A stretch of 64,000 bases of DNA, from NCBI GenBank assembly GCA_017935145.1, contig JAGBIE010000014.1, positions 71,047 through 135,046 of the forward strand, given 5' to 3'. This DNA is from Oscillospiraceae bacterium. GTDB lineage: Bacteria > Bacillota > Clostridia > Oscillospirales > Oscillospiraceae. Position 1 is the stretch's first letter. Every line of letters starts with the position of its first letter. Shown here one piece after another: positions 1 through 64,000 of the stretch. Under the pieces are notes generated by a model. The model was not told the origin of the DNA. It made no database searches and saw only the letters and a program-made list of their open reading frames with translations. Position numbers and translations under genes: made by a program.

Positions 1-880
1 TTACTGCGTTGTGGATATGCACGCCATCACCGTTCGCCAAGTGCCTGCGGACCTGCGCCGTCGCAGTCTGGAGCAATTGGCGCAGTATATAGCCTGCGGT
101 CTTGACCCTGAAAAGAACATCATGTTCATTCAAAGCCATGTCCCTCAGCATGCAGAACTCAGCTGGGTTTTGGGTTGTTATACCCAGTTTGGCGAACTGA
201 GCCGTATGACCCAGTTTAAGGATAAGTCTCAAAAACACGCAGATAATATTAACGCGGGTCTTTTCACTTATCCCGTACTTATGGCGGCGGATATTCTCCT
301 GTATCAGTCTGACTTGGTGCCCGTGGGCGATGACCAGAAACAGCATGTGGAACTCTGTCGCGATATTGCAAGCCGTTTCAACTTCCTTTTCCCCGATACC
401 TTTACCATGCCGGAACCCTTCATTCCCAAAATGGGCGCTCGCATTATGAGCTTGGGCGCGCCGGATACCAAAATGTCCAAGTCTGACCCCGAAGGTTGCG
501 TCATTCTTATGGACAAACCTGAGGATATTATGCGCAAGTTTAAGCGCGCTGTCACAGACTGTGAATCTGCTGTGCGCTTTGATAAGGTGAATAAACCCGG
601 CATTTCCAATCTGCTCACCATCTACTGCGCTGCTACAGGCAAAACCATGGAAGAGGCAGAAGCAGAGTTTGCAGACAAGGGCTACGGTGTCTTTAAGCCC
701 GCTGTCGGCGAAGCGGTTGTGGAACTACTCCGTCCCATTCGGGAGGAGACAACTCGTCTGCTTACCGATAAAGCATATTTGGAATCCATTTACAAGGAGG
801 GTGCAGAAAAGGCATCCTACCTTGCCAATAAAACCCTGCGTAAGGTCTATAAAAAGGTGGGCTTTGTACCCCGCGGCTGA
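1..880 (+). CDS. trpS: tryptophan--tRNA ligase, 5'-truncated by window edge
   Basis: The frame is open from base 2. Motifs seen: VDMHAITV, FTYPVLMAADILLY, DLVPVGDDQKQH and KMSKSD (class I KMSKS loop). Collinear with Bacillus TrpS from about residue 45. Confidence 0.93.
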   Translation, partial: YCVVDMHAITVRQVPADLRRRSLEQLAQYIACGLDPEKNIMFIQSHVPQHAELSWVLGCYTQFGELSRMTQFKDKSQKHADNINAGLFTYPVLMAADILLYQSDLVPVGDDQKQHVELCRDIASRFNFLFPDTFTMPEPFIPKMGARIMSLGAPDTKMSKSDPEGCVILMDKPEDIMRKFKRAVTDCESAVRFDKVNKPGISNLLTIYCAATGKTMEEAEAEFADKGYGVFKPAVGEAVVELLRPIREETTRLLTDKAYLESIYKEGAEKASYLANKTLRKVYKKVGFVPRG

Positions 881-891
881 GGTAATTCACA

Positions 892-1989
892 GTGGATAGA
901 AGTGTCATTATAAAATTAATTTTGGCATTGGTTGTGGCTTGTGTGGCATCCTTTTTCTCCACACCCATGGTCAAATCCCTCGCTTATAAAGTTGGGGCAA
1001 TCGATGTCCCTAAGGACAACCGCAGAATGCATAAAACACCCATTCCTCGCTTGGGTGGTCTGGCTATTTTCCTTGCGTTCCTACTGGCAACCCTCCTCTT
1101 TGCGGAAATTTCCCGCGAAGTGCGAGGCATCCTCATGGGTGCAGTGCTTATTGTAATTTTGGGCGTGATGGATGACAGCATGGCGCTCCGTGCGCTCCCT
1201 AAGTTTTTGGTGCAGATTGTTGCCGCCATCGTGGTGGTTGCCCATGGCTGTAGTATTCAGTTCTTGTCCAACCCAAATGTGTTCAGTGAGTCTCTCTATC
1301 TGGATTTGGGCTGGCTTTCTGGACCTCTCACGGTGATTTGGATTGTCGCCATCACCAATGCAGTAAATTTTATCGATGGCTTGGATGGTTTGGCGGCAGG
1401 TGTTTCTGCCATCTCCACAGCAACGCTACTGGTGATTGCGCTCATGCTTTCTGAAATCAATGTGGCCATCATTTTGGCTGCCCTTTTGGGTGGTTGTTTG
1501 GGATTTTTACCCTACAATACAAACCCTGCCAAGATTTTCATGGGGGATACAGGTGCAACCTTCTTAGGATTTATTCTGGCTTGTCTCTCGGTACAGGGCT
1601 TGTTTAAGTTCTATGCGGTCATTTCTTTTGCTGTGCCCTTCCTTATTTTGGGCGTACCCATTTTCGATATCTGCTTTGCAGTGATTCGCAGAGTCATTCG
1701 TGGGCAAAATCCCATGCAAGCTGACCGTGGACATGTGCATCATCGGCTCATCGATATGGGTTTTAACCAAAAACAATCTGTGGCAATTATCTATGTGCTC
1801 ACGGGGCTTTTGGGTCTCAGCGCTGTGGTGCTTACCACATCGGGTGAAATGAGAGCAGTTATGCTTTTGGGGGCAATCTTACTGGTTTCAGTGGCTGCCT
1901 TCCAGTTGATAGCACCCCACCATTCCTCGCATTCTGCAGAGCAAAACACTGAGGATGCAGAAACCAAAGAGAAGAATCAAGAAGAATAA
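892..1989 (+). CDS. tagO: undecaprenyl-phosphate N-acetylhexosamine-1-phosphate transferase (MraY/WecA/TagO family, GT4)
   Basis: GTG start with GAGGT 8 nt upstream. Polytopic membrane protein. Motifs VPKDNRRMHKTPIPRLGG, NAVNFIDGLDGLA and FMGDTGATFLGF are typical of the family. Confidence 0.8.
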   Translation: MDRSVIIKLILALVVACVASFFSTPMVKSLAYKVGAIDVPKDNRRMHKTPIPRLGGLAIFLAFLLATLLFAEISREVRGILMGAVLIVILGVMDDSMALRALPKFLVQIVAAIVVVAHGCSIQFLSNPNVFSESLYLDLGWLSGPLTVIWIVAITNAVNFIDGLDGLAAGVSAISTATLLVIALMLSEINVAIILAALLGGCLGFLPYNTNPAKIFMGDTGATFLGFILACLSVQGLFKFYAVISFAVPFLILGVPIFDICFAVIRRVIRGQNPMQADRGHVHHRLIDMGFNQKQSVAIIYVLTGLLGLSAVVLTTSGEMRAVMLLGAILLVSVAAFQLIAPHHSSHSAEQNTEDAETKEKNQEE

Positions 1990-2004
1990 AAGGAGGCGGT
2001 AATC

Positions 2005-2790
2005 ATGAAGGAACAATATCGGCGTGGCCGAACCATTTTCCTGATGATTGCCGCCGCTGTTTTTGTTGTGGCTGTGGTATTCCTTTTGGCAGAGTTCTCC
2101 AATGGCTCACAAAAAAAGCAGGGCATCGTTCTGCCTCCGGAATCTTCTGGACCTATCACCAGACCCACCGAAGGGGAAACGAACCCTGATTTTGTGATTA
2201 TCACTGCCGAAAATCTTGAAAATTTAATTGAAAGCTTCGAAACACCTCTTTACTACACGCAGACCCTCAATCGTACAATCTATGGTGATGGCGCGGTAGA
2301 TATTTCAGTGATTCAAATTTGGAACTGTGATAAAATCCGTAAGGTTGAAATCCTGCAAGGTGGTGTAACCCGTCATTTCCTTTCTGATGGTGAAACCCTC
2401 TACCTTTGGTATGGTGACGATACAGACACGGTGGATCAAATCACCCTCTCTGCAGGCTTAACCATGGACGATATCTCTGGTATCCCCACCTATGAATCCT
2501 CTGTAAATCTGTTGGCAGAGGATATTCTGCAAGCTGCATACATTCCATATACCCAAGCGGTGGATGTGCACTATCTCTACCTGAGAACCAAACAGAGTAA
2601 AAGTATTACTACGGATTATTGGGTAGATATGTCCACGGGTCTTTTGCGCATGGCAGAAACCCGTGAGGGTGATGTGGTACTCTACAGCACCGATCAGGAC
2701 GCTCTCACCATCTTTGACACCCAAGACGAACTGTTGTCCCGTCTGCAACTGCCTGACGGCACCGCACCTTTCATTACTGGAGCAGAATAA
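2005..2790 (+). CDS. hypothetical N-terminally membrane-anchored protein
   Basis: AAGGAGG RBS 7 nt upstream. Single N-terminal TM helix (IFLMIAAAVFVVAVVFLL). No recognisable domain. Confidence 0.6.
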   Translation: MKEQYRRGRTIFLMIAAAVFVVAVVFLLAEFSNGSQKKQGIVLPPESSGPITRPTEGETNPDFVIITAENLENLIESFETPLYYTQTLNRTIYGDGAVDISVIQIWNCDKIRKVEILQGGVTRHFLSDGETLYLWYGDDTDTVDQITLSAGLTMDDISGIPTYESSVNLLAEDILQAAYIPYTQAVDVHYLYLRTKQSKSITTDYWVDMSTGLLRMAETREGDVVLYSTDQDALTIFDTQDELLSRLQLPDGTAPFITGAE

Positions 2791-3055
2791 AAGCGGCGAT
2801 GGTGATAAGCAAAGAGAGCCCATCACCTGTGTTTCCTTGCAAAAGGAGTAATACTAGCACCAACAGCACCAAAATATCCTGCATATCCAGATGGAGCGGA
2901 AATAACGGTGTGGAAGCGGTGGATTGTGGCGCAATTTTCATGGGGGCTGGGCAAGTCTGCTCCCGCGGATAAGATGGCAACTCTTCCTTGCTTGCAGGAC
3001 GGATGACCTCTCTGCGGTAAGTTCCCTCCGCTGTGGGAATATATCGGTTATACAA
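2774..3055 (-). CDS. small hypothetical protein with C-terminal hydrophobic segment
   Basis: 93-aa ORF, last gene of a three-gene minus-strand set. N-terminus MYNRYIPTAEGTYRR, C-terminal TM-like ILVLLVLVLLLL. Its 3' end overlaps the convergent 2005..2790 gene by 17 nt. Confidence 0.45.
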   Translation of the reverse strand: MYNRYIPTAEGTYRREVIRPASKEELPSYPREQTCPAPMKIAPQSTASTPLFPLHLDMQDILVLLVLVLLLLQGNTGDGLSLLITIAAFILLQ

Positions 3056-3070
3056 GTATTCACCCCCGCA

Positions 3071-3394
3071 CTATGTGCTGTCATTTTCCCGTTGCAAGAC
3101 AGTGCCTGCCAAACGGGAAAGTCTGCCAATCTGCATGGCTCGTTTGAGTTTTCTCTGTCGTGCATCATCCAAATAGGGTAGAAGCGCATGGAGAAGATTC
3201 TCTTGTTTAGGGTCGCATTTTTGCAAATCCTGCAAGATGCCCATAACGGCTCCAGCCATTTGCAAATCCTCTTGTGGTGGGGAGATGTTGCCTCCATCCC
3301 CACTGAGTCCAAGACTCTGTGCGATGGAGAAAATTTCATTCATCTTTTCGGGATCATTTAGCACATCTAAAATGGCGTTTTCCAAATTCTCCAT
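3071..3394 (-). CDS. small hypothetical cytoplasmic protein
   Basis: 107-aa ORF whose ATG lies 2 nt after the stop of the upstream gene (coupled). No recognisable domain. Confidence 0.5.
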   Translation of the reverse strand: MENLENAILDVLNDPEKMNEIFSIAQSLGLSGDGGNISPPQEDLQMAGAVMGILQDLQKCDPKQENLLHALLPYLDDARQRKLKRAMQIGRLSRLAGTVLQRENDST

Positions 3395-3396
3395 AG

Positions 3397-3636
3397 CTAT
3401 TTTTGCCCATTTAACCGCTCAATGAGTTTTGTGGCATCTGGCGATTCCATCACAGGTCTCACCAATTCTTGCGCGGTTTTGATATCGCCAGATTTTACTG
3501 CCGCTGCTGCTTTTTGCAGAAGCGCTCCACCATCCTTGTTGAGCATTCGGAGCAGTGCCTGCCCCTCGGGCGAAGCCAGAACCTTCTTAATATCCGCTTG
3601 ACTGAATGAGGGCAGGGGATTCGGTTTTTCCATCAT
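3397..3636 (-). CDS. small hypothetical protein
   Basis: The ORF track extends this ORF to 3681. However, a GGAGG lies 4-7 nt upstream of the tandem ATG ATG at 3636/3633, giving MMEKPNPLPSF... Confidence 0.5.
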   Translation of the reverse strand: MMEKPNPLPSFSQADIKKVLASPEGQALLRMLNKDGGALLQKAAAAVKSGDIKTAQELVRPVMESPDATKLIERLNGQK

Positions 3637-3700
3637 AACACCTCCGAGCAATGTCTTATCTGTATCACTATATGCCATCAAAAAGGCAAAGGTGCAACAA

Positions 3701-4168
3701 ATGAAAATTTTAATTCTCTCCGATTCCCACGGGGAACAATGTTATATGGAACAGGCTGTGCTACAGGAAAAGCCGGACTGCATCATCCACTTAGGTGACC
3801 ATAGCCGTGATGCCGATACCTTGGGACAAACCTTCCCCAGCATTCCCATGTTATCTGTGGCAGGCAATTGCGATTTTGCTTCCATGGCGGAAGAAACTCT
3901 TGTCACAGATGTTCGAGGTGTGCGCTTTTTCATCACTCACGGTCATCGCCATGGCGTGAAAACGAACTTGCTTCGATTAGGCTACGCTGCCCAAGAACAT
4001 TTGGCGCAGATTGTCCTTTACGGACACACTCATGTGGCGGATTCTCGGCAGTTGGGGGATATCCATTTTCTCAATCCTGGCGCTTGTAGCGGTGCAAAAC
4101 CCTCATATGCAGTGGTGGAAATTCCACAACAAGTGGAGTTTACTTGCCGTATTGAATATTTTCTGTAG
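3701..4168 (+). CDS. YfcE/MJ0936-family metallophosphoesterase
   Basis: MKILILSDSHGE, HLGDH, GNCD and THGH motifs of the calcineurin-like phosphoesterase fold. About 155 aa. Confidence 0.8.
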   Translation: MKILILSDSHGEQCYMEQAVLQEKPDCIIHLGDHSRDADTLGQTFPSIPMLSVAGNCDFASMAEETLVTDVRGVRFFITHGHRHGVKTNLLRLGYAAQEHLAQIVLYGHTHVADSRQLGDIHFLNPGACSGAKPSYAVVEIPQQVEFTCRIEYFL

Positions 4169-4179
4169 GAGGAACAAAT

Positions 4180-4950
4180 ATGCTTTTAGTCATTGATATT
4201 GGCAACACCAATGTTGTGGTGGGCTTTGTGGAAGACAAAAATATCATTCGCAAGGCTCGCATTGCTACCGATCCTATCAAAACCTCAGACCAGTATTGGA
4301 TTGAACTGAAGAATATTTTGGAGTTGTTTGAGATCTCTAAGGATTCCATCGAGGGTGTTATTATCTCCTCCGTGGTCCCTCCCGTGCTCAACTCCTGTCG
4401 TACTGCCGTGCTGAAACTGACAGGTATCGAACCCATGGTGGTTGGCCCTGGCATGAAAACTGGTGTCAACATCCTTTTGGATAATCCCGCACAAGCGGGT
4501 AGCGACCTGATTTGCGCAGCTGTGGCAGCGGTCAAGGAATATCCTATGCCCGCGGTGATTATTGATATGGGAACAGCCACCACCATGATGGTGCTGGATA
4601 AAAATGGTGCTTTTTTGGGTGGCAGCATTTGCCCCGGTGTCCGCATTTCCTCGGAAGCGCTTACCAATCGCACTGCGCAGCTGCCGGGCATTAGTTTGGA
4701 GGCCCCTAAAAAGGCAATCGGCAGAAACACTGTGGATTGTATGCGCAGTGGTGTCATGCTTGGCGCTGCCGCCATGCTTGATGGCATGGTAGAACGCATG
4801 GAAGCGGAATTGGGGCAAACTCCCACGGTAGTGGCAACAGGTGGCATTGCCCGCTATGTAATTCCCATGTGTCGCCGTGAAATTTTGTATGATCATGATC
4901 TTTTGCTGAAAGGACTTGTGATTCTCTATGAGAACAACCGCAGATCCTAA
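4180..4950 (+). CDS. coaX: type III pantothenate kinase
   Basis: MLLVIDIGNTN N-terminus, IDMGTATT and ATGG motifs of the ASKHA-fold CoaX family. 256 aa. Confidence 0.9.
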   Translation: MLLVIDIGNTNVVVGFVEDKNIIRKARIATDPIKTSDQYWIELKNILELFEISKDSIEGVIISSVVPPVLNSCRTAVLKLTGIEPMVVGPGMKTGVNILLDNPAQAGSDLICAAVAAVKEYPMPAVIIDMGTATTMMVLDKNGAFLGGSICPGVRISSEALTNRTAQLPGISLEAPKKAIGRNTVDCMRSGVMLGAAAMLDGMVERMEAELGQTPTVVATGGIARYVIPMCRREILYDHDLLLKGLVILYENNRRS

Positions 4951-6091
4951 CAAAATTCATGCGGATGTAGACGATACTTTCATTTCGGCGGAAGAATTGC
5001 GCGCAATTTCCAATCGTTTTGCAACACCATGGTTTCTCTATGATGAAAAACAACTCCGCCAAAGGGCGGAGTTGTTACATAACTTGTTTCATCTACCAGA
5101 GCATAAGCACTATATTCCTGTGTGCCGTTGCCCGCATATGGCATTACTTCGCTTGTATCGTGAGTTAGGTTACGGCGCGCAGTGTTGCACGCCTGAGGAA
5201 TTGCGACTTGCCTTGGACTGCGGTTTCCGTGGCGAGGATATTCTCTATGCCACCATGAGCTTATCACAGGAATTTGCAAACATCCTTGCGGATTTGCAGG
5301 TGGGATTGCTTGCAGGTTCTACCATGGCGCTTAACCATCGTTTGCCCGATTCGGTGTATCTTTTGGTGCAACTTCCTACCAAACGCAATCGCCCAGGCGC
5401 TTCCAAAGTGGAACGCTATCGTCAGGGTATAAACGCAGAAGAACTTCCTAAGATTGCGCAGGACTTGCGGAAACGTGGTGTGCCTCGTGTTGGTCTATGG
5501 CATCGCTACGAGGGTAATGTGACGGAGGAGGATTTCCTCTCTGACCGCATGAATAAACTTAAGAGTCTCTGTGAGGACATGGCGGAGCAGGGTGCTGAAA
5601 TTTCTGCGTTTCACATGGATGGTGGTTTGGGTGTAGCCTTTGACCGCTACAAGCCCAAACGTATCGATTTGGATCTGCTCTCCAAGAATGTAAGCGCCTA
5701 TGTTCCATTTGCCCACGAAAGGATATCCTTCTCCTTGGGTGATTTTGTCCTTGGTCCTTGCGCGCTTTATGTTACCACCGTATTGGCGGTGGAGCGGAAA
5801 GCGAATCCTGCTGTCATCGTGGATGGCACACCATCCCACATTCGGTTTACCAGCATTGACCACTACCACCATACCTCCTTAGCGGGCATGGATTGGCTCA
5901 ATGGCAGACAAATGTGTAGTGTCTACAGCAATCAGGCAGGGAACAATGAATGGCTTGCCCGTGGTCGCCTGATGCATCATCCTGAGGAAAACGATATCAT
6001 TCTGATGCATGACATGGGCGCTTCCATCCAATCGTGGGAGAATTGTACCGTGCTGTTTCGGGATGAAAACGGCAAGGTCGGTCGCCTATAA
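4928..6091 (+). CDS. Orn/DAP/Arg decarboxylase (alanine racemase-fold, PLP fold type III) homolog, apparently catalytically degenerate
   Basis: Collinear with LysA-type landmarks: ATPWFLYDE, GYGAQCCTPEEL and HMDGGLGVAF. VCRCPHMALL replaces the canonical V-K-A-N motif that carries the PLP lysine, SLGD replaces EPGR, and there is no CESxD cysteine. Confidence 0.6.
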   Translation: MRTTADPNKIHADVDDTFISAEELRAISNRFATPWFLYDEKQLRQRAELLHNLFHLPEHKHYIPVCRCPHMALLRLYRELGYGAQCCTPEELRLALDCGFRGEDILYATMSLSQEFANILADLQVGLLAGSTMALNHRLPDSVYLLVQLPTKRNRPGASKVERYRQGINAEELPKIAQDLRKRGVPRVGLWHRYEGNVTEEDFLSDRMNKLKSLCEDMAEQGAEISAFHMDGGLGVAFDRYKPKRIDLDLLSKNVSAYVPFAHERISFSLGDFVLGPCALYVTTVLAVERKANPAVIVDGTPSHIRFTSIDHYHHTSLAGMDWLNGRQMCSVYSNQAGNNEWLARGRLMHHPEENDIILMHDMGASIQSWENCTVLFRDENGKVGRL

Positions 6092-6277
6092 GATGGCGAA
6101 AAGCGTCAACGTACACACGCAGACACAGAGGGCGATCACCACTCCCGAAAGAGTCTCCACTGCATCGCAAACATGCTGCCAAATGCGGCATTTTGCGATG
6201 CTTTTTGCTTTTGCCGATTCTTGTTTCTGTAAATTTTGGAAGTAGTTTGTCATATCAATTACGTTATTGTGCTTCAT
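6086..6277 (-). CDS. possible 63-aa tail-anchored small membrane protein
   Basis: AAGGAGGG RBS 7 nt upstream of the internal ATG (MKHNNVIDM...). C-terminal hydrophobic VVIALCVCVCTLTLFAIL. Convergent with the previous gene and overlapping it by 6 nt. Confidence 0.35.
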   Translation of the reverse strand: MKHNNVIDMTNYFQNLQKQESAKAKSIAKCRIWQHVCDAVETLSGVVIALCVCVCTLTLFAIL

Positions 6278-6408
6278 GGGATGTCCCTCCTTGTTCGTTG
6301 TGCTTTCAATATAAGACATATTGTGTACAATAAAAGGGACATAAAAAGGTGTATTATGGCAACCGTAGCTGTTTTGGGATAATTTAACGGAAATGTAACA
6401 TAAAAAGA

Positions 6409-6437
6409 TTGCAAATTGTAACCTTTCCCGCTATACT
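6409..6437 (+). promoter_or_regulatory. sigma-A-like promoter upstream of the lysozyme gene
   Basis: TTGCAA (6409-6414), 17-nt spacer, TATACT (6432-6437). Confidence 0.5.
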
Positions 6438-6493
6438 TTCCCAAAGAAGAAATCACCCATTTCCGTGCAAACGGGCTGAGAAAGGATACTTTT

Positions 6494-7783
6494 GTGAAAA
6501 AAAGCATTTGCTGGTTTCTGATTTTGCTGACTGTTTTAGGTTGTCTTTCCGGTGTAACATTGGCAGCGCCCAATGAGTACTCCATCAGCAATAGCGGAAT
6601 CAACTTTATTAAAAATCAAGAGGGCTTCTTGCAGTACAAAATCTGGGATAATACCCAGTACAGTATTGGCTACGGCTCTGCCTGCTCTAAGGATGCCTAT
6701 CCCAACGGCATTACGAGGGAAGAGGCGGAGGTGCTTTTGCGCCAGCACTTAGTTGGCGTAGAAAAGAAACTCAATGAATTCTTGGTGGGCAATAACATCC
6801 CCGTGGGGCAAGCTCAATATGATGCGTTAGTCTCTTTCTCCTACAACGTTGGCGTCAACTGGCTCAAAGATAGCCGTTTGGCTGACCTATTCTTGGATTC
6901 CAAGGACGGCATTGGCTTCAGCGCCTTTGACTTTGCCAGCGCCATCGGCGTTTGGTGTCACGTGGGTAAATCTATTGCCAGCGGTCTGGTTATTCGCCGA
7001 GTCAGAGAACTGAAACTCTTCCTCCATGGTGACTACACCGGCAACGATTCTCCCGACTATGTATATCTGCAGGTGGATGTGGCTGGTGGCGATTTCCTGC
7101 CGGATATCTATTTCTATCCCAAGGGAAAAGCCTTTGGCGTTCTCCCCAAAACCACAAAGAAGAATGCTCAATTCCAAGGTTGGTACGATGGTAACGGTAA
7201 TAAAATTACCGAAGCCTCCATTGCCCAGGGCAACCTCCGTGTAACAGCCCGTTGGCAGAACCCCCAAAGCGCCAGCAAGGTGTTTTCTGACCTGTTGGAA
7301 ACGGACTGGTACTATGGCTACGTGGACGAACTGTACAACGGCGGTGTTGTCAACGGCTTTACCGATGGCACCATGCGTCCCAAGGGCATCGTCAGTATCG
7401 GCGAAGCGCTGAAGATGATTTTCCTTGCCAGTGGCTATCCCGAGCGTCCCCCCACGCTGTTAGACCCCTACCAGTGGGCTAGTGGCTATCGCGCGCTTGC
7501 CATTCAGCTGGGTATCTTAGATCCCGATGAAGCCACTGTACTCAGCGAGCCCGCCACCCGTTCTTTGGTTGCCGAGGTCGCTGCCAAGGCACTGAAACTG
7601 ACGGAAACCGCAGGCGTGGAAGATGCCTTTGTGGATACCAAAGACCCCAACGTCTTGGCTCTGTATTTGGAAGGTATTGTGCTTGGTAGCTTGGATGCCC
7701 AAGGCAACCGCTATTACCATCCCAACAATTCCATTACCCGTGCAGAGATTTTTGCCATCGTCTCCCGTATCATGAACAGATAA
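6494..7783 (+). CDS. secreted GH24 (phage-type) lysozyme with a Listeria-Bacteroides-type repeat and C-terminal SLH-like wall-binding repeats
   Basis: GTG start followed by a signal peptide (LILLTVLGCLSGVTLA). GH24 core FIKNQEGF...YSIGYG...YDALVSFSYNVG. FQGWYDGNGNKI...RVTARW repeat. SLH-like FSDLLETDWYYGYVDELY...GFTDGTMRP and FVDTKDPN...ITRAEIFAIVSRI. Confidence 0.8.
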   Translation: MKKSICWFLILLTVLGCLSGVTLAAPNEYSISNSGINFIKNQEGFLQYKIWDNTQYSIGYGSACSKDAYPNGITREEAEVLLRQHLVGVEKKLNEFLVGNNIPVGQAQYDALVSFSYNVGVNWLKDSRLADLFLDSKDGIGFSAFDFASAIGVWCHVGKSIASGLVIRRVRELKLFLHGDYTGNDSPDYVYLQVDVAGGDFLPDIYFYPKGKAFGVLPKTTKKNAQFQGWYDGNGNKITEASIAQGNLRVTARWQNPQSASKVFSDLLETDWYYGYVDELYNGGVVNGFTDGTMRPKGIVSIGEALKMIFLASGYPERPPTLLDPYQWASGYRALAIQLGILDPDEATVLSEPATRSLVAEVAAKALKLTETAGVEDAFVDTKDPNVLALYLEGIVLGSLDAQGNRYYHPNNSITRAEIFAIVSRIMNR

Positions 7784-7784
7784 A

Positions 7785-7816
7785 CATATCCCCTCCAGCA
7801 GGAGGGGATATTTCTG
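7785..7816 (+). terminator. intrinsic terminator after the lysozyme gene
   Basis: CATATCCCCTCC / GGAGGGGATAT stem with a 4-nt loop, followed by a T-rich tail. Confidence 0.7.
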
Positions 7817-7877
7817 TACGTTTTATAGGACTCAAGTTGTGTTATCCTTAGATCATCCAAGAAAAGGAGATGATCTT

Positions 7878-8012
7878 ATGGGTTTTACACTTCGATATAT
7901 TTATGATCACGTAGCGGTGTACTCTCCGGAGGGCGCATTCATTTTGAGCGCCGATACCCGTGAGGAAGCACTGCGCTTTATGGAGGAGTATCTTGAAGAA
8001 CTTCAGGATTGA
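7878..8012 (+). CDS. 44-aa small ORF overlapping the truA start
   Basis: AAGGAGA RBS 7 nt upstream of the ATG. Product: MGFTLRYIYDHVAVYSPEGAFILSADTREEALRFMEEYLEELQD. Below the ORF-track size cutoff. Its 3' end contains the truA RBS and start codon. Confidence 0.4.
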   Translation: MGFTLRYIYDHVAVYSPEGAFILSADTREEALRFMEEYLEELQD

Positions 8013-8733
8013 TCTTTGCTATGACGGAAGCCGTTATAAAGGCTGGCAACGTCTAGGACAAGGCGAGAACACCATTCAGGCGAAACTGGAACAAACCCTC
8101 AGCCGTATGTTAAACGAGGCTGTGGAGGTCAGTGGGAGCGGTCGCACCGATGCTGGCGTCCATGCAGAGGGACAGGTGGCGAATTTTCACAGCAATACCA
8201 CCCTCTCTGCGGAAGAAATTTGCTCGCAACTGCGTCAGTATTTGCCGGAGGATATCGGCGTGCTTTCCGTCACCCAAGTGGATGACCGTTTCCATAGCCG
8301 TCTCAATGCGGTAGAGAAGACCTATCGGTATCGCATTTGGAATGAGGAGACGCCCTGCGTGTTTGAACGGAAATAGGTGTGGAAAATGACACAGCCGCTG
8401 GATATTCCCCGTATGGAAGAGGCGGTATCACACCTTTTGGGAAGTCATGATTTCCTTTCTTTTTGCGCCAATAAACATTTTAAGAAATCTTCTGTTCGCA
8501 CCTTGCGGGAACTGAACATTCAGCGCTGTGGATGTGAGGTTGTCTTTACCTTCAAGGGTGATGGTTTTCTCTACCACATGGTGCGCATTTTGGTTGGCAC
8601 ATTAGTGGAAATTGGACTTGGTCAGCGAGATCCTAACGAAATCCCCCAAATTCTTGCTTCCCGCCAGCGGGAAAATGCAGGCGCTACAGCACCTGCCAGC
8701 GGACTTTGTTTAGTGGAGGTGCAGTATCCTTGA
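7993..8733 (+). pseudogene. truA: tRNA pseudouridine(38-40) synthase TruA interrupted by an in-frame TAG
   Basis: The two ORF-track pieces (7960..8376 and 8377..8733) are in the same frame, separated only by TAG at 8374-8376. The N-terminal part has YDGSRYKGWQ and the catalytic GRTDAGVHA. The C-terminal part has LLGSHDFLSF and YHMVR. The likely start is TTG 7993, with GGAGGA 5 nt upstream. Confidence 0.8.
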
Positions 8734-9071
8734 ACATTCAGATTTTTGGCAAAAGCAAGTGCTTCGATACGAAGAAAGCTCAACGCTATTTTAAAGAACG
8801 GCGCATTAAAGTGCAGGATATTGACCTGCTCCGTTACGGCATGTCTCCTGGCGAGTTTGATTCTGTGCTCCGTGCTGTAGGTGGCATTGATGCCCTCATT
8901 AATTGGGACAGCAAGCACGAAGATATTACCCTTATGAAATACATGGATAACCCCCGCGCCAAAGAGGATAAGGTGTTCGATAATCCCGCTCTCATGAAAA
9001 CGCCTATTGTACGCAACGGCAAGAAAGCCACCGTTGGCTACGCCCCTGAAATTTGGGCAACCTGGGAATAA
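8730..9071 (+). CDS. ArsC/Spx/YffB-family thioredoxin-fold protein
   Basis: LNIQIFGKSKCFDTKKAQRYFKERRI N-terminus is typical of the family. The TTG start overlaps the truA TGA (TTGA). Confidence 0.65.
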   Translation: MNIQIFGKSKCFDTKKAQRYFKERRIKVQDIDLLRYGMSPGEFDSVLRAVGGIDALINWDSKHEDITLMKYMDNPRAKEDKVFDNPALMKTPIVRNGKKATVGYAPEIWATWE

Positions 9072-9106
9072 AAAAGGAAGCATCGTTACGATGCTTCCTT
9101 TTCTTT
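9071..9106. terminator. bidirectional hairpin between convergent genes
   Basis: AGGAAGCATCG / CGATGCTTCCT stem flanked by A-tract and T-tract. It overlaps the last codons of the minus-strand gene. Confidence 0.6.
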
Positions 9107-10327
9107 TTGTTTTTTCTTGCGGTACACCACAAAGGCCAGCAGAGAACCCAAATTCACGGTAATCTCAATGGCGAGGGCAATATAGAAGTTGGGCGAACCA
9201 GTATCGGAGACTGAAAGCCCCATCACTGTAAAAGTCACAATGGATACCGCCATGCCTGCCAAAGACCCGAGAATATAGTCCCGATATTTAGCACGCACAG
9301 TACCCATGTAGGCGCTGACCACATCCAAGGGTAAAATGCCAATAATACGAGCCACAAAGTTCATTAAAAATTTATTGGTGCTGGGGAATCCTTGCAGAAA
9401 TTTTATATTGGGATATTTATCTGCCAGTTTCTTAACATCATGGGATGCCCCAAGGCGAGCCACGCAGTAGGGGAGTGTGAACATGATAAACGAACCAGCT
9501 ACACTCATAACAAGTGCAATGGGGGTGGAAAACAACACGCCATTGGCGGCATATAAAAGACCAGCATAAACCACAACCGTGGCACTTTTGAGCGCAAAAA
9601 GCAGGAGCATCACCAGTACTGATACCCAAGAATTCTTGGGTACAAAAGATACAATGGCTTCCATGGTAATATTCTCACGATATACCAAAAGGAACAAAAT
9701 CACTAAAAGCCATAGGCATGCACCGATGATTTTTGCCACAGCGCCTTTGGTCAAATTCTTTTGCAGTTGTTCCCATCCCTTTTTGACCAAATCCCAGAAG
9801 AAATGGATGTAAAGGACAAACGTCAAACACAGAGAAACTGCAGTCAAGCCAATGAGAGCATTGACCCATTGGGTGGGGAGTTCAGGGAACAAAATCAGCG
9901 CCAACATGACAGCATACAGCAGAGCGGTGTTGATTTTGCCATACCACTGAGCGCCCGCTACTTCACCACTTGCCTGTAAGGATAGATAGCCAAGGCTGGC
10001 AGAAACCAGTTCCTTCAGCACAAACAGGGCAATCAGTAGCCACATCAGAGGATAGCGGGAAATGAGGCAAATAATCATTGCCGCTTGGGTCAATTTGTCC
10101 GCCACAGGGTCTAAAATTTTACCCAAATCTGTAATCATATTGTACTTTCTGGCAATTTTTCCATCCAAAAAGTCGGTAAGACCAGACAGAGCAATGACGG
10201 CTACCGCGCCGTAGTAACTCTCAATGCTAATATAGAGCCAAATGATTACGGGGATCAGCACCAAGCGAAAGAAACTCAGCAGATTGGGGATGGTCCAAAG
10301 GTCTTCTTTTTTCACTTTTAACGGCAT
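9086..10327 (-). CDS. fusion protein: CDP-alcohol phosphatidyltransferase (PgsA-like) N-domain plus TVP38/TMEM64 (DedA/VTT superfamily) C-domain
   Basis: Exact D-x2-D-G-x2-A-R-x8-G-x3-D-x3-D motif in DFLDGKIARKYNMITDLGKILDPVAD. The C-terminal half is polytopic, with a VTT-like FVARIIGILPLDVVSAYMG...LGSLAG motif. Confidence 0.75.
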   Translation of the reverse strand: MPLKVKKEDLWTIPNLLSFFRLVLIPVIIWLYISIESYYGAVAVIALSGLTDFLDGKIARKYNMITDLGKILDPVADKLTQAAMIICLISRYPLMWLLIALFVLKELVSASLGYLSLQASGEVAGAQWYGKINTALLYAVMLALILFPELPTQWVNALIGLTAVSLCLTFVLYIHFFWDLVKKGWEQLQKNLTKGAVAKIIGACLWLLVILFLLVYRENITMEAIVSFVPKNSWVSVLVMLLLFALKSATVVVYAGLLYAANGVLFSTPIALVMSVAGSFIMFTLPYCVARLGASHDVKKLADKYPNIKFLQGFPSTNKFLMNFVARIIGILPLDVVSAYMGTVRAKYRDYILGSLAGMAVSIVTFTVMGLSVSDTGSPNFYIALAIEITVNLGSLLAFVVYRKKKQKEKEAS

Positions 10328-10551
10328 GGTATCACCTCTCCGTCACATAAGATAGTACCATTATGATAAAAAGAAAATGCTAAGTCAAGCGGAGAAATGC
10401 AAAAAAGGTCAAAATTTACAGCATATTAACGATTTATCACGAACAAAGTGTCATGAAAACGTCATATATTCAGTTTTACCAAAAAATGTTAGAATATTCT
10501 TCGCACCCGCGGGAACAATAGTCATGCAAAATAAAAAAGGAGGATACAAAC

Positions 10552-10722
10552 ATGCATCAAAAAGAATGTGCAAACAAGAGCATTGAATGCACTGTCACCC
10601 AGTGCAAAAACCATTGTGAAGTAGAAAACTACTGTTCCTTGGACAAAATTAAGGTCGGCACTCACGAATGCAATCCCACCATGGATCAGTGCACCGACTG
10701 CCTCTCTTTCATGAAAAAGTAA
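10552..10722 (+). CDS. DUF1540-like Cys-rich small protein (56 aa)
   Basis: AAGGAGGA RBS. Product: MHQKECANKSIECTVTQCKNHCEVENYCSLDKIKVGTHECNPTMDQCTDCLSFMKK. Not in the ORF track (shorter than 60 aa). Confidence 0.65.
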   Translation: MHQKECANKSIECTVTQCKNHCEVENYCSLDKIKVGTHECNPTMDQCTDCLSFMKK

Positions 10723-10757
10723 AAAAAGACGGATGGATTTCCATCCGTCTTTTTTTA
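10721..10757. terminator. bidirectional intrinsic terminator
   Basis: A-tract, AGACGGATGG / CCATCCGTCT stem with a 4-nt loop, T-tract. Lies between convergent genes. Confidence 0.85.
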
Positions 10758-10758
10758 T

Positions 10759-12366
10759 TTACCCTAGCATGAGGGGACGAAGTACACAGAAATAATCGCA
10801 AGCAAAGAAACTGTCTGGGATAGGCAAATCCACAATTTCAGCCTTGCCCAAGGCAGATTTTACACAGCGGTTTGCGCCAAGACATAAATACTGTTCTGCA
10901 TTTGAGTGCTCCAGCTCCATGTGGCGACAGACAAGAACGATGTCACCAGGTTGCAGGTGTTCGCCACGGAATTCTAAAATGCGTTCATAGCGACCCACAC
11001 ACACCAAGGAACGACCACCCTCCATCCCGCAGATGGCGTAAGGATGTTTCACTTCGTCCTCTTTTTTGTCCAGTAGAACCTTTGTGGGGTCATCGGGTTT
11101 CGATAGATACTCTCGGCGAGTAAAGCGCTGATTCAGGAGTTCTTCCAATGTGGGAATGGTAACATCCTGTCCTAAAATGTGGCGATACACCCAAGTGGCA
11201 ACACCATCATCTCCATACTCACGATTGGTGGGAAGACCATTTTTCTCTAAATCACGTAACGCATTCCACTGCTCAAGGGTTAATCCGCTTCCCACAGGCG
11301 TTAAGATGGTGTTGGATGGAATGTCCGCCACATAACCGCCCTTAGAAACGATGGATGTACCGAATTTCGCTTCCTCTGTTACCCGAACAGTGTACTGCAA
11401 GACCACCGTCTGCTCTGTGCCGATGTCCACCATCCAACGGAGGGTTTTGCCGTCAAAATCCACATCGTTGGTCAGACTGGAAAGTACTAGTTCTGTGCCT
11501 TCTGGCAAAACTTCGCACACGGAAATATTGTGAAAATCCCGATGGGTGGTAGTATGATTTTCCCGCCAAGGATTGTGGTTTGTTAGGCGCAGGGTATATG
11601 TAATGCTCTCCCCAGGACGCACAACTTGCCAAGCACGCTTATCACAACGGCGGTCAATATCCAAACCCTTGTGTTTGAGGCGGGATAGTGCTTGCGGAGT
11701 CAAGGGATATTGCACGGGGTCAATGGCATCGATGAGACGATAAATGTTAAAGTAATCATAGTGCGAAATGGGCAGTTCGCCCAAGGTGTGGAGCATGAAA
11801 TCTTCGATTGTTGTCTTGCGGACACCGCCATTGTACTCCCAGTTTTCCACGCCTTCCGCAAAATTGTAGTTTACACCGCAGGAGTGGAGAAGCACATCAT
11901 TTTCCGCAACCAGCATAATGTGTCGCCCAGCAATATTGTGGTGAGAAAACTCAATGGCATCGCCAGGCTGTAGCAGGGGAAGCGCCTCTCTCATGGCCAT
12001 GGTTACGGTCTTGCCACTTTCTTTTTCCCAGTGATAAATGCAGTAATCCTTATAATAGGCTTCCGATGTTACACACAGATGGTTCAGTTCACAATCGCAG
12101 AAGCGGTAGCGGAACGCATCCCACAACAGATTGTAAAAGAAAGAGGAACACACGGTAAACTGATAGTTATCTTGGGTAGCATCTTCTGGAGAGAAACCAT
12201 CCGTTCTGCGGAAAGGACCGCCTTCGTAACGGCTTACAGGTGTCAGTTCCATTTCATTGTACTGAATGGCATCCCCACGGCGCACATAGGCATAGCCAGT
12301 TTCAATCATTGCGTCAATTCGCATTTGTCGAAGCGCTTTGTCCATCTCTCTCTTCTCCTTTTGCAT
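10759..12366 (-). CDS. 535-aa cytoplasmic protein: putative papain-like (NlpC/P60-like) N-domain, DUF11-like Ig-fold middle domain, unknown C-domain
   Basis: Start ATG overlaps the upstream stop (TAATG). Cys...His pattern (FTVCSSFFYNLL ... LQPGDAIEFSHHNIAGRHIMLV). Beta-sandwich-like RPGESITYTLRLTN...VLPEGTELV...VVLQYTVRVTEE. No signal peptide. Confidence 0.55.
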   Translation of the reverse strand: MQKEKREMDKALRQMRIDAMIETGYAYVRRGDAIQYNEMELTPVSRYEGGPFRRTDGFSPEDATQDNYQFTVCSSFFYNLLWDAFRYRFCDCELNHLCVTSEAYYKDYCIYHWEKESGKTVTMAMREALPLLQPGDAIEFSHHNIAGRHIMLVAENDVLLHSCGVNYNFAEGVENWEYNGGVRKTTIEDFMLHTLGELPISHYDYFNIYRLIDAIDPVQYPLTPQALSRLKHKGLDIDRRCDKRAWQVVRPGESITYTLRLTNHNPWRENHTTTHRDFHNISVCEVLPEGTELVLSSLTNDVDFDGKTLRWMVDIGTEQTVVLQYTVRVTEEAKFGTSIVSKGGYVADIPSNTILTPVGSGLTLEQWNALRDLEKNGLPTNREYGDDGVATWVYRHILGQDVTIPTLEELLNQRFTRREYLSKPDDPTKVLLDKKEDEVKHPYAICGMEGGRSLVCVGRYERILEFRGEHLQPGDIVLVCRHMELEHSNAEQYLCLGANRCVKSALGKAEIVDLPIPDSFFACDYFCVLRPLMLG

Positions 12367-13007
12367 TAACAGCAGAATAAAAACGGGAACCATGGCAGTC
12401 TACCGCCACAGCAGAAACTCATCACCGCGCAGGCATAACAGCAGGTGCGTAAGGTTCCTGCTGAAGCAGAAAAACCGCGGGCGCGGGTCTCTTCATACAC
12501 ATTGCCATTGTTGAGAATTTGCTCTTGAGCCCGTGCATAAATAGGGTTGCCAGGCTCCATGTTTACCGCTTTGCGGATATGCTCTGTTGCGGTGACGCGG
12601 TTACCTAAATTTACATTTGCCACAGCGGAAAGATAGTACCACTCAGCAGTTCTCTGTTCTTCAGGCACTTGCGAAAGGACATTCAGCGCGCTTTGGAAAC
12701 TGCCATAGCGAATATAGTGTTTTGCAGTTTCCAAAGGTGTGGAGCGACTTTGACCATAATACTGTCCCTGCCAGCCACTAAAGGGATTGTACGCTCCGCC
12801 ATAGGGATTCTGATATCCACCATTCTGCGGAGGATTCTTAATTTGGTCATAGGCAGCATTGATTTCGTTCATCTTCTGTGCCGCCACAGGGTCTCCAGGA
12901 TTCACATCGGGGTGATATTTCTTTGCAAGACGGCGATAGGCCTGCTTGACTTCATCGTCTGTTGCATTGGGGCTCAACCCTAAAATCTTGTAGGGGTCGT
13001 CAAACAA
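12366..13007 (-). CDS. J-domain protein with G/Y/Q-rich linker, TPR-like segment and Cys-rich hydrophobic C-terminal tail
   Basis: TTG start with AAGGAGGG 6 nt upstream. J-domain DPYKILGL...YRRLAKKYHPDVNPGD (HPD motif). Tail TCCYACAVMSFCCGGRLPWFPFLFCC. Confidence 0.8.
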   Translation of the reverse strand: MFDDPYKILGLSPNATDDEVKQAYRRLAKKYHPDVNPGDPVAAQKMNEINAAYDQIKNPPQNGGYQNPYGGAYNPFSGWQGQYYGQSRSTPLETAKHYIRYGSFQSALNVLSQVPEEQRTAEWYYLSAVANVNLGNRVTATEHIRKAVNMEPGNPIYARAQEQILNNGNVYEETRARGFSASAGTLRTCCYACAVMSFCCGGRLPWFPFLFCC

Positions 13008-13009
13008 GA

Positions 13010-13837
13010 CTATCCCTCCTTTTGTTGTTTTTTCTTGCTTGTATAGGGCAACCAAATGCCCGAATAGAGAATGTTTCGCAGAATATCCACATCCTGCACC
13101 AGTGGCAGAAACTCTAAATCTTTCATTAGGTCTCCAAGAATGCCATGCAGTACAGGGAGAAAATCATCTTTGTGGGATAAATCCACATGACCCTTTAAGG
13201 GATTGTAGTGATTTTTCTTAATATCTTGCTCTAGGTCAAGAAATGCATCGTAAAGATAGATGAATTTTCCCAACTGTTGACCAATTCGTCTTAGATGTTC
13301 TGCCCAGTGGTCATTGGGGTTTTGGCAGAAAAATTCACCAGTCAAATTGCCAAAAAAAGCAGCCGCTAAATCAGCGTTTTCTACTTGAGAACGCTCCAAT
13401 TCCGTGAGATTTTTTAGTTCCTTCTCCATGGTAGCGCACTGACGGGGATATGCTTTTTTCACTTTATTGGCAGACTTCTTAAGTGCCCAAGCTTGCATCA
13501 GTCGCAGAATGTTTCTTTCATCCTGCCAATCGTCAAGACATTTGTAGTATGCCAGCGCTACATTCATGGCTGCGGCATAAGAACTCACAGAGGAGGAAAA
13601 ATACTCATGCTTTTTCGTAGGATGCATGGCGCACCACTTACAGCCTTTTTGTTCTTCAGGCTCATATAGAGAACCCAAAAGTAGCACCAAAAAGGTCATA
13701 TCGTAACTTAGCACCAACCGTGCAATCGAACCGTATTCTGCCTTTAACGTTCTGCACAGCCCGCAATAGGAAGCCTGATAGCGAGAGAGCGATTCTTCAC
13801 TTAGTAGACTCTTATCAGCAAGTACTGTGCCAAACAT
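13010..13837 (-). CDS. DUF5685-like protein
   Basis: MFGTVLADK...YQASYCGLCRTLKAEYGSIARLVLSYDMTFLVLLL resembles the family annotated DUF5685, which commonly neighbours J-domain genes in Clostridia (from memory, not searched). Confidence 0.6.
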   Translation of the reverse strand: MFGTVLADKSLLSEESLSRYQASYCGLCRTLKAEYGSIARLVLSYDMTFLVLLLGSLYEPEEQKGCKWCAMHPTKKHEYFSSSVSSYAAAMNVALAYYKCLDDWQDERNILRLMQAWALKKSANKVKKAYPRQCATMEKELKNLTELERSQVENADLAAAFFGNLTGEFFCQNPNDHWAEHLRRIGQQLGKFIYLYDAFLDLEQDIKKNHYNPLKGHVDLSHKDDFLPVLHGILGDLMKDLEFLPLVQDVDILRNILYSGIWLPYTSKKKQQKEG

Positions 13838-13849
13838 ATTGGTTTCTCC

Positions 13850-14698
13850 TTAGTGACGGAAATAGTTGCGCAGTTGTTTTATGGGGTGGGGGACTTCTCG
13901 AAGAACATAGTTAAATAGTCCACCATAGAAAATGAGATTCAGACAGAAGTAAAGCCATAACAGGGAAATCACCACGGCAGTTAAACTACCGTAGAGATTG
14001 GCGTAGCGGGAAAAGTTTTCCACATAGAAACCAAACAAAAGAGAATATCCCAACCAACCAAGGGTTGCCAAAAGAGCACCAGGTAAGTTCTCACTAAATT
14101 TTAGTCGTCTGTAAGGAAGCACCGTGTAAAACAGACAAAAGACTAATGTGAGAAAGGCAAAGGTAAAGAACCATCGCACTCGTAGTACGGACAAAATCAA
14201 ACTGCCATATTTCCAGTCTTGCTGTAGCGCAAGCGCATAGAGAGAGTCCCCAAAGACCTGCAGAAGCAGTGTTGCCAAAATGCTTACAAACAACACCACA
14301 GCGCTGAGAAAACTAATCGCAACCTTCTGCACATACGGACGGGCGCGAGGGGAGCGGTACACTGCATCCAAGCCGTTCATAATGCTCATCATTGCACGGG
14401 TTACAGACCACAGAGTACCAACAGCAGAGACAGAAAGAATTGTAACCGAACCGGCTATGGGAATGCCCGATATGACCGCCTCCAAAAGGGGATGAATGGG
14501 AACGGGTGTGATTCCTTCCAGTAGATTTTGCAAATCACTTACTGTGGCAGGCAGATGTTGCACTGCTGCAAGAAGCACCATGGTGGCGGGGAGCAAGGAA
14601 AGAACAATGAAAAAGACGGCATTGCCTGCATAGATGGCAATGTGTAGTTCTGAGATACTTCTTCCAATTCCAAATATTTTTTGCAGGAAGTGTTTCAC
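13850..14698 (-). CDS. YihY/BrkB-family membrane protein
   Basis: Six-TM profile with family-typical loops. The likely start is GTG 14698, with GGAGGG 6 nt upstream. The ORF track extends the ORF to 14824. Confidence 0.7.
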   Translation of the reverse strand: MKHFLQKIFGIGRSISELHIAIYAGNAVFFIVLSLLPATMVLLAAVQHLPATVSDLQNLLEGITPVPIHPLLEAVISGIPIAGSVTILSVSAVGTLWSVTRAMMSIMNGLDAVYRSPRARPYVQKVAISFLSAVVLFVSILATLLLQVFGDSLYALALQQDWKYGSLILSVLRVRWFFTFAFLTLVFCLFYTVLPYRRLKFSENLPGALLATLGWLGYSLLFGFYVENFSRYANLYGSLTAVVISLLWLYFCLNLIFYGGLFNYVLREVPHPIKQLRNYFRH

Positions 14699-14838
14699 CG
14701 CGAACCCTCCGTTTCTGCCAAATATTATACAGGATAAACTATATTTGCGCAATGTTGTACTTGGAAATATTCTGTAAACTCTTGCGAAGAAAGAAGAAAA
14801 CTTGTATGATATTCTCAATAACAAAGGAGGCGTTTTTT

Positions 14839-15660
14839 ATGACGGATAGTTACAGCAAATGCCAGGAAAGCGCAAAATATATTTTAGAACGTGCAGGCAT
14901 GGTGCCAGAAATTGGCATTATTCTGGGCTCTTCTCTGGGCCCCTTGGCGCAAGAAGTTGAGAATCCCAAGGAGATTCCTTATACAGATATTCCCCATTTT
15001 CTTCGTTCTACAGCCCCTGGTCATGCTGGGAAACTGGTGTTTGGCAAGATTGCGGGCAAGAATGTGGTCTGCATGTCTGGCAGATTCCACTCCTATGAGG
15101 GATATGATTTTACACAACTTGCCATGCCTATTCGGGTAATGAAATTGTTAGGTGTGCAGAAAATGATTGTCACCAACGCTGCTGGTGGTGTGAATATGGA
15201 CTATCGCCCTGGCGATGTCATGATTATTAACGACCATATCATGTTCAGTGGATTTAGCCCCATGCGTGGTGAAAATGCCACCGAATTTGGCCCCCGTTTC
15301 TTTGATACTACCACCATGTACACCCCTGCTTTGCGAGAAATTGCCAAAGCATGCGCAAAGGATTGCAAACTCAATGTCCATGAAGGTGTGTACTTCTTTA
15401 TGCAAGGTCCTCAGTTTGAGACTCCCGCGGAAATCCGCGCCATTCGTACCTTGGGTGGCGATGCCGTTGGCATGTCCACCGTAACAGAAGCACTTACTGC
15501 TGCCCATTGTGGCATGCCTCTGTTGGGACTTTCCCTGATTACTAACATGGCTGCAGGCATTTTGGCACAGCCTCTGTCTGGTGAAGAGGTGGACGAAACT
15601 GGCGCTCGCGTGTCTCGTGAATTTAGTGCCTACGTCAAGGACATTATTTCTAAGATGTAA
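14839..15660 (+). CDS. punA: purine nucleoside phosphorylase (trimeric PunA type)
   Basis: ATG 14839 after AAGGAGG. Motifs GSSLGPL, TAPGHAGKLVFG, MSGRFHSYEGY, TNAAGG and VGMSTV. Confidence 0.85.
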   Translation: MTDSYSKCQESAKYILERAGMVPEIGIILGSSLGPLAQEVENPKEIPYTDIPHFLRSTAPGHAGKLVFGKIAGKNVVCMSGRFHSYEGYDFTQLAMPIRVMKLLGVQKMIVTNAAGGVNMDYRPGDVMIINDHIMFSGFSPMRGENATEFGPRFFDTTTMYTPALREIAKACAKDCKLNVHEGVYFFMQGPQFETPAEIRAIRTLGGDAVGMSTVTEALTAAHCGMPLLGLSLITNMAAGILAQPLSGEEVDETGARVSREFSAYVKDIISKM

Positions 15661-15674
15661 AGTGAGAGATTTTT

Positions 15675-16739
15675 ATGGAACGTGCCGATCAAAATTTGGC
15701 ATTTATGCTCCAATATGAGAATATTGCATGGTTTTCCGATGGTGAAGTGCGCATTCTAGACCGCAGATGCTATCCCGCCAAGACGGAATTTGTCCGTTGC
15801 AAACACCATAGGGAAGTGGCACAAGCCATTACGGATATGGTGACCCAAAGCGCAGGACCTTATACTGCTGCGCCCATGGGTATGGCGCTGGCGGCTTGGG
15901 AATGCCGTAATATGCCAAAAGAAGCGCAAATGGACTATCTCCAGGATGCCGCAAATGTGATATCCAATGCCCGCCCCACCACGGCAAAGCGCATGGCAGT
16001 GCTTTGTAATTCCTGCCTCCAGGTGGCGCAAAATGCCTTAAAGCAGGATAGAAACGTTGCAGATGCTATCGTTGCCCACACTGTGGATGCTAATAACCGC
16101 CGTTATAGGCAAATTGAAGAGATTGCCAAGCACCTGACCGCCAAATTCCCTCAAAACGGCACGGTCATGACCCACTGCTTCGCAGAAACCATTGTGGGCA
16201 TGATGCTAAAACAGTGTCAGCTACAGAATAAGGAAATTCGCCTGTTCTGCCCCGAAACCCGACCCTATTTTCAAGGCGCTCGCCTCACTGCAACCGTCTG
16301 CCGTGATATGGGCTTTGATGTCACTGTTATTTCTGATAACATGGCGGCGTTTGTCATGGAGCGGGAAAAGGTGGACGTGTTTACCACGGCAGCTGATGCC
16401 ATCTGCTGTGATGGTCATGTGGTCAACAAGGTGGGCACATTCCAAAACGCCATCTCAGCCAAGTACCTTGGCGTGCCTTACTATGTAACGGGCGCTCCCG
16501 ATGCAGGACATCCCACGGTGGATACCATTCATTTGGAGTTCCGTGACCCCGAATTTACTTTGCAGGCCATGGGTGTTCGCACAGCGGCTGAGGGTGTCAA
16601 GGGATATTATCCCGCCTTCGATATTACACCGCCTCACTTGGTTACTGGTGTGGTGACGGACAGAGGGATTTATTTGCCCACTCAACTGAATGACTACTTT
16701 TTGGATAACCCGCAGGCAAAAAATGCCGTTGTGGTGTAA
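15675..16739 (+). CDS. mtnA: S-methyl-5-thioribose-1-phosphate isomerase (eIF-2B alpha/beta/delta family)
   Basis: Family-typical length and motifs: RPTTAKRM, ETRPYFQGARLTA, GHVVNKVGT and PAFDITP. Confidence 0.8.
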   Translation: MERADQNLAFMLQYENIAWFSDGEVRILDRRCYPAKTEFVRCKHHREVAQAITDMVTQSAGPYTAAPMGMALAAWECRNMPKEAQMDYLQDAANVISNARPTTAKRMAVLCNSCLQVAQNALKQDRNVADAIVAHTVDANNRRYRQIEEIAKHLTAKFPQNGTVMTHCFAETIVGMMLKQCQLQNKEIRLFCPETRPYFQGARLTATVCRDMGFDVTVISDNMAAFVMEREKVDVFTTAADAICCDGHVVNKVGTFQNAISAKYLGVPYYVTGAPDAGHPTVDTIHLEFRDPEFTLQAMGVRTAAEGVKGYYPAFDITPPHLVTGVVTDRGIYLPTQLNDYFLDNPQAKNAVVV

Positions 16740-16748
16740 GGAGGAACT

Positions 16749-17399
16749 ATGTTTCAAGGTTTCAGCCCCGAGACCATTGATTTTCTCTGGGGCATCCGTA
16801 TGAATAATAACCGCGAATGGTTTGGGGAACATAAACAGCAGTATGTGGATACCCTCTATGAACCCATGAAATCCCTTGCAGCGGAGATTTCTCAGAAACT
16901 TGCCAAACACCCTGGTATGATTTGCAAAACATCCCGCATTTATCGGGATATGCGCATCCCGCACGATACTCCTTACAAGGAGAGTCTGTGGATTTGTATC
17001 CGCAGAGATAGCACATGGTGGATGCGTGAACCGAGCCTATATTTTGAAATTACCCCTGATGGTTTCTCTTATGGCTTTTTGTTCTATGATCCCACAGTGC
17101 AGATGATGGATGAAATGCGTAAAGATATGGCAACTCATCCCGATGAATTTCTCAAAATGGTAAAATGTGTGCAAAGGAGAAGTGGACTTCGTGTGACAGG
17201 CAAGACCTATAAACGAAAAAAACCTTGTCCTGAACAGAAAGTAGAGGAGTTCTTCCAACTGAAAAACATCATGATGATGCATGAAGAACCCGTGTCGGAG
17301 AAACTTTTCTCCCCAGAACTAGCGACCACAGTGCGGAAATGTTTGGAAGCGCTGTATCCTCTGTGTCAATACTGCCAAAGATTTGCGGACATGGGGTAA
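16749..17399 (+). CDS. DUF2461 (TIGR02453) family protein
   Basis: FSPETIDFLWGIRMNNNREWF N-terminus is characteristic of the family. Confidence 0.7.
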   Translation: MFQGFSPETIDFLWGIRMNNNREWFGEHKQQYVDTLYEPMKSLAAEISQKLAKHPGMICKTSRIYRDMRIPHDTPYKESLWICIRRDSTWWMREPSLYFEITPDGFSYGFLFYDPTVQMMDEMRKDMATHPDEFLKMVKCVQRRSGLRVTGKTYKRKKPCPEQKVEEFFQLKNIMMMHEEPVSEKLFSPELATTVRKCLEALYPLCQYCQRFADMG

Positions 17400-17416
17400 A
17401 TCATAAGTGGAAAGAT

Positions 17417-17452
17417 AACATTGCAGGTCTCTGTGGCCTGCAATGTTTTTTT
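17417..17452 (+). terminator. intrinsic terminator
   Basis: AACATTGCAGG / CCTGCAATGTT stem followed by TTTTTTT. Confidence 0.8.
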
Positions 17453-17618
17453 CAATTTAATGCCAATTTTTTATCAGATGAAATTTCCTTGCAAACAAGG
17501 GAAAATACCAAATTTCACAAGGAAAATTTGCTTGCTTTTGCTAAATGATACGGCGGGAGAAAGAAACTTTAGCGGGCATATTAATAAGGCATGATGGCGA
17601 GAGATGAGGTGAAGGAAC

Positions 17619-18566
17619 ATGCAACTCAAAAGACGCATTTGTGCGCTCTTATTACTTCTATTTCTTTTACAAACAAAGGCTTTTGCTACAGAAACCAAAA
17701 TGCTCATCCCAGGTGGGCACACGGTGGGAATAAAAGCCTATGCGCAAGGGCTTGTGGTTTCGGGTGTGGAAAAAGATTCGCCTGCTGAAAAGGCGGGATT
17801 ACGGCAAGGCGATATACTCCTCGATGCCAATTCAGTAGAGCAACTACGGGAACAAATGAAGAACAATACGCAATTAACCCTTTCGGTTCTTCGTGGTGGC
17901 GAGACCAAAACCATTTCCTTTTGCCCAGCGATCAAGGAGGGGAAACGGCATTTAGGCGCTTATGTGCGCGACAGTGTGGCGGGTATTGGTACTGTTACCT
18001 ACTATGATGCCGAAAACAGCACCTTTGGCGCTTTGGGACATGGTATTAGCGATTTTTCGGGGACACAGACACTTCCCATCAGCGGTGGGGAAGTGGTCTC
18101 TTCCGCTGTCCGTGAGGTTGTGCGAGGCGTCAGTGGCACGGCGGGGCGTTTAAAAGGAGAGTTTGACACATCCAAGACCCTCGGTGTGATTCTTAAAAAC
18201 ACAGATAAGGGCATTTTTGGCGCAGCGGAAGCTCCCACAATTGAGCCCATTCCTATAGCGAACACAGAAGAGATTCATGCAGGCAAAGCGCAAATTTATT
18301 CCAATGTAAAGGCAGACCAAGTAGAGATGTATGACATTGAGATTGTAAAGTGCTATGATGGTCGGCAGAGTCACGGACGGGACATGCTGATTCGCATTAC
18401 AGATGAAGAACTACTCAAAACCACAGGTGGCATCGTGCAGGGTATGTCGGGTAGTCCCATCATTCAAGATGGAAAATTAGTCGGTGCGGTAACCCATGTG
18501 CTAGTCCATGACCCCTCACTGGGGTACGGGATTTATATTGAAAACATGTTAGACGCTGCGGCATAA
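17619..18566 (+). CDS. spoIVB: SpoIVB peptidase (S55), sporulation signalling protease
   Basis: Signal/TM segment. PDZ-like AGLRQGDILL. GTVTYYD...FGALGHGI and GMSGSPIIQDGKLVGAVTHVL catalytic-Ser region. Confidence 0.88.
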   Translation: MQLKRRICALLLLLFLLQTKAFATETKMLIPGGHTVGIKAYAQGLVVSGVEKDSPAEKAGLRQGDILLDANSVEQLREQMKNNTQLTLSVLRGGETKTISFCPAIKEGKRHLGAYVRDSVAGIGTVTYYDAENSTFGALGHGISDFSGTQTLPISGGEVVSSAVREVVRGVSGTAGRLKGEFDTSKTLGVILKNTDKGIFGAAEAPTIEPIPIANTEEIHAGKAQIYSNVKADQVEMYDIEIVKCYDGRQSHGRDMLIRITDEELLKTTGGIVQGMSGSPIIQDGKLVGAVTHVLVHDPSLGYGIYIENMLDAAA

Positions 18567-18573
18567 AGGATTT

Positions 18574-18606
18574 GACAGGGGTAAAAGTACCCCTGTCCTT
18601 TTCTTT
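18574..18606 (+). terminator. intrinsic terminator
   Basis: GACAGGGGTA / TACCCCTGTC stem with a 4-nt loop and a T-rich tail. Confidence 0.8.
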
Positions 18607-18671
18607 CATTGTGTGTTATAATCGTTTCAGCAGGAATGAGAGACCTGCGTGTAGAGAAAGAGAGTATTATT

Positions 18672-19958
18672 ATGAAAATTAATACGAAGGAATTGTCCTA
18701 CGAAGAAGTGCTGAAATTACCTCGCCTTCAACACAAGACTCCCATGAAGCCACAGGCGTGGTTGGCTACCATTGTCCGCATCGTGTGCGCCCCCACACTG
18801 CGCAAAATTAAGTTTTCTTATACCTCGGAGCGCATGGAGCTTGTAAAAAAGCAACCTTGCCTCATTTTAATGAATCACTCTAGCTTCACAGATATGAAGC
18901 TGGCATTTGGCATTTTCTATCCCAGAAAAATGGGTATTGTCACATCTGTGGATGCTATGAGTGGCATTCTTGGCAAGCTGATGCGCTTGCTGGGATGCAC
19001 GCCTACCCACAAATATGTTGCAGATATGACCCTCATCCAAGATATCCAGCATATGCTCAAAAAGAATAAGACCAGCGTGCTGATGTATCCTGAAGCGGGA
19101 TATTCCTTTGATGGTTGTGCGACTGCCATACCAAGGAAGATGGGCGTTTTAATGAAACGCCTTGGCGTGCCAGTTGTGACTGTGATTACCCAAGGCGCAT
19201 TCCACAGAGACCCGCTGTACAATATGCTCCAAATTCGCGATGTGAAAGTGAGCGCCCATGTGAAATGCATTGCAACAGCGGAAGAAGTGAAGGAAAAGTC
19301 AGTTGAGGAACTGGATGCTTTATTGGATGAAGCTTTCTCCTTTGATAACTTTGCATGGCAGAGAGACAACCGCGTTTCTATCGATGTGCCCTTCCGCGCA
19401 GATGGTCTGCACAGAATTCTTTATAAATGCCCTCATTGTGGTGCAGAAAATCAGATGGAAGGCAAGGGAATCCATCTTATCTGCCATCATTGTGAAAAAC
19501 AGTGGCTCATGGATGAATACGGACAACTGTCCGCCACGGAAGGGGAGACAGAATACCCCCACATCCCCGATTGGTATAGATGGCAACGGGACTGTGTTCG
19601 TGAGGAATTGAAAAATGGAACCTATTCCTTGGACACGGAAGTGGAAATCGCCATTCAGGTGAACCTGAACGGTGTGTATAAAATTGGCAGTGGTCGATTG
19701 ACCCACTCCTTAGATGGTTTCCGCTTGGTCGGTGCTGATGGGAAATTGGATTATATTCAGCCTCCCACATTCTCCCATACGCTGTATGCAGACTATTACT
19801 GGTATGAAATCGGCGATGTCATTGGGATTGGCAACAATGAATTTTCTTATTTTTGTTTCCCCAAGGGGAATGTGTCTGTTACCAAGGCCCGTTTAGCAAC
19901 AGAAGAACTCTATAACATGAAAAAGAAGCGCAAAACAATTCCCCAAATGGCTCAATAA
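18672..19958 (+). CDS. PlsC-family lysophospholipid acyltransferase with C-terminal Zn-ribbon-containing extension
   Basis: HX4D box in LMNHSSFTDM, plus YPEAG. The C-terminal half has CPHCG...CHHC. Start taken at MKINTKEL. Confidence 0.7.
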   Translation: MKINTKELSYEEVLKLPRLQHKTPMKPQAWLATIVRIVCAPTLRKIKFSYTSERMELVKKQPCLILMNHSSFTDMKLAFGIFYPRKMGIVTSVDAMSGILGKLMRLLGCTPTHKYVADMTLIQDIQHMLKKNKTSVLMYPEAGYSFDGCATAIPRKMGVLMKRLGVPVVTVITQGAFHRDPLYNMLQIRDVKVSAHVKCIATAEEVKEKSVEELDALLDEAFSFDNFAWQRDNRVSIDVPFRADGLHRILYKCPHCGAENQMEGKGIHLICHHCEKQWLMDEYGQLSATEGETEYPHIPDWYRWQRDCVREELKNGTYSLDTEVEIAIQVNLNGVYKIGSGRLTHSLDGFRLVGADGKLDYIQPPTFSHTLYADYYWYEIGDVIGIGNNEFSYFCFPKGNVSVTKARLATEELYNMKKKRKTIPQMAQ

Positions 19959-19969
19959 GGAGAATGGAT

Positions 19970-20659
19970 ATGAGAAAAGTTGTTGTGATTACTGGTGCAA
20001 CGGATGGCTTAGGAAAAGAACTTGCCATTTTGCTTTCTTCCAATTACGATTTGGCACTGTGTGGAAGAAGCAATGAAAAAATGCAAAATCTCTTAAGTCT
20101 ACTCGATGAAACCTGCACTGTGTATTCCGAATGCTTTGATATTACCGACACTGAAAAACGCTCTTATTTCTGCCAAAATGCCCAAAAGAATTTGGGTAGA
20201 ATCGATATCCTCATCAACAATGCAGGCGCAAACACGAAAAAAGATAAGGTGACAGACATCCAGCTAGATGACCTGCGCTATATGTTTGAATTAAACTGTG
20301 TGAGCGCCTTGGCGATGATTCAAAATTGCTATCCCGCTCTCTGTCGGCAGAAAGGTCTTGTTGTTAACATTCTCAGTAGCTGTTGTCTTTTTAATAACCC
20401 CTTGACGGGCAGTTATTCTGCCTCCAAGGATGCCATGGAGGGTTTGAGTAAGATTCTCCTAAAAGAAGCCAAGCAAGATGGCGTTGGCGTGTGTAATGTG
20501 TATCCCGGTGGTATTGATACCAATTTTAGAGCTGTGGCAAATCACACATATCTGCGTCCTAAAACGGTTGCAAAAATGATTTTGGCTTGCATTGAAAACG
20601 AAGAGGGCTGTGTGCATGATATTGTCATCCGCCCCGATTCGGAAATGAATATTTGCTGA
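19970..20659 (+). CDS. SDR-family oxidoreductase
   Basis: ITGATDGLGKELA (TGxxxGxG), NNAG and YSASK (YxxxK). AAGGAGA sits 6 nt upstream of ATG 19970. Confidence 0.85.
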   Translation: MRKVVVITGATDGLGKELAILLSSNYDLALCGRSNEKMQNLLSLLDETCTVYSECFDITDTEKRSYFCQNAQKNLGRIDILINNAGANTKKDKVTDIQLDDLRYMFELNCVSALAMIQNCYPALCRQKGLVVNILSSCCLFNNPLTGSYSASKDAMEGLSKILLKEAKQDGVGVCNVYPGGIDTNFRAVANHTYLRPKTVAKMILACIENEEGCVHDIVIRPDSEMNIC

Positions 20660-20692
20660 TCTGTCTGTAAACTTCAGGAAAGGAGTGCGACC

Positions 20693-21436
20693 ATGACTTT
20701 GCAGAAAAGACCTTTTGGGCTTTTAAGCGGAAATATGCTTAAGTGTATTGCGGCATGTTCCATGCTACTAGACCATATAGGCTACTTTCTCTTTCCGCAG
20801 TATGACATTCTCCGCATTTTAGGTCGCCCTGCATTTCCTATTTTTGCGTTTATGATTTCTGAGGGTTGCCGATACACTAAAAACAAGAAGAGGTATTTTC
20901 TTACCGTCTTTCTTTTGGCAAGTTTATTACAGCTGATTTGCTATTTTGCCATCGGCATGACAGACCTCATTAGCCTGATGGGCTTTGCCATAGGTATTTT
21001 GCTTGTCTATGCTTTGCAGTTTTGGAAACATCAGCTTTTCATGCCGAATATTCCTCTTTGGAAAAAAGCAGTTTCTATTTTGCCCCTTGTGTTGGGTGTA
21101 GTGAGCACTGCCATCCTGTGTAAATATGTTTATTTAGACTACGGCTTTTGGGGTTGCACCATGATGCTTTTCCCATCCCTCGTAGATAGCAGTGATGCAA
21201 ATGCTCCCCAGTGGCTAAGAAAAGCAGACCGCCTGTGGATTCGGGTGTTATGGATGTTACCGCCCATGCTCCTTTTGATTCAGGAAAGTGTATCGCTCCA
21301 AATTTGGTCTCTTGTGGCACTGCCCCTACTGTTTCTCTATTCCGGTAAGCGCGGAAAGCGCCCCATGAAATACTTCTTCTACATTTTCTATCCTGCCCAT
21401 GTTGGAATTTTGGCACTACTGAGCATGGTGCTGTAG
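20693..21436 (+). CDS. TraX-family membrane protein
   Basis: LKCIAACSMLLDHIGYF and polytopic profile with YIFYPAHVGILAL are typical of TraX-like proteins. Confidence 0.7.
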   Translation: MTLQKRPFGLLSGNMLKCIAACSMLLDHIGYFLFPQYDILRILGRPAFPIFAFMISEGCRYTKNKKRYFLTVFLLASLLQLICYFAIGMTDLISLMGFAIGILLVYALQFWKHQLFMPNIPLWKKAVSILPLVLGVVSTAILCKYVYLDYGFWGCTMMLFPSLVDSSDANAPQWLRKADRLWIRVLWMLPPMLLLIQESVSLQIWSLVALPLLFLYSGKRGKRPMKYFFYIFYPAHVGILALLSMVL

Positions 21437-21551
21437 AAAGCCAATGAAAAAGGTGTTTTGCAACCCTCAGTTGCGCAAATTCCAGTTTCATTTGGTGGTG
21501 TGCTACTGCATTGTGTGAGATAATGCAGATACCATCAAAGGAGGAACTACT

Positions 21552-22232
21552 ATGAATTTTAACGAACGACTTGTTTCTTTTCGAAAAGCCCGCGGACTCA
21601 ACCAAGAGACTCTTGCGGACCAAGTGGGCGTATCCCGACAGGCTGTCAGCAAATGGGAAACAGGGGAGGCGCAACCCGATTTTGCAAAACTCCTTGCTTT
21701 GGCAGATGCCTTGGAGGTCAGTTTAGATGAGCTCTGCGGTCGCGTGCAAACTGATATGTCTCCGTTTACACCTGTAGAGCAATCCACTCACAAGAAAACT
21801 GGTACAAAAATTGCCATTATTTCTCTTGCGGTAGTGACGGCATTGCTCCTCTTGTGCCTCGTTGGTTTGCTGCTTTTTGGACGTGCTGATACCATACAAG
21901 AGGAAACATCGTCCGTTGTGCTTACCACACCTATCACTGTTTCAGGCATGGAGTTTTCTCGACAAGGCAATTTGGTGCAGTATAGTTTCTCCATGAGTGT
22001 TGTAGATGAAACCTGTGCCTATGAGGTGACATTTACCAATCATGATGGCACGGTAGAAACATCCAAACCCCAGTTTACTAGTGGTGTATTTCATGGCACT
22101 GTGAAGATTTCTGAGTATAGCACCTATCGTGTGAATGTTACCGTTACACAGGGGGATCAGCATCGGGTTGTTCCTGTGCTGATAGACCTGAGTTTTGGCC
22201 CAAATGGCTATTCTTACAATACAGTAGATTAA
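21552..22232 (+). CDS. XRE-family HTH protein with a TM helix and extracytoplasmic domain
   Basis: LVSFRKARGLNQETLADQVGVSRQAVSKWETGEAQPD HTH, followed by the TM helix IAIISLAVVTALLLLCLVGLLLF. Confidence 0.8.
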   Translation: MNFNERLVSFRKARGLNQETLADQVGVSRQAVSKWETGEAQPDFAKLLALADALEVSLDELCGRVQTDMSPFTPVEQSTHKKTGTKIAIISLAVVTALLLLCLVGLLLFGRADTIQEETSSVVLTTPITVSGMEFSRQGNLVQYSFSMSVVDETCAYEVTFTNHDGTVETSKPQFTSGVFHGTVKISEYSTYRVNVTVTQGDQHRVVPVLIDLSFGPNGYSYNTVD

Positions 22233-22258
22233 AAAAGGCTCGTGAGAGCCTTTTTTCT
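22231..22258 (+). terminator. intrinsic terminator
   Basis: AAAAAAGGCTC GTGA GAGCCTTTTTT. Confidence 0.8.
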
Positions 22259-22286
22259 TTGCATTTGGACGGATGTTTGGTATAAT
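22259..22286 (+). promoter_or_regulatory. sigma-A-like extended -10 promoter
   Basis: TTGCAT (22259-22264), 16-nt spacer ending in TGg, then TATAAT (22281-22286). Confidence 0.5.
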
Positions 22287-22305
22287 GCACTTAAGAGGTG
22301 AAAGT

Positions 22306-23154
22306 ATGGAGTATCTGCTGTTGACCGCTGCGGTTGTGTTTGCAGCAGGTCAAAATGTGGCAAAGAAATCATATCAGCATAAAACAGAGCGATCCACCAT
22401 GTTCTTTTTCCCCTTGGTGGCTTCTCTTACGGCCCTGTTGCTGTTTGTTCTTTTGTCCAAATTTCAGCTCTGTTTTACCTTGGATTTGTTGCCGTATAGC
22501 ATTGGGTTTGCGGTATCTTACGCTTGCGCTTTATGTAGCAGTGTTCTTGCCATGAAGTATGGTTCTATGGCCATTACGCTCTTGGCTTCGTCCTATTCCT
22601 TGGTGATTCCCACCCTCTATGGTGTGACTGTCTTGCGAGAAACCATGGATGCGCTGATGATTGTAGGTTTTGTAGCACTCCTGATTTCGCTGTTTTTGAT
22701 TCGCAAACCAGCAAAGCACGAAAAATTGGATGGGAAGTTCTTTCTGTGCTGGATTCTTTCCTTTTTTGGCAACGGATTTTGTTCTGTGGCGCAAAAGATG
22801 CAACAGATTGCCTCTGAGGGGAAACAGAAAAGTGAGTTCATGATTCTCTCCTTGGGGCTTTGCGTACTGTTTTTGCTCATTGGTGTGCTTGCAAAAAGGG
22901 AAAAGCCGTTATCTCCTCGCACGGAGTGGCCTTTCGGCATATTGTGCGGTGCATGCAACGGACTTATGAATTACTCTGTGCTAGTTCTCACAGGACTTTT
23001 ACCCAATGTGATTTTGTATCCCAGCATTTCCGCAGGTGGCGTGGTCATCGGTTTTTTGATTGCCACTTTGGGTTATAAAGAACGTCTTTGTACGCGCCAA
23101 TATGCGGGCTATGCCATGGGACTTATATCGATTCTTTTGCTGTCTGTATTCTGA
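22306..23154 (+). CDS. DMT/EamA-like permease
   Basis: Ten-TM profile with duplicated halves. ATG 22306 after AGAGGTG. Confidence 0.6.
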   Translation: MEYLLLTAAVVFAAGQNVAKKSYQHKTERSTMFFFPLVASLTALLLFVLLSKFQLCFTLDLLPYSIGFAVSYACALCSSVLAMKYGSMAITLLASSYSLVIPTLYGVTVLRETMDALMIVGFVALLISLFLIRKPAKHEKLDGKFFLCWILSFFGNGFCSVAQKMQQIASEGKQKSEFMILSLGLCVLFLLIGVLAKREKPLSPRTEWPFGILCGACNGLMNYSVLVLTGLLPNVILYPSISAGGVVIGFLIATLGYKERLCTRQYAGYAMGLISILLLSVF

Positions 23155-23171
23155 AAAAAGGGGGAAACGCT

Positions 23172-24143
23172 ATGAAGAAAACGATCATCGTGATTGCCGT
23201 TTGTGTTGTGCTATTGGGGATTGTTGCCGATCTTTTTGGCTTTGGCCTGTTCCCTAGATACGATGTCTACCTTTCGGATTATCGTGTCTCGGCCGATGGC
23301 TCTTCACTGACCTTTGCTGTGGGCGTTAGTTCTCCTGCGGGCTATGTGCGCAAAATGGATTGGAAACAGACCAATGGAACATTGTATTTAGACTTCTATC
23401 CTGCCTTTGGCGGCATCAATGGGAACTGGGGCGCGCAGAACCAGTTTACCGTGCCCCTCCATGAAGAGACAACCACCATCTCCGTCTGCCGTGGTACAGA
23501 TGTCTATGTTGAAATTCTGCGCAAGGATTTTAACGGCAACTGGCTGGATGCCAGAGAAGTGGATTTAGAAAATCTTAAAACCATATATCATGCAGATCAG
23601 CCTATTTTTGAGGGTCCCAGTTACGATACCAACTATCTGGGGGTAATAGAAACAGCGGGCAATTACGCATTTCCAGAGGTTGCCAAGGATGATGAGGGTA
23701 ACCTTTGGGGTCACTTGGCGGATGGACGCGGATGGGTGGATTTGACCTATGCCGAGGAAAGCAAGGATGCTCCTCTCACCGCTGGCTTTGCTTGGAAGTC
23801 CTTGCTGGATGGTGAAAACTATCATGAGTTTATTGGCTCTGAGCATGACTACACCAATGATATTGCACTGATTGCCCATGATACGCTCACAGATTTTACT
23901 CTTTATGGTATGACCATTGCCTGCAGTTTGCAGGTGGATCGGGAACTGTTTTCTCTGGAAACGCTGACACCTGAAAAACCATTGGTGGCAACCCTTATGT
24001 TTCCTGGTGATTTGACCACCTACGGCATTGGTTTTATCTGTGATGGCACTGAGTATTTCTATACGATTAGTCTCAGTGGTCGTAATGGCACTGTGGTGTT
24101 TCAGCCCTTTACGCCCTCCAATCTTCACTTATTCCGTTCTTAA
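23172..24143 (+). CDS. hypothetical N-terminally anchored extracytoplasmic protein
   Basis: MKKTIIVIAVCVVLLGIV anchor after an AGGGGGA RBS. No recognisable domain. Confidence 0.6.
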   Translation: MKKTIIVIAVCVVLLGIVADLFGFGLFPRYDVYLSDYRVSADGSSLTFAVGVSSPAGYVRKMDWKQTNGTLYLDFYPAFGGINGNWGAQNQFTVPLHEETTTISVCRGTDVYVEILRKDFNGNWLDAREVDLENLKTIYHADQPIFEGPSYDTNYLGVIETAGNYAFPEVAKDDEGNLWGHLADGRGWVDLTYAEESKDAPLTAGFAWKSLLDGENYHEFIGSEHDYTNDIALIAHDTLTDFTLYGMTIACSLQVDRELFSLETLTPEKPLVATLMFPGDLTTYGIGFICDGTEYFYTISLSGRNGTVVFQPFTPSNLHLFRS

Positions 24144-24155
24144 AGGAGAGAAAGT

Positions 24156-24947
24156 ATGAACGTAGGCTTTATTGGCGCAGGGAACATGGGTGGCGCAATC
24201 GCTATGGCGGTGCGCAAATCTGTTCCCCATGCGAAAATTTATGTGGCAGAGCACAACGCAGATAAAGCACAGCGCCTTATCGATACTGTTGGTGCTGTTG
24301 CGTGCGATGTGCAAAATATTGCTGAGATATGTGATTTTGTGTTCTTGGGTGTGAAACCCCAGACCATTCGCACCCTTTTGGAAGAAATCTCAAACATCTC
24401 GTCCCGCAAAGAAGACGCTGTCTATATTTCCATGGCAGCAGGCGTTACCTTGGAAACCCTTTGCGGATATTTGGGTGCATCTCCCGTGATTCGTATTATG
24501 CCCAACACTCCCGTGGCGGTGGGTGAGGGGATGACCCTATATGCCTGCTCTTGTGGAGTTAGTCCCGCACAGGAAAAGGACTTCTTATCCCTCATGGCGC
24601 AATCTGGAAAGGTGGACTCGCTGGATGAGGCGCTCATTGATGCAGGTTGTGCTGTGGCGGGTTGTGGACCAGCCTTTGCATTTCTCTTTGCGGAAGCTTT
24701 GGCAAAAGGTGGTATAGCTTGCGGTCTTACAGAAGAAAAGGCTATTTCCTATGCCGCACAAATGCTCTACGGTTCTGCAAAACTTCTCATGGAGAGCGAA
24801 AAAAACGCAAGACAGTTGCGTGAAGCGGTGTGCAGTCCTGGCGGTAGCACTATCCGCGGAGTGCAGTCTTTAGAAGAACATGGCTTCGGTGAGATTACTG
24901 CAAATGCCGTTCAAAAATCCTTTGAACGAACAAAAGAATTGGGCTGA
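24156..24947 (+). CDS. proC: pyrroline-5-carboxylate reductase
   Basis: GFIGAGNMGGAI Rossmann motif, VIRIMPNTP and SPGGSTI motifs. Confidence 0.9.
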   Translation: MNVGFIGAGNMGGAIAMAVRKSVPHAKIYVAEHNADKAQRLIDTVGAVACDVQNIAEICDFVFLGVKPQTIRTLLEEISNISSRKEDAVYISMAAGVTLETLCGYLGASPVIRIMPNTPVAVGEGMTLYACSCGVSPAQEKDFLSLMAQSGKVDSLDEALIDAGCAVAGCGPAFAFLFAEALAKGGIACGLTEEKAISYAAQMLYGSAKLLMESEKNARQLREAVCSPGGSTIRGVQSLEEHGFGEITANAVQKSFERTKELG

Positions 24948-24958
24948 TTTGCGAATTT

Positions 24959-24975
24959 TGTCGAAAAATGTCGAA
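24959..24975 (+). promoter_or_regulatory. two direct consensus 0A boxes upstream of spo0A
   Basis: TGTCGAA at 24959-24965 and again at 24969-24975 (10-bp register), about 130 nt upstream of the spo0A ATG. Confidence 0.6.
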
Positions 24976-25106
24976 CGAAAGTTGGCAGAAAACGGCTTTT
25001 TTCCATTGAAAAAATGAGAGTATTGTGTTAAATTGTAGACATCGCGAGCGATATGGAAAAGACAGTGTCTAAAAACCAAAATAATCATTTACAGGAGAGT
25101 TGTGCA

Positions 25107-25880
25107 ATGAACCGCGTGACAAGAATAGTCATCGCTGACAGTAGTCAGCAATTTGGCGAAACGCTTAGAGATAGACTCAACGGGATTGACGGATATGATG
25201 TTGTCGCGGTAACTCAGGATGGCAAGACAGCCACAGAACTGCTCACGACCTTACAGCCTGATGTGTTGGTTGTGGACACCATGTTGCCTGTGTTGGATGG
25301 TCTTGGCGTTGCTAAAGTAGCAACAAAAATGGAAAAATGTCCTGTGATTTTAGCCCTTAGTGGCTATATGACGGAGTTTTTGTCCTTTATGGCAAAAGCA
25401 GTAGGTGTGCAGTATTTCTTGGCAAAACCCTGCAGTGAAGATCTTGTGGTCGAGCGCCTAAACGAAATTTTGTCTTTCGTAGAACAGAATGGCACCAAAG
25501 AAGAAGTCAGCATTGAGGCTATGGTTACATCTGTGATTCACGAAATTGGCGTTCCTGCACATATTAAAGGCTATCAGTATCTGCGGGAAGCAATTATGAT
25601 TGCCGTGAAGGATATGGATGTCATTAATGCTATCACCAAAGTGTTGTATCCTCAGGTGGCGAAAACCTTCCAAACCACACCCAGTCGTGTGGAGCGTGCC
25701 ATTCGCCATGCCATCGAGGTGGCATGGGATAGAGGCGATTTGGAAACTCTACAACAGTTCTTCGGCTATACAGTTTCCAACACCAAGGGCAAACCCACCA
25801 ATTCGGAGTTTATTGCCCTGATTGCAGACAAACTCCAACTGCAACTGAAAAACGCATCTCGCAGTGCAGTTATGGCATAA
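25107..25880 (+). CDS. spo0A: sporulation master regulator Spo0A
   Basis: Receiver domain ([15 protein letters not shown]) plus the diagnostic C-domain [18 protein letters not shown]...[15 protein letters not shown]...KPTNSEFIA. The start is after a CAGGAGAG RBS. Confidence 0.93.
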
Positions 25881-25890
25881 AAAAGTGTGA

Positions 25891-25926
25891 AAGAAGACGG
25901 TCTTTGACCGTCTTCTTTATTTTTTG
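25891..25926 (+). terminator. intrinsic terminator
   Basis: AAGAAGACGG / CCGTCTTCTT stem followed by a T-tract. Confidence 0.8.
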
Positions 25927-25986
25927 TGGACAAAATGGGGAAAGTTTGTTATAATATGCACAATCATTGTTGTGAGGTGCTATTTC

Positions 25987-26442
25987 ATGAAATGTCCGTT
26001 CTGTGGTTTTCAAGAAAGCAAGGTTATTGATTCCCGCCATTCTGAAGATGGTAGCAGCATCCGCCGCCGTAGAGAGTGTCTGTCCTGCCAAAAACGGTTC
26101 ACTACCTATGAAACAGTAGAGAGTCTGCCCATTGTTGTGGTGAAGAAGGACAACAGCCGTCAATCCTTTGATCGTTCTAAGATTCTTAACGGCATGGTGC
26201 GTGCTTGTGAAAAGCGCCCTGTTTCCATGGCAGATATGGAAAAAGCTGTGGATGAAATCGTGCAGACCGTGCAAAACTCTCTGGATCGCGAAGTATCCAC
26301 AGATCGTATTGGCCAGTTGGTTATGGAGCAACTGAAGGAACTGGATCAGGTGGCTTATGTGCGCTTTGCATCCGTCTATCGCCAGTTTAAGGACTTGAAC
26401 ACCTTCATGGAAGAACTCAATAAGATTTTGAAGAACAAATAA
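25987..26442 (+). CDS. nrdR: transcriptional repressor NrdR
   Basis: [17 protein letters not shown]...[16 protein letters not shown] Zn-ribbon plus an ATP-cone. Confidence 0.93.
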
Positions 26443-26443
26443 G

Positions 26444-26475
26444 AAAAATCCGGTGCCTCAAGCACCGGATTTTTT
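26444..26475. terminator. bidirectional intrinsic terminator
   Basis: AAAAATCCGGTGC / GCACCGGATTTTTT. Confidence 0.85.
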
Positions 26476-26842
26476 ATTTCATATTCTGCACAAATTTTTG
26501 GATGGCATAGAATGTCTCATCGCTGATAGCATGTTCCATTTTGCAGGCATCTTCTTCTGCAACAGCAGGGGAGACTCCCATATTGATAAGGAAATTCTCC
26601 AGTAAGGTGTGTCGCTCATAAATCTTCTGCCCGATTTCTGTGCCTAATTCAGTCAGTCGGAGAAAACCGTCCTTTTCCACAGTCAGGTAGCCACCATTTT
26701 TGAGCAGACCCACGGCACGGCTGACACTGGGTTTGGAATAGTTGAGCGCTTCTGCTACATCCACACTTCGCACAGTGCTTTTTTGTTTGGCTAGGACATA
26801 AATTGTTTCTAGGTACATCTCAGCGGATTCGTGAAGAGCCAT
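26474..26842 (-). CDS. DtxR/MntR-family metal-dependent transcriptional regulator (short form)
   Basis: SAEMYLETIYVL...VRSVDVAEALNYSKPSVSRAV winged helix, followed by a dimerisation/metal region. Divergent from feoAB. Confidence 0.8.
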   Translation of the reverse strand: MALHESAEMYLETIYVLAKQKSTVRSVDVAEALNYSKPSVSRAVGLLKNGGYLTVEKDGFLRLTELGTEIGQKIYERHTLLENFLINMGVSPAVAEEDACKMEHAISDETFYAIQKFVQNMK

Positions 26843-26943
26843 GGGGACACCTCCATGCTTTTTTCTTATTGTAGCATAACTTTTTTGTTTTCACAAGTCC
26901 GCGTTTCTCTGCATAAAATTCTATAAAAATTGGAAATTTAGCC

Positions 26944-26972
26944 TTGACAATTCCCAATTTTGGTAGTATGAT
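26944..26972 (+). promoter_or_regulatory. consensus-like sigma-A promoter of the feo operon
   Basis: TTGACA (26944-26949), 17-nt spacer, TATGAT (26967-26972). Confidence 0.65.
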
Positions 26973-26981
26973 TACCAACGG

Positions 26982-27029
26982 TTAGCCAAGGCTAATCAAT
27001 ATTCAACCATTTCAGTTAGCATTTGCTAA
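26982..27029. promoter_or_regulatory. two palindromic DtxR-type operator candidates
   Basis: TTAGCCAAGGCTAA (26982-26995) and TTAGCATTTGCTAA (27016-27029). Both are perfect 6-2-6 inverted repeats with TTAGC half-sites, lying between the promoter and the feoA RBS. Confidence 0.55.
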
Positions 27030-27044
27030 TTTGGAGGCGTTATT

Positions 27045-27263
27045 ATGACCCTACTATCCGCCCAAGAGGGCAGAGAATATATTATTGAATCCCTGAACAC
27101 GGAAGACGAAGAACTGGAATCTTTTTTGTTCTCCCTCGGTTGTTATGAGGGTGAACCCATTACGGTGGTTACCTTCCGCAAATCGGGATGCACTGTCTCC
27201 ATTAAGGATGGCAGATACAATATTGACAACCAGTTGGCAGAAGCCATCATCGTGAAAGAATAA
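27045..27263 (+). CDS. feoA: FeoA-family protein
   Basis: 72-aa SH3-like FeoA pattern, directly upstream of feoB. Confidence 0.85.
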   Translation: MTLLSAQEGREYIIESLNTEDEELESFLFSLGCYEGEPITVVTFRKSGCTVSIKDGRYNIDNQLAEAIIVKE

Positions 27264-27375
27264 AAGGGAATCCGCTTTTGCGGATTGTCTTTTTGCACTG
27301 CAGTTAGCGGTGACTAACTCGTGTTTTTCAGAGCAATCTGTGAGATAGCAAGAACCGAACAAGGAGGAAAACATC

Positions 27376-29418
27376 ATGAGAATTGCTTTAACTGGCAACC
27401 CCAACAGTGGCAAGACCACAATGTACAATGCCCTTACTGGCAGAAACGAAAAGGTCGGCAACTGGGCGGGTGTTACCGTAGAACGCAAAGAACATCCTAT
27501 TAAAAAGGCCTATACAGGTGGCGCGGACGATATCATTGCCGTGGACTTGCCTGGTGCATACTCCATGAGCCCCTTTACCTCGGAGGAGAGCATCACCAGT
27601 TCCTATGTGAAGAACGAAAATCCCGATGTGATTGTGAACATCGTGGACGCTACCAACCTGAGCCGTAGTCTGTTTTTTACCACTCAGCTTTTGGAGTTGG
27701 GTGTTCCCGTGGTTGTTGCCCTCAACAAGGCAGATGTCAACGAGAAGAAGAAAACACAAATTGATGAAAAACTTCTCTCTTTGAAGCTGAACTGTCCCGT
27801 TGTGGAAACAGTTTCCACCTCGGCTGATGGTCTTGCAGATGTCATCAAAGCCGCCATGGAGCAGGCAGGGAAGGGACAGAAGGCACCCTATGAACAGGGT
27901 GATGTGGACCTTAGCAGTAAGAAGGCTGTTGTAGCCGCTGACCGCGCCCGCTTTGCTTTTGTCAACGGCATTGTCAGCGAAGTGGAAAGCCGAACTGTTC
28001 GTACGCGCGATAAGAATTTCCAAGACAAGATTGATGCTGTGATTACGCACCCTCTTGCAGGTCTGCCTATCTTTGCGGTGGTTATGTTCTTGGTTTTCCA
28101 GATTTCCCAAGCTTGGGTTGGCCCTTGGATTGCGGAAGGTTATGAATTTGCCAATGGTACGTCTATCCCTGGTCTTGTTACTCTTATCGACATGTTCAAG
28201 GAATGTGTAGCTGGCGCACTGGAAGGTGGCAATGATTTCTTGGTTGCTCTCCTCACGGAAGGCATCATTGGTGGCGTCAGCGCTGTTGTTGGCTTCCTGC
28301 CTTTGGTCATGGTCATGTACTTCCTCATTGCGCTCTTGGAAGACTGTGGCTATATGGCTCGCGCCACCGTTGTTCTTGACCCCATCTTCAAGAAAGTTGG
28401 CCTTTCTGGTAAATCCGTGATTCCCTTTGTCATTGGCACTGGTTGTGCCATTCCTGGCGTCATGGCTGCTCGTACCATCCGCAATGAGCGGGAACGCCGT
28501 GCTACCGCCATGCTTGCTCCTTTTATGCCCTGTGGTGCAAAACTGCCCGTGATTGCTCTGTTTGCTGGCGCTTTCTTTGGCGATGCATCGTGGGTTGGCA
28601 CACTCATGTATTTTGTGGGTATTGTGATCATCCTCTTGGGCGCACTGTTGGTGAACAAGATCTCTGGTTACAAGAACCGCAAATCCTTCTTCATCATTGA
28701 ACTGCCCGAGTATAAAGTTCCCTCCCTCAAAAGAGCTGCATTGTCCATGCTGAGCCGTGGCTGGGCATACATTGTCAAGGCTGGTACGATCATTCTTCTG
28801 TGCAATGCCATCGTCTACATTATGCAGTCCTTCAACTGGAACTTCCAGTTGGTGGAAGAAGGCGCTGAAAATACTTCCATCCTTGCCAGTATCGCTAACC
28901 CCATCGCCGTTGTGCTTGTTCCTATCATTGGCGTTCAGGCATGGCAGTTGGCAGCCGCCGCAGTTACTGGCTTTATCGCCAAGGAAAATGTTGTGGGCAC
29001 GCTGGCTGTTTGCTATGGCATCTCTAACCTGATCGATACGGAAGCACTGGAAATGGCAGAGGGGGCAGGTGCAGAGGTTGCTGCTGTGTTTGCCATTACG
29101 AAAGTCGCTGCCTTGGCTTACCTGATGTTTAATCTCTTTACGCCTCCTTGCTTTGCTGCCATGGGTGCTATGAATGCAGAAATTAAGGATCGCAAATGGT
29201 TCTGGGGTGGTATCGCTCTGCAACTTGCTGTTGGTTACAGCGTGGGCTATTTGGTCTACACCATTGGCACGCTCATCACTGCTCCTGCCACCTTGAATAT
29301 CGGTGTCGCCCTTGGTGGATTGTGCTTTGTTCTTGCGTTTGCGGCAGTGCTCATCTACCTTTGCGTCAATGCCGATAAAAAAGTGAAAGCAGAATACGCT
29401 CTTTCTGGAAAGAAGTGA
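27376..29418 (+). CDS. feoB: ferrous iron transporter FeoB
   Basis: N-terminal G-domain GNPNSGKTT, DLPG, NKAD, then a polytopic gate domain. Confidence 0.93.
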   Translation: MRIALTGNPNSGKTTMYNALTGRNEKVGNWAGVTVERKEHPIKKAYTGGADDIIAVDLPGAYSMSPFTSEESITSSYVKNENPDVIVNIVDATNLSRSLFFTTQLLELGVPVVVALNKADVNEKKKTQIDEKLLSLKLNCPVVETVSTSADGLADVIKAAMEQAGKGQKAPYEQGDVDLSSKKAVVAADRARFAFVNGIVSEVESRTVRTRDKNFQDKIDAVITHPLAGLPIFAVVMFLVFQISQAWVGPWIAEGYEFANGTSIPGLVTLIDMFKECVAGALEGGNDFLVALLTEGIIGGVSAVVGFLPLVMVMYFLIALLEDCGYMARATVVLDPIFKKVGLSGKSVIPFVIGTGCAIPGVMAARTIRNERERRATAMLAPFMPCGAKLPVIALFAGAFFGDASWVGTLMYFVGIVIILLGALLVNKISGYKNRKSFFIIELPEYKVPSLKRAALSMLSRGWAYIVKAGTIILLCNAIVYIMQSFNWNFQLVEEGAENTSILASIANPIAVVLVPIIGVQAWQLAAAAVTGFIAKENVVGTLAVCYGISNLIDTEALEMAEGAGAEVAAVFAITKVAALAYLMFNLFTPPCFAAMGAMNAEIKDRKWFWGGIALQLAVGYSVGYLVYTIGTLITAPATLNIGVALGGLCFVLAFAAVLIYLCVNADKKVKAEYALSGKK

Positions 29419-29423
29419 TTTAT

Positions 29424-29588
29424 ATGACAGATGTCATTATCATCGCAATCCTTGTCCTCATTCTTGGCGGGGCAGGACTGTATGTCTACAAAGCAAAGAA
29501 AAGTGGGAAAAAGTGCATCGGTTGTCCCGATAGCGGCACTTGTTCTGGCACTTGTGGAAGTTGTACTTGCAACTGCGGAAAGAAATAA
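29424..29588 (+). CDS. FeoB-associated Cys-rich membrane peptide (54 aa)
   Basis: MTDVIIIAILVLILGGAGLYVYKAKKSGKKCIGCPDSGTCSGTCGSCTCNCGKK. Lies 5 nt after the feoB stop. Not in the ORF track (shorter than 60 aa). Confidence 0.7.
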   Translation: MTDVIIIAILVLILGGAGLYVYKAKKSGKKCIGCPDSGTCSGTCGSCTCNCGKK

Positions 29589-29622
29589 AAAAAGCCCTCC
29601 GATTACTCGGAGGGCTTTTTTT
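29587..29622. terminator. bidirectional intrinsic terminator
   Basis: A-tract, GCCCTCCG / CGGAGGGC stem, T-tract. Lies between convergent feo and glnS. Confidence 0.85.
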
Positions 29623-29627
29623 ATGCA

Positions 29628-31313
29628 TTATTGTGCAGGTTTAAAACTATCCTTCAAGGATACAGCGCGGTTAAAGACCAAATGTTCGGGGGAGGAGTCC
29701 TTGCTGTCAGCACAGAAATAGCCAACGCGCATGAACTGGAAGCGGTCTTCTGCCGTGGCAGATGCCAGCGTTGCTTCTACCTTGCAGTTTTGAAGAACTT
29801 CCAAAGAATCGGGGTTCAAGCATTCCAGGAAATTCTTATCTGCACCATCGGGAGAGGCATCAGAGAAGAGATTGTCATACAGACGAATTTCAGCATCCAA
29901 GGCGGTTTCACTATCCACCCAGTGGATGGTAGCGCCTTTAATCTTGCGACCATCGGCAGGGTCACCGCCACGGGAATTGGGGTCATAAGTGGCAAGCACT
30001 TCTGTGATATTGCCATTTTCATCGCAGTTGTAGCCCGTACACTGGATCACATACGCACCTTTCAATCGGCACTCAGGACCATCGGGATACAAGCGCTTAT
30101 ACTTGGGTACGGGTTCTTTGAGGAAATCATCTGCTTCAATGTACAGATGACGGGAGAAGCTGACAGAACGAGTGCCGTCCTCAGGATGGTTGGGATTGTT
30201 TTCCACCTCAAAGACTTCACTTTGACCTTCCGGATAGTTGGTGATGGTCAGGGGAATGGGGCGAAGCACTGCCATAACACGGCGCGCGTTGTCATTGAGG
30301 TCCTCACGAAGGCAATGTTCCAAGAAGGCATATTCCACCGTGGAGGGATTTTTAGCAACGCCAATGCGTTCACAGAAATTGCGGATAGAGGCGGGGGTAT
30401 AACCACGACGGCGCAGACCGCAAAGAGTGGGCATGCGGGGGTCATCCCAGCCAACCACAAGGCCCCCCTCTACCAGCGCGCGCAATTTCCGCTTAGACAT
30501 GACCGTGTGGTCAATGCCAAGACGGGCAAATTCAATCTGGCGAGGCTTGGAGGGTACATCGCAATTCTCAATGACCCAGTTGTACAGAGGACGGTGGTCT
30601 TCGTATTCCAAGGAGCAGAGAGAGTGGGTAATGCCTTCCAGTGCATCCTGAATAGGATGGGCAAAGTCATACATGGGGTAGATGCACCACTTATTGCCCT
30701 GGCGGTGATGCTCAATATAGCGAATGCGGTAAATGACAGGGTCGCGCATATTGAAATTGCCGGAGGTCAGGTCAATCTTGGCACGAAGGGTCATAGAACC
30801 TTCGGCAAACTCGCCCTTTCTCATACGGCGGAACAAATCCAAGGATTCTTCCATGGGTCTGTCGCGCCACGGAGAAGTAGCGGGCACATTAATATCGCCA
30901 CGATTCTGCTTAAACTCTTCCGGAGTCAACTGGCACACATAGGCAAGACCCTTTTGGATGAGGGCTTCTGCCAGCTCATAGGTCTTTTCAAAGTAATCGG
31001 AGCCGTAGTACATACGGTCGCCCCAATCAAAGCCCAGCCAGTGAATATCTTCTTGGATGGCTTCTACAAATTCGTTATCTTCCTTGGCGGGGTTGGTATC
31101 GTCAAAGCGCAGATTGCACAGACCGCCAAATTTTTCAGCTGTACCAAAGTCAATGCACAGGGCTTTGCAGTGACCAATGTGCAGATATCCATTGGGTTCG
31201 GGCGGGAAACGAGTATGTACTCGCATACCCTCACAGCGACCGCCTTCTGCCATGTCTTCTTCCACAAATGCGTGGATAAAGTTTTTGCTTTCAACATTCT
31301 TAATTTCGTCCAT
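29628..31313 (-). CDS. glnS: glutamine--tRNA ligase
   Basis: RFPPEPNGYLHIGH (HIGH), VMSKRK (KMSKS) and the GlnRS-type C-terminal anticodon-binding beta-barrels. Confidence 0.92.
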   Translation of the reverse strand: MDEIKNVESKNFIHAFVEEDMAEGGRCEGMRVHTRFPPEPNGYLHIGHCKALCIDFGTAEKFGGLCNLRFDDTNPAKEDNEFVEAIQEDIHWLGFDWGDRMYYGSDYFEKTYELAEALIQKGLAYVCQLTPEEFKQNRGDINVPATSPWRDRPMEESLDLFRRMRKGEFAEGSMTLRAKIDLTSGNFNMRDPVIYRIRYIEHHRQGNKWCIYPMYDFAHPIQDALEGITHSLCSLEYEDHRPLYNWVIENCDVPSKPRQIEFARLGIDHTVMSKRKLRALVEGGLVVGWDDPRMPTLCGLRRRGYTPASIRNFCERIGVAKNPSTVEYAFLEHCLREDLNDNARRVMAVLRPIPLTITNYPEGQSEVFEVENNPNHPEDGTRSVSFSRHLYIEADDFLKEPVPKYKRLYPDGPECRLKGAYVIQCTGYNCDENGNITEVLATYDPNSRGGDPADGRKIKGATIHWVDSETALDAEIRLYDNLFSDASPDGADKNFLECLNPDSLEVLQNCKVEATLASATAEDRFQFMRVGYFCADSKDSSPEHLVFNRAVSLKDSFKPAQ

Positions 31314-31496
31314 TTGGTGTCATCCCTTCGGGCGTGATTTTTGACCATTATATACCATTTCTGACTTTTGTGCAATTTATTTTGTGCCCTTTCTCGAGGA
31401 ATTTATCAAGAAATTATAAAAAATGTAAATTTGCTCTTTTCAAGAGCGGAAAATTATTATAGAATAGGTGTAGCAAATTAGAGGGAGTGGTAGGAT

Positions 31497-32219
31497 ATGA
31501 CACAACCTAAGTACAAAAGAATTCTCTTAAAAATCAGTGGCGAGGCACTGGCTGGGGATGCCCACAGAGGCCTCGACTTTGATGTGATTGGTGGCGTTTG
31601 TGACGTTGTCAAAAAATGCTCTGAAGCTGGTGTGGAAATCGGCATTGTTGTGGGCGGTGGCAACTTTTGGCGCGGCCTGAAAGACGGTGGCGAGCATATG
31701 GAACGCACCCGTGCTGACCATATGGGCATGCTGGCAACGGTGATTAATGCCTTGGCCATTGCAGATTGCCTGGAACAGCGTAATGTTCCTGTGCGTGTGC
31801 AGACCGCCATTGAGATGAACCGTATTGCAGAACCCTACATCCGCAACAAGGCTATCCGTCATTTAGAAAAGGGCCGTGTTGTCATCTTTGGTTGTGGCAC
31901 TGGCAATCCCTTCTTCTCCACAGATACCGGCGCAGTGCTCCGCGCCGCGGAAATCGGGGCTGATGCCATTCTTTTGGCAAAGAATGTGGATGGCGTTTAC
32001 AGCGCTGACCCTGCTCGTGATCCCAACGCTGTTCGTTATGACACCATTACTTATGACGAAGTTCTCGCACAGCATCTTGCTGTTATGGATACTACCGCTA
32101 CATCTCTCTCTATGGATAACCATTTGCCCATCGTTCTCTTTGCCCTGAAAGACCCCGAAAATATTTATCGTGTGGTCATGGGGGAAGATATTGGCACTGT
32201 TGTGAAGGAGGAAAAGTAA
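31497..32219 (+). CDS. pyrH: UMP kinase
   Basis: [21 protein letters not shown] and [10 protein letters not shown]. Confidence 0.93.
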
Positions 32220-32220
32220 T

Positions 32221-32772
32221 ATGTTTGAGATTTCTACTTATAGCCACAAAATGGACAAGACCTTGGAAGTTCTTGCTTCCCAGTTTTCCGCTGTTCGTGC
32301 CGGTCGCGCCAATGCAAAAGTTCTTGACCGCATCACTGTGGAATATTATGGTACGGATACTCCCATCGGCCAGGTGGGCACGATCTCCTCTCCCGACCCC
32401 AGAAGCCTGCTGATTCAGCCTTGGGATTCCTCTTTGCTCAAACCCATCGAGAAGGCTATTCAGCTTTCTGATTTGGGCATTAACCCCCAGAATGATGGCC
32501 GTGTGATTCGCCTTGTGTTCCCTCAACTTACCGAGGAACGCCGTATTGAACTGACCAAGCAGGTCAAGAAGTATGGTGAAGAAGGAAAGGTCGCCATCCG
32601 TAACATCCGCAGAGACGCTGTGGATGCCGTGAAGAAGGATCTCAAGGCATCCGAAATTACGGAAGATGACGAAAAGAAGTTGCAGAAGGACATTCAGGAC
32701 CTTACCGATAAATACATCAAAAAGGTCGATGAAGCTTGCGCAGCCAAAGAAAAGGAACTCATGGAACTGTGA
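32221..32772 (+). CDS. frr: ribosome recycling factor
   Basis: VRAGRANAKVLD, LTEERR and 183-aa length. Follows pyrH. Confidence 0.93.
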   Translation: MFEISTYSHKMDKTLEVLASQFSAVRAGRANAKVLDRITVEYYGTDTPIGQVGTISSPDPRSLLIQPWDSSLLKPIEKAIQLSDLGINPQNDGRVIRLVFPQLTEERRIELTKQVKKYGEEGKVAIRNIRRDAVDAVKKDLKASEITEDDEKKLQKDIQDLTDKYIKKVDEACAAKEKELMEL

Positions 32773-32780
32773 TTTTTTAC

Positions 32781-32808
32781 AAAAGCCGCCGTACGGCGGC
32801 TTTTGTTT
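32781..32808 (+). terminator. intrinsic terminator or attenuator after frr
   Basis: AAAAGCCGCC GTAC GGCGGCTTTT. Confidence 0.7.
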
Positions 32809-32826
32809 AGTAAGCAGGTGAAAAGA

Positions 32827-33561
32827 ATGCTATTTTCCAAAAAACAAAAGAAAACAAGGGAAACGTACCATGTACCCACCCATATCGCTATTATCATGGA
32901 TGGCAATGGTCGCTGGGCAAAGAAGAGAAACCTGCCCCGTAGCGCAGGTCATGCTGTTGGCTGTGACGTCTTTGAACGCATTGCCACATACTGCCGTGAT
33001 TTGGGTGTAAAATATTTGACGGTCTATGCATTCTCCACTGAGAACTGGAAACGTTCTCAAGAGGAAGTGCTGGCCATCATGAATCTTCTGCGGAAATATC
33101 TGGATGATGCCGTAAACACCATGGAGAAGAAACAAATTCGTCTCCGCTTCTTTGGTGATATGTCCCGTTTGGATGCTGATTTGCAGGAAAAAGTTCGCCA
33201 AGCAGAGGAAATTTCTTCTCGCTATACTGGTTTTCAGGCAAACATCTGCCTTAATTATGGTGGACGGGATGAAATTATCCGTGCAGCTCGCCAAGCAGCA
33301 TCCAAATGCATGGCAGGGGAGTGGACGTTGGATGATATTACGGAATCCTCTATGGCAGAACTTATGGATTCTGCTTACATTCCCGACCCCGAACTTATTA
33401 TCCGCCCCAGTGGTGAAGTGAGAACATCCAATTTCCTTTTGTGGCAATCCGCCTATAGCGAATACTACTTTACAGATGTTCTTTGGCCCGATTTTTCTCC
33501 CAAAGATTTGGATAAAGCCATTACCGCATACAACGGGCGCTCTCGCCGGTTTGGAGGGTAA
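32827..33561 (+). CDS. uppS: isoprenyl transferase (undecaprenyl diphosphate synthase)
   Basis: HIAIIMDGNGRWA, FSTENWKR and RTSNFLLWQ. Confidence 0.92.
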   Translation: MLFSKKQKKTRETYHVPTHIAIIMDGNGRWAKKRNLPRSAGHAVGCDVFERIATYCRDLGVKYLTVYAFSTENWKRSQEEVLAIMNLLRKYLDDAVNTMEKKQIRLRFFGDMSRLDADLQEKVRQAEEISSRYTGFQANICLNYGGRDEIIRAARQAASKCMAGEWTLDDITESSMAELMDSAYIPDPELIIRPSGEVRTSNFLLWQSAYSEYYFTDVLWPDFSPKDLDKAITAYNGRSRRFGG

Positions 33562-33563
33562 CT

Positions 33564-34376
33564 ATGAAAACAAGAATTATTGTAGCTGTGGCGCTTTTGC
33601 CGCTGTTTTTGGCTGTTTTACTCCTGTGCCCCGTGTGGGCAACCGCCATTATGGTAGCGGGCATGGCAGCACTGGCAGTTTATGAACTGCTGTATACAGC
33701 AAAGCTCTGCGTCCACAAGCGCATCGCTATCTATACGGCTGTTGCTGCTGTGCTTACGGTTGCTTGGTGTTACTTTGGTAGCCCCAGATTGTGGGGAATG
33801 GCGCTTGTCTTTGTCTATCTTTGCCTTTTGGTAGCAGAACTTCTGCATGCCAATACTGCGCTGCGTTTTGAAAGCGTTTGCGTTGCGGTTATTTCTGCAT
33901 TTGTGATTCCTTTTGCCTTGGGCGCTTTGCTACGCATTCGTAGCATGGAATTGGGGAAATACTATATCATTGTTTCCTTGATTCTTGCCTTTTCTTCGGA
34001 TTCTGGCGCATATTTTGCAGGCAGATTCTTTGGCAAACATAAGCTTGCTCCTGTTATCAGTCCCAAGAAAACTGTGGAGGGCATGATTGGCGGTGTCATT
34101 ACCTGCGTTGTCTTTATGATGGCCTATGGTCTAATACTGGACTTTGGATTCCATCTGCGGGTGAACTATTTCTATGCTACTATCTACGGCATTGTGGGTT
34201 CTTTTGCCTCTGTGGTAGGCGACCTTGTGTTCTCTGTGGTCAAACGCCAAACAGGCATTAAGGATTATGGCAAACTCCTCCCAGGTCATGGTGGTATTTT
34301 GGATCGCTTTGATTCTACCATACTGGTAGCGCCCCTGACAGAACTGCTCATTTTGCTTTTACCGCTGATGATGTAA
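33564..34376 (+). CDS. cdsA: phosphatidate cytidylyltransferase
   Basis: SDSGAYFAGRFFGKHKL, SPKKTVEG and GHGGILDRFDS. Confidence 0.9.
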   Translation: MKTRIIVAVALLPLFLAVLLLCPVWATAIMVAGMAALAVYELLYTAKLCVHKRIAIYTAVAAVLTVAWCYFGSPRLWGMALVFVYLCLLVAELLHANTALRFESVCVAVISAFVIPFALGALLRIRSMELGKYYIIVSLILAFSSDSGAYFAGRFFGKHKLAPVISPKKTVEGMIGGVITCVVFMMAYGLILDFGFHLRVNYFYATIYGIVGSFASVVGDLVFSVVKRQTGIKDYGKLLPGHGGILDRFDSTILVAPLTELLILLLPLMM

Positions 34377-34386
34377 GGAGTCACTT

Positions 34387-35538
34387 ATGACGAAACGAGT
34401 TGCAATTTTGGGAAGCACTGGCTCTATCGGTCGGCAGACCTTGGATGTCTGTGACCTTTTGTCTTTGCAAGTGGTTGCTTTGACCGCTGGCACCAATGTG
34501 GACAGAATGGAAGCGCAGTGCCGAAAATATCGTCCCATTTATGCTGTTATGGCAGAAGAATCTTCTGCTAAGGAACTGAAATTGCGCCTAGGTGATTTGC
34601 CCATCACTGTTCTTTGTGGCGACGAGGGGTTAATCCGTGTGGCGGAAATGGACGAGGCAGATACTGTGGTAACTGCTGTGGTGGGCATGCTAGGACTAAA
34701 ACCTACCCTTGCCGCCATACGCAAGAAGAAACGTATCGCTTTGGCGAATAAGGAAACCTTGGTCTGCGCAGGCGAACTTGTCATGGCAGAAGCAAAAAAA
34801 TATGGCGCCGAAATCATCCCTGTGGATTCGGAGCATTCTGCTATTTTCCAGTGCCTTATGAATAGCGGTAAACGCAGTGAGATATTAAAACTCATTCTCA
34901 CTTGCTCTGGTGGCCCGTTTTTCGGTTATAGCAAAGACCAACTGGAAATGGTAACTAAGGAAGATGCACTCAAACATCCCAACTGGAAGATGGGTCCTAA
35001 AATTACCATCGATTGCGCTACCCTTATGAATAAGGGCTTAGAAGTCATCGAGGCTATGCGTCTTTACTCCGTGCCTGTGGAACAGATTCAAGTGGTGATT
35101 CACCGCCAAAGCAATATTCACTCCATGGTGGAATTTTGCGATGGCGCAGTCATGGCACAGATGGGCACGCCCGATATGCGTCTGCCCATTCAGTTGGCGC
35201 TGACATACCCCAACCGCCTACCTTCTCCTGCAGGACAGTTGGATCTGTATTCCATGGCAGATATGACCTTCCACCGCCCCGATTTAGACGCTTTCCCAGC
35301 TCTTGCTCTTGCCCTAGAAACCGCCAAGGTGGGTGGCACAGCCTGCCCCGTACTCAATGGCGCCAATGAGGCTGCTGTGGGTCTGTTTTTACAGAAAAAA
35401 ATCGGGTTTTACGATATTTCTGACGGTGTAAAAGCTGCATTGGACACAATTCCTGTTGCACAGGCAACGGATTTGGAAACTGTACTTATGGCAGATGCCA
35501 AAGCAAGAGAAATTGTGCTAAAACGTTATTCTTCATGA
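34387..35538 (+). CDS. dxr: 1-deoxy-D-xylulose-5-phosphate reductoisomerase
   Basis: ILGSTGSIG, LANKE, DSEHSA and NKGLE motifs. Confidence 0.93.
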   Translation: MTKRVAILGSTGSIGRQTLDVCDLLSLQVVALTAGTNVDRMEAQCRKYRPIYAVMAEESSAKELKLRLGDLPITVLCGDEGLIRVAEMDEADTVVTAVVGMLGLKPTLAAIRKKKRIALANKETLVCAGELVMAEAKKYGAEIIPVDSEHSAIFQCLMNSGKRSEILKLILTCSGGPFFGYSKDQLEMVTKEDALKHPNWKMGPKITIDCATLMNKGLEVIEAMRLYSVPVEQIQVVIHRQSNIHSMVEFCDGAVMAQMGTPDMRLPIQLALTYPNRLPSPAGQLDLYSMADMTFHRPDLDAFPALALALETAKVGGTACPVLNGANEAAVGLFLQKKIGFYDISDGVKAALDTIPVAQATDLETVLMADAKAREIVLKRYSS

Positions 35539-35552
35539 ATGGGTGATGAATT

Positions 35553-36614
35553 TTGATTGGCTATATCCTCGTGGCGGTACTCATTTTTGGTGTGCTGATT
35601 TTTGTTCACGAATTGGGTCACTTTTTGGTGGCAAAACGCACGGGTGTGCAAGTCAATGAGTTTGCCCTTTGCATGGGACCTACTCTGTGGAGCAAAAAAT
35701 GGGGTGAGACCACCTATTCTCTCCGCGCAATTCCCATTGGTGGTTTTTGCGCTATGGAAGGGGAGGACGAGGACAGTGAAAATCCCCGTGCTTTCACCTC
35801 TGCTGCTGTGTGGAAGCGCTTTTATATCCTCATTGCTGGTTCTGCCATGAATTTCTTGGCTGGACTACTGATTCTCGTGATTATTTTTAGTTTCGCTGCT
35901 GGATTTACCTCTACCACTCTCTCAGGTTTTACGGATGGTGCAACCATAGCGGAAGAAACGGGTTTGCAAGAGGGGGATACTTTCTATCGCATCGATGGAC
36001 AGCGGGTCTATTTCTTTCAAGATATCTCACTTCTTTTGAACCGAAACTCCACAGGCAATTATGCGCTGGAAGTGATTCGTGACGGCAAGGTGACTGATTT
36101 GGGCACTGTTCCCATGATTCCCAAGGAGTTTGATTTTGATGGTGAAAAGCGCTTGGCATATGGCCTGAAATTCGTAGCTCGGGAAAAGTCTGTTGGTGCA
36201 GTGCTCGAAGAAGCTTGGTTCTCATCGATCTATTTTTGCAGACTTGTTTGGATGGGGCTTGGTGATCTGGTTAGTGGCATGGTCGGTTTGGATGATATGT
36301 CTGGCCCTGTGGGTATTGTGTCTCAAATCGCTCAGACGGGTAAGAATTCTGCAACTGCCACAGATGCTGCGCTGAATATTGCATATTTTGCAGCGTTTCT
36401 TGCAGTGAACTTAGCCGTGATGAACATGCTTCCTATTCCTGCATTAGATGGTGGTAGAGCCTTCTTTCTTCTGATTTCCGCAGCCATCGAGAAGATTACA
36501 AAGAAGAAAATTAGTCCTAAATTTGAGGGATATATTCACGCTGCAGGCATGTTACTGTTACTTGGTTTTATTGCTCTCATTACGCTCAAAGATATTGTAA
36601 AACTCTTTCGGTAG
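35553..36614 (+). CDS. rseP: RIP site-2 metalloprotease (M50, RseP/RasP)
   Basis: TTG start. HELGHF zinc motif, PDZ insert and NLAVMNMLPIPALDGG. Confidence 0.9.
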   Translation: MIGYILVAVLIFGVLIFVHELGHFLVAKRTGVQVNEFALCMGPTLWSKKWGETTYSLRAIPIGGFCAMEGEDEDSENPRAFTSAAVWKRFYILIAGSAMNFLAGLLILVIIFSFAAGFTSTTLSGFTDGATIAEETGLQEGDTFYRIDGQRVYFFQDISLLLNRNSTGNYALEVIRDGKVTDLGTVPMIPKEFDFDGEKRLAYGLKFVAREKSVGAVLEEAWFSSIYFCRLVWMGLGDLVSGMVGLDDMSGPVGIVSQIAQTGKNSATATDAALNIAYFAAFLAVNLAVMNMLPIPALDGGRAFFLLISAAIEKITKKKISPKFEGYIHAAGMLLLLGFIALITLKDIVKLFR

Positions 36615-36625
36615 GGTGACTTGTT

Positions 36626-37663
36626 ATGACTCGAAAAATTATGGTGGGTAATGTGCCCATCGGTGGAGACGCTCCTGTCTCCCTCCAATCTATGTTAAAT
36701 ACCGCCACAACGGATGTGGAGGGAAGTCTTGCCCAGCTTGTGGCACTTCATGACGCTGGATGTGAAATTGCGCGCTTGGCAGTGCCTGACATGGATGCAG
36801 CTCGTGGTTTTGCAAAAATTGCAGCACAATCACCTCTGCCCTTGGTGGCAGACATTCACTTTGATTATCGTCTTGCCATTGCTGCCGCGGAAGGTGGCGC
36901 TGCCAAGATTCGCATTAACCCTGGTAATATCGGTGGGGAAGACCGCGTCAAGGCTGTGGTGGATGTCTGTAAGGAACGAGGTATTCCTATCCGCATTGGC
37001 GTCAATGGTGGCTCGTTAGATAAGGATTTGCTTCAAAAGTATGGCCATCCTACTGCAGATGCTTTGGTCGAGAGTGCGTTTTCTCATATCCGTCTATTAG
37101 AAAAATACGGCTTTTATGACATCTGCGTTTCCATGAAATCCAGTAATGTACCTGTGATGATGGAGGCCTATCGTAAATTTGCCTCTCAAGCAGACTACCC
37201 CCTCCATGTTGGTGTGACCGAGACGGGAACAGAGTACATGGGCACTGTGAAATCTGCCATGGGTATTGGCGGGCTTTTGTGCATGGGCATCGGCAATACG
37301 ATTCGCGTGTCCCTCACGGCTGACCCTGTGCGTGAGGTCTACGCCGCCAAGGCTATTTTAAAAGCCGCTGGACTCCGAAATGAAGGTGTAAACATTATTT
37401 CCTGCCCCACTTGTGGCAGAACAAAAATTGACCTGATTGGTCTCGCCTCCCGCGTGGAAGAGGCGCTGAAAGATTGCAAAAAGAATCTCACCGTTGCGGT
37501 AATGGGCTGTGTTGTCAACGGCCCTGGTGAAGCCAGAGAAGCCGATATCGGTATTGCAGGCGGTGAGGACTGCGGACTGATTTTTGTCCGTGGTGAAATT
37601 CGAGAAAAAGTGCCCTACGATGCACTACTACCTACGCTACTGCAGTACATAGATACTTTGTAA
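36626..37663 (+). CDS. ispG: 4-hydroxy-3-methylbut-2-enyl-diphosphate synthase
   Basis: RINPGNIG, SCPTCGR and GCVVNGPGE. Confidence 0.93.
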   Translation: MTRKIMVGNVPIGGDAPVSLQSMLNTATTDVEGSLAQLVALHDAGCEIARLAVPDMDAARGFAKIAAQSPLPLVADIHFDYRLAIAAAEGGAAKIRINPGNIGGEDRVKAVVDVCKERGIPIRIGVNGGSLDKDLLQKYGHPTADALVESAFSHIRLLEKYGFYDICVSMKSSNVPVMMEAYRKFASQADYPLHVGVTETGTEYMGTVKSAMGIGGLLCMGIGNTIRVSLTADPVREVYAAKAILKAAGLRNEGVNIISCPTCGRTKIDLIGLASRVEEALKDCKKNLTVAVMGCVVNGPGEAREADIGIAGGEDCGLIFVRGEIREKVPYDALLPTLLQYIDTL

Positions 37664-37676
37664 GGAGAAATCCCTC

Positions 37677-40600
37677 ATGAAAGAGCCAGTTCTGTTTTTG
37701 GATATGTTTTCCCGCTTGCCCAAACAGCAGTGGGATCACTTTGCCTCTGTTCAAGTGACGGAAGCACGGGTAGATGCCGTCAATCGGGAAATTACCTGCC
37801 ATATTCAAAATGATCGCTATCTTTCTCAGCGGAAGCTTCGACAGGTTGCGGACGCTGTGCAATCCGCCTATGGCATACATAGACTGACCCTTTTACCCCA
37901 ATTTCCCGCTGAAACTTTAAGGGACATTGAACCCGAGGAACTAAGCGAATTTTTGACCGAAAAATACCCGCCTCTTCTGTCTGTCTTGGCTGGGTGTCGG
38001 TGGGATATAAATGGTAATACACTTACTGTCCACTTGCGTGCCAATGGTGTGGATCAGCTTTCTCCTCAGTTGCCGTTTTTAAAGCAATATCTGGATGCCC
38101 GCTTTGTTACCAGTGTATCCATTGAAGTGGATGCCAACAAAGAGGGGAGCAGGGAAGACCTTTTTGCAGCAACAGAAAAACTGCGTCGTGAAACTTTGCG
38201 TCAAATGCCCGCTGTGGAAATTTTGGCCACTGATTCGGATAAATCTCCTGCAAAGGCAAAACAATCTAAGAGCACCATTTATGGTCGACCCTTTAGCACG
38301 GCTTCTACACCCATTGGCGAACTGAATTTGGACATGGTGAAGGCGACTGTCACTGGTGAAGTGTTTGCTGTGAACCACAAAGAAATGAAGAAGCGCAACG
38401 CTTGGGTAATTTCCTTTGACCTGACGGACTACACAGGCTCTGTTCGCGTGAATCAGTATATGGAAGCAGAGCAGGCAAAGCCTATTTTGGACTCCATCAA
38501 AGTCGGAATGTGGGTCTCTGTCATGGGTAAAATGACCCATGATCGTTATGAAAATGAGATGGTCATGCAGCCCAATGCCATTATGCCTGCAGAAGACGCC
38601 CGCACTCGTAAAGACGAGGCAGAAGGTGAAAAGCGTGTGGAACTCCACTTGCACACCCAAATGTCCAGCATGGACGCCTTGACTGTCACAAAGCAAGCGG
38701 TAAAACAAGCCGCAAAATGGGGTCACCGCGCTATTGCCATTACGGACCACGGCGTAGCACAGTCTTTCCCTGATGCCATGTATGCTGCCAAGGGCACAAA
38801 GGTAGCAGGTACAGATGAGGATATTAAGATTCTCTATGGTTGTGAGGCTTATTATTATAACGATGTAGCAGACCGCATCGCTGTGTTTGGCACAAAAGAT
38901 ATTCTCCTCACGGGGGAATATGTAGCCTTTGACTTGGAAACCACAGGTCTTTCTGTGCGAGAAGAAGAGATTACAGAAATTGGCGCAGCCATCTTTAAAA
39001 ATGGCGAAGTGATTGCGGAGTTCAAGGAGTTTGTCAATCCTGGCAAGACCATGAATCCCAAGATCATAGAACTGACAGGTATTACAGACGAAATGGTGAA
39101 AGATGCCCCTCCCATTTCTGAAATTCTTCCTCGCTTCATTGAATTCTGTGGCAATCGCCCCTTGGTCGCGCACAATGCGCAATTTGACGCAGGGTTTATT
39201 CAAGCAGCCTGCAAAAAGTGCGGTATTCACTATGACTTTACCTATGTGGATACACTGATTCTTGCACAAACTCTTATGCCCCAACTGAAGAAGCATAAAC
39301 TGAATTTGGTGGCAAATGCCCTCAGCCTGCCTGAGTTTAATCATCACAGAGCATTGGACGATGCCTTGACTGTGGGACACATGATGGCGCGTTTTATCTG
39401 CATGCTGGAAGAAAAGGATGTTACCCGTCTGCAGGAGATCAATTCTTGCCTTTCGGAACTGACCTCGGGCAGTATTGGAAAGAAACGCGCAAACCACATG
39501 GTTCTCTTTGCCAAGAATCAAATTGGCCTTAGAAATCTATATCGGCTTATTTCCTACTCTCACCTGCGCTATTTCTATCGCAATCCGCGCATTCCTCGCA
39601 CAGAACTTGTGAAGTATCGCGAAGGTCTCATTATTGGCTCTGCCTGCGAAGCAGGTGAACTGTTCCGCGCCATTGTGGCACGGCGGAGTTATGATGAACT
39701 ATTAGAGATTGCCTCGTTCTATGATTTCTTAGAAATTCAGCCTATTTGCAACAACCGCTTTATGCTGGAAAATGGCATGGCAAGAGACGAGGAAGAACTG
39801 CGTAACTTTAACCGTATGGTGGTGCGCTTGGGCGAAGACCTGAAGAAGCCTGTTGTGGCTACGGGTGACGTCCATTTCCTCAATCCGCAGGATGAAATCT
39901 TCCGCAAGATTCTTCTTGCGTCTAAGGGTATGGATGAGGGTGACCGAGAATTGCCTCTCTATTTCCGTACTACAGATGAAATGCTTGAGGAATTTGCCTA
40001 TTTGGGCAAGGAAAAGGCATACGAAGTGGTGGTCACCAATACCAATTTGGTTGCCGATATGTGCGAAAATCTTCGCCCAGTTCCCAAGAATCTTTTTGCT
40101 CCCACCATTGAGAACTCTGTGGAAGACCTGAAAAACTTGGTCTACGGAAAATTCCACCGACTTTATGGTGACAACCCACCCGAACTCATGCAAAAGCGTG
40201 TGGATACGGAGATGAATGACATCGTTTCCTGCCATTACGATGTGATTTATATGTCCGCGCAGAAACTAGTCAATAACTCACTGGAGAATGGGTACTTGGT
40301 TGGCTCCCGTGGTTCTGTTGGCTCGTCTATTGTTGCCTATTTGGCGGATATTACAGAGGTTAACTCATTTCCGCCCCACTACAGATGTCCCTCCTGTAAA
40401 TATTCAACATTTGACGTACCTAAAGAGTGCGCATGTGGTGCGGACCTTCCCGATGCCAAATGCCCTCACTGTGGTGCGGATATGGAAAAGGATGGCTTTA
40501 ACATTCCCTTTGAAACCTTCCTTGGCTTCGGTGGCGATAAAGTTCCCGATATTGACCTGAACTTCTCAGGTGAATATCAGGCACGTGCGCATGAGTACTG

Positions 40601-41990
40601 CGTGCAAATGTTTGGAGCAGAGCATGTGTTCCGTGCGGGTACTATTGGCACCATTGCGGATAAAACCGCCTTTGGCTATGTGAAGAAGTACGCCGAGGAA
40701 AAGAACCTGATACTTTCCAAGGCAGAGGAAAACCGCCTTACTGTGGGCTGTACTGGTGTAAAACGCACCACAGGACAGCACCCTGGTGGTCTTGTGGTCA
40801 TTCCGCAAGAGAATGAAATTTGGGATTTCTGCCCCGTTCAGCATCCTGCTGACGATACTGCAGAAGATGCTTGGATTACCACGCACTTTGAATATCACAG
40901 CATGGAAGAAAATCTCCTAAAACTGGATATGCTGGGTCATGATGACCCCACCATGATCCGTATGCTGGAGGATCTCACAGGCGTGGATGCTCGACACATC
41001 CCCTTAGACGATAAGGACACCATGTCCATCTTTACATCCTCTAGGGTGCTTGGCTTTGAGAACGACCCCATTCTTGGACCTACTGGTGCAGCTGCTATTC
41101 CTGAATTTGGCACACGCAATGCTAGAAACATGCTCATGGAGACCAAGCCCACCGCATTTGATATTTTGGTGCGTCTTTCTGGCTTCTCCCATGGTACGGA
41201 CGTGTGGCACGGAAATGCCCGCGAACTGGTGCTCAATGGAACGGCTAAGGTTAGTGAGGCTATCGGTTGCCGTGATGACATTATGCTGTACCTCATCTCC
41301 AAGGGTATGGACGAAAAACGCGCGTTCAAATTCATGGAAGCCGTGCGTAAGGGCGCTATCCACAAGGGTAAAAAATGGCCTGATGGCATTGTGGAAGAGA
41401 TGCAAAAACTGGGTGTGCCCGAATGGTACATTGAGTCCTGCCGTAAAATTCAGTATCTGTTCCCCAAAGCTCACGCGGTTGCTTATGTGATGATGGCATT
41501 CCGCATCGCTTGGTTTAAGGTACATGAACCCTTGGCGTTCTATTCTGCATATTTCTATCGCCGTAGTCAAAAAGATAACTTTGATGCGGCAATGATGACC
41601 CAAGGGAAAGAACGAGTCTTGGAGGAGATTCGGCGCATTGAATCGAACCCTGATGCTACCGCCAAAGATGAAGGTCTTCTGGCAACATTGGAAGTTTGCT
41701 ACGAATTCTACCTTCGTGGATTTTCCTTTGCGCCCATGGATCTGTATGAATCTGACGCGCTGAAGTTCAATGTGAAGGGCAATCAGTTGATTCCTCCCTT
41801 TGTCTCTGTAGCTGGCTTGGGTGAAACAGCTGCCCTAGATATTGCAGAGGGCCGTAAAGGTAAGAATTTCATCTCTATTGAGGAATTTGCTATGGCATGC
41901 CCGAAGGTTTCCAAAACACACATTGAAAATCTTCGTGCGGCGGGCGCTTTTGGCGATATGCCAGACACCAGCCAAATTACCTTGTTCTAA
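37677..41990 (+). CDS. polC: DNA polymerase III PolC-type
   Basis: 1437 aa. OB domain, PHP (VELHLHTQMS), inserted DEDDh exonuclease (FDLETTGL...HNAQFD...HRALDDA), Zn finger CPSC...CPHC and polymerase core. Confidence 0.95.
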   Translation: MKEPVLFLDMFSRLPKQQWDHFASVQVTEARVDAVNREITCHIQNDRYLSQRKLRQVADAVQSAYGIHRLTLLPQFPAETLRDIEPEELSEFLTEKYPPLLSVLAGCRWDINGNTLTVHLRANGVDQLSPQLPFLKQYLDARFVTSVSIEVDANKEGSREDLFAATEKLRRETLRQMPAVEILATDSDKSPAKAKQSKSTIYGRPFSTASTPIGELNLDMVKATVTGEVFAVNHKEMKKRNAWVISFDLTDYTGSVRVNQYMEAEQAKPILDSIKVGMWVSVMGKMTHDRYENEMVMQPNAIMPAEDARTRKDEAEGEKRVELHLHTQMSSMDALTVTKQAVKQAAKWGHRAIAITDHGVAQSFPDAMYAAKGTKVAGTDEDIKILYGCEAYYYNDVADRIAVFGTKDILLTGEYVAFDLETTGLSVREEEITEIGAAIFKNGEVIAEFKEFVNPGKTMNPKIIELTGITDEMVKDAPPISEILPRFIEFCGNRPLVAHNAQFDAGFIQAACKKCGIHYDFTYVDTLILAQTLMPQLKKHKLNLVANALSLPEFNHHRALDDALTVGHMMARFICMLEEKDVTRLQEINSCLSELTSGSIGKKRANHMVLFAKNQIGLRNLYRLISYSHLRYFYRNPRIPRTELVKYREGLIIGSACEAGELFRAIVARRSYDELLEIASFYDFLEIQPICNNRFMLENGMARDEEELRNFNRMVVRLGEDLKKPVVATGDVHFLNPQDEIFRKILLASKGMDEGDRELPLYFRTTDEMLEEFAYLGKEKAYEVVVTNTNLVADMCENLRPVPKNLFAPTIENSVEDLKNLVYGKFHRLYGDNPPELMQKRVDTEMNDIVSCHYDVIYMSAQKLVNNSLENGYLVGSRGSVGSSIVAYLADITEVNSFPPHYRCPSCKYSTFDVPKECACGADLPDAKCPHCGADMEKDGFNIPFETFLGFGGDKVPDIDLNFSGEYQARAHEYCVQMFGAEHVFRAGTIGTIADKTAFGYVKKYAEEKNLILSKAEENRLTVGCTGVKRTTGQHPGGLVVIPQENEIWDFCPVQHPADDTAEDAWITTHFEYHSMEENLLKLDMLGHDDPTMIRMLEDLTGVDARHIPLDDKDTMSIFTSSRVLGFENDPILGPTGAAAIPEFGTRNARNMLMETKPTAFDILVRLSGFSHGTDVWHGNARELVLNGTAKVSEAIGCRDDIMLYLISKGMDEKRAFKFMEAVRKGAIHKGKKWPDGIVEEMQKLGVPEWYIESCRKIQYLFPKAHAVAYVMMAFRIAWFKVHEPLAFYSAYFYRRSQKDNFDAAMMTQGKERVLEEIRRIESNPDATAKDEGLLATLEVCYEFYLRGFSFAPMDLYESDALKFNVKGNQLIPPFVSVAGLGETAALDIAEGRKGKNFISIEEFAMACPKVSKTHIENLRAAGAFGDMPDTSQITLF

Positions 41991-42026
41991 AAGAAAGTCG
42001 GGTTATTGCGCCCGACTTTCTTTTAT
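41991..42026 (+). terminator. intrinsic terminator
   Basis: GAAAGTCGGG / CCCGACTTTC stem followed by TTTT. Confidence 0.8.
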
Positions 42027-42155
42027 ATTTTGCGTATCATGATATAGACTAATTTCTGCTCCAAAACCCCCTTTTCATTTAGGCATTTTACCAGTTTACA
42101 AGAGGAAAAATGGAGGTTAAAATATTTTCCATAGTCATGAAAAGGGGGATACAGG

Positions 42156-43088
42156 ATGATTATTACTGTGTGTCTCAATCCTGCGCTGGATAAAACCCTC
42201 TTTGTGGATGGTTTTTGGGTAGACGGTGTGAACCGTGTTCTCAGCACTCGCAAAGACCCCGGCGGTAAAAGTGTAAATGTTGCCAAACTGGTAAAGGTTC
42301 TAGGTGGCGACACCCTTGCTACGGGTATTGTGGGTGGCGAAAGTGGCGAGTTTATCCGTCGCGAACTGGACAAAATGGGCATTTGCCATGATTTTGTCAC
42401 CAGCGAATATCCCACACGCACCAATCTAAAAATCAATGACCGCTTGCGGCACACCACTACAGAACTGAACGAACCAGGTGCGCCTGTAACGGAGGAACTT
42501 CTATCCCAAGTGTGGGGAAAAATTGATTCTGCGTGCAAGGCAGGGGATACGGTTGTAATCTCTGGTGCAAACCCGCCCGGAATGCCTGACGATGTATTGG
42601 CAAAGTGGATTACTGCCCTAAACCAAAAAGGCGTTTTTACTGCGCTGGACACTGTTGGTATGCCGATGAAATTAGGCGTTGCCGCAAAACCTAATTTGAT
42701 TAAGCCTAATCTTAACGAACTTTCAGAGTTGTTTGGTGAACAACTGCACTATCAACGCGATGTGATTGCGGCTGCACGTCAGCTGGTTCAGCAAGGTGTG
42801 GAGCGGGTGGTTGTTTCCATGGGCGCGGAAGGTGCGCTATTTGTAACCAAGGAACACGTGCTTCACAGCCGTGGTGTTCACGTTGCCATTGGTAGCACTG
42901 TTGGCTCTGGTGATGCCATGCTGGCTGCAGTGGTGCACTATCTACAACAAGGAGCTTCTTGGAAAGAGGCGGCTCATTGGAGCGTGGCTACCGCCTGTGC
43001 AAACGCCATGTGTGAAGGTTCTGCCACCCCCACCATGGAACAAATTCAAGATGTTTACGACAAGGTTTCAGTTAACGTTTTACTGTAA
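42156..43088 (+). CDS. pfkB: 1-phosphofructokinase-family (PfkB) hexose-phosphate kinase
   Basis: ITVCLNPALDKT, GGKSVNVAKL and GSGDAMLAA motifs. Confidence 0.85.
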   Translation: MIITVCLNPALDKTLFVDGFWVDGVNRVLSTRKDPGGKSVNVAKLVKVLGGDTLATGIVGGESGEFIRRELDKMGICHDFVTSEYPTRTNLKINDRLRHTTTELNEPGAPVTEELLSQVWGKIDSACKAGDTVVISGANPPGMPDDVLAKWITALNQKGVFTALDTVGMPMKLGVAAKPNLIKPNLNELSELFGEQLHYQRDVIAAARQLVQQGVERVVVSMGAEGALFVTKEHVLHSRGVHVAIGSTVGSGDAMLAAVVHYLQQGASWKEAAHWSVATACANAMCEGSATPTMEQIQDVYDKVSVNVLL

Positions 43089-43100
43089 TCACATATGTGA

Positions 43101-43131
43101 AAAAAGACCGCAGCACTGTGGTCTTTTTTTG
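43101..43131 (+). terminator. intrinsic terminator
   Basis: AAAAAGACCGCAG / CTGTGGTCTTTTTTT. Confidence 0.8.
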
Positions 43132-43234
43132 TTTGATTGCCACTGGCAATATTTGACTTGTTTTTGCGCATGCTGTATAATGAATTCAAATCCCTTACAT
43201 GCTGCAATCATGCGGAGAGAGGAGAAGATGAAGA

Positions 43235-44128
43235 TTGGATCATAAAAATGCAAAAGGCTGGCTGTATCTGCTTCCTGCTTTTTTGTTCCTCGGCGTTTTC
43301 ATGGTGTATCCCCTTGTGGATGTGGTCATCTATTCCTTTGAGGAATCCTTTAATTTTGCCTCTCAAACCTATGTTGGCACAGGTTGGTACAACTACTCTT
43401 ATGTGCTTCACGACCCTTACTTTTTACAGGCACTAAAAAACACATTTCTGTTGGTCATTATCACTGTGCCTGTTTCTACAGGGTTGGCACTTCTTATCTC
43501 TGTGGCGCTCAACTCTATCCGTCCTTTGCGTAATCTCTACCAAACGGTATATTTCCTGCCTTATGTCACAAACACCCTTGCTGTTGGCTTGGTGTTTATG
43601 ATTCTTTTTAAGCCCACTGCGTATACAGATGGCATGGTGAACCTGCTGATTCGTCTTTTCGGCGGTGAATCTGTTGACTTTATCGATGGTCCCTATTGGG
43701 CAAAGATGTTTGTCCTGTGCTTCTACACCGTGTGGGTGGTTATGCCGTTTAAGGTGCTTATCCTGACGGCAGCACTGGCATCTGTGCGCAAGGACTTTTA
43801 CGATGCCGCACGTATCGATGGCACACCCAAATTCCGTGTGTTTACGAAAATTACGCTACCCATGATTTCCCCCTCGCTGTTCTACCTTATCGTGACGGGC
43901 TTCATTGGCGCGTTTAAGGCCTATAGCGATGCTGTGGCATTGTTTGGCACAGACCTCAATGCGGCGGGCATGAACACCATTGTCGGCTATGTCTATGATA
44001 TGCTCTATGGCAACAGCGGTGGCTATCCGTCTTATGCATCCGCTGCGGCAATTTTGCTCTTTGCGATTATTTTGACCATCACATGCCTGAATCTGATTAT
44101 CCGCAAACGGCATGTGCATTACGGTTGA
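43235..44128 (+). CDS. carbohydrate ABC transporter permease (MalF/UgpA-like)
   Basis: Six-TM profile with an EAA-like loop, YDAARIDGTPKFRVFTKITLP. TTG start assumed. Confidence 0.8.
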   Translation: MDHKNAKGWLYLLPAFLFLGVFMVYPLVDVVIYSFEESFNFASQTYVGTGWYNYSYVLHDPYFLQALKNTFLLVIITVPVSTGLALLISVALNSIRPLRNLYQTVYFLPYVTNTLAVGLVFMILFKPTAYTDGMVNLLIRLFGGESVDFIDGPYWAKMFVLCFYTVWVVMPFKVLILTAALASVRKDFYDAARIDGTPKFRVFTKITLPMISPSLFYLIVTGFIGAFKAYSDAVALFGTDLNAAGMNTIVGYVYDMLYGNSGGYPSYASAAAILLFAIILTITCLNLIIRKRHVHYG

Positions 44129-44138
44129 GGACACTGCT

Positions 44139-45014
44139 ATGAGTAAGAAAAACAACATTCTGAAGCATGAGCGGGAATCTCTTGCCCGCAAAAGTGTTAC
44201 CCGTGTCATTACCTATTCGTTTTTGACCCTGTGGGGCATTATTGTCCTTTTCCCATTTTACTGGATGCTTCTCACGTCCTTAAAGGGGTATGGGGCATAT
44301 AATGCGGAATATATTCCGCAGATGTTCACCCTTGCCCCCACGCTGGAAAACTACATTCTTGCGTTCACATCTGTGCCACTAGCAGATTACTTCCTCAATA
44401 CACTTATTTTTACTGTGTTGACGACAGCAATCATGCTGATTATAACAGTACTGGCGGCATTCGGTTTCGCGCGCTTGGATTTTAAAGGCAAGAACCTAGC
44501 GTTTACCTTATTGCTGGCGCTGATGATGATTCCCAGTGAACTGGTCATTATCACAAACTTTGTGACCATTACCACCATGAATCTTCGCAACACTTTCATG
44601 GGTCTCATCCTGCCCTCTGTTGCCTCTGTGTTCTACATTTATTTGCTCAAGGAAAATTTTGCACAAGTACCTGATGAACTCTACTATGCTGCCAAGGCTG
44701 ATGGCACGTCTGACATGAAGTATCTGCTAAAAGTCATGGTACCAATTTGTCGTCCTACCTTGGTGACTATCACTATTTTAAAAGTGATTGAGTGCTGGAA
44801 CTCTTATGTTTGGCCTCGTCTCATTACAGATGAGGAAGCGTATTTCCTCGTTTCTAATGGCATTCAAGCCATTCGGGAGAGCGGATTTGGCCGTGAAAAC
44901 ATTCCTGCTATGATGGCGGCAGCATTTGCTATTTCTGTGCCACTGATTGTGCTGTTCTTGGTGTTCCGCAATAAAATCATGGAAGGCGTGGCAAGAGGAG
45001 GGACCAAGGGATGA
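44139..45014 (+). CDS. carbohydrate ABC transporter permease (MalG/UgpE-like)
   Basis: EAA loop YYAAKADGTSDMKYLLKVMVP. Start at MSKKNN. Confidence 0.8.
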   Translation: MSKKNNILKHERESLARKSVTRVITYSFLTLWGIIVLFPFYWMLLTSLKGYGAYNAEYIPQMFTLAPTLENYILAFTSVPLADYFLNTLIFTVLTTAIMLIITVLAAFGFARLDFKGKNLAFTLLLALMMIPSELVIITNFVTITTMNLRNTFMGLILPSVASVFYIYLLKENFAQVPDELYYAAKADGTSDMKYLLKVMVPICRPTLVTITILKVIECWNSYVWPRLITDEEAYFLVSNGIQAIRESGFGRENIPAMMAAAFAISVPLIVLFLVFRNKIMEGVARGGTKG

Positions 45015-46615
45015 TGAAAAAAGTACTAGCCCTTCTTCTTGTATGTGTTTCTGTGTTCTCTCTCGTGGCCTGCCATGGTAAACGCCAAAACCCTGAGTTT
45101 GTGATGCCTGAGACATTTGATGCGGAAAAGCAACATGAAATTACATTTTGGGCAAAGAACGATACGAACGTTCATCAGGTTCAGGTGTATGAAAAAGCCA
45201 TAGAAGACTTTGAAGCCCTCTATCCCAATGTAAAAGTGCAACTACGGCTGTATACAGACTATGGTGTCATCTATAACGATGTCATCACCAATATTGCTAC
45301 AAACACAACACCGAATGTGTGCATCACATATCCGGACCATATTGCAACCTATATAACGGGTACGAATTGTGTTGTCCCCTTGGACGTGCTTATGAATGAC
45401 CCGTCTTATGGGCTTGGTGGTTCTGCACTTGCCTTTGACGGGCCTACCAAAGAGGAACTTGTACCGCAATTCTTGGAGGAGTGCAAAATAGGGGACACCT
45501 ACTTTGCGTTGCCCTTCATGCGTTCTACCGAAGCTTGCTATGTGAACGCAACCTATCTGGAGAAGCTGGGTTATACATTGCCTGAGGTTCTCACATGGGA
45601 TTTTGTGTGGGAAGTGTCGGAGGCGGCCGCAAAGAAAGATGAAGAAGGCACGTATCTTCTCAATGGGCAGAAGGTACTTCTGCCGTTCATCTATAAGTCT
45701 ACCGATAATATGATGATTCAGTATCTTCGCCAATGTGGCGCCGGATACTCTACAGACGCTGGCGATGTGGAGATTTTTAATGAAACTACAAATGCATTTC
45801 TTGCAGACATTGCAAAGCACGTAGAGGCAGGCGCATTTTCCACCTTTAAGATTGCTGGCTATCCAGCAAATTTCCTCAATGCTGGCCAGTGCGTTTTTGC
45901 AGTAGACTCCACGGCGGGTGCTACATGGATGGGCAGTGACGCACCACTCATTGACATTAGCGAAGATCGCCTTGTGGATTTTGAAATTGCAGTGTTGCCC
46001 ATACCTCAAATAGACCCTGAAAATCCCGTCATGATTTCTCAAGGTCCTTCCGTCTGTGTCTTCAACAAGGAAGACCCGCAAGAGGTTTTGGCATCGTGGC
46101 TCTTTACGCAGTTCCTTTTGACCAACGATGTGCAAATCGGCTATTCTTCCACGGAAGGCTATGCCCCTGTTACACTAAAGGCTCAGCAGGACGAAAAATA
46201 CACCACATACATCGCAAATCGTGGTGTGGATAATGATGAGCATTATTCCGTTAAGATTGATGCTACAAACCTGCTCACGAAATACACAGAGAACACCTTT
46301 GTGACACCTGTCTTTAATGGATCTACTTCTTTGCGTAATGCGGCAGGACAGATGATTGAGAATGTCACAAAATCTGTAAAGCGGAAACAGACTGTGGATG
46401 ATGCGTATCTAGAGAAACTCCAGCAAGAGGTGACGGCGCTTTACCGTCTGGATCAGCTGTCTGCAGGTTCAGTAGGGCAGGGAAGCCTTGGCAAGTTGCC
46501 TACGGAAGCTGTTGCTTTACTGGGTGTCCTTGGCGCAGTGTGGGTATTTCTTGCTTTGTATTTCGTGATAGGACAACTGCGCGCCAAACGCAGAAAAAAC
46601 GGCAAAAACTCTTGA
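45011..46615 (+). CDS. extracellular solute-binding lipoprotein (family 1) with an extra C-terminal TM helix
   Basis: ATGA overlap with the permease stop. Lipobox LVAC. Typical sugar-SBP length. C-terminal LLGVLGAVWVFLALYFVIG followed by a basic tail. Confidence 0.75.
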   Translation: MMKKVLALLLVCVSVFSLVACHGKRQNPEFVMPETFDAEKQHEITFWAKNDTNVHQVQVYEKAIEDFEALYPNVKVQLRLYTDYGVIYNDVITNIATNTTPNVCITYPDHIATYITGTNCVVPLDVLMNDPSYGLGGSALAFDGPTKEELVPQFLEECKIGDTYFALPFMRSTEACYVNATYLEKLGYTLPEVLTWDFVWEVSEAAAKKDEEGTYLLNGQKVLLPFIYKSTDNMMIQYLRQCGAGYSTDAGDVEIFNETTNAFLADIAKHVEAGAFSTFKIAGYPANFLNAGQCVFAVDSTAGATWMGSDAPLIDISEDRLVDFEIAVLPIPQIDPENPVMISQGPSVCVFNKEDPQEVLASWLFTQFLLTNDVQIGYSSTEGYAPVTLKAQQDEKYTTYIANRGVDNDEHYSVKIDATNLLTKYTENTFVTPVFNGSTSLRNAAGQMIENVTKSVKRKQTVDDAYLEKLQQEVTALYRLDQLSAGSVGQGSLGKLPTEAVALLGVLGAVWVFLALYFVIGQLRAKRRKNGKNS

Positions 46616-46691
46616 TTTTCTATTTTCGCCCGTGTATAATGATGACAATCATTTCTTTGGTATAAACCAAATTACAAAAAGGAGAATGATC

Positions 46692-47426
46692 ATGAAAAAA
46701 ATCGTTGCACTTATGCTGGCACTGGTTATGGTGTTTGCCCTGGTGGCTTGTGGCACCGAACCCAAGAAAGACATCCATGCAAAAGGCGAAGGCGTTATGA
46801 CTTATGCTCAGTATGAAGCTGCTGCCATGGACAGCGAAGTCGTGGTTGAAACCTTTGTGCAGGCTAAGCAGGGCTGGTGGGAAAAGGACGGCGTTGGCGT
46901 TGCTACCCTCTATACTCAGGATAAAGACGGCGCTTACTTCCTGTACAACATGCCTTGCTCCAAGGAAGACTATGACAAGATGGTCACTGGCACTAAGCTG
47001 AAGGTGACTGGCTTTAAGTCCACTTGGGATGGCGAAATCGAAATTATTGATGCTACTTACGAAATCCTGGAAGGTAACTATGTCGCAGAACCCATTGATG
47101 TGACTGATCTTCTGGGCAAGGCTGAACTGGAAAAGAAGATGAACATGTTCGCTTCTTTCAAGGGCTTGACCATTGAGGCTTCCAACGATGAAGGCGCTGC
47201 TTTCCTCTACAAGTGGAACGGCACTGGCCAGGATGGCGATGATCTGTATTTCAACGCTTCTCTGAATGGCGAAACCTACACTTTCTGCGTGGAATCCTAT
47301 CTGTGCGGCAAGGACACCGATGTCTACAAAGCTGTTAAGGCTTTGAAGGTTGGCGACAAGGTGGATATGGAAGGCTTCCTGTACTGGTACAACGGTGCAC
47401 AGCCCCACATCACTTCTGTAAAGTAA
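46692..47426 (+). CDS. hypothetical lipoprotein
   Basis: MKKIVALMLALVMVFALVAC lipobox after an AAGGAGA RBS. No recognisable domain. Confidence 0.65.
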   Translation: MKKIVALMLALVMVFALVACGTEPKKDIHAKGEGVMTYAQYEAAAMDSEVVVETFVQAKQGWWEKDGVGVATLYTQDKDGAYFLYNMPCSKEDYDKMVTGTKLKVTGFKSTWDGEIEIIDATYEILEGNYVAEPIDVTDLLGKAELEKKMNMFASFKGLTIEASNDEGAAFLYKWNGTGQDGDDLYFNASLNGETYTFCVESYLCGKDTDVYKAVKALKVGDKVDMEGFLYWYNGAQPHITSVK

Positions 47427-47437
47427 GAAAAACTTTT

Positions 47438-47473
47438 ACCCCCTTGGAGATATCTCCGAGGGGGTTATTTTTT
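47438..47473 (+). terminator. intrinsic terminator
   Basis: ACCCCCTTGGAGA / TCTCCGAGGGGGT stem followed by a T-tract. Confidence 0.85.
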
Positions 47474-47601
47474 CATCTATGTCGATATGGTGCATTATCG
47501 ACAAAAATCTCTTGCAAAGAAAGCGGAAATTTGGTATACTAAATCAAAGTGTGCACATTTTGGTGTGTACGATACTTTAATTCTGGGTGGAGGTTTCTGG
47601 C

Positions 47602-49548
47602 ATGAAGCGTTTGAATGTCAAATGGCTGCTGGTTGGATATGATTTTATCATTCTAACTGCGGTGCATATGCTTCTCATGTTTTTCTATGAAAGCGCAAAC
47701 CCTATTACCCGCAATGAACTCATTATTCAAATTGCCACCGCTTCGGTTTGTATTTTTTCGGCCCGTTTTGTGGGTGGCATTTATCGTCAGATTTGGCGAT
47801 ATGGTGGCGTACAGTGCTACATCCGCCTCGCGGTTGCTGACGGCTGTGGTTTCTTACTGAACTATACACTGCATCGTCTTATGCCGTTTCAGCAAGTCTT
47901 GGGATCTTTTTTGCTGGCAATTGCCTGCATGAATCTTTTGGCTTGCCTCATTATGCGCATGATGTATCGCTACGCTTATAAGGGTGCCAATAAGAAGAAT
48001 CAAAAAGGACGCTTTCTCAATAAGCTTCTGTGGGTTTTCTCTGGCTTTACCCTGCAAAGTGAAGCACGGGAAGAAACAAATAAAGTTAGAATTGCCATCG
48101 TTGGCGCAGGTCGCGTTGGCGTAACTTTGGCAGAAGAACTGCTCAACAATAGTGCCGCGGCATATGTGCCGTGTTGCTTTGTGGATATTAAGAGCGAAAA
48201 AGCGGGCAGGGAAGTCCATGGCATACCTGTCTTCTTGGAAAACGAGGATGTTTTTGAGCATTTGCGTGAACATGGTGTACAAGAAATTGTATTTGCATTG
48301 CCCAATCTGCCAAACGGCAAGCGAAAAGAACTCTTTGAGTCCTATCTGAACGAAGGTTACCGCATTAAAGCATATGACTATCCTGTCATGCAAACTGCGG
48401 ATGGAAAACGTCAGCTCAGAGAATTTGATGTTGAAGAACTCCTGTTCCGTGAACCGGTGAAAATGGCTGACGCTAAGACAGAGGCCTATTACCGCGATAA
48501 AACTATCTTAATTACTGGTGGTGGCGGATCCATTGGCTCTGAACTTTGCCGTCAGCTGGCAAAGATGCAACCTCGCAAGATTGTGCTTGTAGATATCTAC
48601 GAAAATGGTGCGTATGATGTCCAACAGGAATTGCGCATGTTTTACGGGGACACACTGGATCTGCAGGTGGAAATTGCCTCCATCACCAACCGCCGAGCCA
48701 TGGAACGCGTTATGAAAGCTCATACACCGCAAATTGTCATTAATGCGGCAGCGCATAAGCACGTTCCCCTTATGGAGAATAACTGCATCGAAGCAGTTGA
48801 AAACAATGTCTTTGGCACAGCTGTTCTGGTGGACCTGTGTGAAGAGTATGGCGTGGAACGCTTTATGATGGTTTCCACAGATAAGGCTGTGAATCCCACC
48901 AATGTTATGGGTGCCACAAAGCGCATGTGTGAGATGATCGTGCAGAGCGCCAGCACCAGTGGCAAGGTTAAATACAGCGCAACTCGCTTTGGCAATGTTC
49001 TTGGTTCAGCTGGATCGGTCATTCCTCTGTTCAAGAAGCAGATTGCCAACGGTGGTCCCGTGACAATTACTGATAAGCGGATTATTCGATATTTTATGAC
49101 CATCCCTGAGGCGGCACAGTTAGTACTTCAGTCCGGTGCTATGGCAAACAATGGCGAACTTTTTGTTTTAGATATGGGACAGCCTGTGAAGATTTTGGAC
49201 TTAGCTATTAGCATGATTCAACTGGCGGGTGTTCCTGGTATTGAAATTGTGGAGACTGGTCTTCGTCCCGGTGAAAAGCTCTATGAAGAGCTACTTGTTA
49301 AGACAGAAGAACTGGATAAGACTGAAAATGCAATGATCTTTATCGAGCGCGATACTGCGTGCAGCCAAAAAGAAATTGCTGAGAAACTTGCCCTTTTGCG
49401 CGATGCGTGTCGCACGGAGGACGATAAGCTTGTGCGTGAGACGCTGAAAAAGGTTGTGCCAACATTCCGAGCCCCTGAAATCGTCAATGGTTCTGCGAAT
49501 GAAGATTTGGCGACAAACCGTGATGAGGATGTTGCTGTTGCAACCTAG
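47602..49548 (+). CDS. capD: membrane-bound polysaccharide biosynthesis protein, CapD/PglF/WbpM-type NDP-sugar 4,6-dehydratase
   Basis: N-terminal TM bundle. ILITGGGGSIGSEL Rossmann motif. MVSTDKAVNPTNVMGATKR. Confidence 0.85.
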   Translation: MKRLNVKWLLVGYDFIILTAVHMLLMFFYESANPITRNELIIQIATASVCIFSARFVGGIYRQIWRYGGVQCYIRLAVADGCGFLLNYTLHRLMPFQQVLGSFLLAIACMNLLACLIMRMMYRYAYKGANKKNQKGRFLNKLLWVFSGFTLQSEAREETNKVRIAIVGAGRVGVTLAEELLNNSAAAYVPCCFVDIKSEKAGREVHGIPVFLENEDVFEHLREHGVQEIVFALPNLPNGKRKELFESYLNEGYRIKAYDYPVMQTADGKRQLREFDVEELLFREPVKMADAKTEAYYRDKTILITGGGGSIGSELCRQLAKMQPRKIVLVDIYENGAYDVQQELRMFYGDTLDLQVEIASITNRRAMERVMKAHTPQIVINAAAHKHVPLMENNCIEAVENNVFGTAVLVDLCEEYGVERFMMVSTDKAVNPTNVMGATKRMCEMIVQSASTSGKVKYSATRFGNVLGSAGSVIPLFKKQIANGGPVTITDKRIIRYFMTIPEAAQLVLQSGAMANNGELFVLDMGQPVKILDLAISMIQLAGVPGIEIVETGLRPGEKLYEELLVKTEELDKTENAMIFIERDTACSQKEIAEKLALLRDACRTEDDKLVRETLKKVVPTFRAPEIVNGSANEDLATNRDEDVAVAT

Positions 49549-49588
49549 TAGCTCGCTAACACTATACGTGAGCGTGAATTACATAGAT

Positions 49589-49631
49589 AAGCTTGCTGCC
49601 AACTAAATGTGGGCAGCAAGCTTACGTTTTT
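49589..49631 (+). terminator. intrinsic terminator
   Basis: 12-bp stem AAGCTTGCTGCC / GGCAGCAAGCTT followed by TTTTTT. Confidence 0.8.
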
Positions 49632-49915
49632 TACAAATTTTTTAATGTGTAAATTGCCGTATGTTATGTGATTCCTTGCAAAAAACGCATAATTTTTAAA
49701 AAAATTTACAATTATTTTTTTGGCTTAAAATGGCAAAACGCCAAATAGCTAGGAATTCCTTAAAAAATTGATATATATTTATAAGGATATATATCTATAT
49801 AGACGGATTGCCAAACGTATGGTAAATCTTGTACAATAAGTTGAATTAATGTATAGGTGGGGTTCTGTCTTTTGTAGAAAAGCCCTACAAGGAATACACG
49901 TTGTGAGGGAATAGC
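49632..49915 (+). promoter_or_regulatory. AT-rich intergenic control region with a candidate promoter
   Basis: By my own per-line count, about 20-35% G+C, against roughly half in the flanking genes. TTGCCA (49808-49813), 18 nt, TACAAT (49832-49837). Direct GATATATAT repeats lie near 49770-49795. Confidence 0.45.
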
Positions 49916-51508
49916 ATGAACGAACAAAACACGGAAAGAAGAGAAGTTGAAATTGATCTTCAGAGAATTTTCAAAGCGGTGTTACACCGGCTTTGGCTTT
50001 TGCTGCTTGTAGCGGTTTTTTGTGCAGTTGCAGCTTTCTTCTATACCAAGTCTACTGTTGTGCCCATGTATCAGTCCTCTGCGCTGTTCTATGTTAATAA
50101 CTCAGTGTTTGGTCAATCCGTTAGTATCAGCTATGCGGACCTGACTGCATCTAAGGGCTTGGTTGGTTCTTACATTGTAATTTTGAAGAGCCGTCCCACG
50201 TTGGAAGAAATTGCTGACTATGCCGATTCTCCCAGAAGTTCTGCTGAGTTGCGTGGCATGCTTTCTGCTTCTTCTGTGGATGATACAGAAATTTTCCGTG
50301 TCACTGTAACAAGTCAAGATCCTCAGGAAGCTGCCGATCTCGCAAATGCTGCGGCAGTGATACTACCCAAAAGGATCTCTAGTGTGATTGATGGCACATC
50401 CGCTAAGGTGATTGAAACGGCAGTGCCTGCTGGTAGTCCAAGTAATAACGACAGTTATACCACCAACGTGCTTCTAGCGTTCATGCTGGGCTTTGTGTTT
50501 GTAGCTGCAATTATTGCCATTCGCGAGATTTTTGATACAACCATTCGCACAGCAGAAGATATTAAGCAGGTCTGTGATCTGCCCATTCTTTCCGAAGTTC
50601 CTGATATTGGCAGTAGTGGCAAAGAAAATAGATACTATTATGATCGCGCTTATGCACCTCAGAAACAGCAGGAAAAGCCTCATGGCGCTGAAAAAGGGAA
50701 GATTGTACATGGTGTCATTGGTGATGACACGCCCTTTGTTGTATCTGAAGCTTACAAACTGCTTCGCACCAAGGTAGAATTCTCCTTTGCTGATGGTAAA
50801 AACAGCCATGTAATTGGCGTGTCTAGTGCTCTCTCCGGCGAAGGCAAGTCTGTTTCCTCGATTAACCTTGCTTATGCGCTGGCGCAGATGGACAAACGTG
50901 TTCTTTTGGTAGAATGTGACCTTCGCCGTCCGTCTATCTCCATGAAACTTGGACTTAATCGTATTCCTGGTCTTACCAACCTTCTGTCTCAGAAGATTAC
51001 CGCCAAGGAAATTGTGCAGGTCTGCGAACAGAAGAATGGTAATCCCATTCACGTGGTCACAGCTGGTCGTATTCCTCCCAACCCCATTGAACTTCTTGGT
51101 TCTGCAAAGATGAGTGAAATCTTGGATTCCTTCAAAGAATCTTACGATTACATCATCTTGGACCTGCCTCCTGTGCTGGAGGTCAGTGATGCATTGGTTA
51201 CTGCTAAGTTCGTGGATGGCATGCTGTTGGTTGTTCGCGAGAACTATTGCGACCGTACTGGTCTTTCTGCGACCATTCGCCAGTTCCAGTTTGTTGGCGC
51301 ACACCTCCTTGGCGTGCTGGTTAACTGCACTATAGATGATTTGAGAAGATATCCCAAGAGTTACGATGGTCACTACGGTCGTCATAAGTATGCAGGTGCC
51401 TACGCTAGTCGCAGTCGCGCATACCGCCGTTCCTATCGCAAGTATTCACAACCGCAGGAAGTAGAAATGGCGGAAGCAGAGGCCGAAAAGGAACAGGGTA
51501 AAAAGTGA
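49916..51508 (+). CDS. fused Wzz/CpsC chain-length-determinant domain plus BY-kinase (CpsD/CapB-like) tyrosine autokinase
   Basis: Two TM helices flank a periplasm-like domain. Walker A SGEGKS, A' LLVECDLRRP, B YDYIILDLPP. Tyr-rich tail YPKSYDGHYGRHKYAGAYASRSRAYRRSYRKY. Confidence 0.85.
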   Translation: MNEQNTERREVEIDLQRIFKAVLHRLWLLLLVAVFCAVAAFFYTKSTVVPMYQSSALFYVNNSVFGQSVSISYADLTASKGLVGSYIVILKSRPTLEEIADYADSPRSSAELRGMLSASSVDDTEIFRVTVTSQDPQEAADLANAAAVILPKRISSVIDGTSAKVIETAVPAGSPSNNDSYTTNVLLAFMLGFVFVAAIIAIREIFDTTIRTAEDIKQVCDLPILSEVPDIGSSGKENRYYYDRAYAPQKQQEKPHGAEKGKIVHGVIGDDTPFVVSEAYKLLRTKVEFSFADGKNSHVIGVSSALSGEGKSVSSINLAYALAQMDKRVLLVECDLRRPSISMKLGLNRIPGLTNLLSQKITAKEIVQVCEQKNGNPIHVVTAGRIPPNPIELLGSAKMSEILDSFKESYDYIILDLPPVLEVSDALVTAKFVDGMLLVVRENYCDRTGLSATIRQFQFVGAHLLGVLVNCTIDDLRRYPKSYDGHYGRHKYAGAYASRSRAYRRSYRKYSQPQEVEMAEAEAEKEQGKK

Positions 51509-52224
51509 AATACACCGGTCTAACTGATGTACATTGTCATGTGCTTCCCAACATGGACGATGGAAGTCGTAGTGTGGAAGAATCGATTGGCATATTGAAG
51601 ACAGAAACGGCTCAGGGGATAACCCGCGTGATTGCAACCCCTCATTTCTATGCCGATCGTGATACTCTGCAGTGCTTCATAGCACGGCGACACGAAGCAG
51701 AGCTCGTTCTTAGACAGGAGATGACGCTCCACTCTGATATGCCGGAGCTATTTCTTGGGGCAGAGGTTCTGTTCTTCCATGGCATAAGCAATTGGGAAGG
51801 ATTGGAAGAACTCACATTAAATAAAAGTGGCTATCTACTTTTGGAAATGCCCTTTGTTGAGTGGACCGATGTGTTGCTGGATGAAGTGGAAGAGATTTCT
51901 GTAAAACACGGAATCACCCCCGTTCTTGCCCATGTGGAACGCTATTTGTACCTATTCAATGCCAAACGCGTTTTAGACGATTTGCGCCGGCGTTCTATTA
52001 TGATTCAGTGTAACGCGGATTTCTTCCTTCAGCGAAACACCGCTCGCACAGCACTGAAATATCTACGCGAAAACAGAATACATTTTATGGGCAGTGATTC
52101 CCATAATATGGGACGTCGCAAACCTAACATAGGAGATGCGACAGAGATTATCCTCGCCAAGCAGGGGAGTGCCCCGCTGGAGCGCCTGTCACAAATGGCG
52201 GAGTTCCTGTTTGACGAACAATAA
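51505..52224 (+). CDS. cpsB: PHP-family protein-tyrosine phosphatase (CpsB/CapC-like)
   Basis: GTGA overlap with the kinase stop. DVHCHVLPNMDDGS, ATPHF and SDSHN motifs. Confidence 0.85.
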   Translation: MKYTGLTDVHCHVLPNMDDGSRSVEESIGILKTETAQGITRVIATPHFYADRDTLQCFIARRHEAELVLRQEMTLHSDMPELFLGAEVLFFHGISNWEGLEELTLNKSGYLLLEMPFVEWTDVLLDEVEEISVKHGITPVLAHVERYLYLFNAKRVLDDLRRRSIMIQCNADFFLQRNTARTALKYLRENRIHFMGSDSHNMGRRKPNIGDATEIILAKQGSAPLERLSQMAEFLFDEQ

Positions 52225-52289
52225 CCCAGTTATATTTTCCCTTCGGGGATGTATATAAGCATAATGAAAAAATGGAGTTGAATGTTGCA

Positions 52290-53030
52290 ATGAAAAAAGT
52301 AGTCACAATTCTTGTCGTGCTGCTGTTGTGCATTTCCCTCATGGCTCCGGCATTTGCCGCCGGTGAGGATTTTGTGCGCAGCATCTCTTACAAGGATGGT
52401 CCTCAGACGGTACCTGTTACAACTGTGGATAACAAAGTTGTAGTTGCCGTCTTGGTGAAATCGGGTGAAGATGACGTGCCTGTTTATAAGGACCAGTTGG
52501 TCATCACCCCCATCTCTGCCGTGGATGAAGCAACGAAAGTGCCCGCAGAAGTTATCGATACTCTGAAAAAAGCGTATGATGGCTTGAACAAGGGAACTAC
52601 AAAGCTTCCTTTTGAAGAATACGGCAACGATGCCCCCAAGTCGCCTGTAGTTCGCGATATCTTTGATGCTACTTTGATCCACGATGATCACGTTAAATAC
52701 TTAGCAAACGAAGATGTCCATATTGAATTGACCTTCCGCCTTGGCGTGGATGCTGATGTACAGGTCTATGCCATGTCTTACCTCGATGGCCAGTGGGATC
52801 CCGCAAAGGATACTGTTAACAATGGTGATGGTACTGTAACCATTTCCCTTGATCACCTTTGCCCCATTGTTTTTGCTGTGGAAGCAGAGGATCTGCATGC
52901 ATCCCAGTTGCCCGAGAAGAAGGAAGACAGCAACCTGATGCTGTGGGTCATCCTTTTGGTGATCTGCGCTGTGTGCATTGTTGTTCTTTCTATTGTTGCC
53001 TCTAAGAAGAAAAAGAAGAAAGCTGAATAA
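52290..53030 (+). CDS. hypothetical secreted protein with C-terminal TM anchor and poly-Lys tail
   Basis: Signal peptide MKKVVTILVVLLLCISLMAPAFA. C-terminal LMLWVILLVICAVCIVVLSIVA followed by SKKKKKKAE. An alternative ATG lies at 52272. Confidence 0.6.
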   Translation: MKKVVTILVVLLLCISLMAPAFAAGEDFVRSISYKDGPQTVPVTTVDNKVVVAVLVKSGEDDVPVYKDQLVITPISAVDEATKVPAEVIDTLKKAYDGLNKGTTKLPFEEYGNDAPKSPVVRDIFDATLIHDDHVKYLANEDVHIELTFRLGVDADVQVYAMSYLDGQWDPAKDTVNNGDGTVTISLDHLCPIVFAVEAEDLHASQLPEKKEDSNLMLWVILLVICAVCIVVLSIVASKKKKKKAE

Positions 53031-53056
53031 GACATTTGAATGGATTGGATTGAATC

Positions 53057-54040
53057 ATGAAGATTAGAATTCCGCGCCGTGGCTTTTTGCTAATGTGCGC
53101 TGTACTGATTCTTCTGGTGGTCATGGTCCTCTGTGTGGCACAGATTTTGAAAAGTGTAACCCCAGGTGGCGTGGCACCAGAAACTGATTATGCATCCAAA
53201 ACCATTATTCGTGACGGCGTTCCTTATTTTCCTCGGCAGGATATCACAGTTATGCTAGTCATTGGCATTGACCGCTTTGGTGCAATGCAGGGGAGTGAAT
53301 ACTCCTCCAATAAAGGTGACGCAGACATGGTATCACTTTTGGTTTTTGACGAGCAGGATAAAACCATTGATATTTTGGCACTGAACCGTGATACCATGGT
53401 GAAAATGCCTGTTTTGGGTTTGGGAGGAAAACCTGCTGGTTCGCGCTATGCACAGCTGACCTTGTCGCATACCTATGGTAGTGGCCTGCATGACAGCTGT
53501 GAAAATGTGCGAAAAACGGTTTCGGACCTGTTTAATGGTTTGCGGATTGATTATTATCTTTCCATGAACATGGACGCTATTTCTCGCCTTAATGACGCAG
53601 TTGGCGGTGTAACTGTTCATGTTACGGAAGACCTCTCCTCCGTAGATCCTACAATTTCCATGGGCGAACAGACACTCAACGGCACACAGGCTGTGAATTA
53701 TGTGCGCGCTCGTAAGGAAGTAGGCAACCAGCTTAATACATCCCGCATGGAACGTCAGAGTAAATATATGAAAGGTTTTCTGAATGCTGTGTGGTCAACC
53801 TTGGATGAAAGCGAAACTTTTATCTATTCGGTTTATGAAGATGTAGATGATTACATCGTGACGGACTGCACACTGGCATCTCTCAGTTCCTTACTTACTC
53901 GCTATCGGGAATATACCCTTAACGATGTTATTACGCTCAAGGGTGAAAATGTCCTGAACGATTCCTATATGGAGTTCCATCTTGATAAAGAAGCGTTAGA
54001 TCAACTAATGCTCGAACTCTTCTATAGCGAAAAATCTTAA
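53057..54040 (+). CDS. LCP (LytR-CpsA-Psr) family glycopolymer ligase
   Basis: N-terminal TM helix. MLVIGIDR...GDADMVSLLVFDEQDKTIDILALNRDT...IDYYLSMNMDAISRLNDAVGGVTV. Confidence 0.85.
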   Translation: MKIRIPRRGFLLMCAVLILLVVMVLCVAQILKSVTPGGVAPETDYASKTIIRDGVPYFPRQDITVMLVIGIDRFGAMQGSEYSSNKGDADMVSLLVFDEQDKTIDILALNRDTMVKMPVLGLGGKPAGSRYAQLTLSHTYGSGLHDSCENVRKTVSDLFNGLRIDYYLSMNMDAISRLNDAVGGVTVHVTEDLSSVDPTISMGEQTLNGTQAVNYVRARKEVGNQLNTSRMERQSKYMKGFLNAVWSTLDESETFIYSVYEDVDDYIVTDCTLASLSSLLTRYREYTLNDVITLKGENVLNDSYMEFHLDKEALDQLMLELFYSEKS

Positions 54041-54226
54041 AACTTCACTCCAAAATATATATTTAGACTTTGGGCGCCCAAAGTCATGCTCTGCTTGAAA
54101 CAGAGCATGATAGTTGCCTGTCCCCGCCAGCATCCGCAGAAATGCGGGCAGGGGAGAACAACTCCCGCACTAACGGTTTCGACCGAAACGATAGCAAAGA
54201 ATTTCTTTGAGAAAGGGTGTATCCTC
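54041..54226 (+). promoter_or_regulatory. highly structured 186-nt spacer/leader upstream of the giant gene
   Basis: 20-nt perfect palindrome 54066-54085. 9-bp hairpin 54085-54109. GAAA-tetraloop hairpin within 54121-54155, with competing GGGAG/CTCCC pairing at 54152-54166. Hairpin 54076..54089-like GTTTC/GAAAC at 54176-54189. None is followed by a T-tract. Confidence 0.5.
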
Positions 54227-57200
54227 TTGAGAAAAGCGCTTTTCCTGGTCCTCACTCTGGTAACAATTGTTGCCTGCCTCACTGGCCTTGCCATGGCAGT
54301 AGACAAGCCCACCACTGTTGAGGAATCTGCTGCTACTTGGAAAGCAGTGGAAAACACTAGTGGTACTGTATCCTATTTTGCTGCGCTGAATAACAGTGTT
54401 GCAAGCTGGGCAGTAGAAGTTGACGGTGGTGTAACCTTCACCTTGTTGGAGGACTTCACTGGCAACGCCTATGTAGAATTCCCCAACACTTGGGTCGTTG
54501 AAAATCATCCCATTGTTTTGGATCTCAATGGCCATTGCATTACCAATACTGGCACAAGTCAGGCATTCTTGCTGAAGGGCCATGGTGATCTGACCATTAA
54601 GAATGGTACTATCGTCCAGAACATTACTGCCCGTGCCATCGGCATTGGTTACAGCAGTAGCTATTTGACTGATACCAACGGCGATTACTACAAGGGCATT
54701 GTGACTTTGGAAAACATGTTCCTGTATGGTCCTAAGACCGATGCCAATGGTGGTATCATTGAGTCTAAATATAAACTGGTTGATCTTACTCTGAACAACT
54801 CTTATATTTGGTCTTCTTATAAGTCTACGAATCATCCTGAAGGTTACGGTGTGATTCAGTTTGACAATGCGGAAACGCTCAACGTTACCGTAAACAACTC
54901 TGTCATTGGCGGTACCAATGGTGCCTTCCGTCAGGCTTCTGGCGTGATGAATCTCACCTTTAACAATGCGGTAATTGTAAACAATTTCTATTCCCGTGTT
55001 GCTTTCGGTGGCGGTACTACCTATATCAATGGTGATACCAGCAAGAACTCCAATGGTCCATACGTTTACTGTTGGAGTACTGCGCCCACCGCTACCCGTG
55101 CAGATGATGACAAGGACGTTCTTCTGCCCAATGGTGTTAAGATTGTTGCTGCTACCGAAGGCGAAAACTTCCGTTCCGCAGTCTGGGGTACAGCAACTAC
55201 GTCCGCTGCTCCTGCTACCACTACTGCTGATGCAGCAACTTACATGGCAGTTAGCTCTGCAGGTACTGTGTATTTTGAAAATTTCACTACCGATGTTGCA
55301 AACTGGGCATCCACAGTGCCCGGCGGTGTGACTTTCTACCTGTTGAAGGATGCTACTCACTCTAATGCAGTAGTCTTCCCCTCCACTTGGATGATGGAAA
55401 ACCCCGTCACCTTGGATCTCAATGGTCACACCCTGACCAGCGATGCCAGCCAAGCTGACTTCTCTTTGTATGGCGATGGCGTTTTCACTGTGCAGAATGG
55501 TGTTTACAAGCACAATGGCAGTGGTCAGATGTTCACTGTCGGTGGTACTAGTGCCAGCACAGCGGCTAAAGACGGCACATTGATGAATATTGTTACTGTG
55601 AATGTTAGAAATGCATTCCTGCACCATACTAAAGAAGGCGCTGCATATAGTGACCTGGTTCTTTGGTCCGTTTATAACAGACCCGTTGTGAACGTAGAGA
55701 ACTCTGTGATTTGGTCTGAGACCAACGCATTTGGTTGCAACATGCGTTTTGAGCAGCTGGTTTGGCTCAATTTCAATGTGAAAGACTCCATCATTGGTAA
55801 CAGCGGTGATTCTACCTCTGGTATTATCTCTCAGGCAAAACCCGCCAACTCCGCTGCGGATTTTGTTATGAATGGCGTCCTCACCTTTGAGAACTCCGTG
55901 ATTGCTACCTCTGACGGCACCTTACAGCGTGCTGGTTGGCGTGTGAATGTCAACGGCTTCCAGTGGGGTGCAGGTCAAGATCCCGTCGATATGACTTTGG
56001 CAGGCGGTACTCTTTTGGATGCTTGGTCTGGCACTGCCCCCGATGGCACTGCTATTTCCAACCTGAAGGCACAAAGCTTTGGTGATGCCCCTGTAGTCAC
56101 GCTGAATAGCAATGTCATCTTTAAGATGGCTGATGGTCAGTTCATCTCTGCTGTGGAAGCTCCTGTTGGTAGCACTGTTACTGTGTCTGCTTCCGATATC
56201 GCAGTAGGGGAGGGACAGGTTGCTGGCTGGAACACCATGGCTAATGGTAGTGGCGTGTCCTATATTGCTGGCGACAATGTTGCTGTTGGCACTACGCTGT
56301 ACCCCTGCGCTGTGGATGTTCGCACCATCACCTTTGAAACCGCTGGTGGCACAGCAGTGGATGCTATCGTCAAAAAGGTTGGCGACGCTGTAATTGCTCC
56401 CGCTAACCCCACTAAGACTGGTTATCAGTTTGCAGGTTGGGACGTAGATGTTCCCGCTGTCATGCCTGCAGAAAATATGACCATTACTGCTTCTTGGTCT
56501 CCCATTAACTACACCGTAGAATTCAACGCCAACGGTGGTGACGGCGAAGTTCCCAATTCCCTGTACATGACCTATGATATTGCAGATGAACTGCCCGATA
56601 CAGTGCTGACCATGGATCGTAAGCTCTTCGCAGGCTGGAACACTGCTGCAGACGGCAATGGTGAATCCTATGCAGTTGGTGACTCTGTCAACAATTTGAC
56701 CGATGTCAATGGCGATGTTGTCACACTCTACGCTGTTTGGATTGACGATCCCACTGCGGATGCTCCCACTTCTTGCGACAAGACTGTTGCAAACTTCAAG
56801 TTGACCGTTCCCGTAGTTCCCGGCAAGGTCTTCTACTATGAAACTCTTTCTGCTGACGTCATCAACTGGGCTGTTACCGTTGGTGGTGGCGTGAAAATTG
56901 AAGCTCTGAGAAATGTTTCCCTTGCTGAAACTGTCGTATTCCCCGCAGACTGGAATGGCGCTAACCCCATTGTCATCGATCTGAATGGTACCACCATTAG
57001 CAATGGTGCTGCCAACACCATGTTCCTGCTCAATGGTAATGGCTCCTTGACAATCAAAAATGGTTATGTGAAGAACAATCAGGCGACTGTGACATTCACC
57101 CTTGGCGTGAGTGGCACTCAGCAGGATGGCACCGGCGCATACTATCATCCCGCTCTGACCTTTGAAAATGCTGTAGTTGTTCACGAAGCAGGTAGTGCTG

Positions 57201-60200
57201 CTACCATTTACAACTATCTCGCAGGTGCTGATATTACCATGAACAACAGTATCCTGTGGACTTCCAAGGCTGCTAATTACAACCTTGCTACTATCGTGGC
57301 TGTGAACAACCTTGGTTCTGGAGCTGGTATTACCTCCACAGATAGAACCACCTTGGTTCGTTTGACTGACTCTATTTGCGGTGGTGCATACAGCCGTGTC
57401 ATTCATGCAAACACCTCTGGCTTCGCAGGCCGTATTGAAATTCATGCGGATAACTCTGCCTTTGTTACTGCTAAGCTTGGCGATCCTTATATGAACATGG
57501 CTGTCGGCGGTATTATCGCCCGTAACACCAACTTTATCTTCCTCAATGGCAAGCAGGTTGACACTAGCAAGGGTTGGGAGTTTAACGGTGACCATGCTCC
57601 CTTTGCTGAATTGGGCAATGTTGAAGTGGTTGATGACTGGGCAGGCACCTTGCCTGATGGCACTGCCATTGCAGGTACTGCAACCACTGTTGGCACTTCT
57701 GTGACTACCACGAATATTGCCTACACCGTGATTTACGATGCAAACGGTGGCGAAGGCACTGTGGCTTCCACCAACGGTTTGAACTCTGTCGCTGTTGCTG
57801 CAGATGGCGCTGCTCTTGCTCCTTCTGGCAAGGTCTTCAAAGAATGGAACACCCATGCCGATGGTACTGGCACTTCCTATGCTGCCGGCGAAAATGTGCC
57901 TCATGGTGGCGTGCTGTACGCACAGTATGAAGTAGATTACAGCTCTGTTGCTCCTACTCAGAGCGGCAGCGTTTACAACGCTTCCTTCATGATTAAGCCT
58001 GCTGGCTCTACGCAGGAACTTTACTACGATGCCTTGACCGCTGAAGTGGTCAACTGGATGATCACTGTTCCTGGTGGTGTTGAGGTCAAGGTGCTGAAAG
58101 AGGTCTCTTTGACAGCATCTGTCACATTCCCCACTAGCTGGGATAAGGCCAACCCCGTTGTGATTGATTTGAATGGTCATACCATTACCAACGCTTCTGG
58201 TGCGGCTATGTTCCAGGTTCTCGGCAACGGTACCTTGACAATCAAAAATGGTTATGTGAAGAACCTCCAGAACGCACAGATGATTACCTTGGGTGCTGCA
58301 CCTGTTGAAGCTGTTGTGGCTGGTACTGCATTTGCATCTCAGTTGGATGGCAGTGGCGTACCCTACAAGCCCTATGTGAACATTACCAACGCAGTGTTCT
58401 ACTCTGAAGCAGTGGGTAGCAGTGTTCCCATTATCTACAACTACCAGGCTGGTGCAGATATTAACCTGACCAACAGTATTCTGTGGCTTGCTAAGGTTCA
58501 GGTCTACAACGAAGGCGTTATCATGTGCATGAATAACGTTGGCTCTACTAATGCTCCCAATGGTGCTGACAGAACTACCTTCATTCGCTTGAACTCCTCT
58601 GTTTTGGGTGGCGCACACAGCCGTGCAATTCAGGCAATGAATGGCGGATATTATGGCCGTGTTGAAATTCATGCCTATAGTGCAGCCTTTGTTACTGCCA
58701 AGAATGGCGCTCCCTATCAGAACATGGGTGATGCCGTTGGTATGATTGAACGTGGTGCTTCTTGGGTTTTCATTAAAACTTCCAAAACTGGCAACTCCTA
58801 TAAGCAGATTACAGACATGAGTACAAAGCTGAATGCTGCGCATCCCGAAGTTGCAGAAATTGGTGGCGTTGTGGTTACCGATTGGGCTGGCACTCTGCCC
58901 GATGGCACTGCCATTACTGGTTCTGCTTCCGTCTTTGACGGTGGTGTGACCTCCGTTAATGTTCCCTACGTTGTGACCTATGATGCCAATGGTGGCACGG
59001 GCACTGTTGCTCCCACCAACGGCAATAACATGGTTGCAACTGCAGCTTCTGCTGATGGTCTTACCAATGGTGATTTGGCCTTCCGTACTTGGAACACCAA
59101 GCCCGATGGTACTGGCGTTAACTACAGAGTTGGCGCAAATGTGCCTTATGGTGTAACGCTCTATGCAATCTGGGGCGATGATTTCCTGTCTAGCGCACCT
59201 GCTCAGGTTCCCGAAGCTGTTGCAAACTACAAGATTACCCTGAACGATACCCTTATCAGTGCTGTTCCTTTCTACTACGCAGAGCTGACTGAAGATGTCA
59301 TCAACTGGGTTGTGAGCGTTGACGGTGGTGCTACCATCACTATGCTCCGCGATCAGACCATCTCTAAGGAAATTGCATTCCCCTTTGGCTGGGATGCTTC
59401 CAACCCCATTGTCTTCGACTTGGGCAACAACACCTTGACCAACAATAACGCTAGCGAGAAGAGCTGGTCCTTCTTGGTCTATGGTAATGGTGATCTGACC
59501 ATTAAGAATGGTACTATGCACCAGATCAACAGCGCTCACGCTGTGAACTTGGGTCGTTACAGTAATCAGACAACTGATGCTGAAGGCAATCCCTACAGCG
59601 CAAAGCTGACCATGGAAAACGTATTCGTTTACGGCTCCAAGGTTGACTCCAACGTTCCTCTGATTGAAACCAAGTTCAATAATATTGAAATCGTACTGAT
59701 CAATTCTATCGTTTGGTCCGCTAACAGAGATACCACTGGCGGTCATGGCGCTATCACCTTTGATAATGGTGTGAACCTGACTATGACCATGGAAGGCTCC
59801 GTTATTGCTGGCGCAAACCGTGGTATTAAACCCTCTGGTAACCTTGATCTGACCATCAGCAACTCTGCTGTTGTTGGTCTGGTTGGCACTAGCGGTGTTG
59901 CTGGTGCTAACGGCGCAACCGTTTCCATCAATGGTACTGAAGGCATGAACTGGAAGTTTGGTACTGATGCAGGCGGTGTCAAGAAGGATCCTTGGGCCAC
60001 AGTGCTTCCCAACGGTGTTGCAGTTTCTGGTATTGCAACCGTTTACGGTACTGTACCCAACGCTTCTCCCGAAACTGTTCCCGCAGCCAATGCTGCTATC
60101 AGTGCTGTAACTGCAACTGGTAACACGGTCTACTTCGCTGGTTTGGATACCAACGTTGCTACTTGGGCAGCATCTGTTCCCGGTGGCGTAACGCTCACCC

Positions 60201-62536
60201 TGTTGAAAGACATCGAACTGTCTTCTCAGGTAAGCTTCAACGGCATGAGCGCAGATAGTCCTGTTGTGATTGACCTGAACGGCTTCACCATGACTCACAC
60301 TGCTTCTGGTATCGGCATCTACACTGGCGGTACTCCCGACCTTACTGTTAAGAACGGTACCTATATCAGCAACGGCGGCATCCGTGCCTTCTGCATCGGC
60401 GGTTCTCAGACTACAGATTCTGCTAAGCTTACTCTGGAGAATGCCTTTGTTTATGGTCCCGTGACGAATACCAATCAGCCCCTTATTGACATCTACTACA
60501 CGGATATTACCTTGAATATCCTCAACTCTGTTGTTTGGTCCGCCAACACAGAAACCGGTGGCGGTCAGGGTAGTATCACCTTTGGTTACGCAACTACTGC
60601 TGCAGTCACTTTGGAGAACTCCATCGTAAACGGTCCCAACCGAGCCTTTAGAATTACCACTGGTACCACGAATCTTACTGTGACCGATTCTGCAATTGTG
60701 ACCCTTGCTAGCGGCAATCAATATGTCGTTGGTGGTAATGGTTCTATTAGCATCAATGGCGGCAACACTTTGACTTGGCCTCTGTTTAGTCAGGCTGGTG
60801 CTACCTCCATCGTCAGCCCCTGGAATGCAACCCTGCCCAACGGTGTTGAGGTCACTGGTCATGCGGCAATCTTCGGTTCTGCTCCCTCTGGCGCATTGCA
60901 GACCAATCCCGTTGCAACAGTTGGCGGTGTTGAATACAACACTCTTGCTGCTGCAATCGCTGCTGCAGAGGAGAATGCTGTAATTACTCTTCTGCGCAAT
61001 GCTGAAGGCGGTCCTGTCTCCCTTGAAAAGTCCCTGACCTTGGACTTCGGTGGCTATACCTACTCGGTAACCACTCCTGAGGAAGGCGTTTACAGCGCCA
61101 TGACCATTGCCGAAGGCGTAACGGTCACCTTGAGAAATGGTACCTTGGAAGTCGGTTCGGCGTACAAGGCATACTACGATGTGCTGGTGGATAACCTGGG
61201 TGCAGACCTGACCATCACTGACATGACTCTGGATGGCACCAACCTTGACCTCTTGGTTGGCACTACCACTGATGATTCCTATGTCCTTGCCAATGCTGGT
61301 GGCACGGTACTGATTTCCGGCGAAACCTACATTCTGGCAAATGACGAAGGTACTGGCTATGCATTTGACGTGTGCGGTACTGCCAATGTCACTGTTAACA
61401 CCACTGGTTATATTGATGGTTACATTGTTGTGGCTGACACTGCAAAGCTCACCATCAACTCTGGCTCCTACAGCAAGATTCCCAATGCTAAGTGGCTGCC
61501 CGCAGGTAAGGTTCCCGTCTCCAATGCAGATGGTAGCTTCTCCATGATGGACGGCGTCATAAAGAATACAATGTTCTCCTTGTCGCTGGAAGATTGGGTA
61601 CATGTAAACTTGTACACCATCTTCGAAGGTTATGCTGAAAGCTTTGTGGAAGACAATGGCGGTATGCTGGTATGGCACTCCGATGTGATGCCTGGTGATG
61701 CATTCTACGCCAATGCTGACTATGTGAGCGAAGCTCTCTACGCATCCACTAGCGCAGCTCGTGGTTACGGCGGTCAGTCCGACGGTATTCCCGTTGCTGA
61801 ATATGGTGACACCATTTACATGCGTGCTTACCTGAAACTGGCTGACGGCAACTACACCTACGGTCCTCTGGTTCAGTACAGCGTGCGTCAGTACTGCTTG
61901 AGCAGATTGGCCAACTCCACCTCTGCCGCAACTAAGGACGTTTGCGCTGCCATGCTGAACTACGGCGCTGCAGCACAGACCTACTTCAATGTAAACATCG
62001 ACAATCTGGCTAACGCTGGCGTTTCTCACAGCCTGAACGCTTGGAGCGATTCTCTCCTGACCGCTCTGGAGCCTGTGAACAGCAGTCTTGTTGCTGACGC
62101 CAAGGTTTCTGTGCTTGGTAAGTCCTTGTCCTTGAACGAAAAGGTCTATGCAAACTTCTACTATGATTACCTTGGCGCGGAAACCATCGAAACCGCATCC
62201 TTGCTGGTTTGGGACGGTGTCACTGAACAGCTGACTACCGAAAATGTTTCCTACACGGTTGACATGGAATCTCTGGTGGATGAAGAGACCGAAAACGTCT
62301 ACTACGGCGGTCAGTCTGAAGGCTTTATCTCCACTGAGTATGGCAAGACCATCTTTGTGTGCGCTAAGTTCACCGATTCTGAAGGTGTTGATCACTACAG
62401 TGAAGTGACAGCCTACAGCCCCGAAGCTTGGGCATCCAACAGACTGAACAGCGACGGCGTAACTGATGTTGAAACCGCACTCTGCAAGGCTCTTGTTCAG
62501 TATGGTGACTACGCAATCAAACTGTTCAGCAACTGA
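54227..62536 (+). CDS. giant secreted modular surface protein (about 2,769 aa)
   Basis: The likely start is TTG 54227, which places the signal peptide LRKALFLVLTLVTIVACLTGLAMA at the N-terminus. The ORF track ATG 54086 lies inside a hairpin. Contains seven related modules, three Listeria-Bacteroides-type repeat blocks and a duplicated C-terminal domain. No LPXTG, SLH or C-terminal TM anchor seen. Confidence 0.85.
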   Translation: MRKALFLVLTLVTIVACLTGLAMAVDKPTTVEESAATWKAVENTSGTVSYFAALNNSVASWAVEVDGGVTFTLLEDFTGNAYVEFPNTWVVENHPIVLDLNGHCITNTGTSQAFLLKGHGDLTIKNGTIVQNITARAIGIGYSSSYLTDTNGDYYKGIVTLENMFLYGPKTDANGGIIESKYKLVDLTLNNSYIWSSYKSTNHPEGYGVIQFDNAETLNVTVNNSVIGGTNGAFRQASGVMNLTFNNAVIVNNFYSRVAFGGGTTYINGDTSKNSNGPYVYCWSTAPTATRADDDKDVLLPNGVKIVAATEGENFRSAVWGTATTSAAPATTTADAATYMAVSSAGTVYFENFTTDVANWASTVPGGVTFYLLKDATHSNAVVFPSTWMMENPVTLDLNGHTLTSDASQADFSLYGDGVFTVQNGVYKHNGSGQMFTVGGTSASTAAKDGTLMNIVTVNVRNAFLHHTKEGAAYSDLVLWSVYNRPVVNVENSVIWSETNAFGCNMRFEQLVWLNFNVKDSIIGNSGDSTSGIISQAKPANSAADFVMNGVLTFENSVIATSDGTLQRAGWRVNVNGFQWGAGQDPVDMTLAGGTLLDAWSGTAPDGTAISNLKAQSFGDAPVVTLNSNVIFKMADGQFISAVEAPVGSTVTVSASDIAVGEGQVAGWNTMANGSGVSYIAGDNVAVGTTLYPCAVDVRTITFETAGGTAVDAIVKKVGDAVIAPANPTKTGYQFAGWDVDVPAVMPAENMTITASWSPINYTVEFNANGGDGEVPNSLYMTYDIADELPDTVLTMDRKLFAGWNTAADGNGESYAVGDSVNNLTDVNGDVVTLYAVWIDDPTADAPTSCDKTVANFKLTVPVVPGKVFYYETLSADVINWAVTVGGGVKIEALRNVSLAETVVFPADWNGANPIVIDLNGTTISNGAANTMFLLNGNGSLTIKNGYVKNNQATVTFTLGVSGTQQDGTGAYYHPALTFENAVVVHEAGSAATIYNYLAGADITMNNSILWTSKAANYNLATIVAVNNLGSGAGITSTDRTTLVRLTDSICGGAYSRVIHANTSGFAGRIEIHADNSAFVTAKLGDPYMNMAVGGIIARNTNFIFLNGKQVDTSKGWEFNGDHAPFAELGNVEVVDDWAGTLPDGTAIAGTATTVGTSVTTTNIAYTVIYDANGGEGTVASTNGLNSVAVAADGAALAPSGKVFKEWNTHADGTGTSYAAGENVPHGGVLYAQYEVDYSSVAPTQSGSVYNASFMIKPAGSTQELYYDALTAEVVNWMITVPGGVEVKVLKEVSLTASVTFPTSWDKANPVVIDLNGHTITNASGAAMFQVLGNGTLTIKNGYVKNLQNAQMITLGAAPVEAVVAGTAFASQLDGSGVPYKPYVNITNAVFYSEAVGSSVPIIYNYQAGADINLTNSILWLAKVQVYNEGVIMCMNNVGSTNAPNGADRTTFIRLNSSVLGGAHSRAIQAMNGGYYGRVEIHAYSAAFVTAKNGAPYQNMGDAVGMIERGASWVFIKTSKTGNSYKQITDMSTKLNAAHPEVAEIGGVVVTDWAGTLPDGTAITGSASVFDGGVTSVNVPYVVTYDANGGTGTVAPTNGNNMVATAASADGLTNGDLAFRTWNTKPDGTGVNYRVGANVPYGVTLYAIWGDDFLSSAPAQVPEAVANYKITLNDTLISAVPFYYAELTEDVINWVVSVDGGATITMLRDQTISKEIAFPFGWDASNPIVFDLGNNTLTNNNASEKSWSFLVYGNGDLTIKNGTMHQINSAHAVNLGRYSNQTTDAEGNPYSAKLTMENVFVYGSKVDSNVPLIETKFNNIEIVLINSIVWSANRDTTGGHGAITFDNGVNLTMTMEGSVIAGANRGIKPSGNLDLTISNSAVVGLVGTSGVAGANGATVSINGTEGMNWKFGTDAGGVKKDPWATVLPNGVAVSGIATVYGTVPNASPETVPAANAAISAVTATGNTVYFAGLDTNVATWAASVPGGVTLTLLKDIELSSQVSFNGMSADSPVVIDLNGFTMTHTASGIGIYTGGTPDLTVKNGTYISNGGIRAFCIGGSQTTDSAKLTLENAFVYGPVTNTNQPLIDIYYTDITLNILNSVVWSANTETGGGQGSITFGYATTAAVTLENSIVNGPNRAFRITTGTTNLTVTDSAIVTLASGNQYVVGGNGSISINGGNTLTWPLFSQAGATSIVSPWNATLPNGVEVTGHAAIFGSAPSGALQTNPVATVGGVEYNTLAAAIAAAEENAVITLLRNAEGGPVSLEKSLTLDFGGYTYSVTTPEEGVYSAMTIAEGVTVTLRNGTLEVGSAYKAYYDVLVDNLGADLTITDMTLDGTNLDLLVGTTTDDSYVLANAGGTVLISGETYILANDEGTGYAFDVCGTANVTVNTTGYIDGYIVVADTAKLTINSGSYSKIPNAKWLPAGKVPVSNADGSFSMMDGVIKNTMFSLSLEDWVHVNLYTIFEGYAESFVEDNGGMLVWHSDVMPGDAFYANADYVSEALYASTSAARGYGGQSDGIPVAEYGDTIYMRAYLKLADGNYTYGPLVQYSVRQYCLSRLANSTSAATKDVCAAMLNYGAAAQTYFNVNIDNLANAGVSHSLNAWSDSLLTALEPVNSSLVADAKVSVLGKSLSLNEKVYANFYYDYLGAETIETASLLVWDGVTEQLTTENVSYTVDMESLVDEETENVYYGGQSEGFISTEYGKTIFVCAKFTDSEGVDHYSEVTAYSPEAWASNRLNSDGVTDVETALCKALVQYGDYAIKLFSN
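56318..56740 (+). repeat. Listeria-Bacteroides (Flg_new-type) repeat block 1 (two units)
   Basis: ITFETAGGT...GYQFAGWD...ITASW, then YTVEFNANGGDG...FAGWNTAADGNG...VTLYAVW. Confidence 0.75.
57045..57076 (+). repeat. 32-nt exact DNA repeat, copy 1 (module 3)
   Basis: CCTTGACAATCAAAAATGGTTATGTGAAGAAC is identical to 58233-58264. Confidence 0.9.
57722..57928 (+). repeat. Listeria-Bacteroides repeat block 2
   Basis: YTVIYDANGGEG...FKEWNTHADGTGTSY...VLYAQY. Confidence 0.75.
58233..58264 (+). repeat. 32-nt exact DNA repeat, copy 2 (module 4)
   Basis: Identical to 57045-57076. Both encode LTIKNGYVKN. Confidence 0.9.
58967..59173 (+). repeat. Listeria-Bacteroides repeat block 3
   Basis: YVVTYDANGGTG...FRTWNTKPDGTGVNY...VTLYAIW. 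Confidence 0.75.
61571..62533 (+). repeat. tandem duplicated C-terminal domain of the giant protein (two units of about 150 aa)
   Basis: Unit a: FSLSLEDWVHVNLY...LVWHSDV...YGGQSDGIPVAEYGDTIYMRAY...NYGAAAQTYF. Unit b: KSLSLNEKVYANFYY...LLVWDGV...YYGGQSEGFISTEYGKTIFVCAKF...QYGDYAIKLF. Confidence 0.7.
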
Positions 62537-62559
62537 TTCGGATTGTGAGGTGTAATATC

Positions 62560-62697
62560 ATGAAAATTTTTGAAACTCCTAACATGGAAATTCAGAAGTT
62601 TGTTGTAGAGGACATCATGGATGGTTCCGGTGTTTTCGATAACGAAACAGAAGGTGACCTCATTCCCGATGGCCTGGAACTTGGTTTGAACGACTAA
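62560..62697 (+). CDS. 45-aa highly acidic peptide ORF
   Basis: GTGAGGTG RBS-like element 7 nt upstream. Product: MKIFETPNMEIQKFVVEDIMDGSGVFDNETEGDLIPDGLELGLND (12 D/E, 2 K). Lies 23 nt after the giant gene stop. Below the ORF-track cutoff. Confidence 0.45.
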   Translation: MKIFETPNMEIQKFVVEDIMDGSGVFDNETEGDLIPDGLELGLND

Positions 62698-62703
62698 ATG
62701 AAA

Positions 62704-62734
62704 ATTTCCCCGGGCGGTCTCCGCCCGGGGAAAT
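62704..62734. other. perfect 14-bp GC-rich hairpin after the peptide ORF
   Basis: ATTTCCCCGGGCGG TCT CCGCCCGGGGAAAT. There is an A-tract on the 5' side and no T-tract on the 3' side of the plus strand. Confidence 0.7.
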
Positions 62735-62760
62735 CTCCCATCTAGAAAGGAAAGGCGATT

Positions 62761-63546
62761 ATGCATAAATCCAAATGTCTACCTCGCATTTTTGCAATTG
62801 TTTTGGCGGTTTGTTCTTTGGCTTCTGTGCTGATCACCGCATCTGCTGCAAATCCTTTTAATGATATCAGTGCAGCGGATTACTTTTATGATGCCGTCTT
62901 GTGGGCTGTAGATAAGAATATTACCAATGGTGTTGGCGACGGTCAATTTGCTCCCTTAAAGACTTGTACTCGCGCTGAAGCTGTCACATTTTTGTGGCGT
63001 GCCATGGGCAGACCTGCACCTAAAGCAACATCCTGCGCGTTTACTGATGTGGTGAAAGATTCGTACTACTACAGTGCGCTACTATGGGCTGTTGAGAATA
63101 AGATTACCACTGGCACATCTGCAACAACCTTTGCGCCCGATATGACATTGACACGTGAACAGTTCGTTACGCTTTTGTGGCGCACAGCTGGATCACCTGT
63201 AGAAAGTGCAAAGACGAATTTTACTGATGTTCCGGATGATGCATATTATGCTACTGCTGTACAGTGGGCAGTTGCTAAGAAAATCACCCAAGGTGTGGGG
63301 GATAACATGTTTGGCCCGCGCAGAGACTGCACAAGAAGTCAAATCGCGACTCTCCTCCTGCGCGTTTCTGAAAATACAAACATTATGCCCGAGAACCCTT
63401 CTTATCCTCAGGACCCTGTGTACCCAGATGTTCCTCAAACACCGACTACCCCCGAAACACCCAGTGAACCGACAGATCCTAATAAGCCTGCTGTAAATCC
63501 CTCTGTTGGCGTAGGCGGGAAATACGAGACAAACTGGGATGTTTAA
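62761..63546 (+). CDS. secreted protein consisting of three SLH domains and a Pro-rich tail
   Basis: Signal peptide ending ASA. Three repeats: F(N/T)D(I/V)...YY..A(V/L).WAV...IT.G......F.P....TR.(E/Q). Then the PENPSYPQDPVYPDVPQTPTTPETPSEPTDPNKP tail. Confidence 0.8.
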   Translation: MHKSKCLPRIFAIVLAVCSLASVLITASAANPFNDISAADYFYDAVLWAVDKNITNGVGDGQFAPLKTCTRAEAVTFLWRAMGRPAPKATSCAFTDVVKDSYYYSALLWAVENKITTGTSATTFAPDMTLTREQFVTLLWRTAGSPVESAKTNFTDVPDDAYYATAVQWAVAKKITQGVGDNMFGPRRDCTRSQIATLLLRVSENTNIMPENPSYPQDPVYPDVPQTPTTPETPSEPTDPNKPAVNPSVGVGGKYETNWDV

Positions 63547-63584
63547 CACAAAACGACCGGAGCAATCCATATGTCGCCCAGACT

Positions 63585-63647
63585 CCGGTCTGGGGCAAGG
63601 GTTTTGTTTTTAGAACCTTTGCCCAAGACCGGAGTTGTTTCCTTTTT
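63585..63647 (+). terminator. 17-bp hairpin plus T-rich tail (terminator or attenuator) after the SLH gene
   Basis: CCGGTCTGGGGCAAGGG (63585-63601) pairs with CCTTTGCCCAAGACCGG (63616-63632) with one mismatch. GTTGTTTCCTTTTT follows. Confidence 0.55.
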
Positions 63648-63656
63648 GGAGGTTTT

Positions 63657-64000
63657 ATGAAACAGACTTATCGCATCGCTGGTCTCGTTGTTGAGATGGA
63701 TACTTTTGGCAGAACGGAACAACAGGCGAAACCGTATATGTGTGAATACACCACACCTGACATGACGATTTCTGCAGATTGGCGTGCATATCAGCAAATC
63801 CATCCGCATCTTTCTGCGGAAGAATGCGAATATATTCTAACTGGTGCCACTTTCTATAAAAGACTCATTCAAAACAACGGCATTATGCTCCATGCCTCAG
63901 CTGTGGTTGTAGATGGTCAAGCCTATTTATTTTCCGCTCCTAGCGGTACGGGAAAATCAACCCACACTCGATTGTGGCTGAAAAAGTTTGGAGAACGTGC
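63657..64000 (+). CDS. HPr-kinase-like P-loop protein, 3'-truncated by window edge
   Basis: GGAGG RBS. Open frame runs to the window end. LHASAVVVDGQAYLFSAPSGTGKSTHTRLW resembles the HprK C-terminal P-loop (hG..v...G.gvLi.G.SG.GKS). Confidence 0.6.
   Translation, partial: MKQTYRIAGLVVEMDTFGRTEQQAKPYMCEYTTPDMTISADWRAYQQIHPHLSAEECEYILTGATFYKRLIQNNGIMLHASAVVVDGQAYLFSAPSGTGKSTHTRLWLKKFGER

Follow-up and report, generated by a model that had tools for sequence, protein, structure and literature searches.

A Wzz/BY-kinase, phosphatase and LCP cassette joined to a giant secreted protein gene in Oscillospiraceae

The 64,000-nt stretch of DNA analyzed here (the window) carries towards its end a set of capsule-type regulatory genes followed by an 8.3-kb open reading frame. 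A previous reading of this DNA from its sequence alone had listed the genes from 49916 to 63546, and every one of them was recovered at the same coordinates. Co-directionality carries little weight at this locus, since all called genes from 31.5 kb onwards lie on the + strand. The features are the following:

47587..49548, + strand: CapD-like membrane-bound UDP-sugar 4,6-dehydratase/epimerase (Polysacc_synt_2; PF02719, E=1e-112)
49589..49632, + strand: intrinsic terminator after capD, 12-bp GC-rich stem and T-run (fold and sequence)
49808..49837, + strand: candidate cassette promoter, sigma-70-like, TTGCCA-18-TACAAT (10/12 matches, consensus match only)
49916..51508, + strand: fused Wzz/PCP and BY-kinase, CpsC/CpsD-like (PF02706, PF13614 and TIGR01007 above cutoff)
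51505..52224, + strand: CpsB-type (CpsB_CapC) PHP phosphotyrosine phosphatase (PF19567, 148 bits, E=3e-43)
52290..53030, + strand: protein X, 246 aa, third cassette gene (signal peptide, C-terminal TM and poly-Lys tail)
53057..54040, + strand: LCP (LytR-CpsA-Psr) glycopolymer-peptidoglycan ligase with N-terminal TM segment (PF03816, E=7e-27; TIGR00350)
54041..54226, + strand: structured spacer, 186 nt (alignment, fold)
54227..62536, + strand: giant secreted protein, 2769 aa (TTG start, RBS GAAAGGG)
62560..62697, + strand: 45-aa acidic peptide (relatives; good RBS)
62706..62732, + strand: 12-bp GC hairpin after the peptide ORF (dG -30.8 kcal/mol, z=-4.1)
62761..63546, + strand: SLH-only protein with signal peptide, three SLH domains and a Pro-rich tail of ~60 aa (PF00395, three stretches, E=2e-34)
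63581..63649, + strand: strong intrinsic terminator, 25-bp stem and UUGUUUCCUUUUU (dG -51.8 kcal/mol, z=-6.6)
63657..64000, + strand: ScmC-like (HPr-kinase-related P-loop) gene, 5' part, cut by the window end

The capD-like gene had been described as lying upstream behind a terminator and an AT-rich gap. Both are present (terminator at 49589-49632), and a promoter-like site lies inside the gap between this terminator and the kinase gene. With a terminator of its own, the capD-like gene appears to be a transcription unit apart from the cassette. The kinase product scored 148.8 bits against TIGR01007 (cutoff 108) and carries two TM segments, Walker A (ALSGEGKS), A' (VECDLR) and B (YIILDLPP) motifs and eight tyrosines among its final 60 residues, which agrees with its earlier description as a fused chain-length determinant and BY-kinase with a Tyr-rich tail. 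Its gene does overlap the CpsB gene in a GTGA start/stop, as had been proposed, and the phosphatase carries the motif HCHVLPNMDDG. Protein X, previously noted as a secreted and TM-anchored product, has both the signal peptide and the C-terminal TM segment, with an extracytoplasmic domain of ~190 aa that contains the invariant motifs FV(P/R)SI(S/T)xK and NNGDGTVT, and a basic tail after the TM. No match to protein X was found in Pfam, NCBIfam or PDB. The assignment of the fourth gene as an LCP ligase likewise held, with PF03816 and TIGR00350 above cutoff (85 bits against 62 for the latter).

Judged from sequence, these four genes are a self-contained cassette that corresponds, in Oscillospiraceae, to cpsABCD of streptococci; their order is CD-B-X-A. 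Like cpsABCD (wzg-wzh-wzd-wze) of Streptococcus pneumoniae and capABC with LcpC of Staphylococcus aureus, the cassette combines an LCP ligase and a PHP phosphotyrosine phosphatase with a Wzz-type transmembrane activator and with a BY-kinase that has a cluster of tyrosines at its C-terminus. It departs from these systems in its reversed gene order, in the fusion of activator and kinase, and in having a conserved secreted membrane-anchored protein (X) in addition. Within the family the cassette is also portable, carries its own terminator and need not head a glycosyltransferase (GT)/Wzx/Wzy block, and in the window no polymer genes adjoin it.

The cassette was intact and in the same order at nine distinct loci, with kinase identities of 50-100%, and protein X was kept in all nine (36-71% identity). 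Its neighbors vary by locus, a GT/Wzx/Wzy block being upstream, downstream or absent: the cassette heads a GT block in L018, trails a Wzx/GT/Wzy block in L013, L015 and L016, and has zero GTs within 10 kb in L017 and L052. The premise that it ought to head a GT block is not supported by these layouts; since the arrangement varies among cassette loci, the phrase "instead of glycosyltransferases" over-reads it, and the polymer genes probably lie elsewhere. The latter had been offered as an alternative by the sequence-only reading and is the better-supported half of its inference, given an autonomous cassette and GT blocks that are variably placed or absent. The reported lack of GT, Wzx and Wzy genes downstream extends to the ~2.9 kb past position 64000 that could be read from other assemblies, and in the 47 kb upstream the only such gene is a WecA/TagO-type Glycos_transf_4 at 892-1989.

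Five of the six distant loci (L013, L015-L018) have a canonical terminator within about 25 nt of the LCP stop. In the sublineage of the window (kinase identities of 100, 87 and 60%) there is no terminator after LCP. Comparison with relatives, suggested earlier as a check on the order of cassette and giant gene, found it kept in L010 (kinase 87%) and L011 (60%), which share with the window the succession of LCP, a ~190-nt spacer and giant. The ORFs 3' of the spacer are collinear homologs of the giant (N-termini 60% identical in L010 and 41% in L011). The spacer is 84% (L010) and 70% (L011) identical to that of the window at the nucleotide level, above the flanking proteins (for L011, 64% amino-acid identity in LCP and 38.5% in the giant). 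The physical linkage of the cassette to the giant gene is thus real and conserved, in a pairing seen in 3/9 distinct cassette loci, all closely related.

As the sequence-only reading had noted, the spacer is structured: its first 140 nt fold above shuffled sequences (z=-3.8). It contains the palindrome TTTGGGCGCCCAAA, the hairpin CATGCTCTG..CAGAGCATG and more hairpins, both motifs being unique within the window, and a 20-nt RBS block, TTTGAGAAAGGGTGTATCCT, that is identical in the three lineages. The comparison comprises three sequences, with covariation nearly absent (2/42 pairs). Neither a terminator-like nor a sigma-70-like site was found in the spacer, nor did it match Rfam. It is probably the 5' leader of the giant gene. 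Its conserved 5' part, which reads CTTTCACTCCAA...TATAWAW, could hold a non-sigma-70 promoter, and the giant block would then be an independent unit. The first strong terminator past LCP is the one after the SLH gene (63581..63649), which is the probable end of the unit.

The TTG start of the giant gene is called identically in other assemblies. The protein has a signal peptide and six beta-helix-like modules of ~300 aa interspersed with Flg_new repeats, arranged as follows:

approx. aa 44-330, 344-640, 859-1170, 1256-1580, 1661-1945 and 1962-2258: the six modules
about aa 2260-2440: further beta-rich region
aa 2440-2592 and 2627-2769: tandem C-terminal domain

Anchors of the LPXTG, SLH and TM types were looked for in the giant and none was found. 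The giant is the fastest-diverging gene of the locus (60% identity versus 71-97% for the others); no full-length homolog was found, and the gene is restricted to one sublineage.

Starting 23 nt after the giant stop, the 45-aa ORF has relatives (P0261, P0262 and L051:9556-9660) with which it shares a conserved 24-residue N-terminus, MKxFE[TS]Pxhxh.xFVVED[IV]..[GT]SG, followed by a hypervariable C-terminus. This conserved-leader, variable-core layout resembles that of RiPP precursors. The hairpin behind the ORF has no U-run, hence is not a canonical terminator. A second SLH protein is encoded in the window, away from the locus. The window end cuts a RiPP-like cassette, in which ScmC/HPrK-like is followed, in other assemblies, by PqqD (87 aa), an S24/S26-like peptidase (148 aa) and an ABC exporter (554 aa). 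This cassette, the continuation of which lay outside the view of the sequence-only reading, is linked to the 45-aa ORF.

Adjacency without coupling is a somewhat unlikely account of this arrangement: the giant, peptide and SLH genes would have been inserted between the cassette and ScmC/PqqD in a lineage-specific event, with a promoter of their own in the conserved spacer. In L052 the LCP gene is followed after 55 nt directly by ScmC, and between the two sits a stem nearly identical to that of the post-peptide hairpin of the window (62706..62732), which suggests that the giant block may be a mere insertion between them. Elsewhere the cassette is terminated and its neighbors are unrelated, and the giant, lacking a full-length homolog, evolves much faster than the cassette. 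In addition, the LCP gene of a population variant (L007) is interrupted by a premature stop, with giant, peptide and SLH genes identical; therefore the block has been maintained without an intact neighboring LCP, at least transiently. However, the spacer has neither a sigma-70-like promoter nor a terminator, and arrangement and spacer persist down to loci with 60% kinase identity, as would not be expected of a neutral insertion junction. The same variant bears on the proposal that the BY-kinase/LCP machinery acts on the giant itself, whether the LCP adds a lipid-linked glycan to it or links it to the wall, as in Actinomyces oris LcpA-GspA, where an LCP gene likewise accompanies a large secreted surface protein. 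Glycosylation of a surface protein by an LCP has precedent (PMC7831098), the genes are tightly linked with no terminator between them, and the giant has 26% Thr, Ser and Asn combined and no anchor of its own. Nevertheless, the nonsense LCP variant retains an intact giant, 6/9 distinct loci carry the cassette without a downstream giant and beside ordinary polysaccharide genes, the LCP has no features setting it apart from glycopolymer ligases (TagU, LytR and CpsA are its best NCBIfam matches), and GspA is an LPXTG-anchored protein whereas the giant is not. For a giant limited to one sublineage, direct action is very improbable. Of the earlier claim that the cassette is wired to the giant gene, the conserved link (L010, L011 and the spacer) stands; action on the giant protein and the missing-GT premise are not supported.

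It is also highly improbable that the giant acts on polysaccharides as a secreted multi-module enzyme (AlgE-like epimerase, lyase or depolymerase) and remodels the polymer of the cassette. An AF2 model of one module is all-beta (pTM 0.85), and every top Foldseek match was a carbohydrate-active right-handed beta-helix (AlgE4 A-module, PL6 and PL3 lyases, GH28 enzymes, phage depolymerases), but all were non-significant (E of at least 0.05, TM of at most 0.44). A and R modules alternate in AlgE enzymes, and the alternation of beta-helix and small repeats recalls them. On the other hand, beta-helix adhesins of the L. reuteri SRRP type match equally well (also non-significantly), no CAZy-type Pfam match was found in the giant, and the residues invariant across its six modules (Gly, Asn, Trp) look structural rather than catalytic. 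The modelled likeness to the SRRP binding region and AlgE epimerases lies in repeated ~300-aa all-beta modules, a prediction of good confidence, with beta-helix proteins as best structural neighbors; no sequence or structure match to either is significant, and the giant differs in its interspersed Flg_new repeats and its distinct, uncharacterised C-terminal tandem domain. A further reading, unlikely but compatible with the one that we favor, takes giant, peptide, ScmC and PqqD (with peptidase and ABC exporter) as the unit: a RiPP-like or peptide-signalling system tied to giants with the C-terminal tandem domain, to which the cps cassette would be a mere neighbor. In L051 an unrelated 4489-aa giant sharing only this C-terminal domain is followed by a homologous peptide, ScmC and PqqD. 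The lasso leader motif is YxxPxL, which the F-E-[TS]-P-x-h of the conserved peptide leader, with its variable core, resembles; the best scores of PqqD are to RRE models of the lasso type, and the pairing of ScmC with an S24-like peptidase holds down to 37% identity. An HPrK-related P-loop protein, a PqqD-family RRE, an ABC exporter and a short leader-type peptide also occur in Firmicute lasso clusters of the paeninodin type (PMC7533575). In contrast to these clusters, neither a lasso cyclase nor a B2 transglutaminase protease is visible here, an S24/S26-like peptidase being present instead, and the peptide has no penultimate-Thr leader signature and is encoded after the giant gene rather than with the enzymes. 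Moreover, no core-modifying enzyme (lasso cyclase, radical SAM) is visible in the continuation of the window locus or in L051, a canonical terminator splits the peptide from ScmC in L051 and another the SLH gene from ScmC in the window, ScmC of L052 has no peptide, PqqD or adjacent giant, and giant-peptide-ScmC examples number two.

The reading that we favor, which we consider about evenly balanced between true and false, is that wall-polymer attachment is co-expressed with surface proteins depending on that polymer. Going by the families, the cassette would control how a Wzy-type wall glycopolymer is polymerised and exported and would ligate it to peptidoglycan, with the glycosyltransferase, flippase and polymerase genes placed elsewhere in the genome. 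A polymer context is given by capD directly upstream and the WecA/TagO-type transferase and second SLH protein in the window, and by a UDP-GlcNAc 2-epimerase upstream of the cassette in L011. Pyruvylated ManNAc-containing wall polymers are ligands of SLH domains, and polymers of this kind are attached by LCP enzymes (PMC7831098, PMC6030368). As in the SLH/pyruvylated secondary cell-wall polymer (SCWP)/LCP display of Bacillus anthracis and Paenibacillus alvei treated there, LCP and SLH proteins are encoded together here, and a ManNAc-forming epimerase adjoins the cassette of L011. Unlike in those species, neither a csaB pyruvyltransferase gene nor genes for SCWP synthesis can be seen at this locus, and the large protein is without SLH domains, a separate SLH-only protein being encoded. 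To our knowledge, BY-kinase control is not a described feature of SCWP loci.

In the sublineage, the comparison of loci shows that the post-LCP terminator of relatives is absent and that a conserved, structured leader of ~190 nt stands in its place, joining the surface-protein block. Transcription from the cassette promoter near 49.8 kb would probably read through giant, peptide and SLH genes to the 63.6 kb terminator, and the leader may process, stabilise or translationally control the 8.3-kb message. The LCP would install the wall polymer to which SLH domains bind, and the SLH-only protein would sit there. The logic would then be one of co-expression and not of direct modification of the giant, which, anchorless, may be displayed on the surface, possibly held via its conserved C-terminal tandem domain, and may evolve fast because it is exposed.

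Family, motif and ORF checks placed every gene listed by the sequence-only reading where that reading had put it. The cassette and its immediate upstream context consist of the following features:

Upstream of the cassette: capD-like gene, followed by its own canonical terminator and then an AT-rich gap
49808-49837: promoter-like site in the AT-rich capD-kinase gap
49916-51508, + strand: kinase, with Wzz and P-loop BY-kinase in one ORF (PF02706, PF13614, TIGR01007)
Start overlapping the kinase stop by GTGA: CpsB_CapC PHP phosphatase (PF19567, 148 bits against a cutoff of 27; HCH..DDG motif)
52290-53030: protein X, 246 aa, with a signal peptide, a C-terminal TM segment and a poly-Lys tail
53057-54040: LCP glycopolymer ligase (PF03816, 94.9 bits; TIGR00350, 85.3 bits against a cutoff of 62.3)

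The kinase was recognized by TIGR01007 (148.8 bits, cutoff 108) as well as by PF13614, and remained under the cutoff of TIGR01006 (130 bits against 296). It carries the Walker motifs A (ALSGEGKS), A' (VECDLR) and B (YIILDLPP), two hydrophobic segments (aa ~18-49 and ~181-207), a fused Wzz/PCP2b transmembrane activator (PF02706, E=4e-13) and eight tyrosines among its last 60 residues, which confirms the proposed Wzz-BY-kinase fusion with a Tyr-rich tail. The GTGA overlap with the phosphatase was verified in the sequence, and the terminator that was said to isolate the capD-like gene is indeed canonical. Four CpsABCD-type features are present by family and motif tests (BY-kinase, Wzz activator, PHP phosphatase and LCP ligase), and the fifth, a position heading a contiguous GT/Wzx/Wzy block, was not found in the window, where capD and a Glycos_transf_4 gene (892-1989) are the sole related genes. 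Protein X had no family match, PDB sequence searches with its single sequence or a profile were empty, and its family alignment retrieved no match from viral contigs. From 31.5 kb onward, every gene called in the window lies on the + strand, so that co-directionality alone says little about the grouping of these genes.

Assemblies of the same organism with identical proteins extend ~2.9 kb past the window, up to an ABC exporter (L001:10897-13969). No Wzx, Wzy or GT-A/B gene was detected in the whole 64 kb, nor up to ~66.9 kb in window-equivalent positions, so the absence of glycosyltransferase (GT), Wzx and Wzy genes downstream holds beyond the window. The window also carries spo0A, polC and a pyrH-frr-uppS-cdsA-dxr-rseP-ispG block, and the giant and ScmC-like proteins in NCBI come from a MAG named Oscillospiraceae bacterium. 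Two further genes bear on the cell wall:

892-1989: Glycos_transf_4 of the WecA/TagO/MraY type, which might initiate synthesis of a wall polymer
6494-7783: protein with phage-lysozyme and SLH domains

The latter is a second SLH protein, so the organism employs SLH-based wall display more widely. Between a sugar ABC transporter and capD, an ORF of 248-264 aa (46632-47426) has no Pfam match and is 92% conserved in the related locus L010; a strong terminator (47438-47465) comes after it.

The sequence-only reading had expected such a module to head a GT block, an expectation from which most relatives depart. Fused Wzz/BY-kinase relatives of the window kinase number in the thousands (~2,700), and nine distinct cassette loci were compared (seven kinase-relative contexts were examined, and L052 was reached through a ScmC look-up). 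The gene order in all nine is kinase, CpsB, a protein of ~240-260 aa and LCP (327-330 aa). The third protein is likewise homologous throughout, at 36-71% identity and with unchanged topology, and the motifs FV(P/R)SI(S/T)xK and NNGDGTVT are invariant in all nine loci. The flanking genes of the more distant loci are as follows:

L018, downstream: classical block of DegT, Bac_transf, PglD, GT1, epimerase, GT2 and EpsG
L015, upstream: four GT1 genes, Wzy_C and a flippase
L013 and L016, upstream: flippase with LicD or epimerase genes
L017 and L052: zero GT genes within 10 kb

The classical layout is therefore confined to L018. In L013 and L015-L018 the LCP stop is followed within ~25 nt by a canonical terminator, a GC hairpin plus T-run, even where GT genes come after it. 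The variable flanks and the terminator after LCP argue that the module is portable and need not head a GT block. As judged from sequence, the cassette in this kinase family is a portable, self-contained operon that behaves as a conserved autonomous unit; the window's copy is an ordinary, modular cps-type cassette, for which missing adjacent GT genes are not anomalous per se. A search of genome contigs with the kinase returned only two distant Bacteroidetes P-loop matches and no synteny information. Giant ORFs of 1819-3529 aa were also observed in the distant relatives (L013:1-7411, L015:1-153, L016:1-4254 and L052:1-722), upstream of polysaccharide genes or of the cassette, and several of them carry a NAGPA phosphodiester-glycosidase domain. 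Giant surface proteins thus appear to recur around cassette loci at differing positions.

Linkage of the cassette to a giant gene like that of the window is conserved in one sublineage, formed by the window, L010 (87% kinase identity) and L011 (60%). Upstream synteny with the window is kept in L010 from polC onward, and the upstream context of L011 is unlike that of the window. In L011 the region 5' of the cassette (L011:2-3335) encodes a UDP-GlcNAc 2-epimerase together with an NTP_transf_5 nucleotidyltransferase and a phosphotransferase of the APH family; Firmicute lasso clusters have been reported to include a nucleotidyltransferase of broadly this type. In both loci an ORF with repeat modules as in the window giant begins 189-193 nt past LCP, and its N-terminus is collinear with that of the giant (60% identity in L010, 41% in L011); the L011 ORF spans at least 1904 aa and reaches the contig end. 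The order kinase-phosphatase-LCP-giant, proposed earlier as a synteny check, is thus kept in L010 and L011. The genomic half of the claim that the module is wired to the giant is real, and its functional half, that the cassette acts on the giant, found no evidence.

The spacer between LCP and giant (54041-54226) is itself conserved. Window, L010 and L011 have in common a TTTGGGCGCCCAAA palindrome, a CATGCTCTG..CAGAGCATG hairpin, more hairpins and an identical 20-nt block around the RBS. Nucleotide identity of the spacer is 84% to L010 and 70% to L011; amino-acid identity between window and L011 is 64% for LCP and 38.5% for the giant, and between window and L010 the capD-kinase gap reaches only 44%. 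The spacer folds beyond shuffled sequences (z = -3.8), its motifs are single-copy within the window, and it contains no terminator-like and no sigma-70-like site. Rfam, searched over 46-64 kb at E<=1, assigned it to no family, and covariation was seen at 2 of 42 pairs in an alignment of three sequences, which has nearly no power to test the fold. A set of 29 metagenome-contig matches to the spacer motif GGGCGCCCNNNNTCATGCTCTG was rejected as chance, since the hairpin partner and the RBS block are absent and the contigs are mostly from high-GC organisms. Further downstream, the hairpin past the peptide ORF has no U-run, and the first strong terminator stands after the SLH gene (25-bp stem and U-run, -51.8 kcal/mol). 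The simplest reading of these signals is that cassette and giant block would be transcribed as one long unit that begins at the promoter near 49.8 kb and ends at the 63.6-kb terminator, the giant being preceded by a constrained leader.

The giant gene (54227-62536, + strand) most likely starts with TTG at 54227 after a GAAAGGG RBS and opens with a signal-peptide-like segment, a start on which gene callers run on other assemblies agree. Two minus-strand ORFs, at 55922-62395 (2157 aa) and 54170-55627 (485 aa), were dismissed as shadow ORFs: the plus frame has the Flg_new repeats, the signal peptide and the homologs, and the gene's biased, repetitive composition accounts for the long minus-strand frames. 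Its product of 2769 aa consists of a signal peptide, six paralogous modules of ~300 aa with interspersed Flg_new repeats, a beta-rich region and a tandem C-terminal domain. A search of 5.8 billion clustered proteins gave no full-length homolog, the remaining matches spanning at most 31% of the giant, and a PDB sequence search gave zero matches. The six modules are mutually 28-50% identical, with 24 invariant columns and a DLNG..T..NG signature in each. AF2, run for one module on the internal-repeat alignment, predicted an all-beta structure (pTM 0.85, pLDDT 79). All 50 listed Foldseek matches of this model were beta-helix-type proteins, non-significant at a best E of 0.05 and TM<=0.44; the neighbours include the AlgE4 A-module, PL6 and PL3 lyases, GH28 enzymes, phage depolymerases and the L. 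reuteri SRRP. The giant matched no Pfam beta-helix family. The modules are thus likely, on the model, to belong to the right-handed beta-helix fold class, an assignment to a class and not to a family.

LPXTG motif, SLH domain and a second or C-terminal hydrophobic segment are all absent from the giant. Lacking the first and the last of these, it is not of the sortase-anchored type, and since the SLH triplet resides in a separate 261-aa protein, it is not of the SLH-anchored type either. Identity between window and L010 falls from 86-97% in housekeeping proteins to 71-88% in the cassette and 60% at the giant N-terminus, a gradient that fits an exposed, diversifying surface protein. The C-terminal tandem domain of ~145 aa (61544-62533, aa 2440-2769; signature YxGQSxGI...YS...YG.AAQ) has no relatives in Pfam or, with a profile, in PDB, and an AF2 model from its two internal copies reached a pLDDT of 39. 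The same domain is also C-terminal in otherwise different giants, namely P0004, P0017 and P0018 and the giant of locus L051.

A second group of genes follows the giant, and the window end splits a RiPP-like cassette within it:

62560-62697, + strand: 45-aa ORF, 23 nt past the giant stop
62761-63546, + strand: SLH-only protein, 261 aa, with a signal peptide, three SLH domains and a Pro-rich tail
5' end at 63657, + strand: ScmC-like, HPr-kinase-related P-loop protein, 230 aa
After ScmC: PqqD-family RRE, 87 aa (PF05402, 60.8 bits)
After PqqD: S24/S26-like peptidase, 148 aa
After the peptidase: ABC exporter, 554 aa

The 45-aa peptide belongs to a family with a conserved 24-residue N-terminus (window MKIFETPNMEIQKFVVEDIMDGSG..., P0261 MKVFETPNMEIQKFVVEDIMTGSG..., P0262 MKKFETPEIEVQKFVVEDVMSGSG..., L051 MKKFESPELNVETFVVEDIITTSG...) and a hypervariable acidic C-terminus, which by sequence is a leader/core layout as typical of RiPP precursors. 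Its motif F-E-[TS]-P-x-h recalls the lasso leader motif YxxPxL. As in lasso clusters, a PqqD-like RRE (B1) is present beyond the window, although its best NCBIfam model, lasso_PqqD_Bac, gave 32 bits against a cutoff of 80. Unlike in lasso clusters, the Asn-synthetase-like cyclase (C) and the transglutaminase-like protease (B2) are absent up to the ABC exporter, with the S24/S26-like peptidase instead, and unlike in SynChlorMet (ScmA-F) clusters, radical SAM/SPASM genes are absent from all loci seen. With none of these enzymes visible, membership of the locus in either system was ruled out; indeed, no core-modifying enzyme is visible from the window through the ABC exporter.

The ScmC-like protein scored 36.6 bits against TIGR04249 (cutoff 125), has a precomputed PF27840 match and belongs to a family of more than 7,000 (~7,200) members. 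A PDB sequence search with it gave zero matches, and a literature search on ScmC/SynChlorMet retrieved unrelated acronyms only. Its pairing with an S24-like peptidase persists at 37% identity, in a distant locus from viral contigs. L051 (GCA_965338185.1, 1-10966) encodes a 4489-aa giant, a homologous 34-aa peptide, a terminator, ScmC-like and PqqD; its giant has only the C-terminal domain in common with the window giant, and opposite-strand sugar-transport genes lie directly past PqqD. In L052 (GCA_965332605.1, 5910-10699) the ScmC-like gene stands 55 nt past the LCP gene of the four-gene cassette, and the intervening hairpin stem, CCCCGGGCG/CGCCCGGGG, is nearly identical to that after the peptide ORF of the window (62706-62732). 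This adjacency and the shared stem suggest that the giant-peptide-SLH block of the window separates two genes that adjoin each other at other loci. The recurring neighbourhood of cassette, giant, peptide, ScmC and PqqD is the most novel thread of the locus.

Pyruvylated wall polymers containing ManNAc are the ligands of SLH triplets, and polymers of this type are attached by LCP enzymes (PMC7831098, PMC6030368). In our best model, the cassette would regulate a wall glycopolymer and ligate it to peptidoglycan, the genes for polymer synthesis would be located elsewhere, and in the window's sublineage the cassette would be expressed together with polymer-dependent surface proteins; the anchorless giant might then be displayed via the SLH-only protein or its own C-terminal domain. 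Polymer-related neighbours include capD 5' of the cassette in the window and the epimerase upstream in L011. Taken whole, we give this model about even chances. It is possible, though unlikely, that the giant block is a lineage-specific insertion driven by a non-sigma-70 promoter of its own and uncoupled from the cassette. The LCP-ScmC adjacency of L052 speaks for it, as does L007 (ERZ28654132), a metagenome variant of the window strain with three differences in 19.8 kb (53376, 53285 and 49739). Two of these fall in the LCP gene, where T53376A turns Leu107 into a stop, and its giant, peptide and SLH genes match those of the window exactly; T53376A may reflect either a natural loss of LCP function or an error of assembly. 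On the other side stand the spacer and the gene order kept across L010 and L011.

Compatible with the co-expression model, and rather unlikely in our estimate, is a giant-peptide-ScmC/PqqD unit independent of the cassette, an arrangement like that of L051. We regard as improbable a dedicated display system for giants, in which the leader would join BY-kinase/LCP expression to a hypervariable giant, and tandem domain, peptide and ScmC/PqqD would form an undescribed tethering, modifying or exporting route in Oscillospiraceae, with LCP acting on the giant (cf. A. oris LcpA-GspA) or an RRE-guided enzyme acting on its peptide partner. That LCP or the kinase acts directly on the giant, by the same A. 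oris analogy, would be compatible with the conserved linkage and is very improbable. The least probable reading takes the giant as a polysaccharide-remodelling enzyme, as several of its Foldseek neighbours might hint, at the non-significant scores of that search.

Oscillospiraceae are abundant and mostly uncultured, and how they build their surface is almost wholly undescribed. What is new here is the cassette organization including protein X, the leader fusion to a giant surface-protein block, and the peptide/ScmC/PqqD association. The cps-type regulator and ligase genes appear as a portable four-gene cassette in which protein X would represent an uncharacterized fifth activity, so genome annotation should not expect polymer genes beside it. 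In one sublineage, a constrained noncoding leader ties this cassette to a fast-diversifying giant, which offers a testable case of coordinated wall polymer and surface protein expression. Giants sharing the C-terminal domain recur beside leader-type peptides and ScmC/PqqD, an association without a described function. If the coupling is transcriptional only, known biology would be refined just modestly; if LCP or ScmC/PqqD acts on the giant, it would represent a new mode of surface-protein maturation.
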